64,000 nt of DNA, from the IMG/VR virus record IMGVR_UViG_3300027782_000038. One strand, written 5' to 3'. This document shows, piece after piece, positions 1 through 64,000 of this stretch. Under the pieces are notes generated by a model. That model worked only from the letters and a program-made list of their open reading frames with translations, was not told where the DNA came from and searched no databases. The position numbers and the translations under genes are program-made. How positions within the stretch are numbered: the stretch's first letter is position 1; each line of letters opens with the position of its first letter. Source of the stretch: a virus.

Positions 1-479
1 CCTAAATCACCTCCGCCACCAGAGTCTTGTATAGTTTCTTCTTTTGGTTTTTCTTCTTTTTTAGTATCTAATTTTTTTAGTATTTCTTTATACTTTCTTT
101 TTTCTTCAAGATCAGATTCTTTTTCAAAATTTCTCTCTAAATCATACTTTCTTTTTTTATCTATACCTAAAGTTTTGATAAGACCAAAATATTTGGTTGA
201 GATAGTTGATGCATTATCTCCTGTACGGAAACTTTGTGATGTGCCTGAGGCGACAGTCGTATAGAAGGATGCATCGACTGATCCAACTTTGGTACTTTTT
301 TCTGGTTGTATAGGTTTATTTTTACCAATAAGATTTGGTATTGTTCCAGTTTTCTGGAAGCTATTACCAAGAGCACTTTGAGCCATAGTTTTAGGCTGAA
401 GTTTGGATCCTAAGCTAGTCATTACTGACTGCATAGAATCGGATACTTTTGGTTTTTCATTTTTTTGGGGTAGAATCAT
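1..479 (-). CDS. 5' part of a hypothetical protein running off the window (position fits a tape-measure/baseplate-hub gene)
   Basis: Read by hand: ATG at 479 overlaps the TGA of the upstream ORF (ATGA); MILPQKNEKPKVSDSMQSVMTSLGSKLQPK... stays open to base 1. Function inferred only from synteny. Confidence 0.7.
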   Translation of the reverse strand, partial: MILPQKNEKPKVSDSMQSVMTSLGSKLQPKTMAQSALGNSFQKTGTIPNLIGKNKPIQPEKSTKVGSVDASFYTTVASGTSQSFRTGDNASTISTKYFGLIKTLGIDKKRKYDLERNFEKESDLEEKRKYKEILKKLDTKKEEKPKEETIQDSGGGGDL

Positions 480-661
480 CTTTGTCTTTGCTTAATCTTT
501 TCGTTTTGTTCCTCAACATATTGAATAAGCATAGCAACATAAATGTCACGTTCCCAAGGTATCATATTTTCAAGTTCAAACAAACTATACTTGTGATGTT
601 GTATCATTGAAAAGTTTGTTTTATAGTAATTCTTCAGATTGTCATGACGAAATGTTAGACG
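476..661 (-). CDS. gp51: gp51-like baseplate hub assembly domain (probably the -1 frameshift extension of gp26; internal ATG at 607)
   Basis: Not in the ORF track. Reads RLTFRHDNLKNYYKTNFSMIQHHKYSLFELENMIPWERDIYVAMLIQYVEEQNEKIKQRQR*. HHKYSL..LENMIPWER is characteristic of small gp51 proteins of cyanophage-type T4-likes. Confidence 0.85.
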   Translation of the reverse strand, partial: RLTFRHDNLKNYYKTNFSMIQHHKYSLFELENMIPWERDIYVAMLIQYVEEQNEKIKQRQR

Positions 662-1380
662 AAAAAACTTTCTAGCCCCTCCGCTGTAATTTTATGATCG
701 AATCCACATTTACGACATTTGAATTCTACTTTCTTATTTAACTTAGGTAAATTCTCAAAGAATTCTTCTATCTTTTTAAATTGTTGTTGATTCAAAGACT
801 CAAGAAAATCTACGATTTCACCTGGTTCGGTCTCATTGGCATAAAAGTATTGTTCTCCATCAAAGATACTTTCGACACTTTCAACAATCATATTGAATGC
901 CATATCTGTGGTGTTGTCAAATTTAGTTGAAGAACCTATCACAGAAAATTCTGGATACTTTAATTTTATACTAATTCTGTCAGTTAACTGAATAGAATCA
1001 CTAATTGATTCATCTCTATCAACCTTAATATCTAAAAGGTTAATTTCAACATCCATCATGTTGTTACAGGTTCTATCTTCAACAACATTCTCACAACGAT
1101 ACCTATTCTCTACAATTTCACCAACAGACCTTGCTCGAAGATTAATGAAATAGTATTCAACATCAATAATTGGTAATGAATCTATATCAATATTTTCTGT
1201 CAAGGTACAATTATGTAAAACTTGTTTTATATTTTTCTCAATGGTATCTTTATCATCTGATTCCATTGCCATCAATAAATTCTTTTGTTCTTTGACTAAG
1301 AAAGGTCTAAATCGAATAGTTTTCTTTGATAGTGGTAATTCAAGTTCATAAATTGGTGTATCAATTTTTGGCAAAGCCAT
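655..1380 (-). CDS. gp26: baseplate hub assembly chaperone gp26
   Basis: MALPKIDTPIYELELP..RFRPFLVKEQK, FINLRARSVGE, C-terminal CRKCG and EGLESFF; SD AGGAG upstream. Confidence 0.9.
   Translation of the reverse strand: MALPKIDTPIYELELPLSKKTIRFRPFLVKEQKNLLMAMESDDKDTIEKNIKQVLHNCTLTENIDIDSLPIIDVEYYFINLRARSVGEIVENRYRCENVVEDRTCNNMMDVEINLLDIKVDRDESISDSIQLTDRISIKLKYPEFSVIGSSTKFDNTTDMAFNMIVESVESIFDGEQYFYANETEPGEIVDFLESLNQQQFKKIEEFFENLPKLNKKVEFKCRKCGFDHKITAEGLESFFV
661..682 (-). promoter_or_regulatory. putative -1 ribosomal frameshift signal (GGAGG, 10 nt spacer, T_TTT_TTC)
   Basis: Minus strand reads GCG GAG GGG CTA GAA AGT TTT TTC GTC TAA. Heptamer at 667-661, SD-like GGAGG at 682-678; the -1 frame is the gp51-like ORF. 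Confidence 0.7.
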
Positions 1381-1411
1381 TATGTATTCTCCTAATATAA
1401 TTCAAATTTAC

Positions 1412-1954
1412 TTATGGTAGAACAGGAAAAGCACCTAGTGGAAGGTTTGGTGTTTTTGTCCAATAAGTATATGCAAAAACTACTGTTAACTTGTGGTGAC
1501 CATCCGATGACCAGTCTAAATCTAATTGATTAACTGATATTGGATAACAGTCTATCAAATCTACAGAATATGTTGGATTATTTTGTAAATCATATTGTAC
1601 TATTGTTATTTCAGAAATATAATCTTTTTTATATTTTGGATTAAAATTACTTGATGGAACAACTAATTCCATCCATGAATCGAAAAAATTCTTCTCAGCC
1701 ATATCTCCAGAAACGATGAAGGTTAATGATAAATCATTATATATTGTGTGGTAAGGATATTTTTCAAGTGGATTTGAACCAAATTTTTGTTCTATGGTTG
1801 AAAATGTTCTACCTGGCAATTCAGCCGTTTCGCATCGCAATTTTGAATTTGTTAGTTGCAATCTACCTACTGGAGGTATGAAAACTTCAAACCTATTAGG
1901 TCTGGCCAAATCTTTTGTGAAACTACTCATAAAATCTGAAATATTTGCTGGCAT
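1412..1954 (-). CDS. gp54: tail tube initiator / gp19-fold tube protein (gp54-like)
   Basis: LARPNRFEV, CETAELPG, DCYPISV..LDLDW..LTVVFAY; paralogous to the gp19 at 48889. Confidence 0.7.
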   Translation of the reverse strand: MPANISDFMSSFTKDLARPNRFEVFIPPVGRLQLTNSKLRCETAELPGRTFSTIEQKFGSNPLEKYPYHTIYNDLSLTFIVSGDMAEKNFFDSWMELVVPSSNFNPKYKKDYISEITIVQYDLQNNPTYSVDLIDCYPISVNQLDLDWSSDGHHKLTVVFAYTYWTKTPNLPLGAFPVLP

Positions 1955-1957
1955 TTT

Positions 1958-2554
1958 TTAAACCTTGTTCATTTCTTGTACTGATTCGGCAAAAACGGTT
2001 CTCTTGTTTGCCTTTTGGAATTGTTCCACTGGTAAAAATAGTGCTGTTTCCCACTCATGCGGTTCAACCTTCAGCAACCTAGAAGTCGTATGATTGTATA
2101 GATAACGTTTTAAACACGGTCCAAACGCTTTTAAACGTCTAGATGCATTGAGTATGTTATAAGTTACTCTCATTCGTTTAATCTCGTCCTCGTCATTATA
2201 GGAAGCATAGTCTAAAAGTTGATCCAGAAACGCAGCTCTGACTGGAATTGGTAAATAATGTAAGTTTAGACCCATAAAACCATCCGGGTACTTCTCCAAT
2301 ACCAATACCAGAGGAAACATATCATAGTATGGTAATGTATTTGCATATTTCGGATCATAACAAAAGAAATACAAACCACCGGTGACAAATCGACCACCAC
2401 TTCTCTGTTTCTCTTTGACTATATCAGCGACAACCCTTCTTGGGTTTCTGATAGCTTTAACTTGATCTTTTAGCCAGTCGGTACTCTTTCTCGACAACAA
2501 TTGATAGTCGAGAGCTTTATGTTGCTGAGCGAGGGTTGTGAGTTTGGAAGCCAT
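1958..2554 (-). CDS. gp2: DNA end protector protein gp2
   Basis: YDPKY..LPYYD.FPLV, GLNLHYL, PCLKRYL, WETALFLPVEQF. Confidence 0.92.
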   Translation of the reverse strand: MASKLTTLAQQHKALDYQLLSRKSTDWLKDQVKAIRNPRRVVADIVKEKQRSGGRFVTGGLYFFCYDPKYANTLPYYDMFPLVLVLEKYPDGFMGLNLHYLPIPVRAAFLDQLLDYASYNDEDEIKRMRVTYNILNASRRLKAFGPCLKRYLYNHTTSRLLKVEPHEWETALFLPVEQFQKANKRTVFAESVQEMNKV

Positions 2555-2559
2555 ATAGG

Positions 2560-2567
2560 TATTTAGT
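2560..2567 (-). promoter_or_regulatory. late promoter variant ACTAAATA for gp2
   Basis: Lies 5 nt before the gp2 ATG; resembles the T4 late box TATAAATA. Confidence 0.5.
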
Positions 2568-3001
2568 TATAGTCCTAGATCATCTTCAGTAATAATTTTA
2601 AAGTCCCATTTGCGATCTAAACAATATTCTTGGGCTGCTTTCCATTTGGCTTGATTTACACCATAGGTTGCAACCTCATTAATGAATTGTTTAGTCACTC
2701 GTTTCTTTGGAATTGGCGGTAAAGTTTGTCTTTTTGGTTTTACTTCTATGAGTATAGTGTTTATTTTATCATCTTTTGTTCTAACCTTCACAAGGAAATC
2801 TGGAAAGTATCTGTGAAAACGACCATCGACAGGTGACTTGTAAGGAATAATCACTTCCTCGGATGACCAAGAGATAACGTCACGATTATTATCTAACCAT
2901 GACATAACTTTACACTCCCAAGATGAGCGATAGATAATATTGGTTGGATCACCCATATACTTCTGGGGATTTCTTGGTTTGAATTGTCCTGAATAAGCCA
3001 T
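2567..3001 (-). CDS. gp4: head completion nuclease gp4 (TnsA-like PD-(D/E)xK)
   Basis: MAYSG.FKP.NP.KY.GD, YRSSWE, RYFPDF, IEVKP, NQAKWKAA. Confidence 0.93.
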   Translation of the reverse strand: MAYSGQFKPRNPQKYMGDPTNIIYRSSWECKVMSWLDNNRDVISWSSEEVIIPYKSPVDGRFHRYFPDFLVKVRTKDDKINTILIEVKPKRQTLPPIPKKRVTKQFINEVATYGVNQAKWKAAQEYCLDRKWDFKIITEDDLGL

Positions 3002-3017
3002 ATAAATACTATGTATA
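3001..3017. promoter_or_regulatory. bidirectional late promoter: TATAAATA (+, 3001-3008) and TATACATA (-, 3010-3017)
   Basis: Near-palindrome TATAAATA-C-TATGTATA between divergent gp4 and gp48. Confidence 0.7.
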
Positions 3018-3041
3018 ACAAATTAATTAAGAAGGTTATAA

Positions 3042-4190
3042 ATGGCCGCCGTAGAAATAACAGAACAGATTGCTTTTGGCACAAATACTGGTGTTACTGG
3101 TCCATTAAGATCATTGATTAGCACAGCTGCAAACCAAGGGTTATCAGTGCAGAGATATCCAGCCGACTTGGGTGGAAACCTTGATAAAAATAAAAAGAAT
3201 CATTGGGTAACCTTTAACATCTATGATATACAAACAGCAAAATATAACACAGATTCAACAATATCAATTAGTGAAAAAACAACTACTGCCGGTGCTGTTG
3301 TGGGTGTGGCGGCTGGTGCATATGCAATAAAAGAAGCTCGCACAATTCCCGGTGCAGCTGTTGGTGCAGTAGGTGCCGCAGGAGGCGTTGCTGTTGCAAC
3401 AACCATATTAGCATCAGATTCTTTAAAATTCAGTCCAACATTAACACAAATAAAATCTTGTATTTCTTTGTATATGCCAGACACACTAAACGCAACTTAT
3501 AATGCAAGTTATGATGAAATGAGTTTAACTAAAGATTTGGGACAAACTGTACAAACATTGAGAGCTATTGAATCAGCCGTGCAAAAAGGTACTTTTGATT
3601 GGGAGAATCTAAAAGAAGGAAATAACCTAGGTAGTGATCCTGGAGTAATTCAAGCTGCGACTAACTTATTCAATAATTTAGGTGGTGGTATTAATTTTCA
3701 AAATATCGGTTCACTATTATTAAAGGCAAACGGATACGCACTTAATCCACAAGTGCAGATGGTTTATCGTGGTACAGGACTTCGATCATTTCAATTGACG
3801 TTTACTTTCACACCAAAATCACAAGAAGAAGCACAAACAGTTAATAACATTGTAAATCAATTTAGATTCTATTCTTCGCCGAGCTTGGCTAGTCCTGGAA
3901 ATCCAACAAATAGTATGTTTTTGACACCTCCATCAGTATTTGGTATTCAGTTTTATGTCAACGGTCAAGAGAGCACAGTTTTACCAAAATATGGTAAATG
4001 TGTTCTCACCTCAATTGATGTTAATGATAGTCCAAACGGTTTTGCGGCATATGATGATGGTTCAATGGTTCAAAGACAGGTGAACCTTTCATTTAAAGAA
4101 TTGGATATGCTTACACGAGATCATTTTAAAGGATTTGGCACTACAATCAATTCAGGTGGTGGTTATTCTGAAGTAGATATAAGAAGATAA
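3042..4190 (+). CDS. gp48: baseplate tail tube cap gp48
   Basis: ISLYMPD, NPQVQMVYRG..LRSFQLTFTFTPKSQEEA, CVLTSIDVN, LSFKEL; precedes gp53. Confidence 0.88.
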   Translation: MAAVEITEQIAFGTNTGVTGPLRSLISTAANQGLSVQRYPADLGGNLDKNKKNHWVTFNIYDIQTAKYNTDSTISISEKTTTAGAVVGVAAGAYAIKEARTIPGAAVGAVGAAGGVAVATTILASDSLKFSPTLTQIKSCISLYMPDTLNATYNASYDEMSLTKDLGQTVQTLRAIESAVQKGTFDWENLKEGNNLGSDPGVIQAATNLFNNLGGGINFQNIGSLLLKANGYALNPQVQMVYRGTGLRSFQLTFTFTPKSQEEAQTVNNIVNQFRFYSSPSLASPGNPTNSMFLTPPSVFGIQFYVNGQESTVLPKYGKCVLTSIDVNDSPNGFAAYDDGSMVQRQVNLSFKELDMLTRDHFKGFGTTINSGGGYSEVDIRR

Positions 4191-4191
4191 A

Positions 4192-4818
4192 ATGAAATAT
4201 TTCGAAACTTTACCTAAAGTCATCACGACAGATTATAGAAACAATGCCATATTGTTAACAAACATAATGGCTAGGGCTGAAATCATACCTGCTCTGTTAA
4301 ATAATCCTTTGATTTTTTATAGTTATGATATTCAAGATGGTGATTCTCCCGAGGTTATCGCACACAAATATTATGGAGATTCATATCGTTATTGGTTGGT
4401 TCTTTTTGCAAATCAAATTTTAGATCCGCAATTTGAGTGGCCATTAACGAGTCAACAATTTGAACTTTACTTGAACGATAAGTATTCAGCTGCGGCCAAT
4501 TCTTCAACTGTATTGTCTTATACACAAGGTACAGTACAAGAATATAGAAAAACAATTGCGACATATGATCCTGCTTCTCTAGAAACAACAACAAGAACTA
4601 TCGTAATTGATGTATTTACTTATAATACAACGCAAACTGGTACTGTAACTCAATCATTTTCAGATGGTAATTATGTGACACAAACAACAACAAAAACACC
4701 TGTTAGTATCTACGATTATGAGATTGAAAAAAACGAAGCAAAACGTAATATTAAACTCATAAACAGTGAGTACGCATCGGATTTTGAAAAGCAGTTAACT
4801 TCTTTGATGGGAAGTTAA
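4192..4818 (+). CDS. gp53: baseplate wedge protein gp53 (LysM-like)
   Basis: MKYFE.LP, YDIQDGDSPEVIAHKYYGD..YWLVL.AN..DP..EWP, YDYE..NEAKR.IKL. Confidence 0.9.
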   Translation: MKYFETLPKVITTDYRNNAILLTNIMARAEIIPALLNNPLIFYSYDIQDGDSPEVIAHKYYGDSYRYWLVLFANQILDPQFEWPLTSQQFELYLNDKYSAAANSSTVLSYTQGTVQEYRKTIATYDPASLETTTRTIVIDVFTYNTTQTGTVTQSFSDGNYVTQTTTKTPVSIYDYEIEKNEAKRNIKLINSEYASDFEKQLTSLMGS

Positions 4819-4819
4819 A

Positions 4820-6160
4820 TTGGCTACTGGTATTTTAAATTCCAAAGACTATGCAATAAGTAATTTATTATTACTTACGGCTGACTCAAGCTTCGATCTC
4901 AAGAATATGATGATTGAGATTGGGTATACCGAAGATTTATTCAATAATGTTAGTTATGGTTATGTCGTTATCACAGAAGCAATGGGTTATATTGAAACAC
5001 TTGCTATGATGGGAAATGAATTCCTTAGATTGACATTCAGTAAAACTGGTGAATCTTTTAATCAAATAGATAAAGTTTTTCGGGTATTTAAATTATCCGA
5101 TAGAAAACTTGAAGGTACAACTTACAAAGAATCTTATACGTTGCATTTCTGTTCAGAAGAATTATTGTTATCTTCACAATATAAGATTTCTAAAGTGTAC
5201 AAGTCAGAAACAGTTTCAAACATGGTTACTGACATACTTAAAAACTATTTGCAAGTATCACCAAATAGAATCAATACTATTGAACCATCATATGGCAATT
5301 ACAGTTTTACGTTGCCTACGATTAGTCCATTTGATGCAATCAATTGGATATCAATATACGCAAGACCAAATCCATCAAATCCTGGTGCAGATATGGTTTT
5401 CTATGAAAATAAAGACGGGTATAATTTTAGATCATTGCAAACAATGATGTTGCAATCACCTTTTAGAACGTACACATACAAACCAAAAAACGTTAACTTT
5501 TCAGATATAAATTATTCAGTATTCAACGTTATCACATATGAAATTTTAAATTCATTCGATTCGTTAGATGCAATTCATTCTGGAATATTTGCAAATCAAT
5601 TGATATCGGTTAATCCAACTACTAGGGAAAGAAAAGTAACCAATTTTGATTATAATGATTATCAAAACAAATCAAAGAAATTAAACAACTATCCAATCAC
5701 CAACAATTTTACAAATAGGTTTGGTGACGGGTTGAATCAGACACCACAAGCTGTAACTAAATTGGTATTTTCTAATTTTGATTCAAAATTTAATAGTTAT
5801 ATCTCTAGTGCTCCAGCTTCAGCCAGCGCACCTGATATTTTTGCAGAAACTTACATACCATATAGAACTGCACAGTTAGCTCTTGCAAATTACACAAGAT
5901 TGAAAATATCTGTTCCTGGTGATCCTACTTTGACTGTTGGTGGTATTATAACCTTTGATCTAACAACAAAACAACCAGATAGTTCTAATCCGGATAGATA
6001 TTATTCCGGAAATTACTTGATAACTGCTGTTAAACATCAAATTGGTTTGACGGAATATATAACTATTCTAGAAATAACAAAAGAAAGTGTGCCAACACAG
6101 TACCCACAAACGGATAATTCTTCATCTCTGTGGAAAAATACCTCTAAGGGAAATATATAA
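4820..6160 (+). CDS. baseplate hub protein (gp27/VgrG-N-like)
   Basis: TTG start; lies between gp53 and gp5; FYENKDGYNFRSL, ISVPGD..LTVG, YSGNYLITAVKH. Confidence 0.65.
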   Translation: MATGILNSKDYAISNLLLLTADSSFDLKNMMIEIGYTEDLFNNVSYGYVVITEAMGYIETLAMMGNEFLRLTFSKTGESFNQIDKVFRVFKLSDRKLEGTTYKESYTLHFCSEELLLSSQYKISKVYKSETVSNMVTDILKNYLQVSPNRINTIEPSYGNYSFTLPTISPFDAINWISIYARPNPSNPGADMVFYENKDGYNFRSLQTMMLQSPFRTYTYKPKNVNFSDINYSVFNVITYEILNSFDSLDAIHSGIFANQLISVNPTTRERKVTNFDYNDYQNKSKKLNNYPITNNFTNRFGDGLNQTPQAVTKLVFSNFDSKFNSYISSAPASASAPDIFAETYIPYRTAQLALANYTRLKISVPGDPTLTVGGIITFDLTTKQPDSSNPDRYYSGNYLITAVKHQIGLTEYITILEITKESVPTQYPQTDNSSSLWKNTSKGNI

Positions 6161-6522
6161 TGTCAAAAGTTACTAATAACTTTGCAGGTCTAAATGGATT
6201 TGTATGGTGGGTTGGTGAAATTGTAGATCGTGCGGATGAATTAGGTATGTCTAGATATCGTGTCCGTATCTTTGGATGGTACGGAGATGAAATAGAAGAT
6301 TCAGATTTACCATGGGCATCCGCTATGTTGCCAACAAATTCATCCGATTCTTTTTCACCAATGAAAAAACATGATTGGGTTGTTGGTTTCTTTATGGATG
6401 GTGAATCTGGCCAATATCCTATAATAATGGGTGTTCTTCCTGGTGTTAGTCAAGTTGATAGTGGTGTCGGTGATAATACAGCACCAGTGACGGTTGGTCC
6501 AAATCAGTATGTACCGGAATAA
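6160..6522 (+). CDS. gp5: gp5 N-terminal OB-fold domain as a stand-alone ORF
   Basis: FVWWVGEIVDRAD..RYRVRIFGW, DLPWA, WVVGFFMDGESGQYPIIMGVLPG; stops (TAA) after 120 aa. Confidence 0.85.
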   Translation: MSKVTNNFAGLNGFVWWVGEIVDRADELGMSRYRVRIFGWYGDEIEDSDLPWASAMLPTNSSDSFSPMKKHDWVVGFFMDGESGQYPIIMGVLPGVSQVDSGVGDNTAPVTVGPNQYVPE

Positions 6523-6535
6523 CTAAGGATATAAA

Positions 6536-7396
6536 ATGGCTACTATTGTTAATTTAGCATTAACGCAAAAAAATCCAAGTAATTATAATAGCATAAGTGA
6601 AAATGTTCCTCCTGAAGTAAGAAATATAGGAGATGCTATTCTTAAAGGAAATGCTACAATCTCCAATTTAGCTAGAGGACTGATTGCTAACACAGGTATT
6701 GCTTTTTCAAATTCAAATGTATTTCACATTTGCGAACCTTTTGGTGCTCCTGCAACTAAGAATGTAACTAGATATAGTTTAAATTCAAAAGGTCAAGTCG
6801 TAAAAATATCACAAACATCTTTAGGTACACCAGTACTGAAGATGGATATTTTATTAAAGAGTGCAGCAATGCAAGCAGTTATTGCAACAATCAGAAGTGC
6901 CATTGAAAACGCACTGGGTTTGGCCAGTCCTTTGGTACAATTAATTAAAGATGTTGCATCTTATATTGCTGGTATATTAGAAGTCGTTAATTATGTTCTC
7001 AGTATATACAATGATATTGTTGTGACGATCATACAAGTGCAACAATATATAAACTTAATTCTTAAATTCATTGCATCATTACCATTACTAATAGCAAATG
7101 CTTTAAGTGAATGTGTGAGATTATTGGCAGCAGGATTAGCCAGTGCTTTATCTGGTTCACTCAATATTAGTACTGGTGGATTATTGACACAGTATCAACA
7201 ATTACAATCTAATTTGGCAGCAGCTCAAACATATACACAACAGGTTGCTGACGGAGCTAAAGATATTGTTACAAATGTTAACAATTTGGGTGGTAATCTA
7301 AGTAATAATATAACCTCGGCTGTTTCAACAGTTCAAGGTTCATTAATAAACGCAAAAACTTCTTTCACACCAACTGTTTTAGTTAAGGTAGTTTAA
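6536..7396 (+). CDS. hypothetical helical/hydrophobic protein in the position of the gp5 middle domain
   Basis: Own SD (TAAGGA); long amphipathic/hydrophobic helices; no lysozyme motif seen. Confidence 0.75.
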   Translation: MATIVNLALTQKNPSNYNSISENVPPEVRNIGDAILKGNATISNLARGLIANTGIAFSNSNVFHICEPFGAPATKNVTRYSLNSKGQVVKISQTSLGTPVLKMDILLKSAAMQAVIATIRSAIENALGLASPLVQLIKDVASYIAGILEVVNYVLSIYNDIVVTIIQVQQYINLILKFIASLPLLIANALSECVRLLAAGLASALSGSLNISTGGLLTQYQQLQSNLAAAQTYTQQVADGAKDIVTNVNNLGGNLSNNITSAVSTVQGSLINAKTSFTPTVLVKVV

Positions 7397-7397
7397 T

Positions 7398-8225
7398 ATG
7401 ATTCAAGCACCAGCTGGAAGTATATGGTACACAGAACCAATCGAAATTGGAACGTATCCTTTTATTAATGTGAAACAGACTGAATCTGGGCATTTCCTTT
7501 TAATGGATGACACACCCACAAAAGAAAGAATTCTATTTCAACATGGTAAAACAGGCACGATGATTCATATGAAACCAAATGGTGACTATGAACAGAGAGT
7601 GTATGGTAATAACTTCTCTATTGTTGTTAATGATGAGAATGTAGTCATTCAAGGCGTTTGTAATATTGAAATACATAACGATTCAAAGCTTCATGTATAT
7701 GGAGATTCTAACATACAAGTTGATGGATCACTATATGCTAAAACGGGTCAAGATGCGAAAATTCATGTTACAGGTAATCTAGATGTTGCTTCAGAAGGAA
7801 CAGTTGCAATCTCCGCCGGCGGTCAATTACCCGGACAATCAAAGAGTATTCTATTAAATACTGGTGCCAACGTGATTATTACTGGTGGATTGATAGTTTC
7901 TGGTGGAATAACTGCTGGTTCTGTAACGTCAAAAACAAGCGTTCAAGCACTTACTAAAGTATTTGCAACAGGTGGTTTAGAAACTTTAGGTGGTGCTAAT
8001 ATTGGATTTGCTACACCAGGTCCTCTTATTCCTACAGGTATAACAACATCTACTACGAGTCAAACAGCGCCATTACAAAAAGCAGGCGTTACTCTTGCTG
8101 GAATAACTTCTGATATATTTGGTCCTTTAGCAATTTGGCGACTTTTTAGTGGAACGCATAATCATGTTGCACCTTCAGGTGGTGGACCAACTTCTCCTCC
8201 ACCAAACGGTTCAAGTGTTGTATAA
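7398..8225 (+). CDS. gp5: gp5 C-terminal beta-helix central spike
   Basis: YPF..V.QTESGH...DDTP.KERI...H.KTGT, V.G-type beta-helix repeats, terminal H-x-H (THNHVAPSGGGPTSPP). Confidence 0.8.
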   Translation: MIQAPAGSIWYTEPIEIGTYPFINVKQTESGHFLLMDDTPTKERILFQHGKTGTMIHMKPNGDYEQRVYGNNFSIVVNDENVVIQGVCNIEIHNDSKLHVYGDSNIQVDGSLYAKTGQDAKIHVTGNLDVASEGTVAISAGGQLPGQSKSILLNTGANVIITGGLIVSGGITAGSVTSKTSVQALTKVFATGGLETLGGANIGFATPGPLIPTGITTSTTSQTAPLQKAGVTLAGITSDIFGPLAIWRLFSGTHNHVAPSGGGPTSPPPNGSSVV

Positions 8226-8243
8226 TTTATAATTGGAGATATT

Positions 8244-9107
8244 ATGGGTGTTTTTAATAATTTTAATTACAGTTTTGATAATAGTAGATTTGGTTCTTTA
8301 ATCAATTTAAATTCAGATCAATCAAACACTATAAATTTAGTGTCAAATACAACTAATTTTGCACCATGGCAAATTAGTGATCTTGCTAACGGTTCAATAG
8401 TTAAAACAGATTATTTTCAGAATCCAACATTTGGTTTCTGTACTTCAATGGCAAATAATTTGATTTTAATTAATGCTGCTGCGGTTGCTATTGCAAATGT
8501 TAATTCTGCAAATACAGGTGCAGGACCTTTAAATGGCGACTTAGCAAATGCCGCCAATGCTTTAGCACTTTCTGCGAACAATTGTTTACTTGAAGTTTCT
8601 GCTTTTGGTTCACATACAAATAATGTTTCAGGTGTATCCGCAAATATTGGAACATATACAATACCAACTTATGATATGATTATTGGTTCAGGCACTCAAT
8701 TAACAATGTTGTTAAATAAGACAGATGGTATTTCTAATGCTGTTTCCACATTAGGTTGTATGACAAGTTTGTTTATTAATGATATATTAACTGCAAACAC
8801 ATTAACCATAGCAAACGATGCAAACGTAATTGTTATCGCAAATACAGCAGGAAACGTAACATCTAGTATGTGTTTTAACGTTGCAAATGACTTAACTAAC
8901 GTGCAATCAAGTTTATACAATAGTAGATCACAAGATTGGTTCTTTTATAGCACATCTATGACAACCTTGCAAAATTATATGTTTTTAAGTGGTTTTAGTG
9001 CTATGGGTAATACTAAAACTGGATTAATCAACAATGTAATTGGTTCACCTAGTTTGATAGCTAAAATTTCAGCAAATACCGCCAATAGTGCGGCAAACAC
9101 ATCATAA
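8244..9107 (+). CDS. hypothetical Asn/Ala-rich virion protein
   Basis: 287-aa ORF, SD GGAGA, between the spike gene and gp25. Confidence 0.75.
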   Translation: MGVFNNFNYSFDNSRFGSLINLNSDQSNTINLVSNTTNFAPWQISDLANGSIVKTDYFQNPTFGFCTSMANNLILINAAAVAIANVNSANTGAGPLNGDLANAANALALSANNCLLEVSAFGSHTNNVSGVSANIGTYTIPTYDMIIGSGTQLTMLLNKTDGISNAVSTLGCMTSLFINDILTANTLTIANDANVIVIANTAGNVTSSMCFNVANDLTNVQSSLYNSRSQDWFFYSTSMTTLQNYMFLSGFSAMGNTKTGLINNVIGSPSLIAKISANTANSAANTS

Positions 9108-9110
9108 ATA
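9103..9110 (+). promoter_or_regulatory. late promoter CATAAATA
   Basis: Lies 4 nt before the gp25 ATG. Confidence 0.6.
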
Positions 9111-9114
9111 AAAC

Positions 9115-9507
9115 ATGGCCACACTAAAAAAAATATACTCAGATTTAGATTTAACGTTTAATCGCTTGCCGGTTACGAACGATGTTGCCTTGAGCTATGA
9201 TGAAAAGTCGGTAATTCGCTCGGTCAGAAATCTTTTACTAACAAATTTTTATGATAGGCTATTTCAACCAGAAATTGGATCAAATTTAACTAAATTATTA
9301 TTTGAAAATGTGGATGCATTGACCGCATCTTTGTTACAGAATGAAATATCAAATGTAATCAAAAACTATGAACCTAGAGTGGCAATTGAATATATTAAGG
9401 TTACTCCTGATGAGGACAATAACAAATATTCAGTTTCGTTATCTTTTTTCATAGGAAATAATTCTACACCTACAGCGGTAAATCTACTTCTTCAAAGGTC
9501 CAGATAA
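9115..9507 (+). CDS. gp25: baseplate wedge/sheath initiator gp25
   Basis: YSDLDL.F, SVRNLLLTN..DRLFQPEIGS, IKNYEPRV. Confidence 0.92.
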   Translation: MATLKKIYSDLDLTFNRLPVTNDVALSYDEKSVIRSVRNLLLTNFYDRLFQPEIGSNLTKLLFENVDALTASLLQNEISNVIKNYEPRVAIEYIKVTPDEDNNKYSVSLSFFIGNNSTPTAVNLLLQRSR

Positions 9508-11582
9508 TGGCATCTAACACAAATATTCAAATCACAAATCTAGACTTCAGTTCAATCAAGTCTAATTTTATTAATTATCTACAAACTCAGGATACCTTTA
9601 AAGATTATAACTTTAGTGGTTCTGCCATGTCGGTGTTACTAGATGTGTTGGCATATAATACACAATATAATGCTTATTATCTGAATATGGTTGCAAATGA
9701 GATGTTTTTAGACTCATCATTACAAAGATCATCAGTTGTATCACACGCAAAACTATTGAATTACACACCAAGATCAGCTGTTGCATCTTCAGCAACAATC
9801 AATTTTCAGGCCAATGGTGTAGCAAATAGTTCATTTACATTACCAAAATTCACAAACTTTATGTCTGTTCCTATTGATGGGGTCAATTATAATTTTGTGA
9901 CTACAGACTCATATACAAACAACACTTCAGGTGGCGTTGTTACACTTAATAATGTGATATTGAAACAAGGTATTCCAACAACATATTCTTTTACTGTTAA
10001 TGGTACAACAAACCCATCGTATACATTTGAAGTACCTGATGCAAATATTGATACTTCAACAATCGAGGTACTTGTACAACAGTCATCTTCAAATACAAGT
10101 TATGACATTTATCAAAATGCAACAGATTATCTTACATTAGATTCAGAATCTAATGTTTATTTCTTGCAAGAAAGTCTGACTGGTTATTATCAAATTTACT
10201 TTGGTGACGGAATTCTTGGTAGAAAATTATCAGACGGTAATATTATACAAGTTTCTTATGTCTCTACAGAAGGATCATCAGCAGCAGGTGCCAATAATTT
10301 TGTATTGATGGATAGTTTTCCTTCATTTACAAGTTATAATATTACTCCTGTCGCATCAGCTTCCAGTGGTTCAGCCAAAGAATCCATTGAGTCTATTAAG
10401 TATCAAGCACCTAAAGCATACTCCTCACAGAATCGTGCAGTCAGTAAAGATGATTATATTTCTATTATTCAGAGAAATAATTTAGGTATCACATTTGATT
10501 CGGTGAACGTTTGGGGTGGAGAAGAAAATGATCCACCAGTTTACGGACAAGTTTTTGTGTCTATGAAACCAACTGGTGCATACAATATTACTGAAACTCA
10601 AAAAGAAAGATTGATAAAAGAGGTTATTAAACCAATTAGTGTACTGACAGTCACACCAACAATTGTTGATCCAGACTATACTTACATCAAACTTACTGTT
10701 AATGTTTATTATAATCCATCAAAAACTACACTATCTTCTTCACAAATTCAAAATGGTGTTACTACTGCAATACAAAATTATGCCACGACAAACTTAAACA
10801 CATTCAATTCAACATTTAATACATTTGATGTTTTAACGGCTATTCAAAATTATGATAAGTCGATTATCACAAGTGAATTTACCACACAATTGCAAAAGAA
10901 ATTCTTTCCTAATTTAGCTACACCAACAACATATAAGTTGAGTTATAATGTTCCATTAGAAAAAGGAATGTTTTTGAGTGGTGTATCTTCCACACCTGCG
11001 TTGCAATTTAGAGATGCAACAAATTTATCAAATATTATTGATGGCATTTATATCGAAGAAGTTCCTTCATCGACAGGTGGTGTAGAATCAATTTCAGTTA
11101 TTAATCCAGGTTTCAATTATCAATACGCACCAAAAATCACTATCTTAGGAGATGGAACTGGTGCTACAGCACACGCCGTAGTTAATAATGGAAGTATTTC
11201 TAATATTGTTATTGATAATGCTGGAACTGGTTATACCAGTGCTATAGCCACAGTAACGGCACAATCTGGAGATACAACAGGTCAACTAGGTGCGGTTGTT
11301 GTGAATCTAACCGGTAGAACCGGTACACTTAGAACTTATTACAATGATACAACAAATGTTAAGACAATATTCAACCAAAATATTGGAACAATTGATTACA
11401 ATAATGGTTTAATTACATTGAATTCATTCGGACCAATTAATGTAGATAATGCATTGGGTCAACTAACAGTAACCGCAAATCCTTCGACCTCGATTATATC
11501 ATCCACATATAATAGAATCATTACAATTGATCCGTTCGATCCAACTGCTATCACAGTAAATGTTATTACTAAAAATACATGA
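9507..11582 (+). CDS. gp6: baseplate wedge subunit gp6
   Basis: LDFSSIK, DYNFSGS.MSVLLDVLAYNT.YNAYY.NM.ANE.FLDS, YFGDG, QNRAVS..DY, VWGGEENDPP.YG. Confidence 0.93.
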   Translation: MASNTNIQITNLDFSSIKSNFINYLQTQDTFKDYNFSGSAMSVLLDVLAYNTQYNAYYLNMVANEMFLDSSLQRSSVVSHAKLLNYTPRSAVASSATINFQANGVANSSFTLPKFTNFMSVPIDGVNYNFVTTDSYTNNTSGGVVTLNNVILKQGIPTTYSFTVNGTTNPSYTFEVPDANIDTSTIEVLVQQSSSNTSYDIYQNATDYLTLDSESNVYFLQESLTGYYQIYFGDGILGRKLSDGNIIQVSYVSTEGSSAAGANNFVLMDSFPSFTSYNITPVASASSGSAKESIESIKYQAPKAYSSQNRAVSKDDYISIIQRNNLGITFDSVNVWGGEENDPPVYGQVFVSMKPTGAYNITETQKERLIKEVIKPISVLTVTPTIVDPDYTYIKLTVNVYYNPSKTTLSSSQIQNGVTTAIQNYATTNLNTFNSTFNTFDVLTAIQNYDKSIITSEFTTQLQKKFFPNLATPTTYKLSYNVPLEKGMFLSGVSSTPALQFRDATNLSNIIDGIYIEEVPSSTGGVESISVINPGFNYQYAPKITILGDGTGATAHAVVNNGSISNIVIDNAGTGYTSAIATVTAQSGDTTGQLGAVVVNLTGRTGTLRTYYNDTTNVKTIFNQNIGTIDYNNGLITLNSFGPINVDNALGQLTVTANPSTSIISSTYNRIITIDPFDPTAITVNVITKNT

Positions 11583-14464
11583 TACCAAATAACAATAAAA
11601 CATCGCTACTGATACCATCACAACTTCCTGAATTTATTCGGGCAGACCCATCATATCAAAATTTTACCCTGTTTTTACAGGCTTATTATGAATGGATGGA
11701 ACAATCTGGAAATGTTACTGATGTATCTAAAAATCTAACAAATTATTGGGATATTGATAATACAACTGATCAATTTTTAGACTATCTTTATAATGATTTT
11801 TTACCTTATTTCCCAAAAGAAATATTAGCAGATAAACAGAAAGTTACAAAAATTGCAAAAGAGTTATACAAAACAAAAGGAACACCAGCATCTTATCAAT
11901 TTCTTTTTAGAGTTCTTTATAATTCGGATGTAGACTTCTTCTACACAAAAGATGCTGTTCTAAGAGCTTCGGCTGGTAAGTGGTATGTTGCCAGAAGTTT
12001 GAAACTTGCATCTAACAATATCAATTTTTTAAATACCAATAATCTAAGACTCTTTGGTGAAACAACGAAATCTATTGCAACAATTGAAAATTCAGTATTG
12101 GCTGGAACAAAAATTGAAGTATTCATTTCGAATATTCAAAGATTGTTTCAATCTGGTGAGTTCATTCGTGTTGTTGATTCAAATAACCAAGATGTTTTAT
12201 TTGGTGGTCAACCACTTAGAGCTAAAATTGTTGGTCAAATTAGTCAAATTAAGATTGATCCAAGTAATAGAGGTAATTATTACCAGCCTGGTGATCCAGT
12301 CATTGTTTATAATGGTCTAAATTCTGCCAATGGACTTGGTGCATCTGCAAAGGTGGGTACAACTACGGCTGGTGCAATTCAACGCATTACAGTCAATTCT
12401 GGTGGATTTGGGTATGCATTAATTAATGCAAATACAAAAACAACAATCAATATTACTAACGGTGGAGGAGCACTTGCCGTACCTGGTGGTTTTAATCCTG
12501 CCGCAAATTCTACGGCAAACGTAGCTTTTATACCTAGAGATTACATTTCACTGAAACGTTTTCATTATATTGGAAATATTGCGACAAGTTCTGGCGCAAA
12601 CACTTACAACCCAGCTACTGGATTGTGGACACAACAAAAATACCAATTTGCAAATAACTTAACAGCTAACGCAAATACGTCTTTAGCTAATGCCTTTACT
12701 TTTTTAGCATTTTCAACTTATCCTATTTCATCCGTAATTGTTCAAAATGGTGGCGGTGGAATTTCAACACCACCATCAATTACAGCTTCATCACTTTATG
12801 AATCTGATGTTGATGAGGCTTATGGTGATCTTAAAAACTTGGGTATTCTTGCACCAATTCAAATTGTTGCAGGCGGCAAAGGTTACGTAGCAAATGATGT
12901 AATTAATTTTATTGGTGGTACAGGTAATGGAGCCAGAGCAAACGTATTGACCGTCAATGCAACAGGTTCGATTACATCAGTTGGTTATGTTTATAAAAAA
13001 GGTGAGTATCCAAATCGTTACCCTCTTGGTGGTATGGGCTATACATCAATTTCATTACCCACACTAACAGTCACATCATCAAATGTACAGGCTTCAAATG
13101 CATCCTTATACGTATCTGGTATTTTAGGTGATGGTGCAACATTCAGTGCAATTACTGATCGTGTTGGTACAATTACAACAATTAATGTAACCGAATTTGG
13201 TGAAGATTATGTTTCAACACCTAATGTATCATTGAAAGTACAGGATATCATTGTTAGTAATGTATTAATCAATAATATTGTAAAGACTGGTGATATTGTT
13301 TATCAAGGTACATCATATGCAAACGCAGTATATTTTGCAACAGTATCTTCGATAAATCAAGTATACGCATTTGCTAATGTGGAACAGTCATTATATAATC
13401 TAAGAGTATATAACTACAACTCTTTACCTAATATTAGTTTACCGATCAAGGTAGATACAAAGAGTATTGTAATGAATATGTCGAATCAATATCCGACTTT
13501 GAACACTAGTGCAACAAGATATAATTCAGACGGTGTTATCACTTATGGTGATGGATCTGCAAAAGCTAACGCATTTTTCTTAAATGGTTTGGTAATTAGT
13601 CAAGGACAATACTTAGATACTACTGGTCAACCTAGTTCGTTTGATGTATTACAAAGTACAAATTTCAATAACTATACTTACCAGATTACACTAGAAAAAG
13701 AAATTGAGAAGTACAGATCCACATTACTTAATTTATTGCATCCTACAGGTATGAAAGTACTTGGTCGTTTTGCAATGAAGTCTAATAATGCAATGAATTT
13801 CCAAGCTTTAAATGTTTTAAATACAGGTTTACCGTTGTCGTATTATACTGGTGCAGCAGGTTCTAATGTTACTATGTCTGCAACATTCAGTAATCCCAGT
13901 AATAATATTGTACAACTGAATAACTTGGCTGGCGCAAATATTTCCGGATTCATTTTTGCAAATACTATATTATCTTTTGTTACATCGAATAACGATAAAG
14001 TTCATTCCGAAATAACTTCATTTGATCCAATTGCAAATACAGTAACATTAAAAGATAATGTATGGTTAGCTTTTGCAAATGTGGCAAATGTGACTGCAAA
14101 TTCAGGTAGTAATGTCATAAATATTCGAACGTTGACAAATTCCTATAATATTATTAATAATGGAATTTACAGTAACACGCAGTATCCATTAAAAGATATT
14201 GTTCGATCTGGCGATATTGTTCTTGTTGCAAATAATGCACAAAAGACAGTATCGAGTGTTGATTACATAAACAATAAAATCGTTTTAACAAGCAATTTAT
14301 CAAGTAATGCCAATTCATTCTTGTCTGTATCAAGAACATTGTCTACATATGATGGCAATGTCATATTATATGGACCAGTAGGAACACAATATTACCCACA
14401 GATTATAACTGAGTCTGGGGATTCATTAATAACAGAAGATGGCGATTTCATTCTCTTAGGATAA
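11579..14464 (+). CDS. gp7: baseplate wedge initiator (gp7-like)
   Basis: Follows gp6; QLPEFI..FLQAYYEW, YKTKGT..SY.FLFRVLYN, LLHPTGMK. Confidence 0.7.
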   Translation: MIPNNNKTSLLIPSQLPEFIRADPSYQNFTLFLQAYYEWMEQSGNVTDVSKNLTNYWDIDNTTDQFLDYLYNDFLPYFPKEILADKQKVTKIAKELYKTKGTPASYQFLFRVLYNSDVDFFYTKDAVLRASAGKWYVARSLKLASNNINFLNTNNLRLFGETTKSIATIENSVLAGTKIEVFISNIQRLFQSGEFIRVVDSNNQDVLFGGQPLRAKIVGQISQIKIDPSNRGNYYQPGDPVIVYNGLNSANGLGASAKVGTTTAGAIQRITVNSGGFGYALINANTKTTINITNGGGALAVPGGFNPAANSTANVAFIPRDYISLKRFHYIGNIATSSGANTYNPATGLWTQQKYQFANNLTANANTSLANAFTFLAFSTYPISSVIVQNGGGGISTPPSITASSLYESDVDEAYGDLKNLGILAPIQIVAGGKGYVANDVINFIGGTGNGARANVLTVNATGSITSVGYVYKKGEYPNRYPLGGMGYTSISLPTLTVTSSNVQASNASLYVSGILGDGATFSAITDRVGTITTINVTEFGEDYVSTPNVSLKVQDIIVSNVLINNIVKTGDIVYQGTSYANAVYFATVSSINQVYAFANVEQSLYNLRVYNYNSLPNISLPIKVDTKSIVMNMSNQYPTLNTSATRYNSDGVITYGDGSAKANAFFLNGLVISQGQYLDTTGQPSSFDVLQSTNFNNYTYQITLEKEIEKYRSTLLNLLHPTGMKVLGRFAMKSNNAMNFQALNVLNTGLPLSYYTGAAGSNVTMSATFSNPSNNIVQLNNLAGANISGFIFANTILSFVTSNNDKVHSEITSFDPIANTVTLKDNVWLAFANVANVTANSGSNVINIRTLTNSYNIINNGIYSNTQYPLKDIVRSGDIVLVANNAQKTVSSVDYINNKIVLTSNLSSNANSFLSVSRTLSTYDGNVILYGPVGTQYYPQIITESGDSLITEDGDFILLG

Positions 14465-14467
14465 CAA

Positions 14468-16093
14468 ATGAGTACTGTAAAAATCTCTCAACTACCATCA
14501 ATCGACGATATTGATGCAAATACCGCAAATACACTATTTGCTGGTGTGGATATTTCATCTGGGGTGACGGGCAAAATGACCGCACACACTTTGGCGCAAG
14601 GACTATATTCAAATGAAATACTTAATGTTGGTGTAAATCATCAAAATTTACCTAATACAATTGCACAATTTTCTTTGAGTGGGAATTCATACATTCAAAC
14701 AAACTTGGTGAACACAAACGATGGTGGTACTGCTGACATTGTTGTTACTGCAAATACAGGTTCAGGTGGCACTGATTCTGCAAACTTCATTGATATGGGT
14801 TATGCAAATAAAAACTATCAACCTGGTTCTGAGTTCAATAACATAGGCACTTCTATTAATCCTAAAGATGGTTACCTATATGTTCAAGGAACTGCTGGAT
14901 CAAATGGTGGTAACTTAATTGTAGGTACTACAACATCAAATACACAGTTGAAATTTATTGTTGGTGGTGGTTCTGCGGCTAACGTTGTTGCGAGAATGAC
15001 TTCCAATAGTTTTGTTTTGAATACACAATCATTTATTACATTTTCTGATGGAACGACACAATCAACTGCCGCAGCATCTAATGCATATTCAATTGCTGCG
15101 TTTGCTGTTGCAAATACTGCGGCTGCAAATACTGTAGTAATACAAGCAATTAATCTTGTACAAAATACAAGTATAAATGCATCATTCACACAAGCAAATA
15201 GTGCAAACGTATTAGCTCAATCAGCATTTAATAAAGCAAACAATGCTCTTGCAAATACTACTGGTATCTTTGCTGGTGATCTGACAATTACAGGTAATGT
15301 AGTTACACAAAGTTATATTGATTTTAATAATTCGAATTTTAGTTCAAATACAGCTTTAATCAATATAACAGCAAGTAACAATGCTGCGGTTGTTGCACCT
15401 TCAAATACTAATTATATGTTACAAGTTACAGGTAAAGCAAATTCTGTAACAAGAGTTGTACTTGATAGTTTTGGAGCAAATACATATCCTGTAGTAGTAG
15501 GTCGTATGGGTCGTGGTTCTGCTGATTTACCAGCCGCAACATTAGCTAACGATGTTATGATGAGAATCGTTGGTAATGGATATACAGGAACACAATTTCC
15601 TTCATCTAGTCCTACTAAAATTGATTTCGTTGCGACAGAGAATTTCAGTGATACTAATAGAGGTACACAAATTCAGTTTTGGAATACTCCAACAGGATCA
15701 AATACAATACAAAAAATTGCATCATTCAATGCAGATTCAGTAACATTCGCTGGTGTTGTTAATCCAACAAAAGGATTCATTTACACTCCAACAGTATATC
15801 CTGGTGTTCAGACAGCAATCACATTAGACTTTGCAAATAATTCAGTTCTTCGTGCTCAGACATCCACAGGATTAACAGTAACATTGAGTAATTTTACTGT
15901 AGGTAAAGTTGTCGAATTGTGGGTAACAAACACAGCAGGAGGAAATCAGACATTCACGCATGGTGTTTCTGCATTAAATTCAACAACAAATTCGACAACT
16001 TGGACTATACCAGGAACATCATCAATTCTGGCAAGATATATGTGTATTGATGGAACTCTTGCAAATACCCTCGTTGCTGTCATTCACGCTTAA
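14468..16093 (+). CDS. baseplate-associated fibre/spike protein
   Basis: N-terminal MSTVKISQLP fibre motif, short coiled stalk, beta-rich C-terminus. Confidence 0.6.
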   Translation: MSTVKISQLPSIDDIDANTANTLFAGVDISSGVTGKMTAHTLAQGLYSNEILNVGVNHQNLPNTIAQFSLSGNSYIQTNLVNTNDGGTADIVVTANTGSGGTDSANFIDMGYANKNYQPGSEFNNIGTSINPKDGYLYVQGTAGSNGGNLIVGTTTSNTQLKFIVGGGSAANVVARMTSNSFVLNTQSFITFSDGTTQSTAAASNAYSIAAFAVANTAAANTVVIQAINLVQNTSINASFTQANSANVLAQSAFNKANNALANTTGIFAGDLTITGNVVTQSYIDFNNSNFSSNTALINITASNNAAVVAPSNTNYMLQVTGKANSVTRVVLDSFGANTYPVVVGRMGRGSADLPAATLANDVMMRIVGNGYTGTQFPSSSPTKIDFVATENFSDTNRGTQIQFWNTPTGSNTIQKIASFNADSVTFAGVVNPTKGFIYTPTVYPGVQTAITLDFANNSVLRAQTSTGLTVTLSNFTVGKVVELWVTNTAGGNQTFTHGVSALNSTTNSTTWTIPGTSSILARYMCIDGTLANTLVAVIHA

Positions 16094-16099
16094 TAAATA
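16092..16099 (+). promoter_or_regulatory. late promoter AATAAATA
   Basis: Lies 4 nt before the gp8 ATG. Confidence 0.55.
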
Positions 16100-16103
16100 G
16101 ATC

Positions 16104-17468
16104 ATGGCAAATAAAAACATACTCACATATAACGCAAAAGTCACTCAGATTGAGCAAGACTATTTTTCACCTGTTGCTATTTTGCCAACTTCTGGTCAAG
16201 TAATCAACAGTCTTTATTGTTTTCTTTCTCGTATTGATCCTTGGTCAACCGATTTGGATCCAGAAGAACCAACACAAGATACAGCATATTTAAAGAATGT
16301 ATATAAAAATATGTTTGTTGTAAAAAAGATTCAGTCCAATGATATTGCAATCATAACAGAAAGAATTGATTGGGAAAGTGGTGCAGTATATGATTATTAT
16401 CGTGATGATATTGATATGCTTTCAAAGGATGATAATGGTTTCTTAAACTTACATTTTTATGTAAGAAATCAATATGATCAGGTGTTTAAATGTTTATGGA
16501 ATAATAATGGTGGAGATTCCACAGAACAACCATATTTTCAACCAGGAACATACGGCACAAATAACATTTATAAAGGTGCTGACGGTTATAAGTGGAAATA
16601 TATCTACACAATAGATATTGGAAATAAAACAAGATTTATGGACTCCGTATGGATGCCAGTTCCTATTCTTGAAACCACACTAGATCCCTTATCAACATCG
16701 GCTGGTTGTGGTGATATTGAGGTAATCAATGTGATAAATGGTGGTTCAGGCTACAATCCTTCCAACTCAACTATCACTGTATCAATTACAGGTGATGGTT
16801 CAGGTGCAGTTGCATCGGTAATATCTTCTAATAACACAATCACTGACGTTGTTGTAACAAATCCGGGTACTAACTATTCTTTCGCTACAATCAATATTGT
16901 TTCTAGTTCAGGTGCAGGTGCTAATGTAATTGCGCCAATATCGCCAATTGGAGGACATGGATTTGATGCTGTCACGGAATTAGGTTGTAGTCATATTATG
17001 TTAACGACTACATTTAATGGCTCGGAGGGAGGATATATACCGACAGATATTGATTATCGTCAAGTTGGAATTTTGAATAATCCTCTGGCTCGAAGTACAT
17101 ATCCAAATTTCGCAAATTCAACCATATATAAAACATCTACTGATTTTGTCGTTGCGTCTGGATTTGGAACATATGTGAACGATGAAGTCATTTATCAAGG
17201 ATCTTCACTAGCCTCAGCATCTTTTTCCGCAAAAGTTTTGAGTTTTGATTCAGTATCAAATATAATTAACCTCATAAATATAACAGGAAATCCAACAATC
17301 AATGCACCTGTTTTTGGTAATTCGTCAGGAACAGCTAGAACATTATTGAGTGTTAGTACACCAGATTTTATTACTTTCTCAGGAAGAATAAACTATATTC
17401 AAAATAGAAGTGGTGTACAAAGAAGTTCTGACGGAATAGAACAATTTAAATTTGTATTACAATATTAA
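16104..17468 (+). CDS. gp8: baseplate wedge subunit gp8
   Basis: RIDWESG..YDYY, VFKCLWN, DGYKWKYIYTI, GGHG, YRQVGIL.NP, YIQNR..R...IEQFK. Confidence 0.9.
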   Translation: MANKNILTYNAKVTQIEQDYFSPVAILPTSGQVINSLYCFLSRIDPWSTDLDPEEPTQDTAYLKNVYKNMFVVKKIQSNDIAIITERIDWESGAVYDYYRDDIDMLSKDDNGFLNLHFYVRNQYDQVFKCLWNNNGGDSTEQPYFQPGTYGTNNIYKGADGYKWKYIYTIDIGNKTRFMDSVWMPVPILETTLDPLSTSAGCGDIEVINVINGGSGYNPSNSTITVSITGDGSGAVASVISSNNTITDVVVTNPGTNYSFATINIVSSSGAGANVIAPISPIGGHGFDAVTELGCSHIMLTTTFNGSEGGYIPTDIDYRQVGILNNPLARSTYPNFANSTIYKTSTDFVVASGFGTYVNDEVIYQGSSLASASFSAKVLSFDSVSNIINLINITGNPTINAPVFGNSSGTARTLLSVSTPDFITFSGRINYIQNRSGVQRSSDGIEQFKFVLQY

Positions 17469-17477
17469 AGGAATAAA

Positions 17478-20400
17478 ATGCCTCTGAATTTCAATGTTGA
17501 TCCTTATTATGACGACTTCGATCCAGCAAAAAATTATCATCGAGTTTTGTTTAAACCGGGCTTTGCTGTTCAGGCTAGAGAATTAACTCAGGCACAGACT
17601 ATATTACAAGATCAAATTACTAAGTTTGCTGATAACATCTTCAAGCAAAACTCGCCTGTTACTGGTGGACAAGTAACTACAAACTTAAATTGTAATTATA
17701 TAAAATTACAATCAACTTACAACAATTCTTCAATTGATGTTACTGATTTTTTAGGTAAATTAGTTCAAGATGCAACGGGAACAATTCTAGCTCGTGTTAT
17801 TGCTGTGGCGGCTCCTACTGGTACTGAAGGTGTTGGTGATCCACCAACTCTGATTGTTTCTTATACATCAGGAGAGCATTTTTCAGACAGTGATGTTATT
17901 TATGATACTGGTTCAAACTTAGCTGCTCAAGCTGTTATTTTGGATGCAACTGGTCAAAGTTCTGTGGTTTCTATTGCTCAAGGCGTGTTTTATATCTCAT
18001 CTAACTATACCAGATCAGATGGTATAGTTATTTCAAATGGTACTTTTGTTCAGGTCAACCCACAAACCACTATTTTAAGTAAGTATAGCAAGTTACCTAG
18101 TTTACGTGTTGGTCTAAACATTACAGAAACAATTCGAGATTATGTAGATGACACATCACTTCTGGATCCAGCTATTGGGGCATCAAACTATCAAGCACCA
18201 GGTGCAGATAGATATCTTATTTCACTAGCGTTGGAGACTCGTCCATTGTCTTTGGGTGATGATGACGGCTTCATTGAATTACTTCGTATTACAGGTGGTA
18301 ATATTGCCAAACTGGTAGACGGTTCAGTTTATAACGTCATTGATGACTATTTTGCTAAACGTGACTATGAAACGAATGGTGATTATGTTGTTCAAGATTT
18401 CAAATTAACACCAAGAACAAATTCCGCAGATAGTTCAAACAATACATATCTTATGAGTATTGGTAAAGGTCTGGCATATGTTCATGGTTATAGAACAGAA
18501 AATCCAGATCAAGTTGATTTATTAACTAATAGAGCAAGAACCACAGAATCACAAGGTAACAATCCCATATTCATGAATTATGGTAGTTATTTTTATGTTA
18601 ACACGGTTCGTGGTGCAAATGGTTCTTCAGGATTAAGTAATACCACAACAACACAAACAATAGATTTACACTGCGTACCAGTAGCCAACGTTAACGTGGC
18701 ATCAGCAATTGCATATAGTTCAACTCTTGTTGGTTCTGGTTATATTCGTGGTTTAGTATACGATACCAACACAACTGATGCAGCAAACACCTTTGTTTAT
18801 AAAGCATATGTTTACAATGTACAAAACAACACACTGACAGGAAATGCAGTATCCGCAACAGCCAATACTATTACATTACCAAGTACATTCTCCGTGGCTA
18901 ATTCAGCGTATGTTGGTGTGGATATTTCTATCACTTCTGGAACTGATGCTGGCGATTTTAAAACAATCACTGCTTACAATGGAGTAACAAAAACAGCAAC
19001 AGTAAATGCTAATTGGATTGCAACACCAGATACATCATCAAATTTTGCTTTGAATTTTGGCATTAAAGATGTTGATATTTTAATGACAGCAACAAAATCC
19101 TCATACCCCGCACTTATTACTGGAACCGCATCAATTGATCCAATAAGTCGTGTTGGTGGTATCTCTGCTGGTGCAACAGTTTTACAAAACCCAATTACAC
19201 CAGAATTAATATTTCCTCTTGGTAATCCTTATGTTTCGAATTTAACCGACACATCATACACAACAACGAGAGTATTTAAAGGTGTCTCTTTCTCTGGTTC
19301 GCCAACTGTTACTGGAACATTAAGTCTTTCTTCTTATTCTGGTGCAATTAAGCACATTGGTTCAGGAGTATTAAGTCCAAGTACAGTCAAACAAAACTTT
19401 ACTGTTATTGTAACAAATGCCGGAACATCTACTTTTGCTGTTGGCGATTTAGTTAACTGGTCAACAACAGGTAGAACAGTTACAATAACTTCAGGTGCAA
19501 CTACATCTGTAGCAGATATGTCAGTTGCCACTTCTGCTATTGGTGGTGGATTTACAGCAGATGTAATTGTCACAGTTCAAGTTTTAAATGGTGATAATAC
19601 AAGTTATGTATTAAAAAATAAAAATTTAGTTAATGCAAATACAACAGTTGTTAATGTAAGCGGAACAACTGTAAACACAAATATTTTTATTGATCAAACA
19701 TTAGGTCAAGTTTATATTACAAAAGCAGGATTAGTTTCTCCTGGTTTAAAACAAAGTTTATATATTTCTGATGTAAAAAATGTAATTAAAATTATAGATA
19801 CACGTAGTGCGAATACTTCAGCTAATGTAGCAATGTTAACAAATCCATCTCATGATATCACGAATAATTACATTTTTGATAATGGACAAAGAGATAACTT
19901 TTACGACCATGCAACATTAACGTTACGTTCAGGCGCACCTCAACCAATAGGTAATATTCTTGTTCTAATGAATTTCTATCAACATTCAAGTACTGTTGGT
20001 GGTTATTTCAGTAAAATGTCGTACATTGATATAGCGACAAGTCCAGAAAATTACAATCAGATTCCAAGATATACAAGTACAAATGGTACAACATATACAC
20101 TCCGTGATTGTGTTGACTTTAGACCAACAAGAACAAACGCAACGACAGCATTTGCTTTTGATTCTGGTGATGTAGCATTTTTACCTATAGATGGTTCAAC
20201 ATTTATTGGTGATTATGCTTATTATCTTGGTCGAAAAGACCTTTTAGTATTAACAAAAGATAAGAGTTTCAATATAATTCAGGGCGCACCTTCTTTACAA
20301 CCAATACTTCCTCCAACACCTGATGGTGCATTATTAGTTGCCAATTTAAATCTGGATCCATATACAGCATATTTACCTTCAGAAGTTCCTAATTCTGGTC

Positions 20401-23400
20401 TTCCAGCTAATCTTTCGATTGATAAAGTTCAGCATAAACGATATACGATGCAAGACATTTCAGGTCTGGAAAGTCGTATCAATCAAGTTGAATATTATAC
20501 AGCACTCAATCTATTAGAACAAAATGCACAATCATTGCAGATTTCAGATGCACTAGGATTGAATCGTTTCAAAAATGGTATTTTGGTAGATGACTTCTCA
20601 AGTTATGCGGCAGCAGATACACTTAACCGTGACTATTTTGCCACCATTAACAAAAGAACAAGACAAATGACCGCAAGTCAAAATGTTAATAATTTCCCAT
20701 TGAAATCATTATTACAAGCATACAATATGGGAGCATTGGTTCCTTCGGCAGCAGCGGCACAAAATATTGCAATCAATCAAGATGGTTATGTTAGTTATTT
20801 TACACTACCATATACCACATCAAATGTGATCACACAAAAAATTGCCAGCAGAGATACAAATATAAATCCATTTGCTATCCCTAGGTCTGAGGGTGTGATT
20901 CAATTAACACCAAATACAGACAACTGGGTAGATAAAGACTATGCGCCAGCATTACTGATCACGGACCCAAACTTACAAGTCTATAGAGCGTCTAATAGCG
21001 TTAACATATTGAGCGTTGGTGATTGGCAAACTATTTCATCCACAAGCACATCCGTTTCCTCATCATCACAATCATCATCTAGTACACAACAAGAAAATCA
21101 TAACTGGTCACAAGATTGGGGATTTGGTGCAGGTATTGGTGTTCAGTCAGATTCAACAACTACAACTACAACAACATTTACATCAACATCATCATTACAA
21201 AGTCAAAATAATATATTAGGTCCATACAGTAGAATTGGCAATACCTATGCACTTAATAATGGATACATTACCGATATTAGTATTTTGCCTTGGATTAGAC
21301 CACAACAAGTTGTTGCTAGAACAAAGGGACTTTTGGTTAATACTACATTACATACGACATTTGACGGTATTGATGTTGATAGATATGTAAGAAATCCAAA
21401 TATTATTGAATTGACAAATGTGAATTTGAGTAATGGTGGATTCAAAGAAGATGATGTGATTGGTTATTATACAGGTGGTGCATTTAAGAGTACAGCAAGA
21501 GTTGTCGGTGTTTATGTATATCCTAACACAGTCAATTCAATAACACAAACCGCAAACACAAGATTATATGTTGCTGCTGATGGTTATTCATCAACATATT
21601 CAACTACAGGTGTTATTCAAAATGCTTTATTTAATGCATCTGGCGTTTATCAATCAAATACTGCGGCAGGTACAATAGTTTCAACAAAGCACGTTGCTGC
21701 TGTAGTTAAGGGTGTTTCTGGAAATACAATAACACTCTCACCATTGTCATCTTCAACTGACATTTATACAGGTAATACAATTCAAATCACCGCAGGTGTT
21801 GGTAGTGGTCAGTCGTATATTATCAACTCTTATAACGTAGCAACAAAAAATGTAACAGTTACCTCAGCATCAGTATCGTGTGCAAACGGAGACTTTTATT
21901 CGGTTGGTGGATTCAAATCAGATGAAACTGGTAGTTTCTATGGTATATTGAATATACCTCCAAATGCTTTTCATACAGGCGAGAGAGTATTCCGTGTTGA
22001 CAATAACACAAACGGAAATGCAAATACAGCGACAACTTATGCTCAAAGTACTTTCTATGCATCTGGATTATCTACAAAAGTTCAAGAAATTGATTTTGGT
22101 GCATCTCCATCTGGCGCAAAAGGAACTTTCACAAGAACACAACAAAGAACTGTTGTAAGTACATCCGTATCTGTAAGTGAAGATACTTTTTCATCATTGT
22201 CACCATACGATCCAGTTGCACAAACATTTATGGTTGATGTTGAAAATTATCCCAATGGTGTATTTTTGAGCGACATTAAAGTTTTCTTCAGATCAAAACC
22301 AACAATTGTTAATTCACCAGTTACATTATCAATTGTTGGAACATTAAATGGTTATCCAAATGGTTTAACTTTAGACCATTCTGTAGTAACATTAACTCCA
22401 GATCAAATTAAAACATCTGAGAATCCACATTATTTGGATAACACAACATATACTCAATTTAAGTTTGCTGTTCCTGTATATATTCAACCAGATGTAATGT
22501 ATGCATTCATTCTCAGATCATCGAGTAATGAATATACGATGTGGACTGCGGCTAATGGCGATACAGCAATTCCATCGTCTGTTAAAAACTTACCGACAGA
22601 TCCAACTCCAACAACAATCACTAAGATTTCTACTCCTCCATATACAGGTTCTTTGTTTATATCACAGAACTCACAAACATGGACAGCGGAACAAAATCAA
22701 GGATTGATGTTTACTGTTGATAGATGTGTGTTCAATACATCAGTGACACCAAGCATTCAGTTTGTTGTTCCTAATGGATTGCCACAAAGATCAATGATTG
22801 ATACTTCAATTGCTTATTTTGAAAATTCAAATGTGACATCCAATGCAGTAACTACAGTAACAAGATCAAACGTTGTGGCTGATGCTTTTAATATCACAAC
22901 AACAGATTTCTTACCAAGCACAACAGGTATTGGATATTCTTACAATTCAACATTGGCTTCTGGTTCGGCAGCAGGACTAAGAAATGTTAATCCAGGTAAA
23001 TATGCCACATCAATGTCTGATAACATATATCTGAGTGATGGATTAGGTGAACGTATACTTGCTGCAAATTCAAATACCTCGTTCTCGTTATATGCACAAT
23101 TATCATCAGTTGATCCTGCTGTAAGTCCAATCATTTCTGATGCAGGATTGTCGGTTTATTCTATTCAATGGAATATCAATAACTGTGAATTGTCAAATAG
23201 TTTAATTACTATTGTTAATGGTGGCACTGGTTATGCAAATGGTAATGTAATAACTGCCAACGTAGTTGTTTCGGCACCAACAGGAAGAAATGGTGAGCAA
23301 GCATATGCTATAGCTAACGTGGTGAATAATGCAGTTTCTAGTGTAACGTTCACTTCAGTCGGTTCTGGGTATGTTACAACACCAACAATCACTATACTGG

Positions 23401-23882
23401 GAAGTAACACATCAAGGGCTAATATTATAATTACTGGTGAAACTTCTAGTTCTGGTGGTCCTGCTATAGCTAAATATATGACAAAGAAAGTTGTGTTAAA
23501 TGCTGGATTTGATTCTGGTGACTTAAATGTGTATATGACAGCATATCGTCCTATTAACACAGATATCCTTGTTTACTACAAAATATTAAGTAGAACAGAT
23601 ACACAAAGTTTCGATGATGGTAGTTGGCAATTAATGACCATGACAAACAGTTCTGATACACTATATTCGCAAACAAGATCAAACTTGTATGAATATACTT
23701 TCTCACCAGGAACAAATGGTGTAGATCAGGGTTATGTTTCTTACACTAGCACGAATGGTCAATCATATACAAACTTCAGTCAATTCGCAATCAAAATTGT
23801 ACTAACATCAACTGATCATACATATACACCTTTCTTAACGGATTTAAGATGTATTGCTTTACCTTCAAATACTAATTTATAG
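17478..23882 (+). CDS. large baseplate/tail protein, VrlC / DUF4815-like
   Basis: NVDPYYDDFD..KNYHRVLFKPG.AVQARELTQ.Q, APGADR, KRYTM.DI..LE.RI..VEYYT.L, RFKNG.LVDDF, DPVAQTF. Confidence 0.85.
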   Translation: MPLNFNVDPYYDDFDPAKNYHRVLFKPGFAVQARELTQAQTILQDQITKFADNIFKQNSPVTGGQVTTNLNCNYIKLQSTYNNSSIDVTDFLGKLVQDATGTILARVIAVAAPTGTEGVGDPPTLIVSYTSGEHFSDSDVIYDTGSNLAAQAVILDATGQSSVVSIAQGVFYISSNYTRSDGIVISNGTFVQVNPQTTILSKYSKLPSLRVGLNITETIRDYVDDTSLLDPAIGASNYQAPGADRYLISLALETRPLSLGDDDGFIELLRITGGNIAKLVDGSVYNVIDDYFAKRDYETNGDYVVQDFKLTPRTNSADSSNNTYLMSIGKGLAYVHGYRTENPDQVDLLTNRARTTESQGNNPIFMNYGSYFYVNTVRGANGSSGLSNTTTTQTIDLHCVPVANVNVASAIAYSSTLVGSGYIRGLVYDTNTTDAANTFVYKAYVYNVQNNTLTGNAVSATANTITLPSTFSVANSAYVGVDISITSGTDAGDFKTITAYNGVTKTATVNANWIATPDTSSNFALNFGIKDVDILMTATKSSYPALITGTASIDPISRVGGISAGATVLQNPITPELIFPLGNPYVSNLTDTSYTTTRVFKGVSFSGSPTVTGTLSLSSYSGAIKHIGSGVLSPSTVKQNFTVIVTNAGTSTFAVGDLVNWSTTGRTVTITSGATTSVADMSVATSAIGGGFTADVIVTVQVLNGDNTSYVLKNKNLVNANTTVVNVSGTTVNTNIFIDQTLGQVYITKAGLVSPGLKQSLYISDVKNVIKIIDTRSANTSANVAMLTNPSHDITNNYIFDNGQRDNFYDHATLTLRSGAPQPIGNILVLMNFYQHSSTVGGYFSKMSYIDIATSPENYNQIPRYTSTNGTTYTLRDCVDFRPTRTNATTAFAFDSGDVAFLPIDGSTFIGDYAYYLGRKDLLVLTKDKSFNIIQGAPSLQPILPPTPDGALLVANLNLDPYTAYLPSEVPNSGLPANLSIDKVQHKRYTMQDISGLESRINQVEYYTALNLLEQNAQSLQISDALGLNRFKNGILVDDFSSYAAADTLNRDYFATINKRTRQMTASQNVNNFPLKSLLQAYNMGALVPSAAAAQNIAINQDGYVSYFTLPYTTSNVITQKIASRDTNINPFAIPRSEGVIQLTPNTDNWVDKDYAPALLITDPNLQVYRASNSVNILSVGDWQTISSTSTSVSSSSQSSSSTQQENHNWSQDWGFGAGIGVQSDSTTTTTTTFTSTSSLQSQNNILGPYSRIGNTYALNNGYITDISILPWIRPQQVVARTKGLLVNTTLHTTFDGIDVDRYVRNPNIIELTNVNLSNGGFKEDDVIGYYTGGAFKSTARVVGVYVYPNTVNSITQTANTRLYVAADGYSSTYSTTGVIQNALFNASGVYQSNTAAGTIVSTKHVAAVVKGVSGNTITLSPLSSSTDIYTGNTIQITAGVGSGQSYIINSYNVATKNVTVTSASVSCANGDFYSVGGFKSDETGSFYGILNIPPNAFHTGERVFRVDNNTNGNANTATTYAQSTFYASGLSTKVQEIDFGASPSGAKGTFTRTQQRTVVSTSVSVSEDTFSSLSPYDPVAQTFMVDVENYPNGVFLSDIKVFFRSKPTIVNSPVTLSIVGTLNGYPNGLTLDHSVVTLTPDQIKTSENPHYLDNTTYTQFKFAVPVYIQPDVMYAFILRSSSNEYTMWTAANGDTAIPSSVKNLPTDPTPTTITKISTPPYTGSLFISQNSQTWTAEQNQGLMFTVDRCVFNTSVTPSIQFVVPNGLPQRSMIDTSIAYFENSNVTSNAVTTVTRSNVVADAFNITTTDFLPSTTGIGYSYNSTLASGSAAGLRNVNPGKYATSMSDNIYLSDGLGERILAANSNTSFSLYAQLSSVDPAVSPIISDAGLSVYSIQWNINNCELSNSLITIVNGGTGYANGNVITANVVVSAPTGRNGEQAYAIANVVNNAVSSVTFTSVGSGYVTTPTITILGSNTSRANIIITGETSSSGGPAIAKYMTKKVVLNAGFDSGDLNVYMTAYRPINTDILVYYKILSRTDTQSFDDGSWQLMTMTNSSDTLYSQTRSNLYEYTFSPGTNGVDQGYVSYTSTNGQSYTNFSQFAIKIVLTSTDHTYTPFLTDLRCIALPSNTNL

Positions 23883-23889
23883 GTTAATT

Positions 23890-24111
23890 ATGGCATTAGT
23901 TCAAGTTAAAGGTACAACTTTCTACCGTGATACAGAATCCATGGGTCTCGTTAATAGAGACCGCAGTGGGTTGGATGATTACAATATGAAGCGCAAGATG
24001 TTGATCACTCAAAAAGATGAAATAAATAGAGTTAAGACGGAAATCGACAGCTTAAAACAAGATATGGTAGAAATAAAACAACTCCTGTTAAAACTAATGG
24101 ATAAAGAATAA
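23890..24111 (+). CDS. small coiled-coil protein following the VrlC-like gene
   Basis: Likely start is ATG 23890 (MALVQVKGTTFYRD..), with AGGT upstream; C-terminal heptads. Confidence 0.75.
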   Translation: MALVQVKGTTFYRDTESMGLVNRDRSGLDDYNMKRKMLITQKDEINRVKTEIDSLKQDMVEIKQLLLKLMDKE

Positions 24112-27100
24112 TGGCAAATACAGTCTCAAGTCTAAGTTTCGCTAACACCTTTGGTGATTGGGTTGTTTTGACCAATTCTCTGGCAAAAGAGAATAACGAT
24201 TTTGCAGCAAATAATTTTACAAAACCAATAGGTACACTATATCTAAATGATCCTACTTTAGGTCTACAAGTCGCAAATAATGCAATTGTTGCTGGTCAAC
24301 TTCAAGTTCAAGGAACTGGTTCATCGGCATATGTACAAAACGACTTCAGAGTTGATCGACAAGTATCATTTCAGAACACAGCATTAAGTTTAACAACATT
24401 TGGTCAAGCGAACATTGGTGGACCATTACTCGCATTAGGATCTAATACAGGTCTTACTGTATCAAATACTGCAAACATTGGTGGTATTATAAATGTTACT
24501 GGTGCAACTAGATTGGGTAATACCTTATCTGTTGTTGCAAACGCAACTTTTGCTAACTCAGCAACAATTACTAATAGTACGATAACAAACCAAGTACAGG
24601 CTAATACTGGTGTCAATACTGCAACTTTAGTTGTTACAGGAACTTCATATACCAATCAATTACAGGCTAATACTGGTGTCAATACTGCAACTTTAGTTGT
24701 TACAGGAACTTCATATACCAATCAATTACAGGCTAATACTGGTGTCAATACTGCAACTTTAGTTGTTACAGGAACTTCATATACTAACCAATTACAAGCT
24801 AATACTTCAACAAATACTTCACTTGCAACAGCAAATACATTGAATGTTATTGGAACTGGATATTTTAGTGTTTTACAATCCAATACCTCAACAAATACTG
24901 TTCTAGCTACAGCCAATACACTGAATGTTATTGGTATGGGTTATATTAACCAATTACAATCCAATACTTCAACAAATACTGTTCTATCTACAGCCAATAC
25001 ACTGAATGTTATTGGAACAAGTTATACTAATGCAATCCAAGCTAATACATCATCAAATACAAGTTTAGCTACAGCCAATACACTGAATGTTATTGGTGTG
25101 GGTTATATTAACCAATTACAATCCAATACCTCAACAAATACAAGTTTAGCTACCGCTAATACGTTGAATGTTATTGGAACAAGTTATACTAATGCAATCC
25201 AAGCTAATACATCATCAAATACAGGATTAGCTACCGCTAATACGTTGAATGTTATTGGAACTGGTTTTTTCAATCAAGTACAAGCTAATACATCATCAAA
25301 TACAGGATTAGCTACCGCTAATACGTTGAATGTTATTGGAACTGGTTTTTTCAATCAAGTACAAGCTAATACATCATCAAATACAGGATTAGCTACAGCC
25401 AATACACTGAATGTTATTGGTGTGGGTTATATTAACCAATTACAATCCAATACCTCAACAAATACTTCTTTATCAACAGCCAATACATTAAATGTTATTG
25501 GTGTGGGTTATATTAACCAATTACAATCCAATACCTCAACAAATACTGTTCTAGCTACAGCTAATACGTTAAACGTTATTGGAACTGGATTTTTAAATCG
25601 TGTACAAGCCAATACTTCAACAAATACAAGTTTATCAACCGCTAATACATTAAATGTTATTGGAACTGGATTTTTAAATCAAGTACAAGCTAATACATCA
25701 TCAAATACAGGATTAGCTACAGCCAATACATTAAATGTTATTGGAACTGGATTTTTCAATCAAGTACAAGCTAACACTTCTGTTAACACATCATCAATTA
25801 CAGTTTCTAATAACGTTGCGACAAATAATGTAGTTTCAAATACTGTATATGTTACTGGAAACATCACTACTGCTAATATTGTTACAACTGCAACAATTTC
25901 AACAGCAAACTTATTTGTAACGAATAACGTCAATACGGGTAATGTCAATACAACAAATACTGTATATGCATCTAATGTTGTTGTTACTGGAACTAATGCA
26001 ACAATAACTGCGCCTTCAATAACAACATCAGGTCCAGCAACAATTGGTGGGGCTTTAACAGCATCCTCAGCAACGGTTACAGGAAGTTTTATTATAACAG
26101 GAAGTACGGTCTATAATTCACCATCATTTACTGTGAATTTAAACGGTGCGACAAGTGGAACAGCAAATTCAGAGTATTCTGTTTATAGACCATTGAGTGC
26201 ATCAGATATAGTAGTCGGTGGTAGATATATCATCATTAGTAATACTGCAACTAGTGGATCTAATAACTTTACAGGAATTGGTGCATCAAGTAATGCAAAT
26301 GGTACAATATTTACAGCAAACGGTACACTTACAGCAAACGGTGTAATTGTAGCATCTAATGCATCATTACTGTGGTACGAATCTGGTGATTATTGGACAG
26401 TTAAAGATGTAAACGTAGCAAACACATTCTATCGAATATTAGATTCGGGTATGTTGTCCGATAGTGTATTGTCTACATCATCAAATGTTGCAACATCAAA
26501 ATCAGTAAATACTGCATACTCGTTTACTCAAACCATTGCAACTCAAGCAAATACATATTCAACTAGTATTTCTGTAGGAATTGGTACCCAAGCAAATACA
26601 TATGCTGATTCAGTTGGTACTAGATCAAATACTTTTGCTATAACAATTGGTACTCAAGCAAATAGTTTTGCTATAACAATTGGTACTCAAGCAAATACAT
26701 ATTCTGATTCAGTTGGTACTAAATCAAATACCTATGCACAATCTATTGGATCACAAGCTAATACATACTCTACAAGTATCTCTGTAGGGATTGGTACTCA
26801 AGCAAATACATATGCTGATTCAGTTGGTACTAAATCAAATACTTTTGCTATAACAATTGGTACTCAAGCCAATACATATGCTGATTCAGTTGGTACTAAA
26901 TCAAATACATATGCACAATCTATTGGATCACAAGCAAATAGTTTTGCAACTATCATTGGTACCCAAGCAAATACATATTCTACAAGTATCTCTGTAGGAA
27001 TTGGTAATCAAGCCAATACATATGCTAATACAGTTGGTACTAGATCAAATACCTATGCACAATCTATTGGATCACAAGCAAATAGTTTTGCTATAACAAT

Positions 27101-28217
27101 TGGTACTCAAGCAAATACATATTCAACTAGTATTTCTGTAGGGATTGGTACTCAAGCAAATACATATGCTGATTCAGTTGGTACTAAATCAAATACTTTT
27201 GCTATAACAATTGGTACTCAAGCCAATACCTATGCACAATCCATTGGATCACAAGCAAATACATATTCAACTAGTATCTCTGTAGGAATTGGTAATCAAT
27301 CCAATACCTATGCACAATCCATTGGATCACAAGCAAATACATATTCAACTAGTATTTCTGTAGGGATTGGTACTCAAGCAAATACTTTTGCTATAACTAT
27401 TGGTACTCAAGCAAATACATATGCTGATACAGTTGGTACTAGATCAAATACTTTTGCTATAACTATTGGTACTCAAGCAAATACATATGCTGATTCAGTT
27501 GGTACTAAATCAAATACTTTTGCTATAACAATTGGTACTCAAGCCAACACATATTCAGATTCAGTTGGTATTAAATCTAATACATATGCACAATCTATTG
27601 GTACCCAAGCAAATACATACTCAACTAGTATTGCTGTAGGAATTGGTAATCAAGCTAATACATTTTCTACAAATTACACAAATACAGCTAATGCATTTCT
27701 ACAAATATTTGCAGCAAATGCAACATTATTAACTACTGGAACTATACCTTCCGCTAGATTACCATCATCTGGAGTAACTGCCGGAACATATGGTGGACCA
27801 AACGGAAGCAATACAGCCATGTCAATAGTTGTAGATGCAACAGGACGTGTTACAGCAGCATCTAATGTCACAATCATTCCAACATCACTTATTGGTACTG
27901 GATATTCACCTAATATTAACTTAACTGATGCTGCAACCATCACTTGGGACACATCATCAGGTCAAGTTGCCACATTTACGTTTGTATCAACCAATCGCAC
28001 AATAGGCGCACCGACTAACCTAAGTAACGGTGCATTCTATGCTTTGGCTGTGATTCAAAACGGTGGATCAAACACCTTGACTTGGAACTCAGTATTTAAG
28101 TGGGCGGCGGGTGTTGCACCTACACTCTCAACTGATGCGGGTGCAAAAGACTACTTCACATTCCGATCTGACGGTACAAACTTGTATCAGCAGGGCATTG
28201 CACAGGGGGTGGCATAA
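24111..28217 (+). CDS. long repeat-rich tail fibre (1368 aa)
   Basis: N-terminal ANTFGDWV..TN motif; 22-, 27- and 11/15-aa repeats; C-terminal domain shared with the 3100-aa fibre. Confidence 0.8.
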   Translation: MANTVSSLSFANTFGDWVVLTNSLAKENNDFAANNFTKPIGTLYLNDPTLGLQVANNAIVAGQLQVQGTGSSAYVQNDFRVDRQVSFQNTALSLTTFGQANIGGPLLALGSNTGLTVSNTANIGGIINVTGATRLGNTLSVVANATFANSATITNSTITNQVQANTGVNTATLVVTGTSYTNQLQANTGVNTATLVVTGTSYTNQLQANTGVNTATLVVTGTSYTNQLQANTSTNTSLATANTLNVIGTGYFSVLQSNTSTNTVLATANTLNVIGMGYINQLQSNTSTNTVLSTANTLNVIGTSYTNAIQANTSSNTSLATANTLNVIGVGYINQLQSNTSTNTSLATANTLNVIGTSYTNAIQANTSSNTGLATANTLNVIGTGFFNQVQANTSSNTGLATANTLNVIGTGFFNQVQANTSSNTGLATANTLNVIGVGYINQLQSNTSTNTSLSTANTLNVIGVGYINQLQSNTSTNTVLATANTLNVIGTGFLNRVQANTSTNTSLSTANTLNVIGTGFLNQVQANTSSNTGLATANTLNVIGTGFFNQVQANTSVNTSSITVSNNVATNNVVSNTVYVTGNITTANIVTTATISTANLFVTNNVNTGNVNTTNTVYASNVVVTGTNATITAPSITTSGPATIGGALTASSATVTGSFIITGSTVYNSPSFTVNLNGATSGTANSEYSVYRPLSASDIVVGGRYIIISNTATSGSNNFTGIGASSNANGTIFTANGTLTANGVIVASNASLLWYESGDYWTVKDVNVANTFYRILDSGMLSDSVLSTSSNVATSKSVNTAYSFTQTIATQANTYSTSISVGIGTQANTYADSVGTRSNTFAITIGTQANSFAITIGTQANTYSDSVGTKSNTYAQSIGSQANTYSTSISVGIGTQANTYADSVGTKSNTFAITIGTQANTYADSVGTKSNTYAQSIGSQANSFATIIGTQANTYSTSISVGIGNQANTYANTVGTRSNTYAQSIGSQANSFAITIGTQANTYSTSISVGIGTQANTYADSVGTKSNTFAITIGTQANTYAQSIGSQANTYSTSISVGIGNQSNTYAQSIGSQANTYSTSISVGIGTQANTFAITIGTQANTYADTVGTRSNTFAITIGTQANTYADSVGTKSNTFAITIGTQANTYSDSVGIKSNTYAQSIGTQANTYSTSIAVGIGNQANTFSTNYTNTANAFLQIFAANATLLTTGTIPSARLPSSGVTAGTYGGPNGSNTAMSIVVDATGRVTAASNVTIIPTSLIGTGYSPNINLTDAATITWDTSSGQVATFTFVSTNRTIGAPTNLSNGAFYALAVIQNGGSNTLTWNSVFKWAAGVAPTLSTDAGAKDYFTFRSDGTNLYQQGIAQGVA
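24590..25775 (+). repeat. coding tandem repeats: three 66-nt units, then about twelve 81-nt units
   Basis: QANTGVNTATLVVTGTSYTNQL x3, then QANTSSNTGLATANTLNVIGTGFFNQV-like units. Confidence 0.9.
26530..27665 (+). repeat. coding repeats of 33-nt and 45-nt units (11/15 aa)
   Basis: IGTQANTYADS / VGTKSNTFAIT / IGSQANTYSTSISVG, shuffled in mosaic order. Confidence 0.9.
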
Positions 28218-30526
28218 TGTTTCCAATCATGGCGGGTAGCAGCCGTACAGGATACAACCTTACACGCTCGCTTAGAACAAGGGCGAGTGCTAGTGCTTCG
28301 TTAAACCGTACTCCAGCAAGTGCAGGTAATCGTCAAAAATTCACGCTTAGTTTTTGGACTAAGCGAGGGGCTTTTATTAGCTCTGACTTTGCCATGCTGT
28401 TTTATAGCTATGCATCTACATCAGATTATTTTGGGATTTCGTTTGACAGTCTTGCCCGTTTAAATATTTTTGATGCTTTAGGTGGTCTGTCTTTAACGAC
28501 AACTACCGTATATCGTGACCCAGCATCTTGGTATCATTTTGTTATTGCAATTGACACAACCCAAGCAACCAACACAGACAGAGCAAGAATTTATGTAAAC
28601 AATGTTCGAGTCGTGGATTTGGCGATTGAAACATACCCAGCACAAAATACTAATTTAAATTACAACAACGCAATCATTCATAGAATTGCGGCTTCTGATT
28701 ATCCGTCATTTCCACGATATTACGATGGGTACATGACTGAAATAAATTTTGTTAACGCTTTGCAACTTACTCCATCATCCTTCGGCTCAACCAACGCTCT
28801 CACAGGCGTATGGCAACACGCACGATACACAGGCACATACGGTACAAACGGGTTCTATTTACCGTTTACCGACAACTCTGCGCTGACCACAAGCAGCAAC
28901 GTAGGCTTGGGGCGTGACTATTCAGGCAATGGTAATTATTGGGTGACAAACAACATTAGCATCACGGCTGGTGTGACGTATGACTCTATGACGGATGTGC
29001 CTACGTTGACTGGTGATAGAGCGGCTAACTTTGCTGTGTTGAATCCAATTGCGCCAAACTTAGCTGGCACACCTACAATTTCAAACGCAAACTTGTTTGT
29101 TAATTGTGCCAGTGCGTCAAACTTTAGCGCAGTGCCTGCAACCATTCTTTTGCCTACAACAGGCAAATGGTATGCGGAATTTACTGCGATATACGTTGAT
29201 GGCTCAACTTCTATATTAGATGTAGGCTTGCTTAGTTCTAATGACTTTCCTACGCCATCAGGTGTTATTGGTGGCAGCGCAACAAGTTATTCGTACAGGA
29301 ATACTGGGTCAAAAATTAACAGCGGTGCTGCAACAGCGTATGGCGCAAGTTATGTTATTGGCGACACAATTTCAATTGCATTTGATGCTACTGCAGGAAC
29401 ACTTACGTTTTACAAAAACAACGTAAGTCAAGGTGTTGCATTTAGTGGATTAACTTTGCAATATTTTTTTGCCGTAGGGGGGTTTAATTTTGCTCAATGG
29501 CAATGTAATTTTGGTCAACGCCCATTCACCTACACACCACCATCAGGATTTGTTGCTCTTAATACATTCAACTTGCCCAACAGCACCATCGTCAAGGGTA
29601 GCGATCACATGAACATCGCACTTGCGAGAGGCGCAGATATTAAAGCTACGACTGAGGCTTTGTTTACAGGACAGTTCCTAGAGTGGATTAAGGACAGAAT
29701 AAACGTAAATAACCATCAACTACTAGATAGTGTGCGTGGTTTGTCGGCGGTATTGCAATCCAACACCACGGCAGCCGAAACAACCTACACAACACCTAGC
29801 GGCAGTTCTGTTGGTTGGGCGTGGAAGGCAGGGGCATCGGCAGTATCAAACACCAATGGCACAATCACATCACAAGTGAGTGTTAATGCTAGTGCAGGGT
29901 TTTCAATTGTGACTTATACGGGTACGGGTGCTAATGCAACTATTGGGCATGGTCTTGGTGTTTCGCCAGAATTTATTATTGTTAAATCTAGAAGCGGTGT
30001 GCTAGATTGGCGGGTGTGGCACATAATCAACCCAGCCACTCGTTATTTATCGTTAAATTTAAGTGATGCAGCAGCGGTTTCGGCTGAGACTTGGAATAGC
30101 ACATTACCAACATCGTCTGTATTTTCTGTAGGTACAGCACTAAATGTTAATAATTCTGGTTCATTATATGTAGCATATTGCTGGACACCAATATCCGGAT
30201 ACAGTAAATTTGGTAGTTACACGGGAAATGGAAGTTCTGATGGACCTTTTGTGTACACAGGATTTTTACCTAAATGGATACTTATTAAAATGTTAGGGGT
30301 AGATAACTGGATTTTGCATGACACAAAACGTAATCCCTATAACACCATGACAAGTAGTTTGTACCCTAACCTTACCAATGCTGAAGATCAGTCTTGGTAC
30401 GTTGACGCATTATCAAACGGTTTTAAAATACGATCAGGTGGCTCAACAGCAATGAACACTAACGGTGTAAATTACATATACATGGCTTTTGCCGAAAACC
30501 CATTCAAAAATAGTTTAGCGAGGTAG
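28217..30526 (+). CDS. LamG/ConA-like lectin plus SPRY-domain protein, candidate receptor-binding protein
   Basis: YRDPASWYHFVIAIDTT, YGTNGFYLPF, TGKWYAEF..AFDATAGTLTFYKN (SPRY), AGFSIVTYTGTG..HGLG, YIYMAFAE.PFK; more GC-rich codons than its neighbours. Confidence 0.8.
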   Translation: MFPIMAGSSRTGYNLTRSLRTRASASASLNRTPASAGNRQKFTLSFWTKRGAFISSDFAMLFYSYASTSDYFGISFDSLARLNIFDALGGLSLTTTTVYRDPASWYHFVIAIDTTQATNTDRARIYVNNVRVVDLAIETYPAQNTNLNYNNAIIHRIAASDYPSFPRYYDGYMTEINFVNALQLTPSSFGSTNALTGVWQHARYTGTYGTNGFYLPFTDNSALTTSSNVGLGRDYSGNGNYWVTNNISITAGVTYDSMTDVPTLTGDRAANFAVLNPIAPNLAGTPTISNANLFVNCASASNFSAVPATILLPTTGKWYAEFTAIYVDGSTSILDVGLLSSNDFPTPSGVIGGSATSYSYRNTGSKINSGAATAYGASYVIGDTISIAFDATAGTLTFYKNNVSQGVAFSGLTLQYFFAVGGFNFAQWQCNFGQRPFTYTPPSGFVALNTFNLPNSTIVKGSDHMNIALARGADIKATTEALFTGQFLEWIKDRINVNNHQLLDSVRGLSAVLQSNTTAAETTYTTPSGSSVGWAWKAGASAVSNTNGTITSQVSVNASAGFSIVTYTGTGANATIGHGLGVSPEFIIVKSRSGVLDWRVWHIINPATRYLSLNLSDAAAVSAETWNSTLPTSSVFSVGTALNVNNSGSLYVAYCWTPISGYSKFGSYTGNGSSDGPFVYTGFLPKWILIKMLGVDNWILHDTKRNPYNTMTSSLYPNLTNAEDQSWYVDALSNGFKIRSGGSTAMNTNGVNYIYMAFAENPFKNSLAR

Positions 30527-30528
30527 TT

Positions 30529-31032
30529 ATGTTTGCAATCATTTCCAACGGCGATATCGCCTTATTTGTACCAACCAACACAGCCTTTGAGTGGGATTCA
30601 ATCCAATATCCTGCTAACTGGTGTAACCTGTCTAGTCCGGAAGAAAAGGCAGCTATAGGTATGGTCGATGTGATCTACGGTCAGTATCCTAACGATCAAT
30701 ACTACTGGGTATCACAAAATGAACCCATTTATGCTAATGGTGTAGTAACCATTAACTATACAACTACACCTAAAAATTTAGATGCGTGTAAAACAAACTT
30801 AATAAATTTAACAAACACAACAGCATATACATTACTATTACCATCGGATTGGATGGTAGTAAAATCATTTGAAACTGGTCAAACAATGAATACAGATTGG
30901 AGTGTATGGAGACAGACAATTCGTAATCAAGCAGGAGATTATATCACTTCAGTTAAATTATGTAAAACGATTAATGAACTTGAATTACTTCCTCCAGTGA
31001 TATGGGAAAAAGATCCAAATTATACAAATTAA
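30529..31032 (+). CDS. tail fibre assembly/accessory protein
   Basis: QYPANW..S.EEKAAIG, LLLPSDWMVV, WRQTIR (Tfa-like C-terminus). Confidence 0.6.
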   Translation: MFAIISNGDIALFVPTNTAFEWDSIQYPANWCNLSSPEEKAAIGMVDVIYGQYPNDQYYWVSQNEPIYANGVVTINYTTTPKNLDACKTNLINLTNTTAYTLLLPSDWMVVKSFETGQTMNTDWSVWRQTIRNQAGDYITSVKLCKTINELELLPPVIWEKDPNYTN

Positions 31033-31098
31033 ATTATTAATTCAAATGACTAAAAAATGATCGCAAATAAAATAACACAATAACAATAGGATACGATT

Positions 31099-31452
31099 AT
31101 GCCAGCAGGATACAGTAATTTATATCTTAATCAGAATGAAACATTCATTTCACAGTTAACATTAACTGATTCTAACGGTGTTCCTTATAACTTAACTAGT
31201 TTTAACATAGCTAGTGCTGCTAGACGGTCCTACTATTCTGCAAATGCCACAATCAATTTTGTGGTTTCTATCATTAATGCTAATAATGGTATTGTTCAAT
31301 TGTCAGCCAACGCAGCAACAACAGCAAATGTACCTGCGGGTAATTTAGTATACGATGTACTAATTCGTAATACAACATCAAATAATATAACAAGAGTACT
31401 GGAAGGACAAATTTTTGTTTCGCCAGGAGTTACCTCTGTTAGTTCCGTATAA
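31099..31452 (+). CDS. small fibre adaptor protein (BppU-N-like Ig fold)
   Basis: NLYLNQ..F, GIVQLS..A.TT.N..AG..VYDV, RVLEG.I.VSPGVT; sits directly before the giant fibre. Confidence 0.6.
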   Translation: MPAGYSNLYLNQNETFISQLTLTDSNGVPYNLTSFNIASAARRSYYSANATINFVVSIINANNGIVQLSANAATTANVPAGNLVYDVLIRNTTSNNITRVLEGQIFVSPGVTSVSSV

Positions 31453-34400
31453 TGCCTGCGATCATCGTCAATCCGGTTAATGCAATAAATGTCCGTGTTA
31501 ATCAAGGAGATCAGGTAACTGTACCAAGTTCAAATTTAAGTATAATTGATGTTCGTGTTAATCAAGGAACTCAGGTAACTGTACCATCAACATCAATATT
31601 TTCTGGTGCAGTAAATGTACAATCTCAAGTTGATGAGATATATGCAATTGCAAATTCAGCTTCACAGACAGCAAATACAGCATACTACTTAGCTAATAAT
31701 ATATCTACAACAGCAAACAATGCTTTCTATACTGCAAACTTAGCTTCACAGACAGCAAATACAGCATACTACTTAGCTAATAATATATCTACAACGGCAA
31801 ATTCAGCTTTACAAACAGCAAATGCTACAACTGTATTAGCACAATCTAATTATAATTTTAGCAATACTGTTAATGTATTTACGCAAAGTGCCTATAGTGT
31901 TGCGAATTCAGCTTCAGCTAATACTATAATCACTCAGGGTATAGACAACACACAAAATACAAATATTTCTAGTGTAACCAATTATGCTGCATCAGGATTT
32001 GCTAAAGCAAACTCAGCTAATATACTTGCACAATTGGCCTTTGATAAAGCCAACACTGTTAATGTTTATGCTTATTCAGCAAATACATTCTTACAAGCCA
32101 ATGACGTTATCACATTAAGTACTGCACAGACATATACAAATACAACTAATACGGCTATGAAAGCGTATGTTGACCAAGCCAACACCGGATTAAAGTCATA
32201 TGTAGACCAAGCCAATACAGGCATGACTTCTTACGTGCTTTCTTCCAATAATGCTGTAACTGGTTATGTAACATCATCTAATACGGCTATGAAAGCCTAT
32301 GTTGATCAAGCCAATACTGGAATGGCTTCATATGTGTCTAGCAATGTAACATCAGCCAATACTGCAATGAAGGCATATGTCGATCAGGCTAACACTGGTC
32401 TGAAATCGTATGTTGACCAAGCCAACACCGGTATGGCATCTTATGTTTTAGTATCCAATAATGCGGTGTCTGCTTATGTGACTGCTGCTAATACGGCAAT
32501 GAAAACATATGTAGACCAAGCCAATACTGGAATGGCTTCATATGTTCTATCGACAAATAATGCTGTATCAGGATATGTGACTTCATCCAACACAGCGATG
32601 AAAGCTTATGTTGACCAAGCCAATACAGGCATGGCATCATATGTTCTATCGACAAACAATGCTGTATCTGCTTATGTGACAGCAGCTAATACTGCAATGA
32701 AGGCCTATGTCGATCAGGCTAATACTGGTCTAAAGTCATATACAGATGCAACACATTATGCTAAAACTGGTGGTGCCATAACTGGTTCAGTTTCAATTTC
32801 GAATGATCTAACAGTTTCAGGCAACTTATTTGTAAATGGTACAGCAACAACAATTAATACTTCATCAATAGTATTAAATGATCCTTTGCTTTATTTGGCA
32901 AATAATAATTTTATTTCAGATTCAGTAGATATTGGTTTTGTTGGACATTATAATTCAACAACAAATGCTCATACTGGTTTAATTCGTGATCCTAATCTGA
33001 AAGAATACTTATTTTTTCAAGGTTATACACCAGAAATTGAAGCTAATAATTTAATTAACATAGCAGATCCATCATTTGCATATGCTAACGTTTATGCAGG
33101 TTACTTTAAAGGTAATGTTGTTGCTAGTACAGTGAGAACAAATGGAATAGATGTATTCACATATATAACAGCATCTTTTGATAAAGCCAATACCGTAAAT
33201 GTTTTTACGCAATCTGCATATACTACAGCTAATACAGCAAACTCCAAAGCACAAGGTGCATTTGATTTAGCCAATACTCTAACTGGTGGATCATCAATTG
33301 ACGGATATGCTAGACAAACTGCAAATTCAGCTTTTGATAAAGCCAATACAGTAAACGTATTCACTCAAAGTGCATACTCACAAGCAAACTCTGCAAATAT
33401 ATTAGCACAGGCAGCATTTACTCAAGCTAATACAGTCAACACCTATTCTTACTCAGCTTATAGTACAGCAAATACGGCTGCTGCAAATACTGTGGTTTTA
33501 CAATCAGTAAATGATGTACAAAACACTAACATATCAGCAGCATTTGATAAAGCAAACTCTGCAAATATGCTAGCACAGGCAGCATTTACTCAAGCCAATT
33601 CAGCTAACATATTAGCACAGGCAGCATTTACATTTGCCAATACAGTTAATGTATATTCTTACTCATCTTATAGTACAGCAAACTCAGCACAGTCTAATAC
33701 AATTGTACTACAAGGAATAAATACAACCCAAAACACCTGGATTAGTGCTAATGCTGTGTTTACACAATCGGCATTTACTCAAGCCAATTCAGCTAACATA
33801 TTAGCGCAAGGTGCTTTTACATTTGCTAATACAGTTAATACATATTCTTACTCAGCTTACAGCATAGCAAACTCAGCACAGTCTAATACGGTAATAACCC
33901 AAGGTGTAGATGTTACTCAAAACACCTGGATTAGTTCCAATGCAGTATTCACACAGTCTGCATACAATACCGCTAACACTGCTAATAATACAGCAAATAT
34001 TGCTGCAACAAACATAACAGTATTACAATCAGTAAATATCGTACAAAATACCACTATTGGTGCATCTTTCGACAAAGCAAATAGTGCAAATATTTTAGCA
34101 CAAGCATCATTTACATTTGCTAATACAGTCAATACATATGCTTATTCAGCAAACACCTTCTTACAAGCTAATGACGCTACTACTCTAAGTACTGCACAGA
34201 CATATACAAATACAGCTAATACGGCAATGAAGGCTTATGTCGACCAGGCTAATACTGGTATGGCTTCTTATGTTTTGGCATCAAATAATGCTGTAACTGC
34301 TTATGTGACAGCAGCTAATACTGCAATGAAGGCCTATGTCGATCAGGCTAATACTGGAATGGCATCGTATGTACTTTCTACAAACAATGCTGTATCAGGA

Positions 34401-37400
34401 TATGTAACTGCTGCTAATACGGCAATGAAATCTTATGTTGACCAAGCCAATACTGGAATGGCTTCATATGTTTTAGTATCCAATAATGCGGTGTCTGCTT
34501 ATGTGACAGCAGCTAATACGGCAATGAAAGCATATGTAGACCAAGCCAATACTGGAATGGCTTCTTATGTACTTTCTACAAACAATGCTGTATCAGGATA
34601 TGTAACTGCTGCTAATACTGCAATGAAAGCATATGTCGATCAGGCTAATACTGGAATGGCATCGTATGTTTTAGTATCCAATAATGCGGTAACTGGATAT
34701 GTAACTTCTTCCAATACCGCAATGAAAGCGTATGTAGATCAAGCTAACACTGGTCTAAAGTCATATGTAATTCAAGCCAATACAGGCATGGCTTCTTATG
34801 TACTAGCCTCTAATAATGCCGTAACTGCTTATGTGACTGCTTCTAATACGGCAATGAAATCATATGTAGACCAAGCTAATACAGGCATGGCATCGTATGT
34901 GTCTAGCAATGTAATTACTGCTAATACTGCAATGAAGGCCTATGTCGATCAGTCTAATACTGGAATGGCATCATATGTACTTTCTACAAATAATGCTGTA
35001 ACTGCTTATGTAACTGCTGCTAATACATCCATAAAGGCTTATGTTGACCAAGCCAATACAGGGTTGAAGTCTTACGTTGACCAAGCTAATACAGGCATGG
35101 CTTCTTATGTACTTTCTACAAACAATGCTGTATCGGGATATGTGACAGCAGCCAATACTGCAATGAAAGCATATGTCGATCAGGCTAACACTGGTCTGAA
35201 ATCGTATGTTGACCAAGCCAATACTGGTATGGCTTCATATGTTTTGGCATCAAACAATGCTGTATCCGGATATGTAACTGCTGCTAATACTGCTATGAAG
35301 GCGTATGTCGATCAAGCTAATACTGGTCTTAAATCATATACCGATGCAACTCACTATGCTAAAACTGGTGGAACTATTTCAGGATCGGTATCTGTCACAA
35401 ATGACTTAACTGTATCTGGTAATTTAATTATTAATGGTATTTCAACAACTATTAATACTTCATCAATTGTCGTAAATGATCCATTGATATTTCTTGGAAA
35501 TAATAATACTATTTCCGATACTGTTGATATTGGTATTATAGGACATTACAATGCAACACAAAATGCTCACACTGGTGTTTTTAGAGATGCTACTCTAAAA
35601 GAATGGTTTTTCTTCCAAAATTACACACCAGAAATTCGAGCTAATAATTTAATTAATATTGCTGATCCTACTTTTGTCACAGCTAACGTATATGGTGGAT
35701 TCTTTAAGGGTAATCTTGTAGGTAATACTGCAACAGTTGGTGGTATTGAACTTGGTGCATATAGTCAAGCTGCTTATAGTACAGCAAACTCAGCACAGTC
35801 TAATACTGTAGTACTTCAAGGTGTAAATACTACTCAAAATACTTGGTTAAGTTCTAATGCAGCATTTACACAATCAGCATATACATTTGCTAATACGGTT
35901 AATGTATTTACTCAATCGGCATTTACTCAAGCAAATGCTGCTAACATATTAGCACAAGGTGCATTTACATTTGCTAATACTGTTAACACATATTCGTATT
36001 CTGCTTATAGTACAGCCAATTCAGCACAATCAAATACTGTAGCACTGCAAGGCGTAAACACATCTCAAAACACCTGGATTAGTTCTAATGCAGAATTTAC
36101 TCAATCAGCATATACTTTTGCTAATACTGTAAATGTATTCACTCAATCAGCATTTACTCAAGCAAATACAGCAAACATATTAGCACAAGGTGCATTTACA
36201 TTTGCTAATACTCGGTTAGCGAATACAGGAACCTCAATCACTGTCAATGGTTCATCTCAATTAATTATTGCTAATACACAACCTTCAACAAGTAATGTTA
36301 CTGGTGCTTTGGTTATAAGTGGTGGTTTAGGTGTTGCTGGTAACGTTAAGGTAACAGGAACAAACAATTATTTTGCTGGTAACGTTGCTATTGGATCAAC
36401 CGAATTTATATCTGGTGATATACTGTCAATATATCATGCTACGGCTAGTAATCCATTCATAAGTGGAGATTTGAACACAAACTTAACTGTTCATAGAAGT
36501 TCCACAGATGCCGTTGGTCCAAATATGGTGCTTAGAAAATCCAGAGGAACTATGTCCTCGCAAACATCAGTTATAAGTGGTGATGTGCTTGGTACATATT
36601 TTTTTAGCGGTTATAACGGATCTAGCAATTCAAATGTAGCTCATATTAGAGGTACTATTGGTACATTTACTAGTAATACTAATATCAGCAGTTATGTATC
36701 CGTTTTCACATCTCCAGGAGGTACAGCAACACCTTCAGAAAGTATGCGAATTGCTGGTGGAACAATTTCTCTAGGCGCAGCGCCCGGCTCAGAATCCCTG
36801 CGTGTCACGCCTATTGCTAGTGCGGTAAATTTTCTTGAGGTGTTGGGTGCAAGCACAGGCGTATCTCCGGTTCTACAGTCAACTGGCTCAGATACTAACG
36901 TCAACGCAGTATTTGCCACTAAAGGTACGGGCGCACATTTATTTAGAACAAATGGCAACACTGCCAATACACAGTTTCAAATATCCCACTCAGCCTCAGC
37001 TGTTAATTACCTACAAGTGTCGGGTGCGGCTACAACTGGCGCACCTTATTTATTCTCTACTGGTACTGACACAAATGTAGGTATGCAGGTCTCATCAAAA
37101 GGCACTGCGTCAATATCATTTTTTACAAACACTTTTGCACAGGCTCAATTCAGCATCGCCCACACAGCTTCAGCAGTTAACTATCTGCAAGCAACAGGTG
37201 GGTCTACGGGTAATGCGCCGTTACTTACTGCTCAAGGTTCTGATGCAAATATAAGTTTTACGATGCAAGCAAAAGGCACTGGTAGTTTTTATACCTTTGG
37301 CGCTGGTATGTATTATTACAACCTAGCGTCCGCCCCACAATTTGCGGTGACAAGCACAGCCTCAGCAGTTAACTATTTGCAAGTTACTGGTGGTGTATCA

Positions 37401-40400
37401 GGCGGCAGCCCCGTAATTAGCGCACAAGGTACTGATTCAAATATCAATCTTGTATTTGACTCAAAAGGCAGCAACGGACACTTGTTTAGAACTAATGGCG
37501 GTAACCAAACTCAATTCTTTGTAGGACACACTGCCTCAGCGGTTAACTATCTGCAAATAAACGGTAGTGCAACAGGTAATAGAACAAACTTTTACGCTCT
37601 CGGTTCTGACGCAAACGTAGGTATAAATTACAATGCCAAAGGCGCTGAGTACCATGTGTTTACAGCTAACTCTGGTTACGCAAACTTTGTTATTGCGCCT
37701 ACTGTTAATGCCGTAAATCAAATATATGTGACTGGCGGCGCTACGACTGCGGGTGTGAACTTTTCTGCCCAAGGTAGCGATACAAATATCTTCATCACTT
37801 ACGACGCTAAAGGCACAGAGGCGCATAGCTTCAGAACAAACGGTGGTCTGCAACAATTCCGCATTGCACCGACAGCCTCCGCTGTTAATTATTTGCAAGT
37901 AAACGGCAACATAACAAGTGCAGCACCTTTTATGTCTGCACAAGGCTCCGATGCAAACATTGGAATGAGTCTTGTACCAAAGGGTGACAATCCTGTTCAG
38001 GTTTTAGGGAACGGTCAAGCCGTATCCAGCATTAGTACGTCAGGCGCACTTGGCAGTGCGTTGCTTGTTTCGGATACGGCTGGCGCAGCGGGTAACGGTG
38101 GCTCTGTTGTATTTGGTGCGGCATCAGGCTCATGGCGTTTTGCGGCGATTAAGTCTTATGTAACAAACGGCGCATCAAACTCACAAGGCGATTTGTATTT
38201 CTTAACTCGTCGTAATGCTACAGACGCTAACCTTACGCCTTCTATGCAAATTACATCAAGCGGGGCAGTGTCTTTAGGATATGCGTCTGCGGCATCACAA
38301 CCATCTTTACTTGTCACGCCTGTTGCCAGTGCTGTGAATTATGTTGATGTATGGGGTGGGGCAACAGGAACAGGTGGACGCATTTTTGCAAAAGGTTCTG
38401 ATACAAATATTTCTCTTGAATACATTTCAAAAGGCGGGTCGCCACATACGTTTTACACCGGAACCTCTTCGGCTGTTCAGTTTCGTGTTGCCGACACAGC
38501 CTCCGCAGTTAATTACCTGCAAGTAACAGGCAGCGCAAGCACAACGCCAACCCTTTCAGCACAGGGGTCTAGTGCAGACGTTGATATAGTATTGACACCG
38601 AAAGGTACTGGTGGATTACGGTTTACAGGACCACTTCTACCAAACAACTTGGCAGGCACATCGGGACAAGTCTTAACTTCGGCTGGTGCAGGTGCAGTGC
38701 CAACATGGACATCACCAGCCGTAGGTACGGTTACAGGTGTTACAGCAACGTCTCCTGTTGCATCAAGTGGTGGCGCAGCACCTGTCATCAGTTTAAGCGC
38801 CGCATATGGTGACACAACAAACCCATATGCTTCAAAGACAGCTAACTTTGTGCTTGCAGCACCAAATGGATCCGCAGGAGTTCCTACATTTAGAGCAATT
38901 GTTGCTGCCGATATTCCCACACTTAACCAAAACACAACTGGTTCAGCAGCCACCTTAACAACCATTAGAACCCTTTGGGGACAAAACTTCAATGGTAGTG
39001 CTAACGTTACTGGTGCCATTGCTAGTGTAACAACATTATCAATGAATAACCAGTTGACCAATAGTTTAGCTACTGGTACAGCACCATTTGTAATTACTTC
39101 GACAACAAGAGTTGCAAACTTAAACGTGGCAACTGCTGGTACTGCTGACACCGCCACGACTGCTACAACAGCAACTAGCACACCATACCCTGTATTTTCT
39201 GACGATGCAGTATCAAAAGACAACATTACTACTAGAACAAATAGTGGTTTTTATGAATCTAGCACTGGAACTTTAGCAGAAGGATGGCCCACAGATAGTG
39301 GAGGTTGGCATCATTTGTTATCAACAACACATACTAATGATGCAAATTATTATGCTATGCAATTATCCTCTAGATTTGATACTCAAGATTTTTATTATAG
39401 AGCAACCAATGGATCCGGCACTACTGCTTGGTCAAGAGTTCTATTGAGTACGAATTTTAATAGTTTTTCTCCAACCTTAACGGGAACGGGAGCCAGTGGA
39501 TCATGGGGAATTAACGTAACAGGCTCTGCTGCTACAGCTACAACCGCAACAAACCAATCTGGTGGAACTGTTAGTGCTACAACTGGTTCTTTTTCAGGGA
39601 ATATAGCTTTACCTTCGGGTGCAGGAACAAACGCAATTAAAGCAGGTACGGGAGATGGCGCTTCTTTTACAACATATAATTTAAAAATTAATTCTTGGTA
39701 TGGAATTGGTTTTGGTGATTATCAAGATTTAGCTACTGTTAAAGCCTATATTGATTGTCGAACAGGTAATTACGGAACAAGTGGTCAATTTGTTTCTACA
39801 GTTGCTACTGGCACAGCACCATTTTCAGTTGCTTCTACTACTAGAGTGGCAAATCTAAACGTTGCAACTGCTGGTACTGCTGACACCGCAACAACTGCCA
39901 CAACTGCCACAACTGCTACAACCGCAACAAACCAATCTGGTGGAACTGTTAGTGCTACTACTGGCTCGTTTAGCGGATTATTAATAGGTGCCTCATCAGC
40001 CGCAACAAACGTTAATACTGCTAATGACACTGGATCTTTTTCTGTTAGAGGTAATACCAGCACAATCGCTTCAATGTCCTTCCATAGAACTGGTGCATAC
40101 GCAATTAACATGGGATTAGGTACGGATAATATATTCCGTATTGGGGGATGGTCGGCTTCAAACGATTGTTTGCAATTAACAGGCACAGGAAACTTAACAA
40201 CTCTGGGTACCATAACATCCGGCGGGAGTTTAACAGTATTAGGAACAACATCACTAGGAGCCGCAGCAGGATCAGAATCCCTACGTGTCACGACTGTTGC
40301 TAGTTCAGTTAACTACCTGCAAGTAGAAGGAAGTGCAAGCACTACACCAACACTTTCTGCACAAGGTTCTGGTGCAAATGTTGATATAATATTGACACCA

Positions 40401-40754
40401 AAAGGCAGCGGTTATGTTGTCATTGACTCAGCATACTCACCAAACCTGACACTAACAGATGCAGCTACAATTACTTGGGATACTAGTACAGCGGGTGGTC
40501 AAGTGGCAACGTTTACATTTGTATCTACAAATAGAACAATGGGCGCACCAACAAACTTAAAGAATGGAGGTTTTTATGCTTTAGCTGTAATCCAAAATGC
40601 TGGTAGTAACACGTTGACTTGGAACTCAGTATTTAAGTGGGCGGCGGGTGTTGCACCTACATTGTCTACAACAGCAGGGGCTAAAGACTACTTCACATTC
40701 CGATCTGATGGCACAAACCTTTATCAACAAGGTATCTCACAGGCGGTGGCATAA
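31452..40754 (+). CDS. giant mosaic tail fibre (3100 aa)
   Basis: Coiled-coil repeats, a duplicated globular domain, ~52-aa ASAVNYLQV repeats, a knob-like domain, and a C-terminal domain shared with the 1368-aa fibre. Confidence 0.82.
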   Translation: MPAIIVNPVNAINVRVNQGDQVTVPSSNLSIIDVRVNQGTQVTVPSTSIFSGAVNVQSQVDEIYAIANSASQTANTAYYLANNISTTANNAFYTANLASQTANTAYYLANNISTTANSALQTANATTVLAQSNYNFSNTVNVFTQSAYSVANSASANTIITQGIDNTQNTNISSVTNYAASGFAKANSANILAQLAFDKANTVNVYAYSANTFLQANDVITLSTAQTYTNTTNTAMKAYVDQANTGLKSYVDQANTGMTSYVLSSNNAVTGYVTSSNTAMKAYVDQANTGMASYVSSNVTSANTAMKAYVDQANTGLKSYVDQANTGMASYVLVSNNAVSAYVTAANTAMKTYVDQANTGMASYVLSTNNAVSGYVTSSNTAMKAYVDQANTGMASYVLSTNNAVSAYVTAANTAMKAYVDQANTGLKSYTDATHYAKTGGAITGSVSISNDLTVSGNLFVNGTATTINTSSIVLNDPLLYLANNNFISDSVDIGFVGHYNSTTNAHTGLIRDPNLKEYLFFQGYTPEIEANNLINIADPSFAYANVYAGYFKGNVVASTVRTNGIDVFTYITASFDKANTVNVFTQSAYTTANTANSKAQGAFDLANTLTGGSSIDGYARQTANSAFDKANTVNVFTQSAYSQANSANILAQAAFTQANTVNTYSYSAYSTANTAAANTVVLQSVNDVQNTNISAAFDKANSANMLAQAAFTQANSANILAQAAFTFANTVNVYSYSSYSTANSAQSNTIVLQGINTTQNTWISANAVFTQSAFTQANSANILAQGAFTFANTVNTYSYSAYSIANSAQSNTVITQGVDVTQNTWISSNAVFTQSAYNTANTANNTANIAATNITVLQSVNIVQNTTIGASFDKANSANILAQASFTFANTVNTYAYSANTFLQANDATTLSTAQTYTNTANTAMKAYVDQANTGMASYVLASNNAVTAYVTAANTAMKAYVDQANTGMASYVLSTNNAVSGYVTAANTAMKSYVDQANTGMASYVLVSNNAVSAYVTAANTAMKAYVDQANTGMASYVLSTNNAVSGYVTAANTAMKAYVDQANTGMASYVLVSNNAVTGYVTSSNTAMKAYVDQANTGLKSYVIQANTGMASYVLASNNAVTAYVTASNTAMKSYVDQANTGMASYVSSNVITANTAMKAYVDQSNTGMASYVLSTNNAVTAYVTAANTSIKAYVDQANTGLKSYVDQANTGMASYVLSTNNAVSGYVTAANTAMKAYVDQANTGLKSYVDQANTGMASYVLASNNAVSGYVTAANTAMKAYVDQANTGLKSYTDATHYAKTGGTISGSVSVTNDLTVSGNLIINGISTTINTSSIVVNDPLIFLGNNNTISDTVDIGIIGHYNATQNAHTGVFRDATLKEWFFFQNYTPEIRANNLINIADPTFVTANVYGGFFKGNLVGNTATVGGIELGAYSQAAYSTANSAQSNTVVLQGVNTTQNTWLSSNAAFTQSAYTFANTVNVFTQSAFTQANAANILAQGAFTFANTVNTYSYSAYSTANSAQSNTVALQGVNTSQNTWISSNAEFTQSAYTFANTVNVFTQSAFTQANTANILAQGAFTFANTRLANTGTSITVNGSSQLIIANTQPSTSNVTGALVISGGLGVAGNVKVTGTNNYFAGNVAIGSTEFISGDILSIYHATASNPFISGDLNTNLTVHRSSTDAVGPNMVLRKSRGTMSSQTSVISGDVLGTYFFSGYNGSSNSNVAHIRGTIGTFTSNTNISSYVSVFTSPGGTATPSESMRIAGGTISLGAAPGSESLRVTPIASAVNFLEVLGASTGVSPVLQSTGSDTNVNAVFATKGTGAHLFRTNGNTANTQFQISHSASAVNYLQVSGAATTGAPYLFSTGTDTNVGMQVSSKGTASISFFTNTFAQAQFSIAHTASAVNYLQATGGSTGNAPLLTAQGSDANISFTMQAKGTGSFYTFGAGMYYYNLASAPQFAVTSTASAVNYLQVTGGVSGGSPVISAQGTDSNINLVFDSKGSNGHLFRTNGGNQTQFFVGHTASAVNYLQINGSATGNRTNFYALGSDANVGINYNAKGAEYHVFTANSGYANFVIAPTVNAVNQIYVTGGATTAGVNFSAQGSDTNIFITYDAKGTEAHSFRTNGGLQQFRIAPTASAVNYLQVNGNITSAAPFMSAQGSDANIGMSLVPKGDNPVQVLGNGQAVSSISTSGALGSALLVSDTAGAAGNGGSVVFGAASGSWRFAAIKSYVTNGASNSQGDLYFLTRRNATDANLTPSMQITSSGAVSLGYASAASQPSLLVTPVASAVNYVDVWGGATGTGGRIFAKGSDTNISLEYISKGGSPHTFYTGTSSAVQFRVADTASAVNYLQVTGSASTTPTLSAQGSSADVDIVLTPKGTGGLRFTGPLLPNNLAGTSGQVLTSAGAGAVPTWTSPAVGTVTGVTATSPVASSGGAAPVISLSAAYGDTTNPYASKTANFVLAAPNGSAGVPTFRAIVAADIPTLNQNTTGSAATLTTIRTLWGQNFNGSANVTGAIASVTTLSMNNQLTNSLATGTAPFVITSTTRVANLNVATAGTADTATTATTATSTPYPVFSDDAVSKDNITTRTNSGFYESSTGTLAEGWPTDSGGWHHLLSTTHTNDANYYAMQLSSRFDTQDFYYRATNGSGTTAWSRVLLSTNFNSFSPTLTGTGASGSWGINVTGSAATATTATNQSGGTVSATTGSFSGNIALPSGAGTNAIKAGTGDGASFTTYNLKINSWYGIGFGDYQDLATVKAYIDCRTGNYGTSGQFVSTVATGTAPFSVASTTRVANLNVATAGTADTATTATTATTATTATNQSGGTVSATTGSFSGLLIGASSAATNVNTANDTGSFSVRGNTSTIASMSFHRTGAYAINMGLGTDNIFRIGGWSASNDCLQLTGTGNLTTLGTITSGGSLTVLGTTSLGAAAGSESLRVTTVASSVNYLQVEGSASTTPTLSAQGSGANVDIILTPKGSGYVVIDSAYSPNLTLTDAATITWDTSTAGGQVATFTFVSTNRTMGAPTNLKNGGFYALAVIQNAGSNTLTWNSVFKWAAGVAPTLSTTAGAKDYFTFRSDGTNLYQQGISQAVA
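32145..32750 (+). repeat. 11-aa (33-nt) coiled-coil repeats, block 1
   Basis: AMKAYVDQANT / GMASYVLSTNN / AVSGYVTAANT units. Confidence 0.9.
34215..35350 (+). repeat. 11-aa (33-nt) coiled-coil repeats, block 2
   Basis: Same units as block 1, longer array. Confidence 0.9.
36765..38615 (+). repeat. ~52-aa degenerate repeats (ASAVNYLQV.G....P...AQGSD.N....KG), with one more copy at ~40250-40410
   Basis: About ten copies visible in the translation; DNA here is noticeably more GC-rich. Confidence 0.85.
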
Positions 40755-40772
40755 AATAATAAATAAACACTT

Positions 40773-40780
40773 TATAAATA
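40773..40780 (+). promoter_or_regulatory. late promoter TATAAATA
   Basis: Exact T4 late box in the intergenic region before 40822. Confidence 0.75.
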
Positions 40781-40821
40781 TAAAGTAACAATTAACATTA
40801 ATAAAAATATTTGGAAAAATT

Positions 40822-41166
40822 ATGAACACAACTTATACATGGAAAATTAACAGTCTTTCTGTTATGAATGTACCAGAAGAAAATACAGCAGTAATGAGTA
40901 ATTTTACCATTTCTGGCGTAGATGGTAGTTTGACTGGTTCGGTTACTTATTCAGTAAATCTCTTACCTGCTGATGCAGATAATTTTACTCCATATGCAGA
41001 TATTACTCAGACAATGGCTATTCAATGGACAAAAGATGCTTTAGGTACAAGCCGTGTCACAGCAATGGAATCAGAAGTTCAGGCACAGATTGATACACAA
41101 AAAATTCCAACGCCACAACCAGCACCATTGCCTTGGGTTTCAACAGAAGATATTAACGTAGCATAA
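40822..41166 (+). CDS. small fibre-associated protein (possible chaperone)
   Basis: TYTWKI..L, FTPYADIT....I.W, LPW terminus; a type commonly found after fibre genes. Confidence 0.65.
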   Translation: MNTTYTWKINSLSVMNVPEENTAVMSNFTISGVDGSLTGSVTYSVNLLPADADNFTPYADITQTMAIQWTKDALGTSRVTAMESEVQAQIDTQKIPTPQPAPLPWVSTEDINVA

Positions 41167-41202
41167 ATAGTAGTACATTATTAATACATTAGGAGAATTG
41201 AA

Positions 41203-41409
41203 ATGACAGAACAAACTCAACAACCAGAAGCAAAAGATCCAGAACTTACATTGACTCTAAAAATTAGTCAAATTAATGTTTTACTTGCGTCTTTAGATGA
41301 AGTTCCACACAAGTATAGTCGTGGCGTTATTGACACAATTCAACAACAAGCCAGTGCTCAAGTACAAAAACTCCAAGACAGTGGAGAAATCCCTAAATTT
41401 CAAATGTAA
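41203..41409 (+). CDS. hypothetical protein
   Basis: SD AGGAG; CATAAATA at 41162-41169 upstream. Confidence 0.75.
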   Translation: MTEQTQQPEAKDPELTLTLKISQINVLLASLDEVPHKYSRGVIDTIQQQASAQVQKLQDSGEIPKFQM

Positions 41410-41456
41410 TAACATGATTTCTCCTGTTGAATAAATATATTGATAGGAGAATTAAT

Positions 41457-42227
41457 ATGTCTACAATTACAAATAGAAACGATTTTGCAGATTATTGTCT
41501 AAGACGATTGGGTGCACCGGTCATAAACATCAACATAGATGATGATCAGGTACAGGATCGAATTGATGATGCACTCCAATATTGGCAAGATTACCACTAT
41601 GATGGTGTACAAAAAGTATACTACATCAAAGGTATACAACAAACGGATATTGATCGAAGGTACTTGGATCTCAGTCAGACAGTAGATGCTCAAAATAATC
41701 CATTAGAAATAATTGGTATTACCAGAATATTTCCTGTTTCAGATACCATGTCAAATGTTAATATGTTTGATTTGAGGTATCAACTTCGTTTAAATGAACT
41801 CTACGACTTCACCTCAGCCTCATACATCAATTATACTTTGACAATGCAACACTTACGTTCACTAGAACTTATGTTCACTGGAGAAGTTCCTATTCGATAT
41901 CAGAGACATATGAAAAGACTCTATATTGATTGGGGTTGGGGAACACAAGCCAAAATAGGACAAGTTATTGTAGCTGAAGCTTTTGCTGTGATTAATCCGG
42001 ATGTTTATGGAAATGTATGGTCGGATCGTTGGTTAAAACAATATGCCACAGCTTTGATTAAAAGACAATGGGGAACCAACATGATGAAATTTGGTGGTCT
42101 ACAATTACCTGGCGGTGTTACACTGAACGGAAAAGAAACTTTCGCTGAAGCTACTGAAGAAATAACTAAATTAGAATCAGAAATGATTACGAACTACGGT
42201 GGACCTTTGGATATGTTCATAAACTAA
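41457..42227 (+). CDS. gp13: neck protein gp13
   Basis: YCLRRLGAPVININ..DDQ..DRID.AL, WLKQYATALIKRQWG.N..KF.G.QLPGGVTLNG. Start revised to ATG 41457 (SD AGGAG; AATAAATA at 41430). Confidence 0.93.
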   Translation: MSTITNRNDFADYCLRRLGAPVININIDDDQVQDRIDDALQYWQDYHYDGVQKVYYIKGIQQTDIDRRYLDLSQTVDAQNNPLEIIGITRIFPVSDTMSNVNMFDLRYQLRLNELYDFTSASYINYTLTMQHLRSLELMFTGEVPIRYQRHMKRLYIDWGWGTQAKIGQVIVAEAFAVINPDVYGNVWSDRWLKQYATALIKRQWGTNMMKFGGLQLPGGVTLNGKETFAEATEEITKLESEMITNYGGPLDMFIN

Positions 42228-42228
42228 T

Positions 42229-43110
42229 ATGGCAACTTCACAATATTTCAACAACTATTCTGCGAAAAACGAACAACGTTTGATCGAAGATATCATTATA
42301 GAATCCATTAAAATAATGGGTTTCGATACCTATTATCTTGCAAATGACAATGATGCGGCTCGAGATTTATTATTTGGAGAAGATCCAGTCAAGAAATTTG
42401 AAACTGCTTTTCCTTTGGAAATGTATCTTACTAATGCAACAGAATATATGGGTGACCAAGATTTCTTTTCTAAATTTGGTCTTGAAATTAGAGATGTAAT
42501 TAAAGTCATTGTATCACATAGGTCATTCCATGAAAGAGTACCAAACAATATTTCTCGTCCCCGTGAAGGTGATTTGATATACGTACCCTTCTTAAATGGT
42601 ACTGGTGAGTTATATGAGATTAAATTTACCGAACAAGCAAAAGATATGCATATGTTAGGTCGTATAAATCCATATTTCTATGAACTTTCACTTGAAAAAT
42701 TCAAATATTCTCAAGAAGTTATTTCAACTGGTATACCAGATATTGATGATGTTGTTACTCAATCAGCCTATACATTGAATCTAAACTTATCCGCCAACGG
42801 TACAGGTAGTTACACATCTTCAGAGATTGTGTTTCAATCAACCGATAATACGTTGGCCAACGCAAACACATATGCAACAGTACAAACATGGTTTGTTCCA
42901 TCTAGATTGTTGACTGTAACGAACATATATGGTGAATTTGCAGATAATGTTAAAATCATTGGTGCATCAAGTAATGCACAATTTATATTAGCAAATTTTG
43001 ATCCATTACAAGATCCAGCAAGAAAAGAAAGTTATGACAATCAAGTTATTAATACTTCAGCCACAACAATTGTTAATAATACAGAAATAAATCCATTTGG
43101 TAGATTATAA
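42229..43110 (+). CDS. gp14: neck protein gp14
   Basis: EQRLIEDIIIESIKIMG, FSKFGLEIRD, RPREGDLIY.P, terminal E.NPFG. Confidence 0.92.
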   Translation: MATSQYFNNYSAKNEQRLIEDIIIESIKIMGFDTYYLANDNDAARDLLFGEDPVKKFETAFPLEMYLTNATEYMGDQDFFSKFGLEIRDVIKVIVSHRSFHERVPNNISRPREGDLIYVPFLNGTGELYEIKFTEQAKDMHMLGRINPYFYELSLEKFKYSQEVISTGIPDIDDVVTQSAYTLNLNLSANGTGSYTSSEIVFQSTDNTLANANTYATVQTWFVPSRLLTVTNIYGEFADNVKIIGASSNAQFILANFDPLQDPARKESYDNQVINTSATTIVNNTEINPFGRL

Positions 43111-44105
43111 TGGCAAATACTTATTATAATAGAAGTATTAGAAAGATAATTGTAGGATTCGGAAACATTTTCGATAATATAACACTTGTTCGTTATAATA
43201 CAGATGAATCTGAAGCCGAACGTTTCATTGTACCTATTGCATATGCATCAAAAGAAAGATATGTAATGCGTTTGGAAGGTGATCCAGATTTAGATAAAAA
43301 AATACAAATGACTCTACCTAGAATGTCATTTGAAATGAACGGCATTAGTTATGATTCGTCTCGCAAACAAAATACAAATGTGAAAGCCTTTGCACAACAA
43401 TCAAACGGTAGTGTTAGTTCTCAATACAATCCAGTACCATACAACTTTGATTTTTCATTATACATCTATGTCAGAAATATAGAAGATGGTTCACAAATTA
43501 TTGAACATATTTTACCATTCTTTGCACCAGACTATACAATTAAAATAAACATGGTACCAGAAATGGGTATAGTTAAAGAAATACCTGTTGTATTAAAAGA
43601 TACCAAATATGAAGTTGAATATGAAGGTATGAGAGAGAATGATACCCGTGTTGTTATTTGGACACTAAATTTTACCGTGAAAGGTTACATTTATGGAGCT
43701 TCAACTCCTAATGCTTCAATAATCAGAACAGCTATTACTAATGTATATGATCAAGTCACCGCAGATAGTACGGTGGTATTCAAAATGGCCAATACAGGCA
43801 ATGGTATATACCAGACAGGTGAAATTGCATATCAAGGTTATTCTGTAAACACATCATCTGCATCAGGTAAAGTTGTTCAATGGAATACAACGAATAAAGA
43901 ATTATATTTAACTGAGTTACAAGGCAATTTTATATCAACACAATCAATCAAAGGTCTAAACACAAACGCAAACTATGTATTCAATTCATACGAGGTTTCG
44001 CCTTTAAAGTTGGCCAGAGTTGTTGTTGTTCCTAATCCAACATCAGCTAACGCTAATAGTAATTATACATATACTACCACTATAACAGAAACACCAAACA
44101 CATAA
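43110..44105 (+). CDS. gp15: tail terminator / sheath stabiliser gp15
   Basis: SIRK..VGFG..F, VPIAYA.KE, LPRMSFE, PVPYN, QIIE.ILPFF.P, WTLNFT.KGY.YG. Confidence 0.92.
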   Translation: MANTYYNRSIRKIIVGFGNIFDNITLVRYNTDESEAERFIVPIAYASKERYVMRLEGDPDLDKKIQMTLPRMSFEMNGISYDSSRKQNTNVKAFAQQSNGSVSSQYNPVPYNFDFSLYIYVRNIEDGSQIIEHILPFFAPDYTIKINMVPEMGIVKEIPVVLKDTKYEVEYEGMRENDTRVVIWTLNFTVKGYIYGASTPNASIIRTAITNVYDQVTADSTVVFKMANTGNGIYQTGEIAYQGYSVNTSSASGKVVQWNTTNKELYLTELQGNFISTQSIKGLNTNANYVFNSYEVSPLKLARVVVVPNPTSANANSNYTYTTTITETPNT

Positions 44106-44106
44106 A

Positions 44107-44541
44107 ATGAATACTTTTGATAAGAATATGGAAAAAATATTTGATGTGGTACCTGTTGAAGAAAAAAAGACTCAGGTAATTACAACAAAATATAATGAAC
44201 CCACAGATATGCAACAGGATTTAAATGATGCATACCAACAGTCAAGAGAAAATCTCCAAGGTATTATTGACCAAGGCCAAGAAGCCATGGCAGAAATATT
44301 AGAAATTGCAAAACAAGGCCAACATCCTAGAGCATTTGAAGTCTACGGTACACTACTTAAAAATATGGTAGATGCTAATAAAGAACTACTAAACATACAA
44401 AAACAAATGCGTGATATGGATAATGTAAAGAAAGAAGTAAATAACACTAATATTGACCAAGCTATTTTTGTTGGTAGCACAGAAGAATTGAATAAATTAC
44501 TAAAGAATAATAATGAAAAAAAAGTTATAGATATGAATTAA
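44107..44541 (+). CDS. gp16: terminase small subunit gp16
   Basis: Y..SRENL..II..G..A, HPRAFEV, N...IFVGST.EL.KLLK. Confidence 0.92.
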   Translation: MNTFDKNMEKIFDVVPVEEKKTQVITTKYNEPTDMQQDLNDAYQQSRENLQGIIDQGQEAMAEILEIAKQGQHPRAFEVYGTLLKNMVDANKELLNIQKQMRDMDNVKKEVNNTNIDQAIFVGSTEELNKLLKNNNEKKVIDMN

Positions 44542-45305
44542 ATCCATTTACATTCATAACCCTTATGTTTTTTTTGTTTCCCCCTGGCAACGGTCATCAT
44601 TGATTGATAATTTAAATTATTATCTATACAATATTGTTTCAGATTATCCGTAACAACAATATTACCATTTAGATCTATTACATTACAAATTTTATTGTTT
44701 AATGGTGGAATTCTTTTATTATCTGGTCTATCGTTATATTTTGATTTTGGATCAGACCAATATAATTTTCTTGTATCTGACATTTTTTGTTTAAATACAA
44801 CGGTATTGCAAGAGTCTTTATGTTTTTTAATATAATTCAAATTTTTATATATTGAATTTTCTTTTTTATGGTTTTCTTTCATTTTGTTGGATTGTTTTTT
44901 CTTTACTTCAGGTTTGTTTTTACCATCAATTTGTTTTTTTCTATATTCATCAGAATTAATATACGAATTTTTATCTTTATGTAATTGAATCATTAAATCA
45001 CTTTTTAATTTTTTTGATATTTCATATTGTTTGTTTGTAATTTTAATATCATTACTGTTAGACATTCTATGAAAAGCGTGTATCATTTTATGTTTTGGTG
45101 ATCCTATTAACATTTTTGTTAATAGATGATGTACAGTATAATGTTCTTTGGAAGTTAAATACACCAAATTTTCTTTGTCATTTGAACCACCTAAAGATTC
45201 TGGTATAATATGATGTTTTTCGGTGTAACTATTAGGTTTGGACCTAGTTTTGGCTGCATTGATTATGTCATTATACCAATGAGTATATTTGTTATCTAAA
45301 TACAT
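44538..45305 (-). mobile_element. free-standing HNH homing endonuclease, antisense, between gp16 and gp17
   Basis: YTEKHHIIPESLGGSN..ENLV.LT..EH...H (HNH), Lys-rich NUMOD3-like repeats, C-terminal HTH-like segment; very AT-rich; own late promoter. Confidence 0.88.
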
Positions 45306-45308
45306 TTG

Positions 45309-45362
45309 CTGGCATTCCTATAAAATGTTAGAGTGTATGCGGTCTGAACACCGTCGATACAC
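45309..45362 (+). other. tandem hairpin pair in the HNH/gp17 intergenic region
   Basis: CTGGCATT-N7-AATGTTAG and GTGTAT-GCGGT-N6-ACCGT-CG-ATACAC. Confidence 0.6.
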
Positions 45363-45365
45363 ACC

Positions 45366-45373
45366 TATTTATA
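45366..45373 (-). promoter_or_regulatory. late promoter TATAAATA driving the HNH gene
   Basis: TATTTATA on the + strand, 60 nt upstream of the HNH ATG. Confidence 0.75.
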
Positions 45374-45394
45374 TTATCAAGGAATTAAATAATA

Positions 45395-47065
45395 GTGGCA
45401 ACATCAAAACAGACGTATAGGGATAATCCCCGATTAAAAAGGGTTGGTGTACCAGTTAATTGGACACCAGAGTTAGTTGAAGAATATAAAAAATGTAAAG
45501 AAGATTACATCTATTTTTCGAAATATGTAACCATTATCTCTCTAGATAAAGGTATTGTACCTTTTAATATGTACGATTTTCAAAAGGACATGATTAAAAC
45601 CTTTGATGAAAATCGTTTTGTTATCGTTAAATGTCCTCGTCAGGTTGGTAAAACCACAACAGCAGTTACATATCTTCTTTGGACAATACTATTCAAGTCT
45701 GCACAAAACATTGCAATTCTGGCCAACAAAGGTAAAACAGCAAACGATATTCTAGGTAAGTTACAATTAGCCTATGAATCAATACCTATCTGGATGCAAC
45801 AAGGTGTCGTTGAATGGAACAAAGGCCGTGTTGAATTAGAAAACAATTCAGTTATTATTGCCAACTCAACATCATCATCTGCTGCTCGTTCTGGTGCATA
45901 CAACATCGTATTCTTGGACGAATTTGCGTTCGTTCCTTCTAACATTGCATATGACTTCTTGACTTCTGTTTATCCTGTTATTACATCAGGTACCAAAACC
46001 AAGATTCTAATGGTATCTACACCAAACGGCATGAATCTGTTTTATAAATTATGGAATGATGCTGTCAATAAAAGAAATGATTATGTACCATTTGAAATTC
46101 ATTGGTCTCAGGTTCCAGGTCGAGATGAAGAATGGAAAGAACAAACCATTCGCAATACATCAGAACACCAGTTCAGACAAGAATTTAACACAGAATTCTT
46201 AGGTTCAACTAATACTCTGATTTCTGGTACCAAATTACAACAGTTGACATATAAACAACCGATTGCCGAACATGATGGTGTTAAGATTTATGAATATCCA
46301 ATCAAAGGTGATGATGACAACAAGAAAGATCACCTCTATGGTATTTGGGTGGACGTTTCAGAAGGTAAGAATTTAGACTCCTCTACATTCTCCGTCATTG
46401 ATATGTCTACTACACCTTACAGACAAGTAGCTACATATAAAGACCCCACCGTGTCTCCTATGTTGTTCCCTACACACATATACAATGCAGCTAAATTGTA
46501 TAATGATGCCTATATTTTGATAGAGATCAATAATACACCACAAGTGGCTGACATTATTCACCAAGACCTTGAGTATGAAAACTTATTTAAGGTATTTACC
46601 GGTAATAAAAAACCACAACAGTTGTCGGCTGGTTTTGCCAGAGGTGTACAGTTAGGTGTCAAAATGTCACCACAAGTTAAAAGAATTGGTTGTTCAAACC
46701 TAAAAATGCTTATAGAAGGCAATAAACTGGAGTTGGTTGATTTTGATACCATATCAGAACTAACTACATTTGTTGCAAATAAAACTTCCTTTGCGGCCGA
46801 AGCGGATGCAAATGATGATTTGGTTATGGGATTGGTTATGTTTGCGTGGGCATCCACTCAAAAATATTTCAGAGAAATTGTTAACCATGATTTGAGAAAA
46901 CAAATTCAACTTGAAAATATGAATCAAGTTGATGAGTTATCACCACCTACACCTATGATGGATAATGGAATAGAAACTAATTTTGATGTATGGGACGATG
47001 ATGTGTGGGAGAAAGCAGATGGTGGTGAGGTTTACTCTGGTTATTTTAGAGAATTGTCCAGATAA
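45395..47065 (+). CDS. gp17: terminase large subunit gp17
   Basis: GTG start; Walker A PRQVGKTT, Walker B IVFLDEFAF, STPNGMN, FRQEF, nuclease DVSEG and DDLVM. Confidence 0.96.
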   Translation: MATSKQTYRDNPRLKRVGVPVNWTPELVEEYKKCKEDYIYFSKYVTIISLDKGIVPFNMYDFQKDMIKTFDENRFVIVKCPRQVGKTTTAVTYLLWTILFKSAQNIAILANKGKTANDILGKLQLAYESIPIWMQQGVVEWNKGRVELENNSVIIANSTSSSAARSGAYNIVFLDEFAFVPSNIAYDFLTSVYPVITSGTKTKILMVSTPNGMNLFYKLWNDAVNKRNDYVPFEIHWSQVPGRDEEWKEQTIRNTSEHQFRQEFNTEFLGSTNTLISGTKLQQLTYKQPIAEHDGVKIYEYPIKGDDDNKKDHLYGIWVDVSEGKNLDSSTFSVIDMSTTPYRQVATYKDPTVSPMLFPTHIYNAAKLYNDAYILIEINNTPQVADIIHQDLEYENLFKVFTGNKKPQQLSAGFARGVQLGVKMSPQVKRIGCSNLKMLIEGNKLELVDFDTISELTTFVANKTSFAAEADANDDLVMGLVMFAWASTQKYFREIVNHDLRKQIQLENMNQVDELSPPTPMMDNGIETNFDVWDDDVWEKADGGEVYSGYFRELSR

Positions 47066-47083
47066 ACTATAAAAGTGGTGTTA

Positions 47084-47091
47084 TATAAATA
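47084..47091 (+). promoter_or_regulatory. late promoter TATAAATA (gp18)
   Basis: Exact box; SD AAGGAG before ATG 47147. Confidence 0.8.
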
Positions 47092-47146
47092 TCATGATGG
47101 TATCTTATTATAACTGCCAAAAACAAAAATAATTAAGGAGAAACAA

Positions 47147-48859
47147 ATGGCATTTCAAATCTCTCCAGGCGTATCAATAGCGGAAGTTGATCAAACAGCA
47201 TCAACTCCAACTATTGTAACTACTGCCGGTGCATATGCAGGTCCTTTTGCATGGGGTCCTGTAAATAAAAAAACTTCTGTACCAAGTGAAACATCATTAG
47301 CTGAACAATTCGGTAATCCAGACAGCAACACATTTACATCATTTTTCTCTGCTGCTAGTTTCTTGGCATATGGTAACAATTTAACAGTTGTTCGTGCTGC
47401 AAACAATACAACTTATAATTCTTCTGCAAATACAGCCGCTGCCGGTATACAGATTAAAAATAAGGATATATTTGAAACTTCATACCTGTTTAGCAATAAC
47501 AATAATGCATATGGTGCTTTTGTTGCCAGATATCCAGGTGAATTAGGTAATTCATTAACAGTTTCAGTTGTTGATGCTGCATCATATTCAACATCATGGA
47601 ATGTTAATGGTATTGGGGTTTCTTCATATTTTCCAACTGCACCAAGCACTTCAGCTCAAGCTGCAGGTTTAGGTTCAGCCAACGATCAAATTCACATTGT
47701 TGTAATGGATACAGGCGGTTTATTCACAGGTACAAAAAATACAGTATTGGAAACTTTTTCATTCCTATCAAAAGGATTTGATGCAAAAGATTCATTAGGT
47801 AATCCAAATTATTATAAAACAGCAATCTTTAATAATTCAAAATACATCTACGCTATAGATCCAGTTTCATACTCAACAACTAACGCTAGTTGGGGTAGAA
47901 ATTTAGCTAATACAAATTTTGTGACAATTTCTACTGCACAAACAACAACATTAGTTAATGGTAGTACTGCCACAGTAACAGACGGTGATATTCAGTCCGC
48001 TTGGAGTGGATTCACTAATGCTGATACAACAGATGTGTCTTTAGTTATTACTGGTGCAGCAACCGTCACAACACAACAATATGTTATTGATAATATTGCA
48101 AATGCCCGTAAAGATTGTATTGCTTTTGTATCACCACCATCTGCAAATGTGGTTAATCAATCAGGTTCGGAAGTTTCAAACATTACTGCTTGGAATACGG
48201 CCTTATCAAGATCATCTTCTTATGCTGTAGCCGATAGTGGTTGGAAGTATATGTTTGACAAATATAACAATGTTTACCGTTATGTTCCATTAAATGGTGA
48301 CATTGCTGGTCTATGTGCATATACAGATTCAGTTCGTGATCCTTGGTTTTCACCAGCTGGTTACAACCGTGGTAATCTGAAGAATCTTGTTAGATTGGCG
48401 TGGAATCCAACACAGACGCAGAGAGATTCTCTGTATGCCCTTGGAATTAATTCAGTTGTTTCAATGCAAGGTGCAGGCACAATGTTATATGGTGACAAGA
48501 CTCTACAAAGTCAGCCATCAGCATTTGATCGAATCAATGTTCGTAGATTGTTTATTGTCTTAGAGAAAACTATTGCAACAGCATCAAAATATTCGTTGTT
48601 TGAATTTAATGATTCATTTACACAATCACAATTTGTTGCACTTGTAACTCCATTCTTACGTGATGTTAAAGGTCGCCGTGGCATTTATGACTTCCAAGTT
48701 ATTTGTGATTCTACAAATAACACACCGAATGTTATTGATGCTAACCAATTTGTTGGTGATATATACATCAAACCTGCTCGTTCAATCAACTACATTCAGT
48801 TGAATTTCGTTGCAGTAAGAACTGGCGTTTCTTTCAACACAATCGTTGGTTCAGTCTAA
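47147..48859 (+). CDS. gp18: tail sheath protein gp18
   Basis: SPGV...EVD, F.WGP, PWFSPAGYNRG, AFDRINVRRLF, IYIKPARSINYI.LNF.A. Confidence 0.96.
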   Translation: MAFQISPGVSIAEVDQTASTPTIVTTAGAYAGPFAWGPVNKKTSVPSETSLAEQFGNPDSNTFTSFFSAASFLAYGNNLTVVRAANNTTYNSSANTAAAGIQIKNKDIFETSYLFSNNNNAYGAFVARYPGELGNSLTVSVVDAASYSTSWNVNGIGVSSYFPTAPSTSAQAAGLGSANDQIHIVVMDTGGLFTGTKNTVLETFSFLSKGFDAKDSLGNPNYYKTAIFNNSKYIYAIDPVSYSTTNASWGRNLANTNFVTISTAQTTTLVNGSTATVTDGDIQSAWSGFTNADTTDVSLVITGAATVTTQQYVIDNIANARKDCIAFVSPPSANVVNQSGSEVSNITAWNTALSRSSSYAVADSGWKYMFDKYNNVYRYVPLNGDIAGLCAYTDSVRDPWFSPAGYNRGNLKNLVRLAWNPTQTQRDSLYALGINSVVSMQGAGTMLYGDKTLQSQPSAFDRINVRRLFIVLEKTIATASKYSLFEFNDSFTQSQFVALVTPFLRDVKGRRGIYDFQVICDSTNNTPNVIDANQFVGDIYIKPARSINYIQLNFVAVRTGVSFNTIVGSV

Positions 48860-48888
48860 TAAATAACTCAACGATATAGGAGAAAAAA

Positions 48889-49440
48889 ATGGCATTTAAT
48901 GCATCTCAGTTCAGATCACAGTTAGAATTTGATGGGGCTCGTCCCAATCTGTTTGATGTTAACATCTTGTTTCCAACATTTGTTAATAATACAAAAAATC
49001 CAAGTGATAAAATTCAATTCATGGCTAAATCAGCTCAACTACCGGGTTCTACAATTGGGATTGTTCCAATTTATTACTTTGGTCGTGAACTCAAATTTGC
49101 CGGTAATAGAACATTTCCAGATTGGACAGTAACTATTATTAATGATGAAGATTTTGTAGTACGCAATGCTTTAGAACAATGGTTAAGTGCAATTAATAGT
49201 CATGCAGGAAACGTTCGTAGTCAAAATGCTAGTAATCCTTTAGCATATAGCCCTGCTGATGCTACTGTTAACCAATATTCAAAAATTGGTGGCGATCCAA
49301 TCAAAAAATATACATTTACTGGTTTATTTCCAGTAGATTTAAGTACTATTGATTTGGATTGGAGTTCAAATGATTCTATTGAAGAATACACGGTAACCTT
49401 TGCATACCAGTACTGGACTTCGGATACAACAGACGTTTAA
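48889..49440 (+). CDS. gp19: tail tube protein gp19
   Basis: GARPNLF.V, AQLPGS, GRELKFAG.RTF.DWTVTIINDEDF, IEEYTVTFAYQYW; AATAAATA at 48858. Confidence 0.95.
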   Translation: MAFNASQFRSQLEFDGARPNLFDVNILFPTFVNNTKNPSDKIQFMAKSAQLPGSTIGIVPIYYFGRELKFAGNRTFPDWTVTIINDEDFVVRNALEQWLSAINSHAGNVRSQNASNPLAYSPADATVNQYSKIGGDPIKKYTFTGLFPVDLSTIDLDWSSNDSIEEYTVTFAYQYWTSDTTDV

Positions 49441-49455
49441 TTTATATTATATTTC

Positions 49456-49477
49456 AGAGAGGACTTCGGTCCTCTCT
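49456..49477 (+). terminator. C(UUCG)G hairpin after gp19 (terminator/stabiliser)
   Basis: AGAGAGGAC-TTCG-GTCCTCTCT, a 9-bp stem; weak U-tract. Confidence 0.7.
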
Positions 49478-49512
49478 ATTATGTTTAATTGATTTGGAAT
49501 AAAAAGAAACTT

Positions 49513-51204
49513 ATGGCAAATAAATTCAGTCTGTTTGGGTTCACCATTGCTCGTGATCAAAAGGATGTCGAGCAAGGCGTACAGCAATCGTTTACCCCGC
49601 CCACAAATGATGACGGTGCTCTTACCATTACCTCTGCGGCTTACTATGGCACTTATGTTGACCTAGACGGTACCGCAAAAAATGACGTAGAATTAATTTC
49701 TCGTTATCGTGAAATGGCTATGCAACCAGAGATTGAATCTGCAATTGATGATATTGTTAATGAAGCCATATGTCAAGATGACGATGGTAAAAATATTCAA
49801 ATTGTTTTAGATAATTTAAAACAACCAGACAAAATTAAAAAAGCAATTGTTGAAGAATTTAACAATGTATGTAGACTGTTAAATTACAATAATATGGCTC
49901 AAGATATTTTTCGTAGATATTATGTTGATGGTAGAATGTTTTACCATATCATTATTGACAGAGAAAATCCGACTCAAGGTATTCGTGAATTAAGATATAT
50001 TGATCCACGTAAGTTAAAGAAAGTTCGTGAAGTCAAAAAACAAAAAGACGAACGAACTGGTGTGGATATAATGAATGTTGTTAACGAATATTATATCTTC
50101 AACGACAAAGTGGTTACAGCAAGTTCTTCCAATTTTGGTCCTGTTGGTGTTCGTATTACTACAGATTCTATTATTTCCGTGGTTTCTGGTCTTATGGATT
50201 CTCGTAGAGCGGTGGTGTTATCATACCTACACAAAGCAATTAAACCATTAAACCAATTACGTATGATTGAAGATGCGACAGTTATCTATCGTATCTCTAG
50301 AGCACCAGAACGTAGAATATTCTATATTGACGTAGGTAATTTACCTAAGTTAAAAGCAGAACAATATATGCGTGATATTATGGTCAAGTACAAGAACAAA
50401 CTTGTCTATGATGCAAACACAGGTGAAGTTCGTGATGATCGTAAGTTTATGTCAATGATGGAAGATTTCTGGTTACCTCGCCGTGAGGGTGGTAAAGGTA
50501 CAGAGATTACTACATTGCCTGGTGGTCAAAACTTAGGTGAATTGGAAGATGTTAAATATTTTGAAAAGAAACTATACAAAGCACTTTGCGTACCAGTCTC
50601 ACGTTTAAATCCAGAATCTTCGGGATTCTCTCTTGGTCGTGTTAATGAAATTACCAGAGATGAATTAAAATTCTCTAAGTTTGTTGCTCGTATGCGTAGT
50701 AAGTTTTCTGAATTATTTGATCAAGCTCTACGTATACAATGTGTACTAAAAGGTATCTGTACCGATGATGAATGGAAAGAATTCAGAGAAAACATTTACT
50801 ACAACTTCATTAAAGATAATAACTTTACAGAATTAAAAGATGCTGAGTTAATGAAAGAAAGACTTTCATTATTGGCTAACGTTGATCCATATACCGGTCG
50901 TTATTTTTCTCAAGCATGGATTCAACGTAATGTATTGCGTTTGACTGATGAACAAATCAAAGAAATGCAATCTGAAATTGATGATGAAAAAGAAGCAGGT
51001 TTAGGATTACCAGTTGGTGTGATGAATGATGTAACTCAACAACAAATGATGAGTCAAGTTCCACAACAACCAATGAATCCAGCAGATCAGCAAGATACCA
51101 CTCAAAAAGAAAGTGTTGAAGATACTTCTAAAGATTTAACTATATCCATGACAAAATTTTTTGATACTTTAGTTGAAGATTCCAATGTCAAAAGAGAACA
51201 ATAA
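49513..51204 (+). CDS. gp20: portal protein gp20
   Basis: YLHKAIKPLNQLRMIEDA.VIYRISRAPERRIFYIDVGNLPK.KAEQY, EDFWLPRREGGKGTEITTLPGGQNLGE. Start revised to ATG 49513 (MANKFSLFGF). Confidence 0.96.
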   Translation: MANKFSLFGFTIARDQKDVEQGVQQSFTPPTNDDGALTITSAAYYGTYVDLDGTAKNDVELISRYREMAMQPEIESAIDDIVNEAICQDDDGKNIQIVLDNLKQPDKIKKAIVEEFNNVCRLLNYNNMAQDIFRRYYVDGRMFYHIIIDRENPTQGIRELRYIDPRKLKKVREVKKQKDERTGVDIMNVVNEYYIFNDKVVTASSSNFGPVGVRITTDSIISVVSGLMDSRRAVVLSYLHKAIKPLNQLRMIEDATVIYRISRAPERRIFYIDVGNLPKLKAEQYMRDIMVKYKNKLVYDANTGEVRDDRKFMSMMEDFWLPRREGGKGTEITTLPGGQNLGELEDVKYFEKKLYKALCVPVSRLNPESSGFSLGRVNEITRDELKFSKFVARMRSKFSELFDQALRIQCVLKGICTDDEWKEFRENIYYNFIKDNNFTELKDAELMKERLSLLANVDPYTGRYFSQAWIQRNVLRLTDEQIKEMQSEIDDEKEAGLGLPVGVMNDVTQQQMMSQVPQQPMNPADQQDTTQKESVEDTSKDLTISMTKFFDTLVEDSNVKREQ

Positions 51205-52276
51205 TCTTCTTGAAAATTCTGTAACATTAGCGACTTCAATTGCATTTACCAAAAAAGAAGTTGCTAAACTTAAAGAAGAATTTAGAGAACTATTAGAAAA
51301 TTCTCCTCCAGAAATAATTGTAGAAACCTACGAAGGAACCAAAGGTCCAATTGGACCTGTTGGTCTTACTGGACCTGTTGGTCCGCAAGGTATTCGTGGT
51401 GAAAAAGGTTCTCAAGGTGAACCCGGAATACAAGGAGTTCCCGGAATCAAAGGTGACCAAGGCGAAAAGGGTGATACTGGAGAAAAAGGAATTACAGGTG
51501 ATCGTGGTGAAAAGGGGGACAGAGGTGATCGTGGTGAAAAAGGAGACAAAGGCGACCAAGGCGTTCCTGGTGTAGATGGTAAATCCGGTAGTGCGGGAAT
51601 CAACGGTAAGAACGGTTTAGATGGTAAAGATGGAACCAATGGAAAAGATGGTATTAATGGTAAAGACGGAAAGAATGGTCTAGATGGCATCAATGGTAAA
51701 GACGGAACCAATGGAAAAGATGGTATTAATGGTAAAGACGGAAAGAATGGTCTAGATGGTAAAGATGGTGAACGTGGTGAGAAGGGTGAAAAGGGAGACA
51801 AAGGTGATCCAGGTAAAGATGCTGATATTCTTCCAATACAAGAAAAACTTTCAGTCTTTCAAAAAGGAATTGAACAAGACCTAAACAATTATAAAAACAA
51901 AATCAATTCTGTAATAACATCAAAAGGTTTTGGTGAAACTGCTGGATCAGGTTCATATTATTTAAATGATTTAGGTGATACAGATAAAGCAAGTATAAAA
52001 ACTGCTGCAAATGGACAAAGTTTAATATATAATAGTAGCATAAAAAAATGGGTTGCAGGTAATATATCGCAACCAGTTGAATTAATTAATCCTGTATTCA
52101 CATATACAAATGGATTATTAACAAATATAACATATTCTGGTGGACAAACAAAAACACTTACATACTCTAGTGGAATTCTAACTCAAATAGATCAGAATAT
52201 GCTAACATATATAATAAGAAAGACATTTAATTATACAGATGGAGTATTAACTTCGATTACACAGGTAACTTTATAA
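51185..52276 (+). CDS. collagen-like (Gly-X-Y) fibre protein
   Basis: About 54 Gly-X-Y triplets (~51334-51820), GSGSYYLNDLGD and GQSLIYN..KKW motifs; probable start ATG 51185 overlapping the gp20 end. Confidence 0.85.
   Translation: MSKENNNLLENSVTLATSIAFTKKEVAKLKEEFRELLENSPPEIIVETYEGTKGPIGPVGLTGPVGPQGIRGEKGSQGEPGIQGVPGIKGDQGEKGDTGEKGITGDRGEKGDRGDRGEKGDKGDQGVPGVDGKSGSAGINGKNGLDGKDGTNGKDGINGKDGKNGLDGINGKDGTNGKDGINGKDGKNGLDGKDGERGEKGEKGDKGDPGKDADILPIQEKLSVFQKGIEQDLNNYKNKINSVITSKGFGETAGSGSYYLNDLGDTDKASIKTAANGQSLIYNSSIKKWVAGNISQPVELINPVFTYTNGLLTNITYSGGQTKTLTYSSGILTQIDQNMLTYIIRKTFNYTDGVLTSITQVTL
51623..51760 (+). repeat. direct duplication with 72-nt period inside the collagen region
   Basis: ggtaaagaYggaaccaatggaaaagatggtattaatggtaaagacggaaagaatggtctagatgg at 51623 and 51695. 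Confidence 0.85.
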
Positions 52277-52277
52277 T

Positions 52278-55200
52278 ATGGCAACCATTGACGTAGCAAA
52301 CTCACGCAACCTTACAGCAGTTACTTACGCTCAGGACGATATTATCAACGTCTTGGATGGCGTAACGCTCACTATTAACAGCCAATGGTCAATCAGACCA
52401 AGATTGATTCAGGCTCTTGGCACAGGGCGTATTGAGGTTAGCAACTCCAGTAACACAACACCTCATCTGCAAGAGTTTTTTATGCAGAATGGTTTAAGTA
52501 GTGCTGCTTTAAATAATGGTGGTTTTACTGTCCAACAGAACGGTGTTCTACAAGTCAGAGGTGACTGGATTACTGTAGGAACGTCTACAGGTGCAAATAA
52601 CCAGACATTGTTTAGTGCAAACAATGTTGGTGGCGTATCAATTGACTACCCCTCAATGATTCAAGTTGAAACAGCTAACGGTAGTAATGTATGGGAAGTA
52701 TGGCAAGCTATTCCTGAAGATGTTACTGGTGGTACAAATAACACCTACGGATTTAACGCTAATAATGTTACTGTGGGTACTGTATCTATCACAACTGGTG
52801 GTGTGGTAACTGGCAATGGCACAAACTTTTTAAGTTCACACATTGGATTACCATTTAAACTGCCAAGCATTGCCCGTGATTTTGTTGTAAGTGCGCTTAC
52901 TTCTAATACATCTATTACTATTCAAGAACTTGATGGCACGACTTATACAGGCGGTGTAATTGCAGCGGGTAATACACACATTATTCGTTCTGGTTCTTTA
53001 ATTAATCCAACACAGGTTGGCGCAAGCGAAGTCGGTAAGGTGCTGTTTTTTAATCCCTTGACTACAGCGGTCAGAACGGGGGATGGAACGAACGGGACAA
53101 AGATACCTACAGGCGCAAGGGTTCGTATACCAAACATTCACTTTAACTCTGCGCTACAACAGACTACCCTTGCAACAGCAATCACAGGCACAGGCGCACA
53201 GGCTTTTACATTAGCCACAGCAATTGGACCAACAACCAACGGCGCTATTAACGTCAACCAAGCGATTGGTTCTTTTCTTTTGGTTAGTGGCTCAACGATT
53301 GAGCGTATTCACTTTCTTACTCGTTCTGGTGCAGTAGTTAGCGCAACCTCACAACTAAGAGGGCAATACGGCACAACGGCTCAAGCTAGTTTTCCAATTG
53401 GAACATTAGTCTATTGGATTCCATCGCCCAATAACACAGTCAATAACGCTGGCTTTAGCTGTAACCCATCTGGCACAATTGACATACAAACTTGCAGTAC
53501 AGGTATGCGGTTTAGAAATGATTTTCAAAACTACGCTGATCTAACGCTTAAAGACTTTGGTTGTTTTGGAACACTCATCGGTAACTCTGCTGGTACTTAT
53601 AACTTAAACACATTAAGCCTATTAGGAATTAACTGGCAAGCCCCCACATCAGTTAACGCTACAGCTACACTTAGTTCTATGCTTGGAAGCGGCAGTATTT
53701 CAAGTATTCATGCTAATTCTAATTATTCGGGCAACACAAGTGGAACAGCTTACAACTTTTCCAACATCCAGAACGCTCAAGTAATCAGTAATTTACGCTC
53801 TAGACAATGGGGTCGAAATGGGGCAGCGACTACAGCAGGATTTCGTGGCTTTGCATTTACAACGATTAAATCTGCTACTCCTGTAGATGGTCTTTACATG
53901 GCTGGCGGTGGGTTTTTTATAGCTGCTACTACCAACATTGATATTAAAAATATTTTTATTGCATCTTTGCCTAACGGCAATAGCACTAGCTCTACTGATG
54001 GAACTACATTTCCAACAATAACCAGCACAGTCAACAGCACGTTCAGAGGCTTACAGGTCTGGGGTGGAGGTATTGTTTCAAGAGGTGCTTTAATCAGCAT
54101 CGACTCATCTTGTGAAAGCGTTGTGTGTCATAACAAAGGATACTCAGCGATTGCGGGTTCATTACAAGTCCCATCCATTGTTACAGACGCTGGGTTAAAT
54201 AGCATCATCGCATTTATATCTGTTACAAACCCTCGTGTACAAACAGCAGCTCAAACTTATTTGACTGGTAACTCTATCAGTAACAGCGGTGGATTGTTTC
54301 GTATGCTGTTAATTGATTCCGTTACAAGTACAGCGGCTGGTACAGGTGGTGCATCAAAGTCTGGCGTTGAAATGGATATGGTTGCTGGCCCTCATCGAAT
54401 ATTTCAGACAACTGCAATAGCTTCAATTATTCCAAACTTGGTCGATGTGCAGCCCATTATTGTGATGTCAAACACAGCCAAAAGTGTTGGCTCTGTTTAT
54501 GTCGGTGGCTTTTCAGCACAAAGCTCTTTTAATATGTACACCTTTGGTGGCGGCACATTCTTAGATAACCTTGGTCGTATCTACTACCCTGCTATTAGTG
54601 ACTCAGTTATTATCAAGTCGGTGTTTGCACTCAAAGGCATCACAAACTTCACAGGCACAGCGTTTGATTTTAACTACAACTTAGGCGGTGGCAACCCAAT
54701 CCCCGCAGGCACGACTGTTGAATTTAGAATGACCAATTGGGGTACTGCAAACACGGGCGCATGGACAGCGTTTGTTGATAACTCTAGCCTTGAAACGGCA
54801 AGGGCTGCACTGACAGGTTATAGCTCGTCGGTTGGTTTAGATTTGCAATTCCGCATTACAGGCACGACTGCGGTGGCTGGTCGATATGTGATGAGCATGA
54901 AGTTGCCTGTCACGATTGATGCAGCCTATGACCCTGCCGTATACAGAACAGAGATTGGCTTTACTGGCGCACAAGTTGGTACGCTGATTGCAGGCTATCT
55001 AAACGCAGACCCAAATAATCCGTCACTGCAAAGTAACAAAACTCTTGCCAGCGATACTGGTTCTGTACCAATGCCGTATGACTATGATGCTGTTCCCGTG
55101 GCGTATCGCTTAGTAGCTCGATTAGCAGGCTGGACGTTTAGTAGTTTGACCGGAACATACCTCAAGACAGCAATCAGCATCCCTATCACGCAAAACCAAG

Positions 55201-57593
55201 TGTTAGATGTTAATGGCAATCCTCTGTATGTATCGGGCGTGACAGGCGTAGCGGTTGACCACGTTGCTCAGACCATTACCGTAAGTGCCAATCGTTCCGC
55301 AGCACAGATTTGGTCAGCGGTGCAAGATAACCTTTCTTTGCTTACAAACCTAGCACGACCAGACCCATTTACAACAAACAACGGTACAGTTTTCGACAGC
55401 AGCTACACGCTAGTCGTGACTGGCGGCATTACATCTGGCAACATCGACTCAAACGTAACCCTATCTGGCACACTTGCAAGCGGTGTAAACATTGTTGGTA
55501 ACATCGCACAAGCAACACCAACCAATTTAACTGGTGTGTCTATCGTTGGTAATTTAACATATAACACAGCTTCATCACCTACTGTAACTTTAACAAATAC
55601 AAACATTAGTGGAACAGTTAGCAACGCTGGTGCAGGTACAGTCACAATCAGTGCAAGTGGTAGCACTATTGGTACAGTCGGTACTCGTGTTGTTACTCGA
55701 CCTGTTACTGCTTTAACATTAAATGGTTTAACCGCCGGATCACAGATTTATATTGCTAACGGTTCTGGTACGCAAGTTGCGTATGTCGCATCGTCAGGCA
55801 CAAGCTACACACTCGACACCACAGGTCAAACAGGCGCTTGGGTTTGGAAGGTAGCTCGCTATGGATTTACATCACAATACGGTGGACACAGCCCCGCCAC
55901 GGCTTCAACAACGGTAACGGTTGTCTTATCAGCAGACGCATTCATTACGCAGCCTGTAAAGGCTACAGTAGCAGCGTATGAGTTCTTGCCGAACATGGAC
56001 ACCTTGTATGATTACTCAGCCTACTACGAAACGCTAGAGATCGGCATACCCTACTCACGGATCATCACCAAGGCGGGTACTAACGCTTCTGCTGGCTCAT
56101 ATCCTGTAGAAATAAATGATACAGGTGACTTGTTTGTTTTTAATGGTTCATCATTATCAATCTGGTGTGGTGATAGACTAAGTGCTGGAACTACAATTAC
56201 AGGCGCATTGTTTAGTTCAAGTTCTGTAACGATACCTTCTAACTTTGGCAATACAGCTATTACAGCAAACGTGATTCAGCTCTTTCCAAGTGACTTGTCT
56301 GGTATGGTTATCACAGGTAACTTGAGTTACAACGATAGCGCTCCATACGCCTATACTGCAACTATTACTGACAGTACTATTACAGGCACAATTAGTAACA
56401 TTGGAACTGCTCAAGTTAAAGTGATTAAGGCTGGTACTTCACCGTTCTTTACTGCTGGCGCTAGAGTAAGTGTTGTAGGAATAGCTACCTTTAGAACAAC
56501 TGATAACCTTGCCTTGACCACTTATGTTACTAAAAACGGTGGTGTAGATTTAGGGTTTGTAGTGCAAAATACTGCTAGGACTGTAGAAGTTTCAGCAGGA
56601 GATACGTTTGCGGTATATGCTGTAGCATATGGATACAAAAGAAAGTTATATTATCCTGTAGCTTCAGACTTTAATACGTTTACTACATCATTAATTCCAG
56701 AGACTAACGTAGATACAACATTAAATACTACTAATAGAAACTATATTGCAACACAAATAAGCACAGCTCTTGATGGTCAATTGGTTGCAGTATCAATAGG
56801 TTCAGACTTACGTGCTTATTCTCCAGCGGATGTTTTAAACGGATTACATTACTACACAGTTGTGTACGGCGAATTGCCAGCTTATGTATCAGTTTTGTCT
56901 GGAACCACTGCGGGTTTTGACATCATAACGGGTGGCGTTTATATATCATCTCCAGCGTTTTATGCCAAAGTAAATAACTCAGTAACTACTACAACAGACG
57001 TAGGTATCTTAATACCATTGTACTTCCAAGTAGCCGCTTCTGTTTATGTTGCTAATCCAGCATATACCCCAGTGAAAAAGAATAGCTCAGGTATTATTTT
57101 ACAGACTGCGCCTTGGACACAGCAAACAGCGGTTATTAGTGAAACAGACAAGACTAGTATACGAACTGGTCTTGCCCTACAAGCAAATGTTTTAGCTATT
57201 CCAACTAATACTCTTTTAACTACTGATGTTCGTTTGAATAGATTGGATGCCAATGTTTCAAGTCGCCTCGCAACAACATCTTATACTGCGCCAGATAATG
57301 CAAATACTGCTTTGATAAAGGTTAAAGTTGATACCTTACCTATACTCACTCAAATCGAAGCATCAACTGTATTAGCTAAAGAATCTACTGTAAATACAAA
57401 GGCATCACAAGCAAGTGTCAATGCGATTCCAACAAATACCGTGTTGGTAACAGATACTAGACTAGATAAACTGGATGCCAATGTTTCAAGTCGCCTAACA
57501 CTTGCAGGAATTGAATCATCTAATGTGGTTGCAAAAGAGGCTTCGGTTACATCAGTTAAAATAAACACCAATTTAATACCAGCACTACTTTAA
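52278..57593 (+). CDS. large beta-rich virion protein (1771 aa), candidate head/neck fibre or adhesin
   Basis: Thr/Gly/Ser-rich with beta-helix-like stretches; GC-richer codons; duplicated C-terminal AIPTN..RL..LDANVSSRL. Confidence 0.7.
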   Translation: MATIDVANSRNLTAVTYAQDDIINVLDGVTLTINSQWSIRPRLIQALGTGRIEVSNSSNTTPHLQEFFMQNGLSSAALNNGGFTVQQNGVLQVRGDWITVGTSTGANNQTLFSANNVGGVSIDYPSMIQVETANGSNVWEVWQAIPEDVTGGTNNTYGFNANNVTVGTVSITTGGVVTGNGTNFLSSHIGLPFKLPSIARDFVVSALTSNTSITIQELDGTTYTGGVIAAGNTHIIRSGSLINPTQVGASEVGKVLFFNPLTTAVRTGDGTNGTKIPTGARVRIPNIHFNSALQQTTLATAITGTGAQAFTLATAIGPTTNGAINVNQAIGSFLLVSGSTIERIHFLTRSGAVVSATSQLRGQYGTTAQASFPIGTLVYWIPSPNNTVNNAGFSCNPSGTIDIQTCSTGMRFRNDFQNYADLTLKDFGCFGTLIGNSAGTYNLNTLSLLGINWQAPTSVNATATLSSMLGSGSISSIHANSNYSGNTSGTAYNFSNIQNAQVISNLRSRQWGRNGAATTAGFRGFAFTTIKSATPVDGLYMAGGGFFIAATTNIDIKNIFIASLPNGNSTSSTDGTTFPTITSTVNSTFRGLQVWGGGIVSRGALISIDSSCESVVCHNKGYSAIAGSLQVPSIVTDAGLNSIIAFISVTNPRVQTAAQTYLTGNSISNSGGLFRMLLIDSVTSTAAGTGGASKSGVEMDMVAGPHRIFQTTAIASIIPNLVDVQPIIVMSNTAKSVGSVYVGGFSAQSSFNMYTFGGGTFLDNLGRIYYPAISDSVIIKSVFALKGITNFTGTAFDFNYNLGGGNPIPAGTTVEFRMTNWGTANTGAWTAFVDNSSLETARAALTGYSSSVGLDLQFRITGTTAVAGRYVMSMKLPVTIDAAYDPAVYRTEIGFTGAQVGTLIAGYLNADPNNPSLQSNKTLASDTGSVPMPYDYDAVPVAYRLVARLAGWTFSSLTGTYLKTAISIPITQNQVLDVNGNPLYVSGVTGVAVDHVAQTITVSANRSAAQIWSAVQDNLSLLTNLARPDPFTTNNGTVFDSSYTLVVTGGITSGNIDSNVTLSGTLASGVNIVGNIAQATPTNLTGVSIVGNLTYNTASSPTVTLTNTNISGTVSNAGAGTVTISASGSTIGTVGTRVVTRPVTALTLNGLTAGSQIYIANGSGTQVAYVASSGTSYTLDTTGQTGAWVWKVARYGFTSQYGGHSPATASTTVTVVLSADAFITQPVKATVAAYEFLPNMDTLYDYSAYYETLEIGIPYSRIITKAGTNASAGSYPVEINDTGDLFVFNGSSLSIWCGDRLSAGTTITGALFSSSSVTIPSNFGNTAITANVIQLFPSDLSGMVITGNLSYNDSAPYAYTATITDSTITGTISNIGTAQVKVIKAGTSPFFTAGARVSVVGIATFRTTDNLALTTYVTKNGGVDLGFVVQNTARTVEVSAGDTFAVYAVAYGYKRKLYYPVASDFNTFTTSLIPETNVDTTLNTTNRNYIATQISTALDGQLVAVSIGSDLRAYSPADVLNGLHYYTVVYGELPAYVSVLSGTTAGFDIITGGVYISSPAFYAKVNNSVTTTTDVGILIPLYFQVAASVYVANPAYTPVKKNSSGIILQTAPWTQQTAVISETDKTSIRTGLALQANVLAIPTNTLLTTDVRLNRLDANVSSRLATTSYTAPDNANTALIKVKVDTLPILTQIEASTVLAKESTVNTKASQASVNAIPTNTVLVTDTRLDKLDANVSSRLTLAGIESSNVVAKEASVTSVKINTNLIPALL

Positions 57594-57606
57594 TAAATCA
57601 AAATAT

Positions 57607-57614
57607 TATAAATA
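57607..57614 (+). promoter_or_regulatory. late promoter TATAAATA
   Basis: Exact box before the prohead core genes. Confidence 0.8.
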
Positions 57615-57634
57615 TCTATTATTTGGAGAACTTT

Positions 57635-57817
57635 ATGTCAGATTACTCAACACGCAATATCATTGATTATGCATTTGATGGTGATGGTACAAAATTTAGA
57701 GATGAATTATATGGTTCAATTCATGACCGTATTTCGGCACACATTGATGCCAAGAAGCAAGAGATTGCTCGTGGTTTGGTAGGACAGAATGAAGAAATTG
57801 AAGAAGTTGAAGAATAA
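57635..57817 (+). CDS. small acidic prohead core protein (gp67-like)
   Basis: SD GGAG then ATG 57635; KKQEIA motif and acidic tail; synteny between gp20 and gp21. Confidence 0.6.
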   Translation: MSDYSTRNIIDYAFDGDGTKFRDELYGSIHDRISAHIDAKKQEIARGLVGQNEEIEEVEE

Positions 57818-57820
57818 TAC

Positions 57821-58351
57821 ATGAAATCAATGAAAGACTTCCTCGATTCAAGACAACCTCTACCTGAAGTGGTAGAGGAAGAAGTTATTACGATTGAGGA
57901 ATTAGAAGCAATGGATGAAACATTGTTTGAAGATGATGAAAAACAAATTCATGGCCATCCAATGGATCCACCAGCCGTACTGGTTATGCGTAGAAAGTCT
58001 ATTAGACAGTTCCCAAATAATCAAAGAGTGGCAATGTATTATGTGGATAAGATAAATAAGTATGTAACAGTTCCATACTTGGCAATGCAATGGTCTGCTT
58101 CAATGCCGGAAGAAGTTTCGGGTAATATTATAAACAGTTTAGTAAATATTGTTGAATCACAAAAAGAAAAAATTGTTCATTTTGATGACGGTAAAACATT
58201 TAAAGTAAATGAACAAACAGCCAAAACAATTCTAAAAGTTTATTCTGCATTGAACGAAGATAACAAACAAAAGCTTGCTGAAATGGCACAAATGAATAAA
58301 GAAAATTTTGTGAAAGTATTTAACTTTGCACAACAAGAATTATTAAAATAG
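57821..58351 (+). CDS. putative prohead core protein
   Basis: 176-aa ORF with an acidic N-terminus, in the gp67/gp68 region. Confidence 0.55.
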   Translation: MKSMKDFLDSRQPLPEVVEEEVITIEELEAMDETLFEDDEKQIHGHPMDPPAVLVMRRKSIRQFPNNQRVAMYYVDKINKYVTVPYLAMQWSASMPEEVSGNIINSLVNIVESQKEKIVHFDDGKTFKVNEQTAKTILKVYSALNEDNKQKLAEMAQMNKENFVKVFNFAQQELLK

Positions 58352-58359
58352 GATAGAAA

Positions 58360-58884
58360 ATGGCAACCTCAAATTCGACACAGATACTAATTGACACTAA
58401 TAGACGAACTGTTATCAAACGAGTTGGTATTTTTGATGCCGCCGGTGGTGATGAAAACGAAACTGTCATTATTAATCCAAGAACTTTAAATTATTTAATG
58501 AACGCCAACAATTTACCGTATCAGGCCGGCAATACATTTGGACCAGGTTTTGCAAATTCAGCGTTCACAATTACCAGAATTCTTGCTACTGTTGATGCTG
58601 AAGTTGGTCACCTTCAATTAAAGTGGGAAGGCACTGGTGCTTCAGCCACAATTTTTGCATTTGGTGCTGGATCATCAGATACTAATATTAACGGTAATTT
58701 TCCAGCGATCACTAATAATGCCACAGGTCCTACAGGTAACGTAACAATCAAGACTGTAGGAACAACAGCAAATGCTGCATATACAGTTATGATTGAATTA
58801 CATAAAAATGGCACCTACTACAGTGGTGGCCAATTCCAAGATCCTGCTGCGTTTAACTATCCTCCTTACAATCTAACACCATAA
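58360..58884 (+). CDS. hypothetical virion protein
   Basis: SD AGGA; beta-rich; YTVMIELHK motif. Confidence 0.7.
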   Translation: MATSNSTQILIDTNRRTVIKRVGIFDAAGGDENETVIINPRTLNYLMNANNLPYQAGNTFGPGFANSAFTITRILATVDAEVGHLQLKWEGTGASATIFAFGAGSSDTNINGNFPAITNNATGPTGNVTIKTVGTTANAAYTVMIELHKNGTYYSGGQFQDPAAFNYPPYNLTP

Positions 58885-58899
58885 GGAACTGGATCTAAA

Positions 58900-59544
58900 A
58901 TGAAACTTATTAAAGAAATCAACGAAACAATAAACTACATCATCGAAGAATCTGATGGCAAGAAAGTTTTGCATATTGAAGGTCCTTTTTTGGTAGCCGA
59001 AGTAAAAAATAAAAATGGTAGATTGTACGAATTCAATACCATGAGAAAAGAAGTACATCGTTACACAGAAGAATGTATAAATAAAAATAGAGCATTTGGT
59101 GAACTGGGACATCCAGATTCTCCTTCTATCAATCTAGAAAGAACCGCTATTTTAATTAAATCATTAAAAGAAGATGGTAATCAATGGATTGGTAAAGCAA
59201 AAATACTTGAAACACCAATGGGTATCATAGCAAAACAATTAATAGAAGGTGGCGCTCAACTTGGTGTTTCTTCCCGAGGAATGGGATCATTGAAGAATGT
59301 TAACGGTGTTAATGTTGTTCAACCCGATTTTTATCTAGCCACAGCGGCAGATATTGTAGCAGACCCTTCCGCACCTGGTGCATTTGTACGTGGTATCATG
59401 GAAGGAAAAGAATGGATGTTAATCAATGGTGTTTGGACTGAACAAGATCAATCTGAAGCAATACAACAAATACGTAAAGCAACCAGAAAACAAATTGAGG
59501 AAGTTAGTCTAAATATTTTTGGAAGCTTCCTTAAAAAACTTTAA
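58900..59544 (+). CDS. gp21: prohead protease gp21
   Basis: MKLIKE, KNKNGRLY, RAFGELGHP, ILETPMG, LGVSSRGMGSL, ADIVADPSAP.AFV.GIMEGKEW. Confidence 0.96.
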   Translation: MKLIKEINETINYIIEESDGKKVLHIEGPFLVAEVKNKNGRLYEFNTMRKEVHRYTEECINKNRAFGELGHPDSPSINLERTAILIKSLKEDGNQWIGKAKILETPMGIIAKQLIEGGAQLGVSSRGMGSLKNVNGVNVVQPDFYLATAADIVADPSAPGAFVRGIMEGKEWMLINGVWTEQDQSEAIQQIRKATRKQIEEVSLNIFGSFLKKL

Positions 59545-59583
59545 ACATAAATATACAATACAGAAAACAAGGAGATTTTCAAA

Positions 59584-60756
59584 ATGGCAAAATTCAATCT
59601 GTCTGAAGCCGCTAGTGCAATTCTGGAAGGATCAAAAGAAACATTTGATGCTAACATTGCTGCAAAACGTGGACAACGTGGACAAACAGGTACAAAATCA
59701 GAAGTAGGCGATAGTAAGTTGGATGCAAGTGTAGCTTATGGTACATCTGATGCAGGAAAAATTGGTGATGCACCAGAAGCAAACGATGCTGGTTTACCAG
59801 ATTTCACTAGAGGCGTTCCATCAGCAACACCACCAGGCGCAACACCACCAGTTGGTGCAGAAGCAGGTAGTAAGTTAAGTGGTCAACCACAACAAACTAT
59901 GGGTCGTGCTGATTTAGTTACTCCAACACAAGCATCTGCAACAGACTATTCAGCAATTCGTGATCGTATTGCCGGCAAACTTGCACCACAAATGATGCAA
60001 GCCAATCCAGGTGCTACATTCCAAGCATATGCTGAAGATATCAATGCAATGTTGTCTGGTGAAAACCTTTCAGAAGAATTCGTATCAAAAGCTACCACAA
60101 TTTTTGAAGCAGCTGTTGTTGCTCGTGCAACTGAAGTTGTTGAAATTATGGAACAAGAATTGACAGAACAATTTGAAGTTGCTGTCGAACAAGTAAAAGA
60201 AGATTTGGCATCTAAAGTTGATGACTATCTGAATTACATGGTCGAAGAATGGATGAGAGAAAACGAAATCGCTATTGAAAAAGGTCTACGTGCTGAAATT
60301 GCCGAAGATTTTATTAACGGTCTACGTGATTTATTCGTTGAACACTATATCGACATTCCAACAGAGAAAGTTGACATTGTTAGTGAATTGGCTGAGAAGG
60401 TTGAAGAACTGGAAGAGTCACTCAATGCTGAAATTAATCGTGGTGTTGAACTAACAAAAGAATTAAATGAACAAAGAAAAATCGAGGCTATCTACACAGC
60501 GTGCGAAGGCCTGACACAAACCCAAGTAGAAAAAATGAAATCACTCGCAGAGAGTATTGAATTTACTACTGAATATGAATTTGCTGATAAAATGGAAACA
60601 TTGAAAGAATCTTACTTTCATCCTTCAGTTAAAACTGCAAGCAGATTAGCTTTAGATGAAGAAGTATTCATTGAAGAAGAAAAGAAAGTTTACAAATCTT
60701 CAGACCCAGCAATGGACATTTACGCAAAAACAATTTCGAAAACTTTAATTAAATAA
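59584..60756 (+). CDS. gp22: prohead core scaffold gp22
   Basis: LSEEF..KA.TIFEAAV, KVDDYL.Y.VEEW..EN..AIE.GL, LF.EHYIDIP, LKESYF; CATAAATA at 59546. Confidence 0.92.
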   Translation: MAKFNLSEAASAILEGSKETFDANIAAKRGQRGQTGTKSEVGDSKLDASVAYGTSDAGKIGDAPEANDAGLPDFTRGVPSATPPGATPPVGAEAGSKLSGQPQQTMGRADLVTPTQASATDYSAIRDRIAGKLAPQMMQANPGATFQAYAEDINAMLSGENLSEEFVSKATTIFEAAVVARATEVVEIMEQELTEQFEVAVEQVKEDLASKVDDYLNYMVEEWMRENEIAIEKGLRAEIAEDFINGLRDLFVEHYIDIPTEKVDIVSELAEKVEELEESLNAEINRGVELTKELNEQRKIEAIYTACEGLTQTQVEKMKSLAESIEFTTEYEFADKMETLKESYFHPSVKTASRLALDEEVFIEEEKKVYKSSDPAMDIYAKTISKTLIK

Positions 60757-60793
60757 ATAAAGTACCAAAGATACTTACCATAAGGAGATTTTA

Positions 60794-62128
60794 ATGTATC
60801 TATCAGAAGAACTACAACAAAAATGGAATCCTGTTTTGGAACACCCAGAATTGGAAGCTATTAAAGATCCATACAAGAAAGCTGTAACAGCTGTTATTCT
60901 TGAAAACCAACATCAAGCGATGCAACAAGATCGTCAGATGTTAAATGAAACATTGACAGCTGATGGTCCTACAAACATCACTGGTGGTGTTCAAAACTTC
61001 GATCCAATCTTAATCAGCTTGGTTCGCCGTTCATTGCCAAATCTGATCGCTTATGACGTTGCTGGTGTTCAACCAATGACAGGTCCTACAGGTCTGATTT
61101 TTGCAATGCGTGCTAAGTATGCAACACAAGGTGGTGCTGAAGCTTTCTATAACGAAGCTAACACAGTATTCTCAGGTAAACCATCTGCTGCGAACCCATA
61201 CGGTTTCCAAGGCACATTGGCATCTGATACAGCAAATACATTCCAAACTCAGACAGCATCATCAAATACTACATCTGGTATTGGTGTTCCAACTGCTAAC
61301 GCTGAATTCTGGGGTGCTGACGTTGCTGGTCAACCAGTTTTTCAACAAATGGCATTCTCAATTGAGAAAGTTACTGTTACTGCACAAAGTCGTGCATTGA
61401 AAGCTGAATACTCACTTGAATTAGCTCAAGACTTGAAAGCAATTCATGGTCTGGATGCTGAAACAGAATTGTCAAACATTCTGTCAACAGAAATCTTGGC
61501 TGAAATCAACCGTGAAGTTATTCGTACAATCTATACTTGTGCCGTTCCTGGTGCTCAGTATGGTACTGTAACTGCTGGTTCATTCGACTTAGATACAGAT
61601 TCAAACGGTCGTTGGTCAGTTGAACGTTTCAAAGGTTTGATTTTCCAAATCGAACGTGATGCTAACGTAATTGCTAAGCAAACTCGTCGTGGAAAAGGTA
61701 ACGTTTTGATCGTTTCTTCAGATGTTGCTTCAGCAATGGCTATGTCTGGTGTTCTTACTTACACACCTGCATTACAAGCTGACTTACAAGTTGATGACAC
61801 AGGTAACACATTCGCTGGTCTGTTACATGGTCGTATTAAGGTCTATATTGACCCATACTTCGGTGGTTATACAACTAATCAAGAATTGGTTACAATCGGT
61901 TATAAGGGTGCTTCACCTTATGATGCTGGTCTGTTCTATTGCCCATACGTTCCTCTACAAATGGTTCGTGCAGTTGACCAGTTCACATTCCAACCAAAGA
62001 TTGGATTCAAGACTCGTTACGGTATGGTTGCAAACCCATTCGCACAAGGCTTAACAGCTGGTAACGGCGCATTGAACGCACGTACAAACGTTTACTACCG
62101 CTTGTTCTCAGTAAGAAACTTGATGTAA
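60794..62128 (+). CDS. gp23: major capsid protein gp23
   Basis: DPILISLVRR..PNLIAYD.AGVQPM.GPTGLIFAMR, SRALKAEYSLELAQDLKAIHGLDAE, YCPYVPL, FQPKIGFKTRYG; AATAAATA at 60752. Confidence 0.97.
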   Translation: MYLSEELQQKWNPVLEHPELEAIKDPYKKAVTAVILENQHQAMQQDRQMLNETLTADGPTNITGGVQNFDPILISLVRRSLPNLIAYDVAGVQPMTGPTGLIFAMRAKYATQGGAEAFYNEANTVFSGKPSAANPYGFQGTLASDTANTFQTQTASSNTTSGIGVPTANAEFWGADVAGQPVFQQMAFSIEKVTVTAQSRALKAEYSLELAQDLKAIHGLDAETELSNILSTEILAEINREVIRTIYTCAVPGAQYGTVTAGSFDLDTDSNGRWSVERFKGLIFQIERDANVIAKQTRRGKGNVLIVSSDVASAMAMSGVLTYTPALQADLQVDDTGNTFAGLLHGRIKVYIDPYFGGYTTNQELVTIGYKGASPYDAGLFYCPYVPLQMVRAVDQFTFQPKIGFKTRYGMVANPFAQGLTAGNGALNARTNVYYRLFSVRNLM

Positions 62129-62166
62129 TTTACGTTAAAAATAAAATCACCGTAGAGTGATCTTTT

Positions 62167-62199
62167 AAAGAGGACCCTTAAAAAAGGTCCTCTTTTTTT
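62167..62199 (+). terminator. rho-independent terminator after gp23
   Basis: AAAGAGGACC-loop-GGTCCTCTTT followed by a T run; small ATCAC/GTGAT hairpin just upstream. Confidence 0.85.
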
Positions 62200-62266
62200 A
62201 TGACCTAAATACTAGTAAGATAGTAATTATAGAACCTAAATCACATTTTATTGTTAAAATACTACT

Positions 62267-62788
62267 ATGACAGTACTTACCAGAGTTCCAGAAAATACCA
62301 ATTACTTACAAGCAACTAAGTTTCTATTAACTATTGATAGAATTACTACCACACAATACTTTTGTCAATCTGTGAATTTGCCTGGTGTTTCGTTAGGAAA
62401 AGCAGAGTTCAATACACCAACTTTAGATATGTACGTGGCTGGAAATAAATTAACGTATAGTCCATTAACAATATCATTTACTATTGATGAACAGATACAA
62501 TCATGGAAAGAATTACATACATGGTTTCTTTCCATTGCATCACCGGATATGGAAGAAAGAGTTAGATTAACAGATTTACAAAGCAAAAGAAAAACACAAA
62601 AGAATTATTCAGACGGAACATTGACCATTCTTTCGGCACTAAACAATCCTATTGTCAATGTAAGATTCATCAATTTATTTCCAATATCTCTATCTGACAT
62701 TCAATTTGACACACAATCTTCGGCTGATAGTATTATTACAGCTACAGCAACATTTCATTACCAGCAATTTGATTTTGCACCTATCTAA
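62267..62788 (+). CDS. gp3: tail tube terminator / tail completion protein gp3
   Basis: NYLQ...F, YFCQ.VNLPG, L.Y.PL.I.F.IDE, SDGTL.IL...NNP, F..LFP.SLS.IQF; CCTAAATA at 62204. Confidence 0.88.
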   Translation: MTVLTRVPENTNYLQATKFLLTIDRITTTQYFCQSVNLPGVSLGKAEFNTPTLDMYVAGNKLTYSPLTISFTIDEQIQSWKELHTWFLSIASPDMEERVRLTDLQSKRKTQKNYSDGTLTILSALNNPIVNVRFINLFPISLSDIQFDTQSSADSIITATATFHYQQFDFAPI

Positions 62789-62796
62789 CATAGATA

Positions 62797-62826
62797 TTGC
62801 CACAATAACATTGTATATGTTATAAT
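62797..62826 (+). promoter_or_regulatory. sigma70-type promoter for uvsY
   Basis: TTGCCA-N18-TATAAT with an extended -10 TG. Confidence 0.65.
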
Positions 62827-62857
62827 GCCGTTTTAACGTTAATTACTTGATATCATT

Positions 62858-63292
62858 ATGGAAAATTTGGAACAAATACTTAAACTGTGGGAAAAAGATG
62901 CTGATATTGACCAGACAGAACCTGGAAAAGCACTCTTAGAAATACCCAAACTACACAACAAATATCTCACTATTCTGACCAAACACAAGATGGCTTCAAA
63001 GAAAGCACATTTTGATTACCTTCGTTTACGTAAACTCAAATGGGAATACTATACAGGTAAAATGTCTAGAGAAGAATTGGCAGAACACGGATGGGATCCT
63101 TTTCAATTTACTTTGAAATCCGATGTGTCTACATATTTGGAAGCAGATAACGATCTAATTCGTTTATTGGAAAAGAAAATATATCATGAAGAATCTGTGT
63201 CTGTTGTTGAATCAATTATGAATGAATTGAAAAACCGTAATTGGGAGTTGAAATCATTCATTGATTGGGAAAGGTTTATAAGTGGACAATGA
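62858..63292 (+). CDS. uvsY: recombination mediator UvsY
   Basis: WEKD..ID, IPKLHNKYL, KWEYYTGK, YLEAD.DL, NRNWELK..IDW.RF. Confidence 0.92.
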   Translation: MENLEQILKLWEKDADIDQTEPGKALLEIPKLHNKYLTILTKHKMASKKAHFDYLRLRKLKWEYYTGKMSREELAEHGWDPFQFTLKSDVSTYLEADNDLIRLLEKKIYHEESVSVVESIMNELKNRNWELKSFIDWERFISGQ

Positions 63293-63310
63293 TGGTCAAA
63301 TAAGATTCTT

Positions 63311-63318
63311 TATAAATA
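63311..63318 (+). promoter_or_regulatory. late promoter TATAAATA
   Basis: Exact box, then SD AAGGAG and ATG 63337. Confidence 0.75.
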
Positions 63319-63336
63319 CTTCAAAAGGAGTGTTTA

Positions 63337-63759
63337 ATGAAAAACATATTTGAAGGACTTAAAGATATTATTAAATATGAGGATATAGATAAACAAGAAT
63401 TTGAATCTCAAAGAGAATTATTTGTATCTGAAGCGTTAAAAAGAAATTCTATATTTGTTGAATGTCCTCACTGCAAGGTTGTTGGTAATGAACCAAATAT
63501 GTTACGATGGCATTTTAATAATTGTGATACAGTTTTGAGATGTTGTGAACAATGTGGTAATACAATACCAAGACAAGGAATAAAACCATTTCTATATGAT
63601 GTTAAGAAGTATTGTAACAGAAAATGTTACATGGAGAGTAAAAAAGGTAAGCCACCTATTGTTATGACCCGTGAGGTTAAAGAAAAAATTAGCAAATCTT
63701 GGATTGGTAGAGATATTATCAATTATAAAAAACCAAAAAAGAAAAAAATAAATGAGTGA
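63337..63759 (+). CDS. zinc-finger/NUMOD3-like DNA-binding protein, homing-endonuclease-derived
   Basis: CPHC..G...NM.RWHF.NC, CEQCG...KYCNRKC, MTREVKEKISKS; no catalytic HNH or GIY-YIG motif seen. Confidence 0.65.
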   Translation: MKNIFEGLKDIIKYEDIDKQEFESQRELFVSEALKRNSIFVECPHCKVVGNEPNMLRWHFNNCDTVLRCCEQCGNTIPRQGIKPFLYDVKKYCNRKCYMESKKGKPPIVMTREVKEKISKSWIGRDIINYKKPKKKKINE

Positions 63760-64000
63760 TTTAATTATTTCTAAAGTAAATGAAGTATATGCAAAGATAA
63801 CTTGTGAGAAACATATATCAAAAGAATTACATGAGTATTTTTCTTTTATGATACCAGGATATCAATTTGTTCCCGCTTACAGAAATAAAATTTGGAATGG
63901 TAAAATATATCTTTATCATCTAAACACTTCACAAATCTATCTTGGTTTACTTCCATATGTGGAAGAATTCTGTCAATCTAGAGAATACACATATGAATAT
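63752..64000 (+). CDS. uvsW: UvsW helicase, 5' fragment
   Basis: Read by hand: MSDLIISKVNEVYAKITCE..ELHEYFSF.IPGYQF.PAYRNKIWNGKIYLY...IYLGLL; follows uvsY. Confidence 0.9.
   Translation, partial: MSDLIISKVNEVYAKITCEKHISKELHEYFSFMIPGYQFVPAYRNKIWNGKIYLYHLNTSQIYLGLLPYVEEFCQSREYTYEY

Follow-up and report, generated by a model that had tools for sequence, protein, structure and literature searches.

Introduction

The 3′ end of a gp26-like gene in an uncultured T4-like phage raises the question of whether a single locus makes two tail assembly chaperones, one short and one long, by means of a programmed ribosomal frameshift. The stretch of DNA analyzed, hereafter the window, consists of 64,000 nucleotides of the IMG/VR record IMGVR_UViG_3300027782_000038. 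It is part of the genome of a T4-like phage, has a G+C content of 36%, and carries baseplate, terminase, sheath, tube, portal, and capsid genes, while the public sequencing runs that contain it are freshwater metagenomes.

For T4-like phages, Vladimirov, Gautam and Davidson (Virology 2022) reportedly described tail chaperone genes, their poly-T frameshift signals, and a two-gene alternative, in work that is said to be bioinformatic; frameshifting is reportedly conserved in several T4-like groups, and T4 itself is said to use genes 26 and 51. Of two papers that cite this study, one (PMC12846349) does so for the occurrence of poly-T −1 frameshift signals in “TAC-N genes of T4-like phages” and the other (PMC10885494) for separate short and long genes in some T4-like phages. 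The initial annotation of the window had named no earlier description for this group; its novelty did not stand, given that the idea was published in 2022 and that the GenBank record of phage Abraxas labels gp26 and gp51 alike as “tape measure protein assembly chaperone”. The locus considered here is a further example of an arrangement already described for T4-like phages, with the same protein family and the same short/long logic, and what it possibly adds are the statistics on the Shine-Dalgarno (SD) sequence and on the hairpin, along with one fused record. No experimental demonstration of the shift, in cyanophages or in T4-like myophages, turned up in the literature searched.

The locus and its neighbors

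On the minus strand, the genes follow each other in the order head closure gene, DNA end protector, tube-fold gene, gp26-like gene, gp51-type tail, and an ORF that runs off the end of the window; vibriophage phi-Grn1 and Rhizobium phage RL38J1 have an identical order in their annotations. The gp26-like gene (1380-655, minus strand) encodes 241 residues and is assigned to the short chaperones (TAC-N, the equivalent of lambda gpG) by matches to PF12322 (E = 3.6e-60) and phrog_150 (E = 1.2e-65).

The gene upstream of it (1412..1954, minus strand, 180 residues) had been described as tube-like, and it does have the tube fold (PF06841, E = 4e-8), but it probably encodes a gp54-type baseplate tube initiator and not the major tube protein: the gene in this position is annotated “baseplate tail tube initiator” in both phi-Grn1 and RL38J1, and a second gp19-family gene adjoins the sheath gene at 48889-49440.

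On the other side, the start codon of the next ORF (1..479, minus strand) overlaps the stop codon of the tail (ATGA). A family search with the 159 residues that this ORF encodes up to the window end gave no match; the ORF resembles a 528-residue, lysozyme-bearing protein at the same position in the relative L007 (E = 9e-11), the gene at this position in the relative L057 carries an SLT domain, and Cr30 has its annotated tape measure gene one small ORF beyond the corresponding place. The product is predicted to be the tape measure protein, or more broadly a probable tape-measure or hub protein. The hydrolase domains of the gene that follows the locus vary, being a phage lysozyme in L007:3408-4994 and SLT in L057:3417-5354, and both sit behind long low-complexity linkers.

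The junction between the two frames

The gp26-like ORF ends with GCG GAG GGG CTA GAA AGT TTT TTC GTC TAA, in which the heptamer T_TTT_TTC (661..667, minus strand, read from 667 to 661) stands in the X_XXY_YYZ register expected for a tandem slip on two Phe codons, and a single sense codon separates it from the zero-frame stop TAA (655..657, minus strand). An internal SD-like GGAGG (678..682, minus strand), the candidate stimulator, lies upstream with a spacer of exactly 10 nt. Reading in the −1 frame meets no stop between 691 and the TGA at 478-476, and the tail proper (476..661, minus strand), with 61 codons beyond the heptamer followed by this TGA, encodes a gp51-type C-terminal domain (TAC-C, the equivalent of lambda T; phrog_634, E = 4.2e-27), so a tandem Phe-Phe slip would yield a predicted fusion of 240 + 61 = 301 residues. 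The ORF, the heptamer, the GGAGG, the −1 frame, and the 301-residue fusion first reported are all confirmed in the DNA, and so is the remark that the SD is built of codons unusual for this genome: across the ORFs of the window, GCG, GAG, and GGG account for 8%, 16%, and 4% of the codons synonymous with them. The 20,765 codons of the window contain five in-frame copies of T_TTT_TTC, and only the copy in the gp26-like gene is located at a gene end.

The junction is crossed without differences by one DNA contig, possibly from the source sample, and by one contig of a low-depth RNA library; because it is also common to the relatives, it is not an assembly error. Public runs were examined as contigs, which drop rare variants and carry no expression information. 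Just past the gp26 stop there is also a three-codon zero-frame ORF (ATG ACA ATC TGA; 645-634, minus strand), which is probably incidental, as it stems from His-Asp codons conserved in the −1 frame.

Conservation of the phase and of the slippery site

Relatives were gathered from IMG/VR (80 close ones of 64-76% identity and about 155 more, obtained with cyanophage and Stenotrophomonas phage queries) and from 15 cultured phages. The tail lies in the −1 phase at 242 of the 243 loci that have both parts; this holds for all 78 close relatives considered (78/78) and also for 11 cultured phages of cyanobacteria, Vibrio, Delftia, Stenotrophomonas, Caulobacter, Rhizobium, and Salmonella. T_TTT_TT persists at 173 of the 176 distinct junctions, in the exact form T_TTT_TTC at 167. 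Since the relatives share ancestry, these counts are not independent events and are given in place of a P value. The junction alignment proposed at the outset thereby finds both heptamer and phase conserved, and the relatives taken as a whole display neither a variable phase, nor a missing heptamer, nor a conserved SD and ATG for gp51, the three patterns that had been named as contrary to a frameshift.

These numbers bear on the possibility that TTTTTTC is merely a by-product, a conserved Phe-Phe end being encoded in AT-rich DNA, with the tail untranslated or a relic. It is true that Phe-Phe is conserved as protein, T2 gp26 included, and that TTT makes up 72% of the Phe codons in the window, but T2 encodes the same Phe-Phe as G_TTC_TTT, the second Phe codon is the rarer TTC in 167 of 173 junctions, the GC-rich phages PhiW-14 and DLP6 retain the heptamer, and the tail is under purifying selection (next section). 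The base 5′ of the two Phe codons is a T supplied by AGT, TCT, AAT, GAT, GCT, GGT, or ACT, i.e., by seven codons for five amino acids. The codon usage of the individual genes predicts the pattern in 24 of 69 representatives (about 35%), a figure to be read with the sampling in mind, as these representatives (<80% identical) were all drawn from the 173 pattern-bearing junctions, the exceptions in the whole set being three; internal Phe-Phe pairs of the same genes have the pattern in 2 of 71 cases. We regard a by-product as extremely improbable. Moreover, five representatives have a −1-frame stop directly 5′ of the heptamer, so their −1 frame can be entered only at the heptamer or later.

Evidence for translation of the tail ahead of its first ATG

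The first ATG, GTG, or TTG of the tail frame is the ATG at 607 (605..607, minus strand), which lies inside the conserved domain and is poorly kept among relatives. Its anti-SD energy of +1.6 kcal/mol corresponds to no pairing, in agreement with the initial claim that it lacks an SD. An SD-like stretch of −4 kcal/mol or better precedes 47% of the window genes, as against 16% of random sites, which indicates that the host reads SDs; the absence of an SD alone proves little.

The 17-codon stretch that separates this ATG from the gp26 stop has a pN/pS of 0.14 among 42 close relatives, alike to the value of 0.15 for the tail codons downstream. It varies mainly at the third positions of the −1 frame and contains no stop in any of the 42 sequences, and the other two frames are closed there in all of them (42/42). 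The column of the ATG itself reads ATG in 30, ATA in 10, and ATT in 2 of the 42, and an ATG or GTG occurs within the 17 constrained codons in only 7 of the 42. This codon-level pattern indicates that ribosomes read the tail before they reach that ATG, and the conserved domain consequently begins where no start codon is kept.

The same data weigh on the reading that GenBank annotation adopts for most cultured relatives, in which the tail forms a small independent gene (“gp51”) that has a start codon of its own or is reached by reinitiation past the gp26 stop. Many marine relatives do have an ATG one or two codons past that stop; however, this column is Phe, Leu, or Val in others, has no SD, and falls within the stem of an 11-bp hairpin described below, the annotated starts differ between phages, and this phage has no ATG, GTG, or TTG before 607, just as its close relatives seldom have an ATG or GTG there. 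A separate gene would, in addition, require neither a fixed phase nor a fixed heptamer, and we consider it very unlikely. Nor does the 64-kb window contain a full-length gene of its own for the long form, as in the two-gene arrangement of T4; the tail is a −1 frame devoid of a start. What is found instead is the configuration of lambda G/GT: a second ORF without its own start, which begins within the last part of the first at a constant frame offset, and a conserved slippery heptamer in the X_XXY_YYZ register ahead of the stop.

Signals flanking the heptamer

The SD segment of this phage pairs with the anti-SD at −10.0 kcal/mol, a value attained by 0.4% of random 15-mers. Among the 69 representatives, GGAGG occurs within the 22 nt upstream of the heptamer in 29, and in 28 of these at exactly 10 nt, when synonymous shuffles predict 4.5. 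The motif coincides with a conserved Glu-Gly that constrains where it can lie, and the Glu codon there is GAG in 47 of 63 cases, compared with 27% in the rest of the genes, and a paired test on anti-SD energy gives p = 1.6e-9; the excess holds for the freshwater group (11/24) as well as for the marine one (15/36). The expectation of a conserved upstream SD is hence borne out as an enrichment (28/69 at 10 nt against 4.5 expected) but not as a universal trait, since over half of the relatives have a weaker SD or none. Known SD spacings for −1 shifts are 9-14 nt, and the internal SD of E. coli dnaX lies 10 nt ahead of its slippery site (PMC5009743). As in dnaX, the SD here falls within 9-14 nt upstream. 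It is selected beyond the protein constraint and forms a real but optional signal with a predicted stimulatory role.

Downstream of the heptamer, no structure was detected in this phage (z +0.6, −2.9 kcal/mol), and neither a hairpin nor a consensus structure in its close freshwater clade (mean z −0.2). The other relatives have a 3′ hairpin, with a mean z of −2.7 versus control regions near −0.3 to −0.7. Across 61 marine junctions, an 11-bp stem begins 5 nt past the heptamer and is 89% paired, although this stem was derived from the same sequences on which it was tested, so that the slide control favors it; in the alignment A4 (L104-L241) it occupies the 5-36 nt after the heptamer. One pair of the stem changes on both sides (UA in 23, GC in 22, and AU in 9), coupling the wobble base of an Ala codon to an Ala/Val/Glu change. 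The ATG taken as the start of gp51 in annotations is hidden within the marine stem.

Transcriptional slippage, in which one U is added on the T run, would give the same protein and would likewise account for the conserved run and the −1 phase. The run has only 6 T, against the 9 described for efficient bacterial slippage (PMC5009743), and the preserved codon register, the SD at the spacing of −1 shifts, and the marine hairpin 5-8 nt downstream are signatures of the ribosome. The one low-depth RNA-library contig has no extra base, a weak argument given that contigs drop rare variants. Taken together, this route to the long form seems highly improbable.

Protein families and fold

The initial annotation had described T4 gp51 as a gp26-like domain followed by a C-terminal segment, and this make-up is seen in T2 gp51 (249 residues), where PF12322 covers residues 1-201 and is followed by a segment resembling the tail. 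The tail of this phage aligns to T2 gp51 residues 201-244 (pairwise E = 5e-5), while direct BLASTP of gp26 against T2 gp51 is weak (E = 0.03), so the homology to T2 gp51 rests on shared profiles. T2 gp26 consists of PF12322 alone, its Phe-Phe is encoded by G_TTC_TTT, and gp25 stands behind it; in both T2 and Abraxas, gp26 has lost the heptamer and the tail. The two predicted products of our locus reproduce the T4 gp26/gp51 family, with PF12322 in the short form and a gp51-type C-terminal segment in the long one.

For the fold, an AlphaFold2 model (pLDDT 82) of L144, a 42% identical relative in which the two frames are fused, served as a stand-in for the fusion predicted in the window. Among 48,161 chains, the top matches of its residues 1-95 were 3FGX, 2OB9, and 3KLU, with middling Z-scores of 7.8, 7.5, and 7.3 and an rmsd of about 4 Å over 85-86 residues, unrelated entries having Z of 4.6 or less; all three are named tail assembly chaperones (PMC9603447). 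Foldseek with the whole model returned nothing at E ≤ 0.001, and 2OB9 only at E = 1, and a sequence search of the PDB with the gp26 profile gave no match. The tail of the model, built with no alignment rows, has a pLDDT of 38-72, and its fold matches were disregarded. The structural comparison thus places the modeled N-domain with solved tail chaperones (Z 7.3-7.8) and points to the TAC-N fold typified by HK97 gp13.

Exceptions and a fused record

Four relatives, barely, Kuja, Croc, and D493, have an open −1 tail with only ATT_TTC, CTT_TTC, or CTT_TTT, that is, a run of T4-T5; barely and Kuja are classed as Ackermannviridae, and three of the four are Ackermannviridae or Ackermann-like. In L085, L092, L254, and L255, records of Ackermannviridae and similar phages, gp26 is followed by a −1 tail of 53-63 codons, unannotated or mis-started, and these imperfect slippery sites possibly work by single-tRNA slippage.

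L144 (1201-2094, corresponding to G001:C1:149769-150455 and downstream) has gp26 and tail fused in frame as a 297-residue protein, because its slippery site is 2 nt shorter, through a deletion, than that of its nearest neighbor, L152. The fused gene is the only one with PF12322 in a 236-kb record rated complete. To judge by this single record, an assembly slip and a real variant are equally likely.

Proposed mechanism and relation to known systems

The conserved phase and heptamer, the codon-level conservation of the tail, the SD enrichment, the domains of T2 gp51, and the fold match together support the reading proposed from the outset, and it is very probable that a programmed −1 ribosomal frameshift makes a chaperone pair of the lambda G/GT type. 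Most ribosomes would terminate at the TAA (657-655) and release the 241-residue gp26-like protein, while a minority, with tRNA-Phe in both the P and A sites on U_UUU_UUC, would slip back by one base, with both tRNAs re-pairing on UUU, pass the stop, and add 61 residues to give the 301-residue gp51-like protein; the slip is probably promoted by base pairing between 16S rRNA and the GGAGG upstream. If the analogy with lambda gpG/gpGT holds, the short form may coat the tape-measure/hub protein encoded next door in many copies, the long form may link it to tube or baseplate subunits in few, and neither form would stay in the virion. The shift, its rate, the role of the SD, and the binding partners are all predictions of this model.

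Lambda offers a close parallel, for there, too, a chaperone gene beside tail genes makes short and long products by a −1 shift close to its end (PMC5009743), and the N-domain of the L144 model matches the fold of HK97 gp13 (2OB9). The present protein is nonetheless larger (241 residues), with extra domains past its chaperone-like first 95 residues, the tail of the phage is contractile and T4-type, and the upstream gene is probably gp54-type and not the major tube gene. Similarity in sequence to the lambda proteins is not expected, and the lambda slippery site encodes Gly-Lys, unlike the Phe-Phe of this phage.

With T2 and T4, the locus shares the logic of a gp26 made of PF12322 alone and a gp51 made of PF12322 plus the tail; it differs from the Tevenvirinae and their kin in that they have two divergent genes, no heptamer, and gp25 after gp26, whereas here there is one locus. 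The internal SD at 10 nt recalls E. coli dnaX, to which marine relatives add the 11-bp 3′ stem, although the heptamer and the gene are different, the shift lengthens the product, and this phage lacks the 3′ stem.

The tail matches 546 records, and the small genes annotated as “gp51” or “baseplate hub assembly catalyst” in hundreds of genomes of cyanophage-like phages, Vibrio phages, and rhizobiophages are most likely frameshift tails with false starts. The findings support the view of T4 gp26 and gp51 as the G and GT of T4-type tails, and of gene duplication as what replaced the frameshift in T4. As a more tentative proposal, which we put forward as possible but doubtful, T4-like chaperone loci might use a dnaX-style signal with exchangeable parts (the heptamer always, the SD in about 40%, and the compensatory 11-bp 3′ hairpin in marine phages but not in the freshwater clade) that lets lineages set the ratio of short to long product; on the same proposal, the fused-only form of L144, if real, would represent a phage without the short chaperone and a possible step toward the separate gene 51 of T4.

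Other features of the window

Elsewhere in the window, a 1771-residue ORF without a Pfam match (52278-57593, plus strand) lies among the head genes, past the portal region and ahead of the genes preceding gp23, an unusual site for an ORF of such size. Past the baseplate genes, three plus-strand ORFs of 2134, 1368, and 3100 residues (17478-23882, 24111-28217, and 31452-40754) probably encode fiber or wedge proteins, and the last of them has a 237-codon antisense ORF at 38513-39226. Finally, a 255-residue ORF on the minus strand (44538-45305) opposes the plus-strand block directly before the large terminase gene (45569-47065) and could be a mobile insert.
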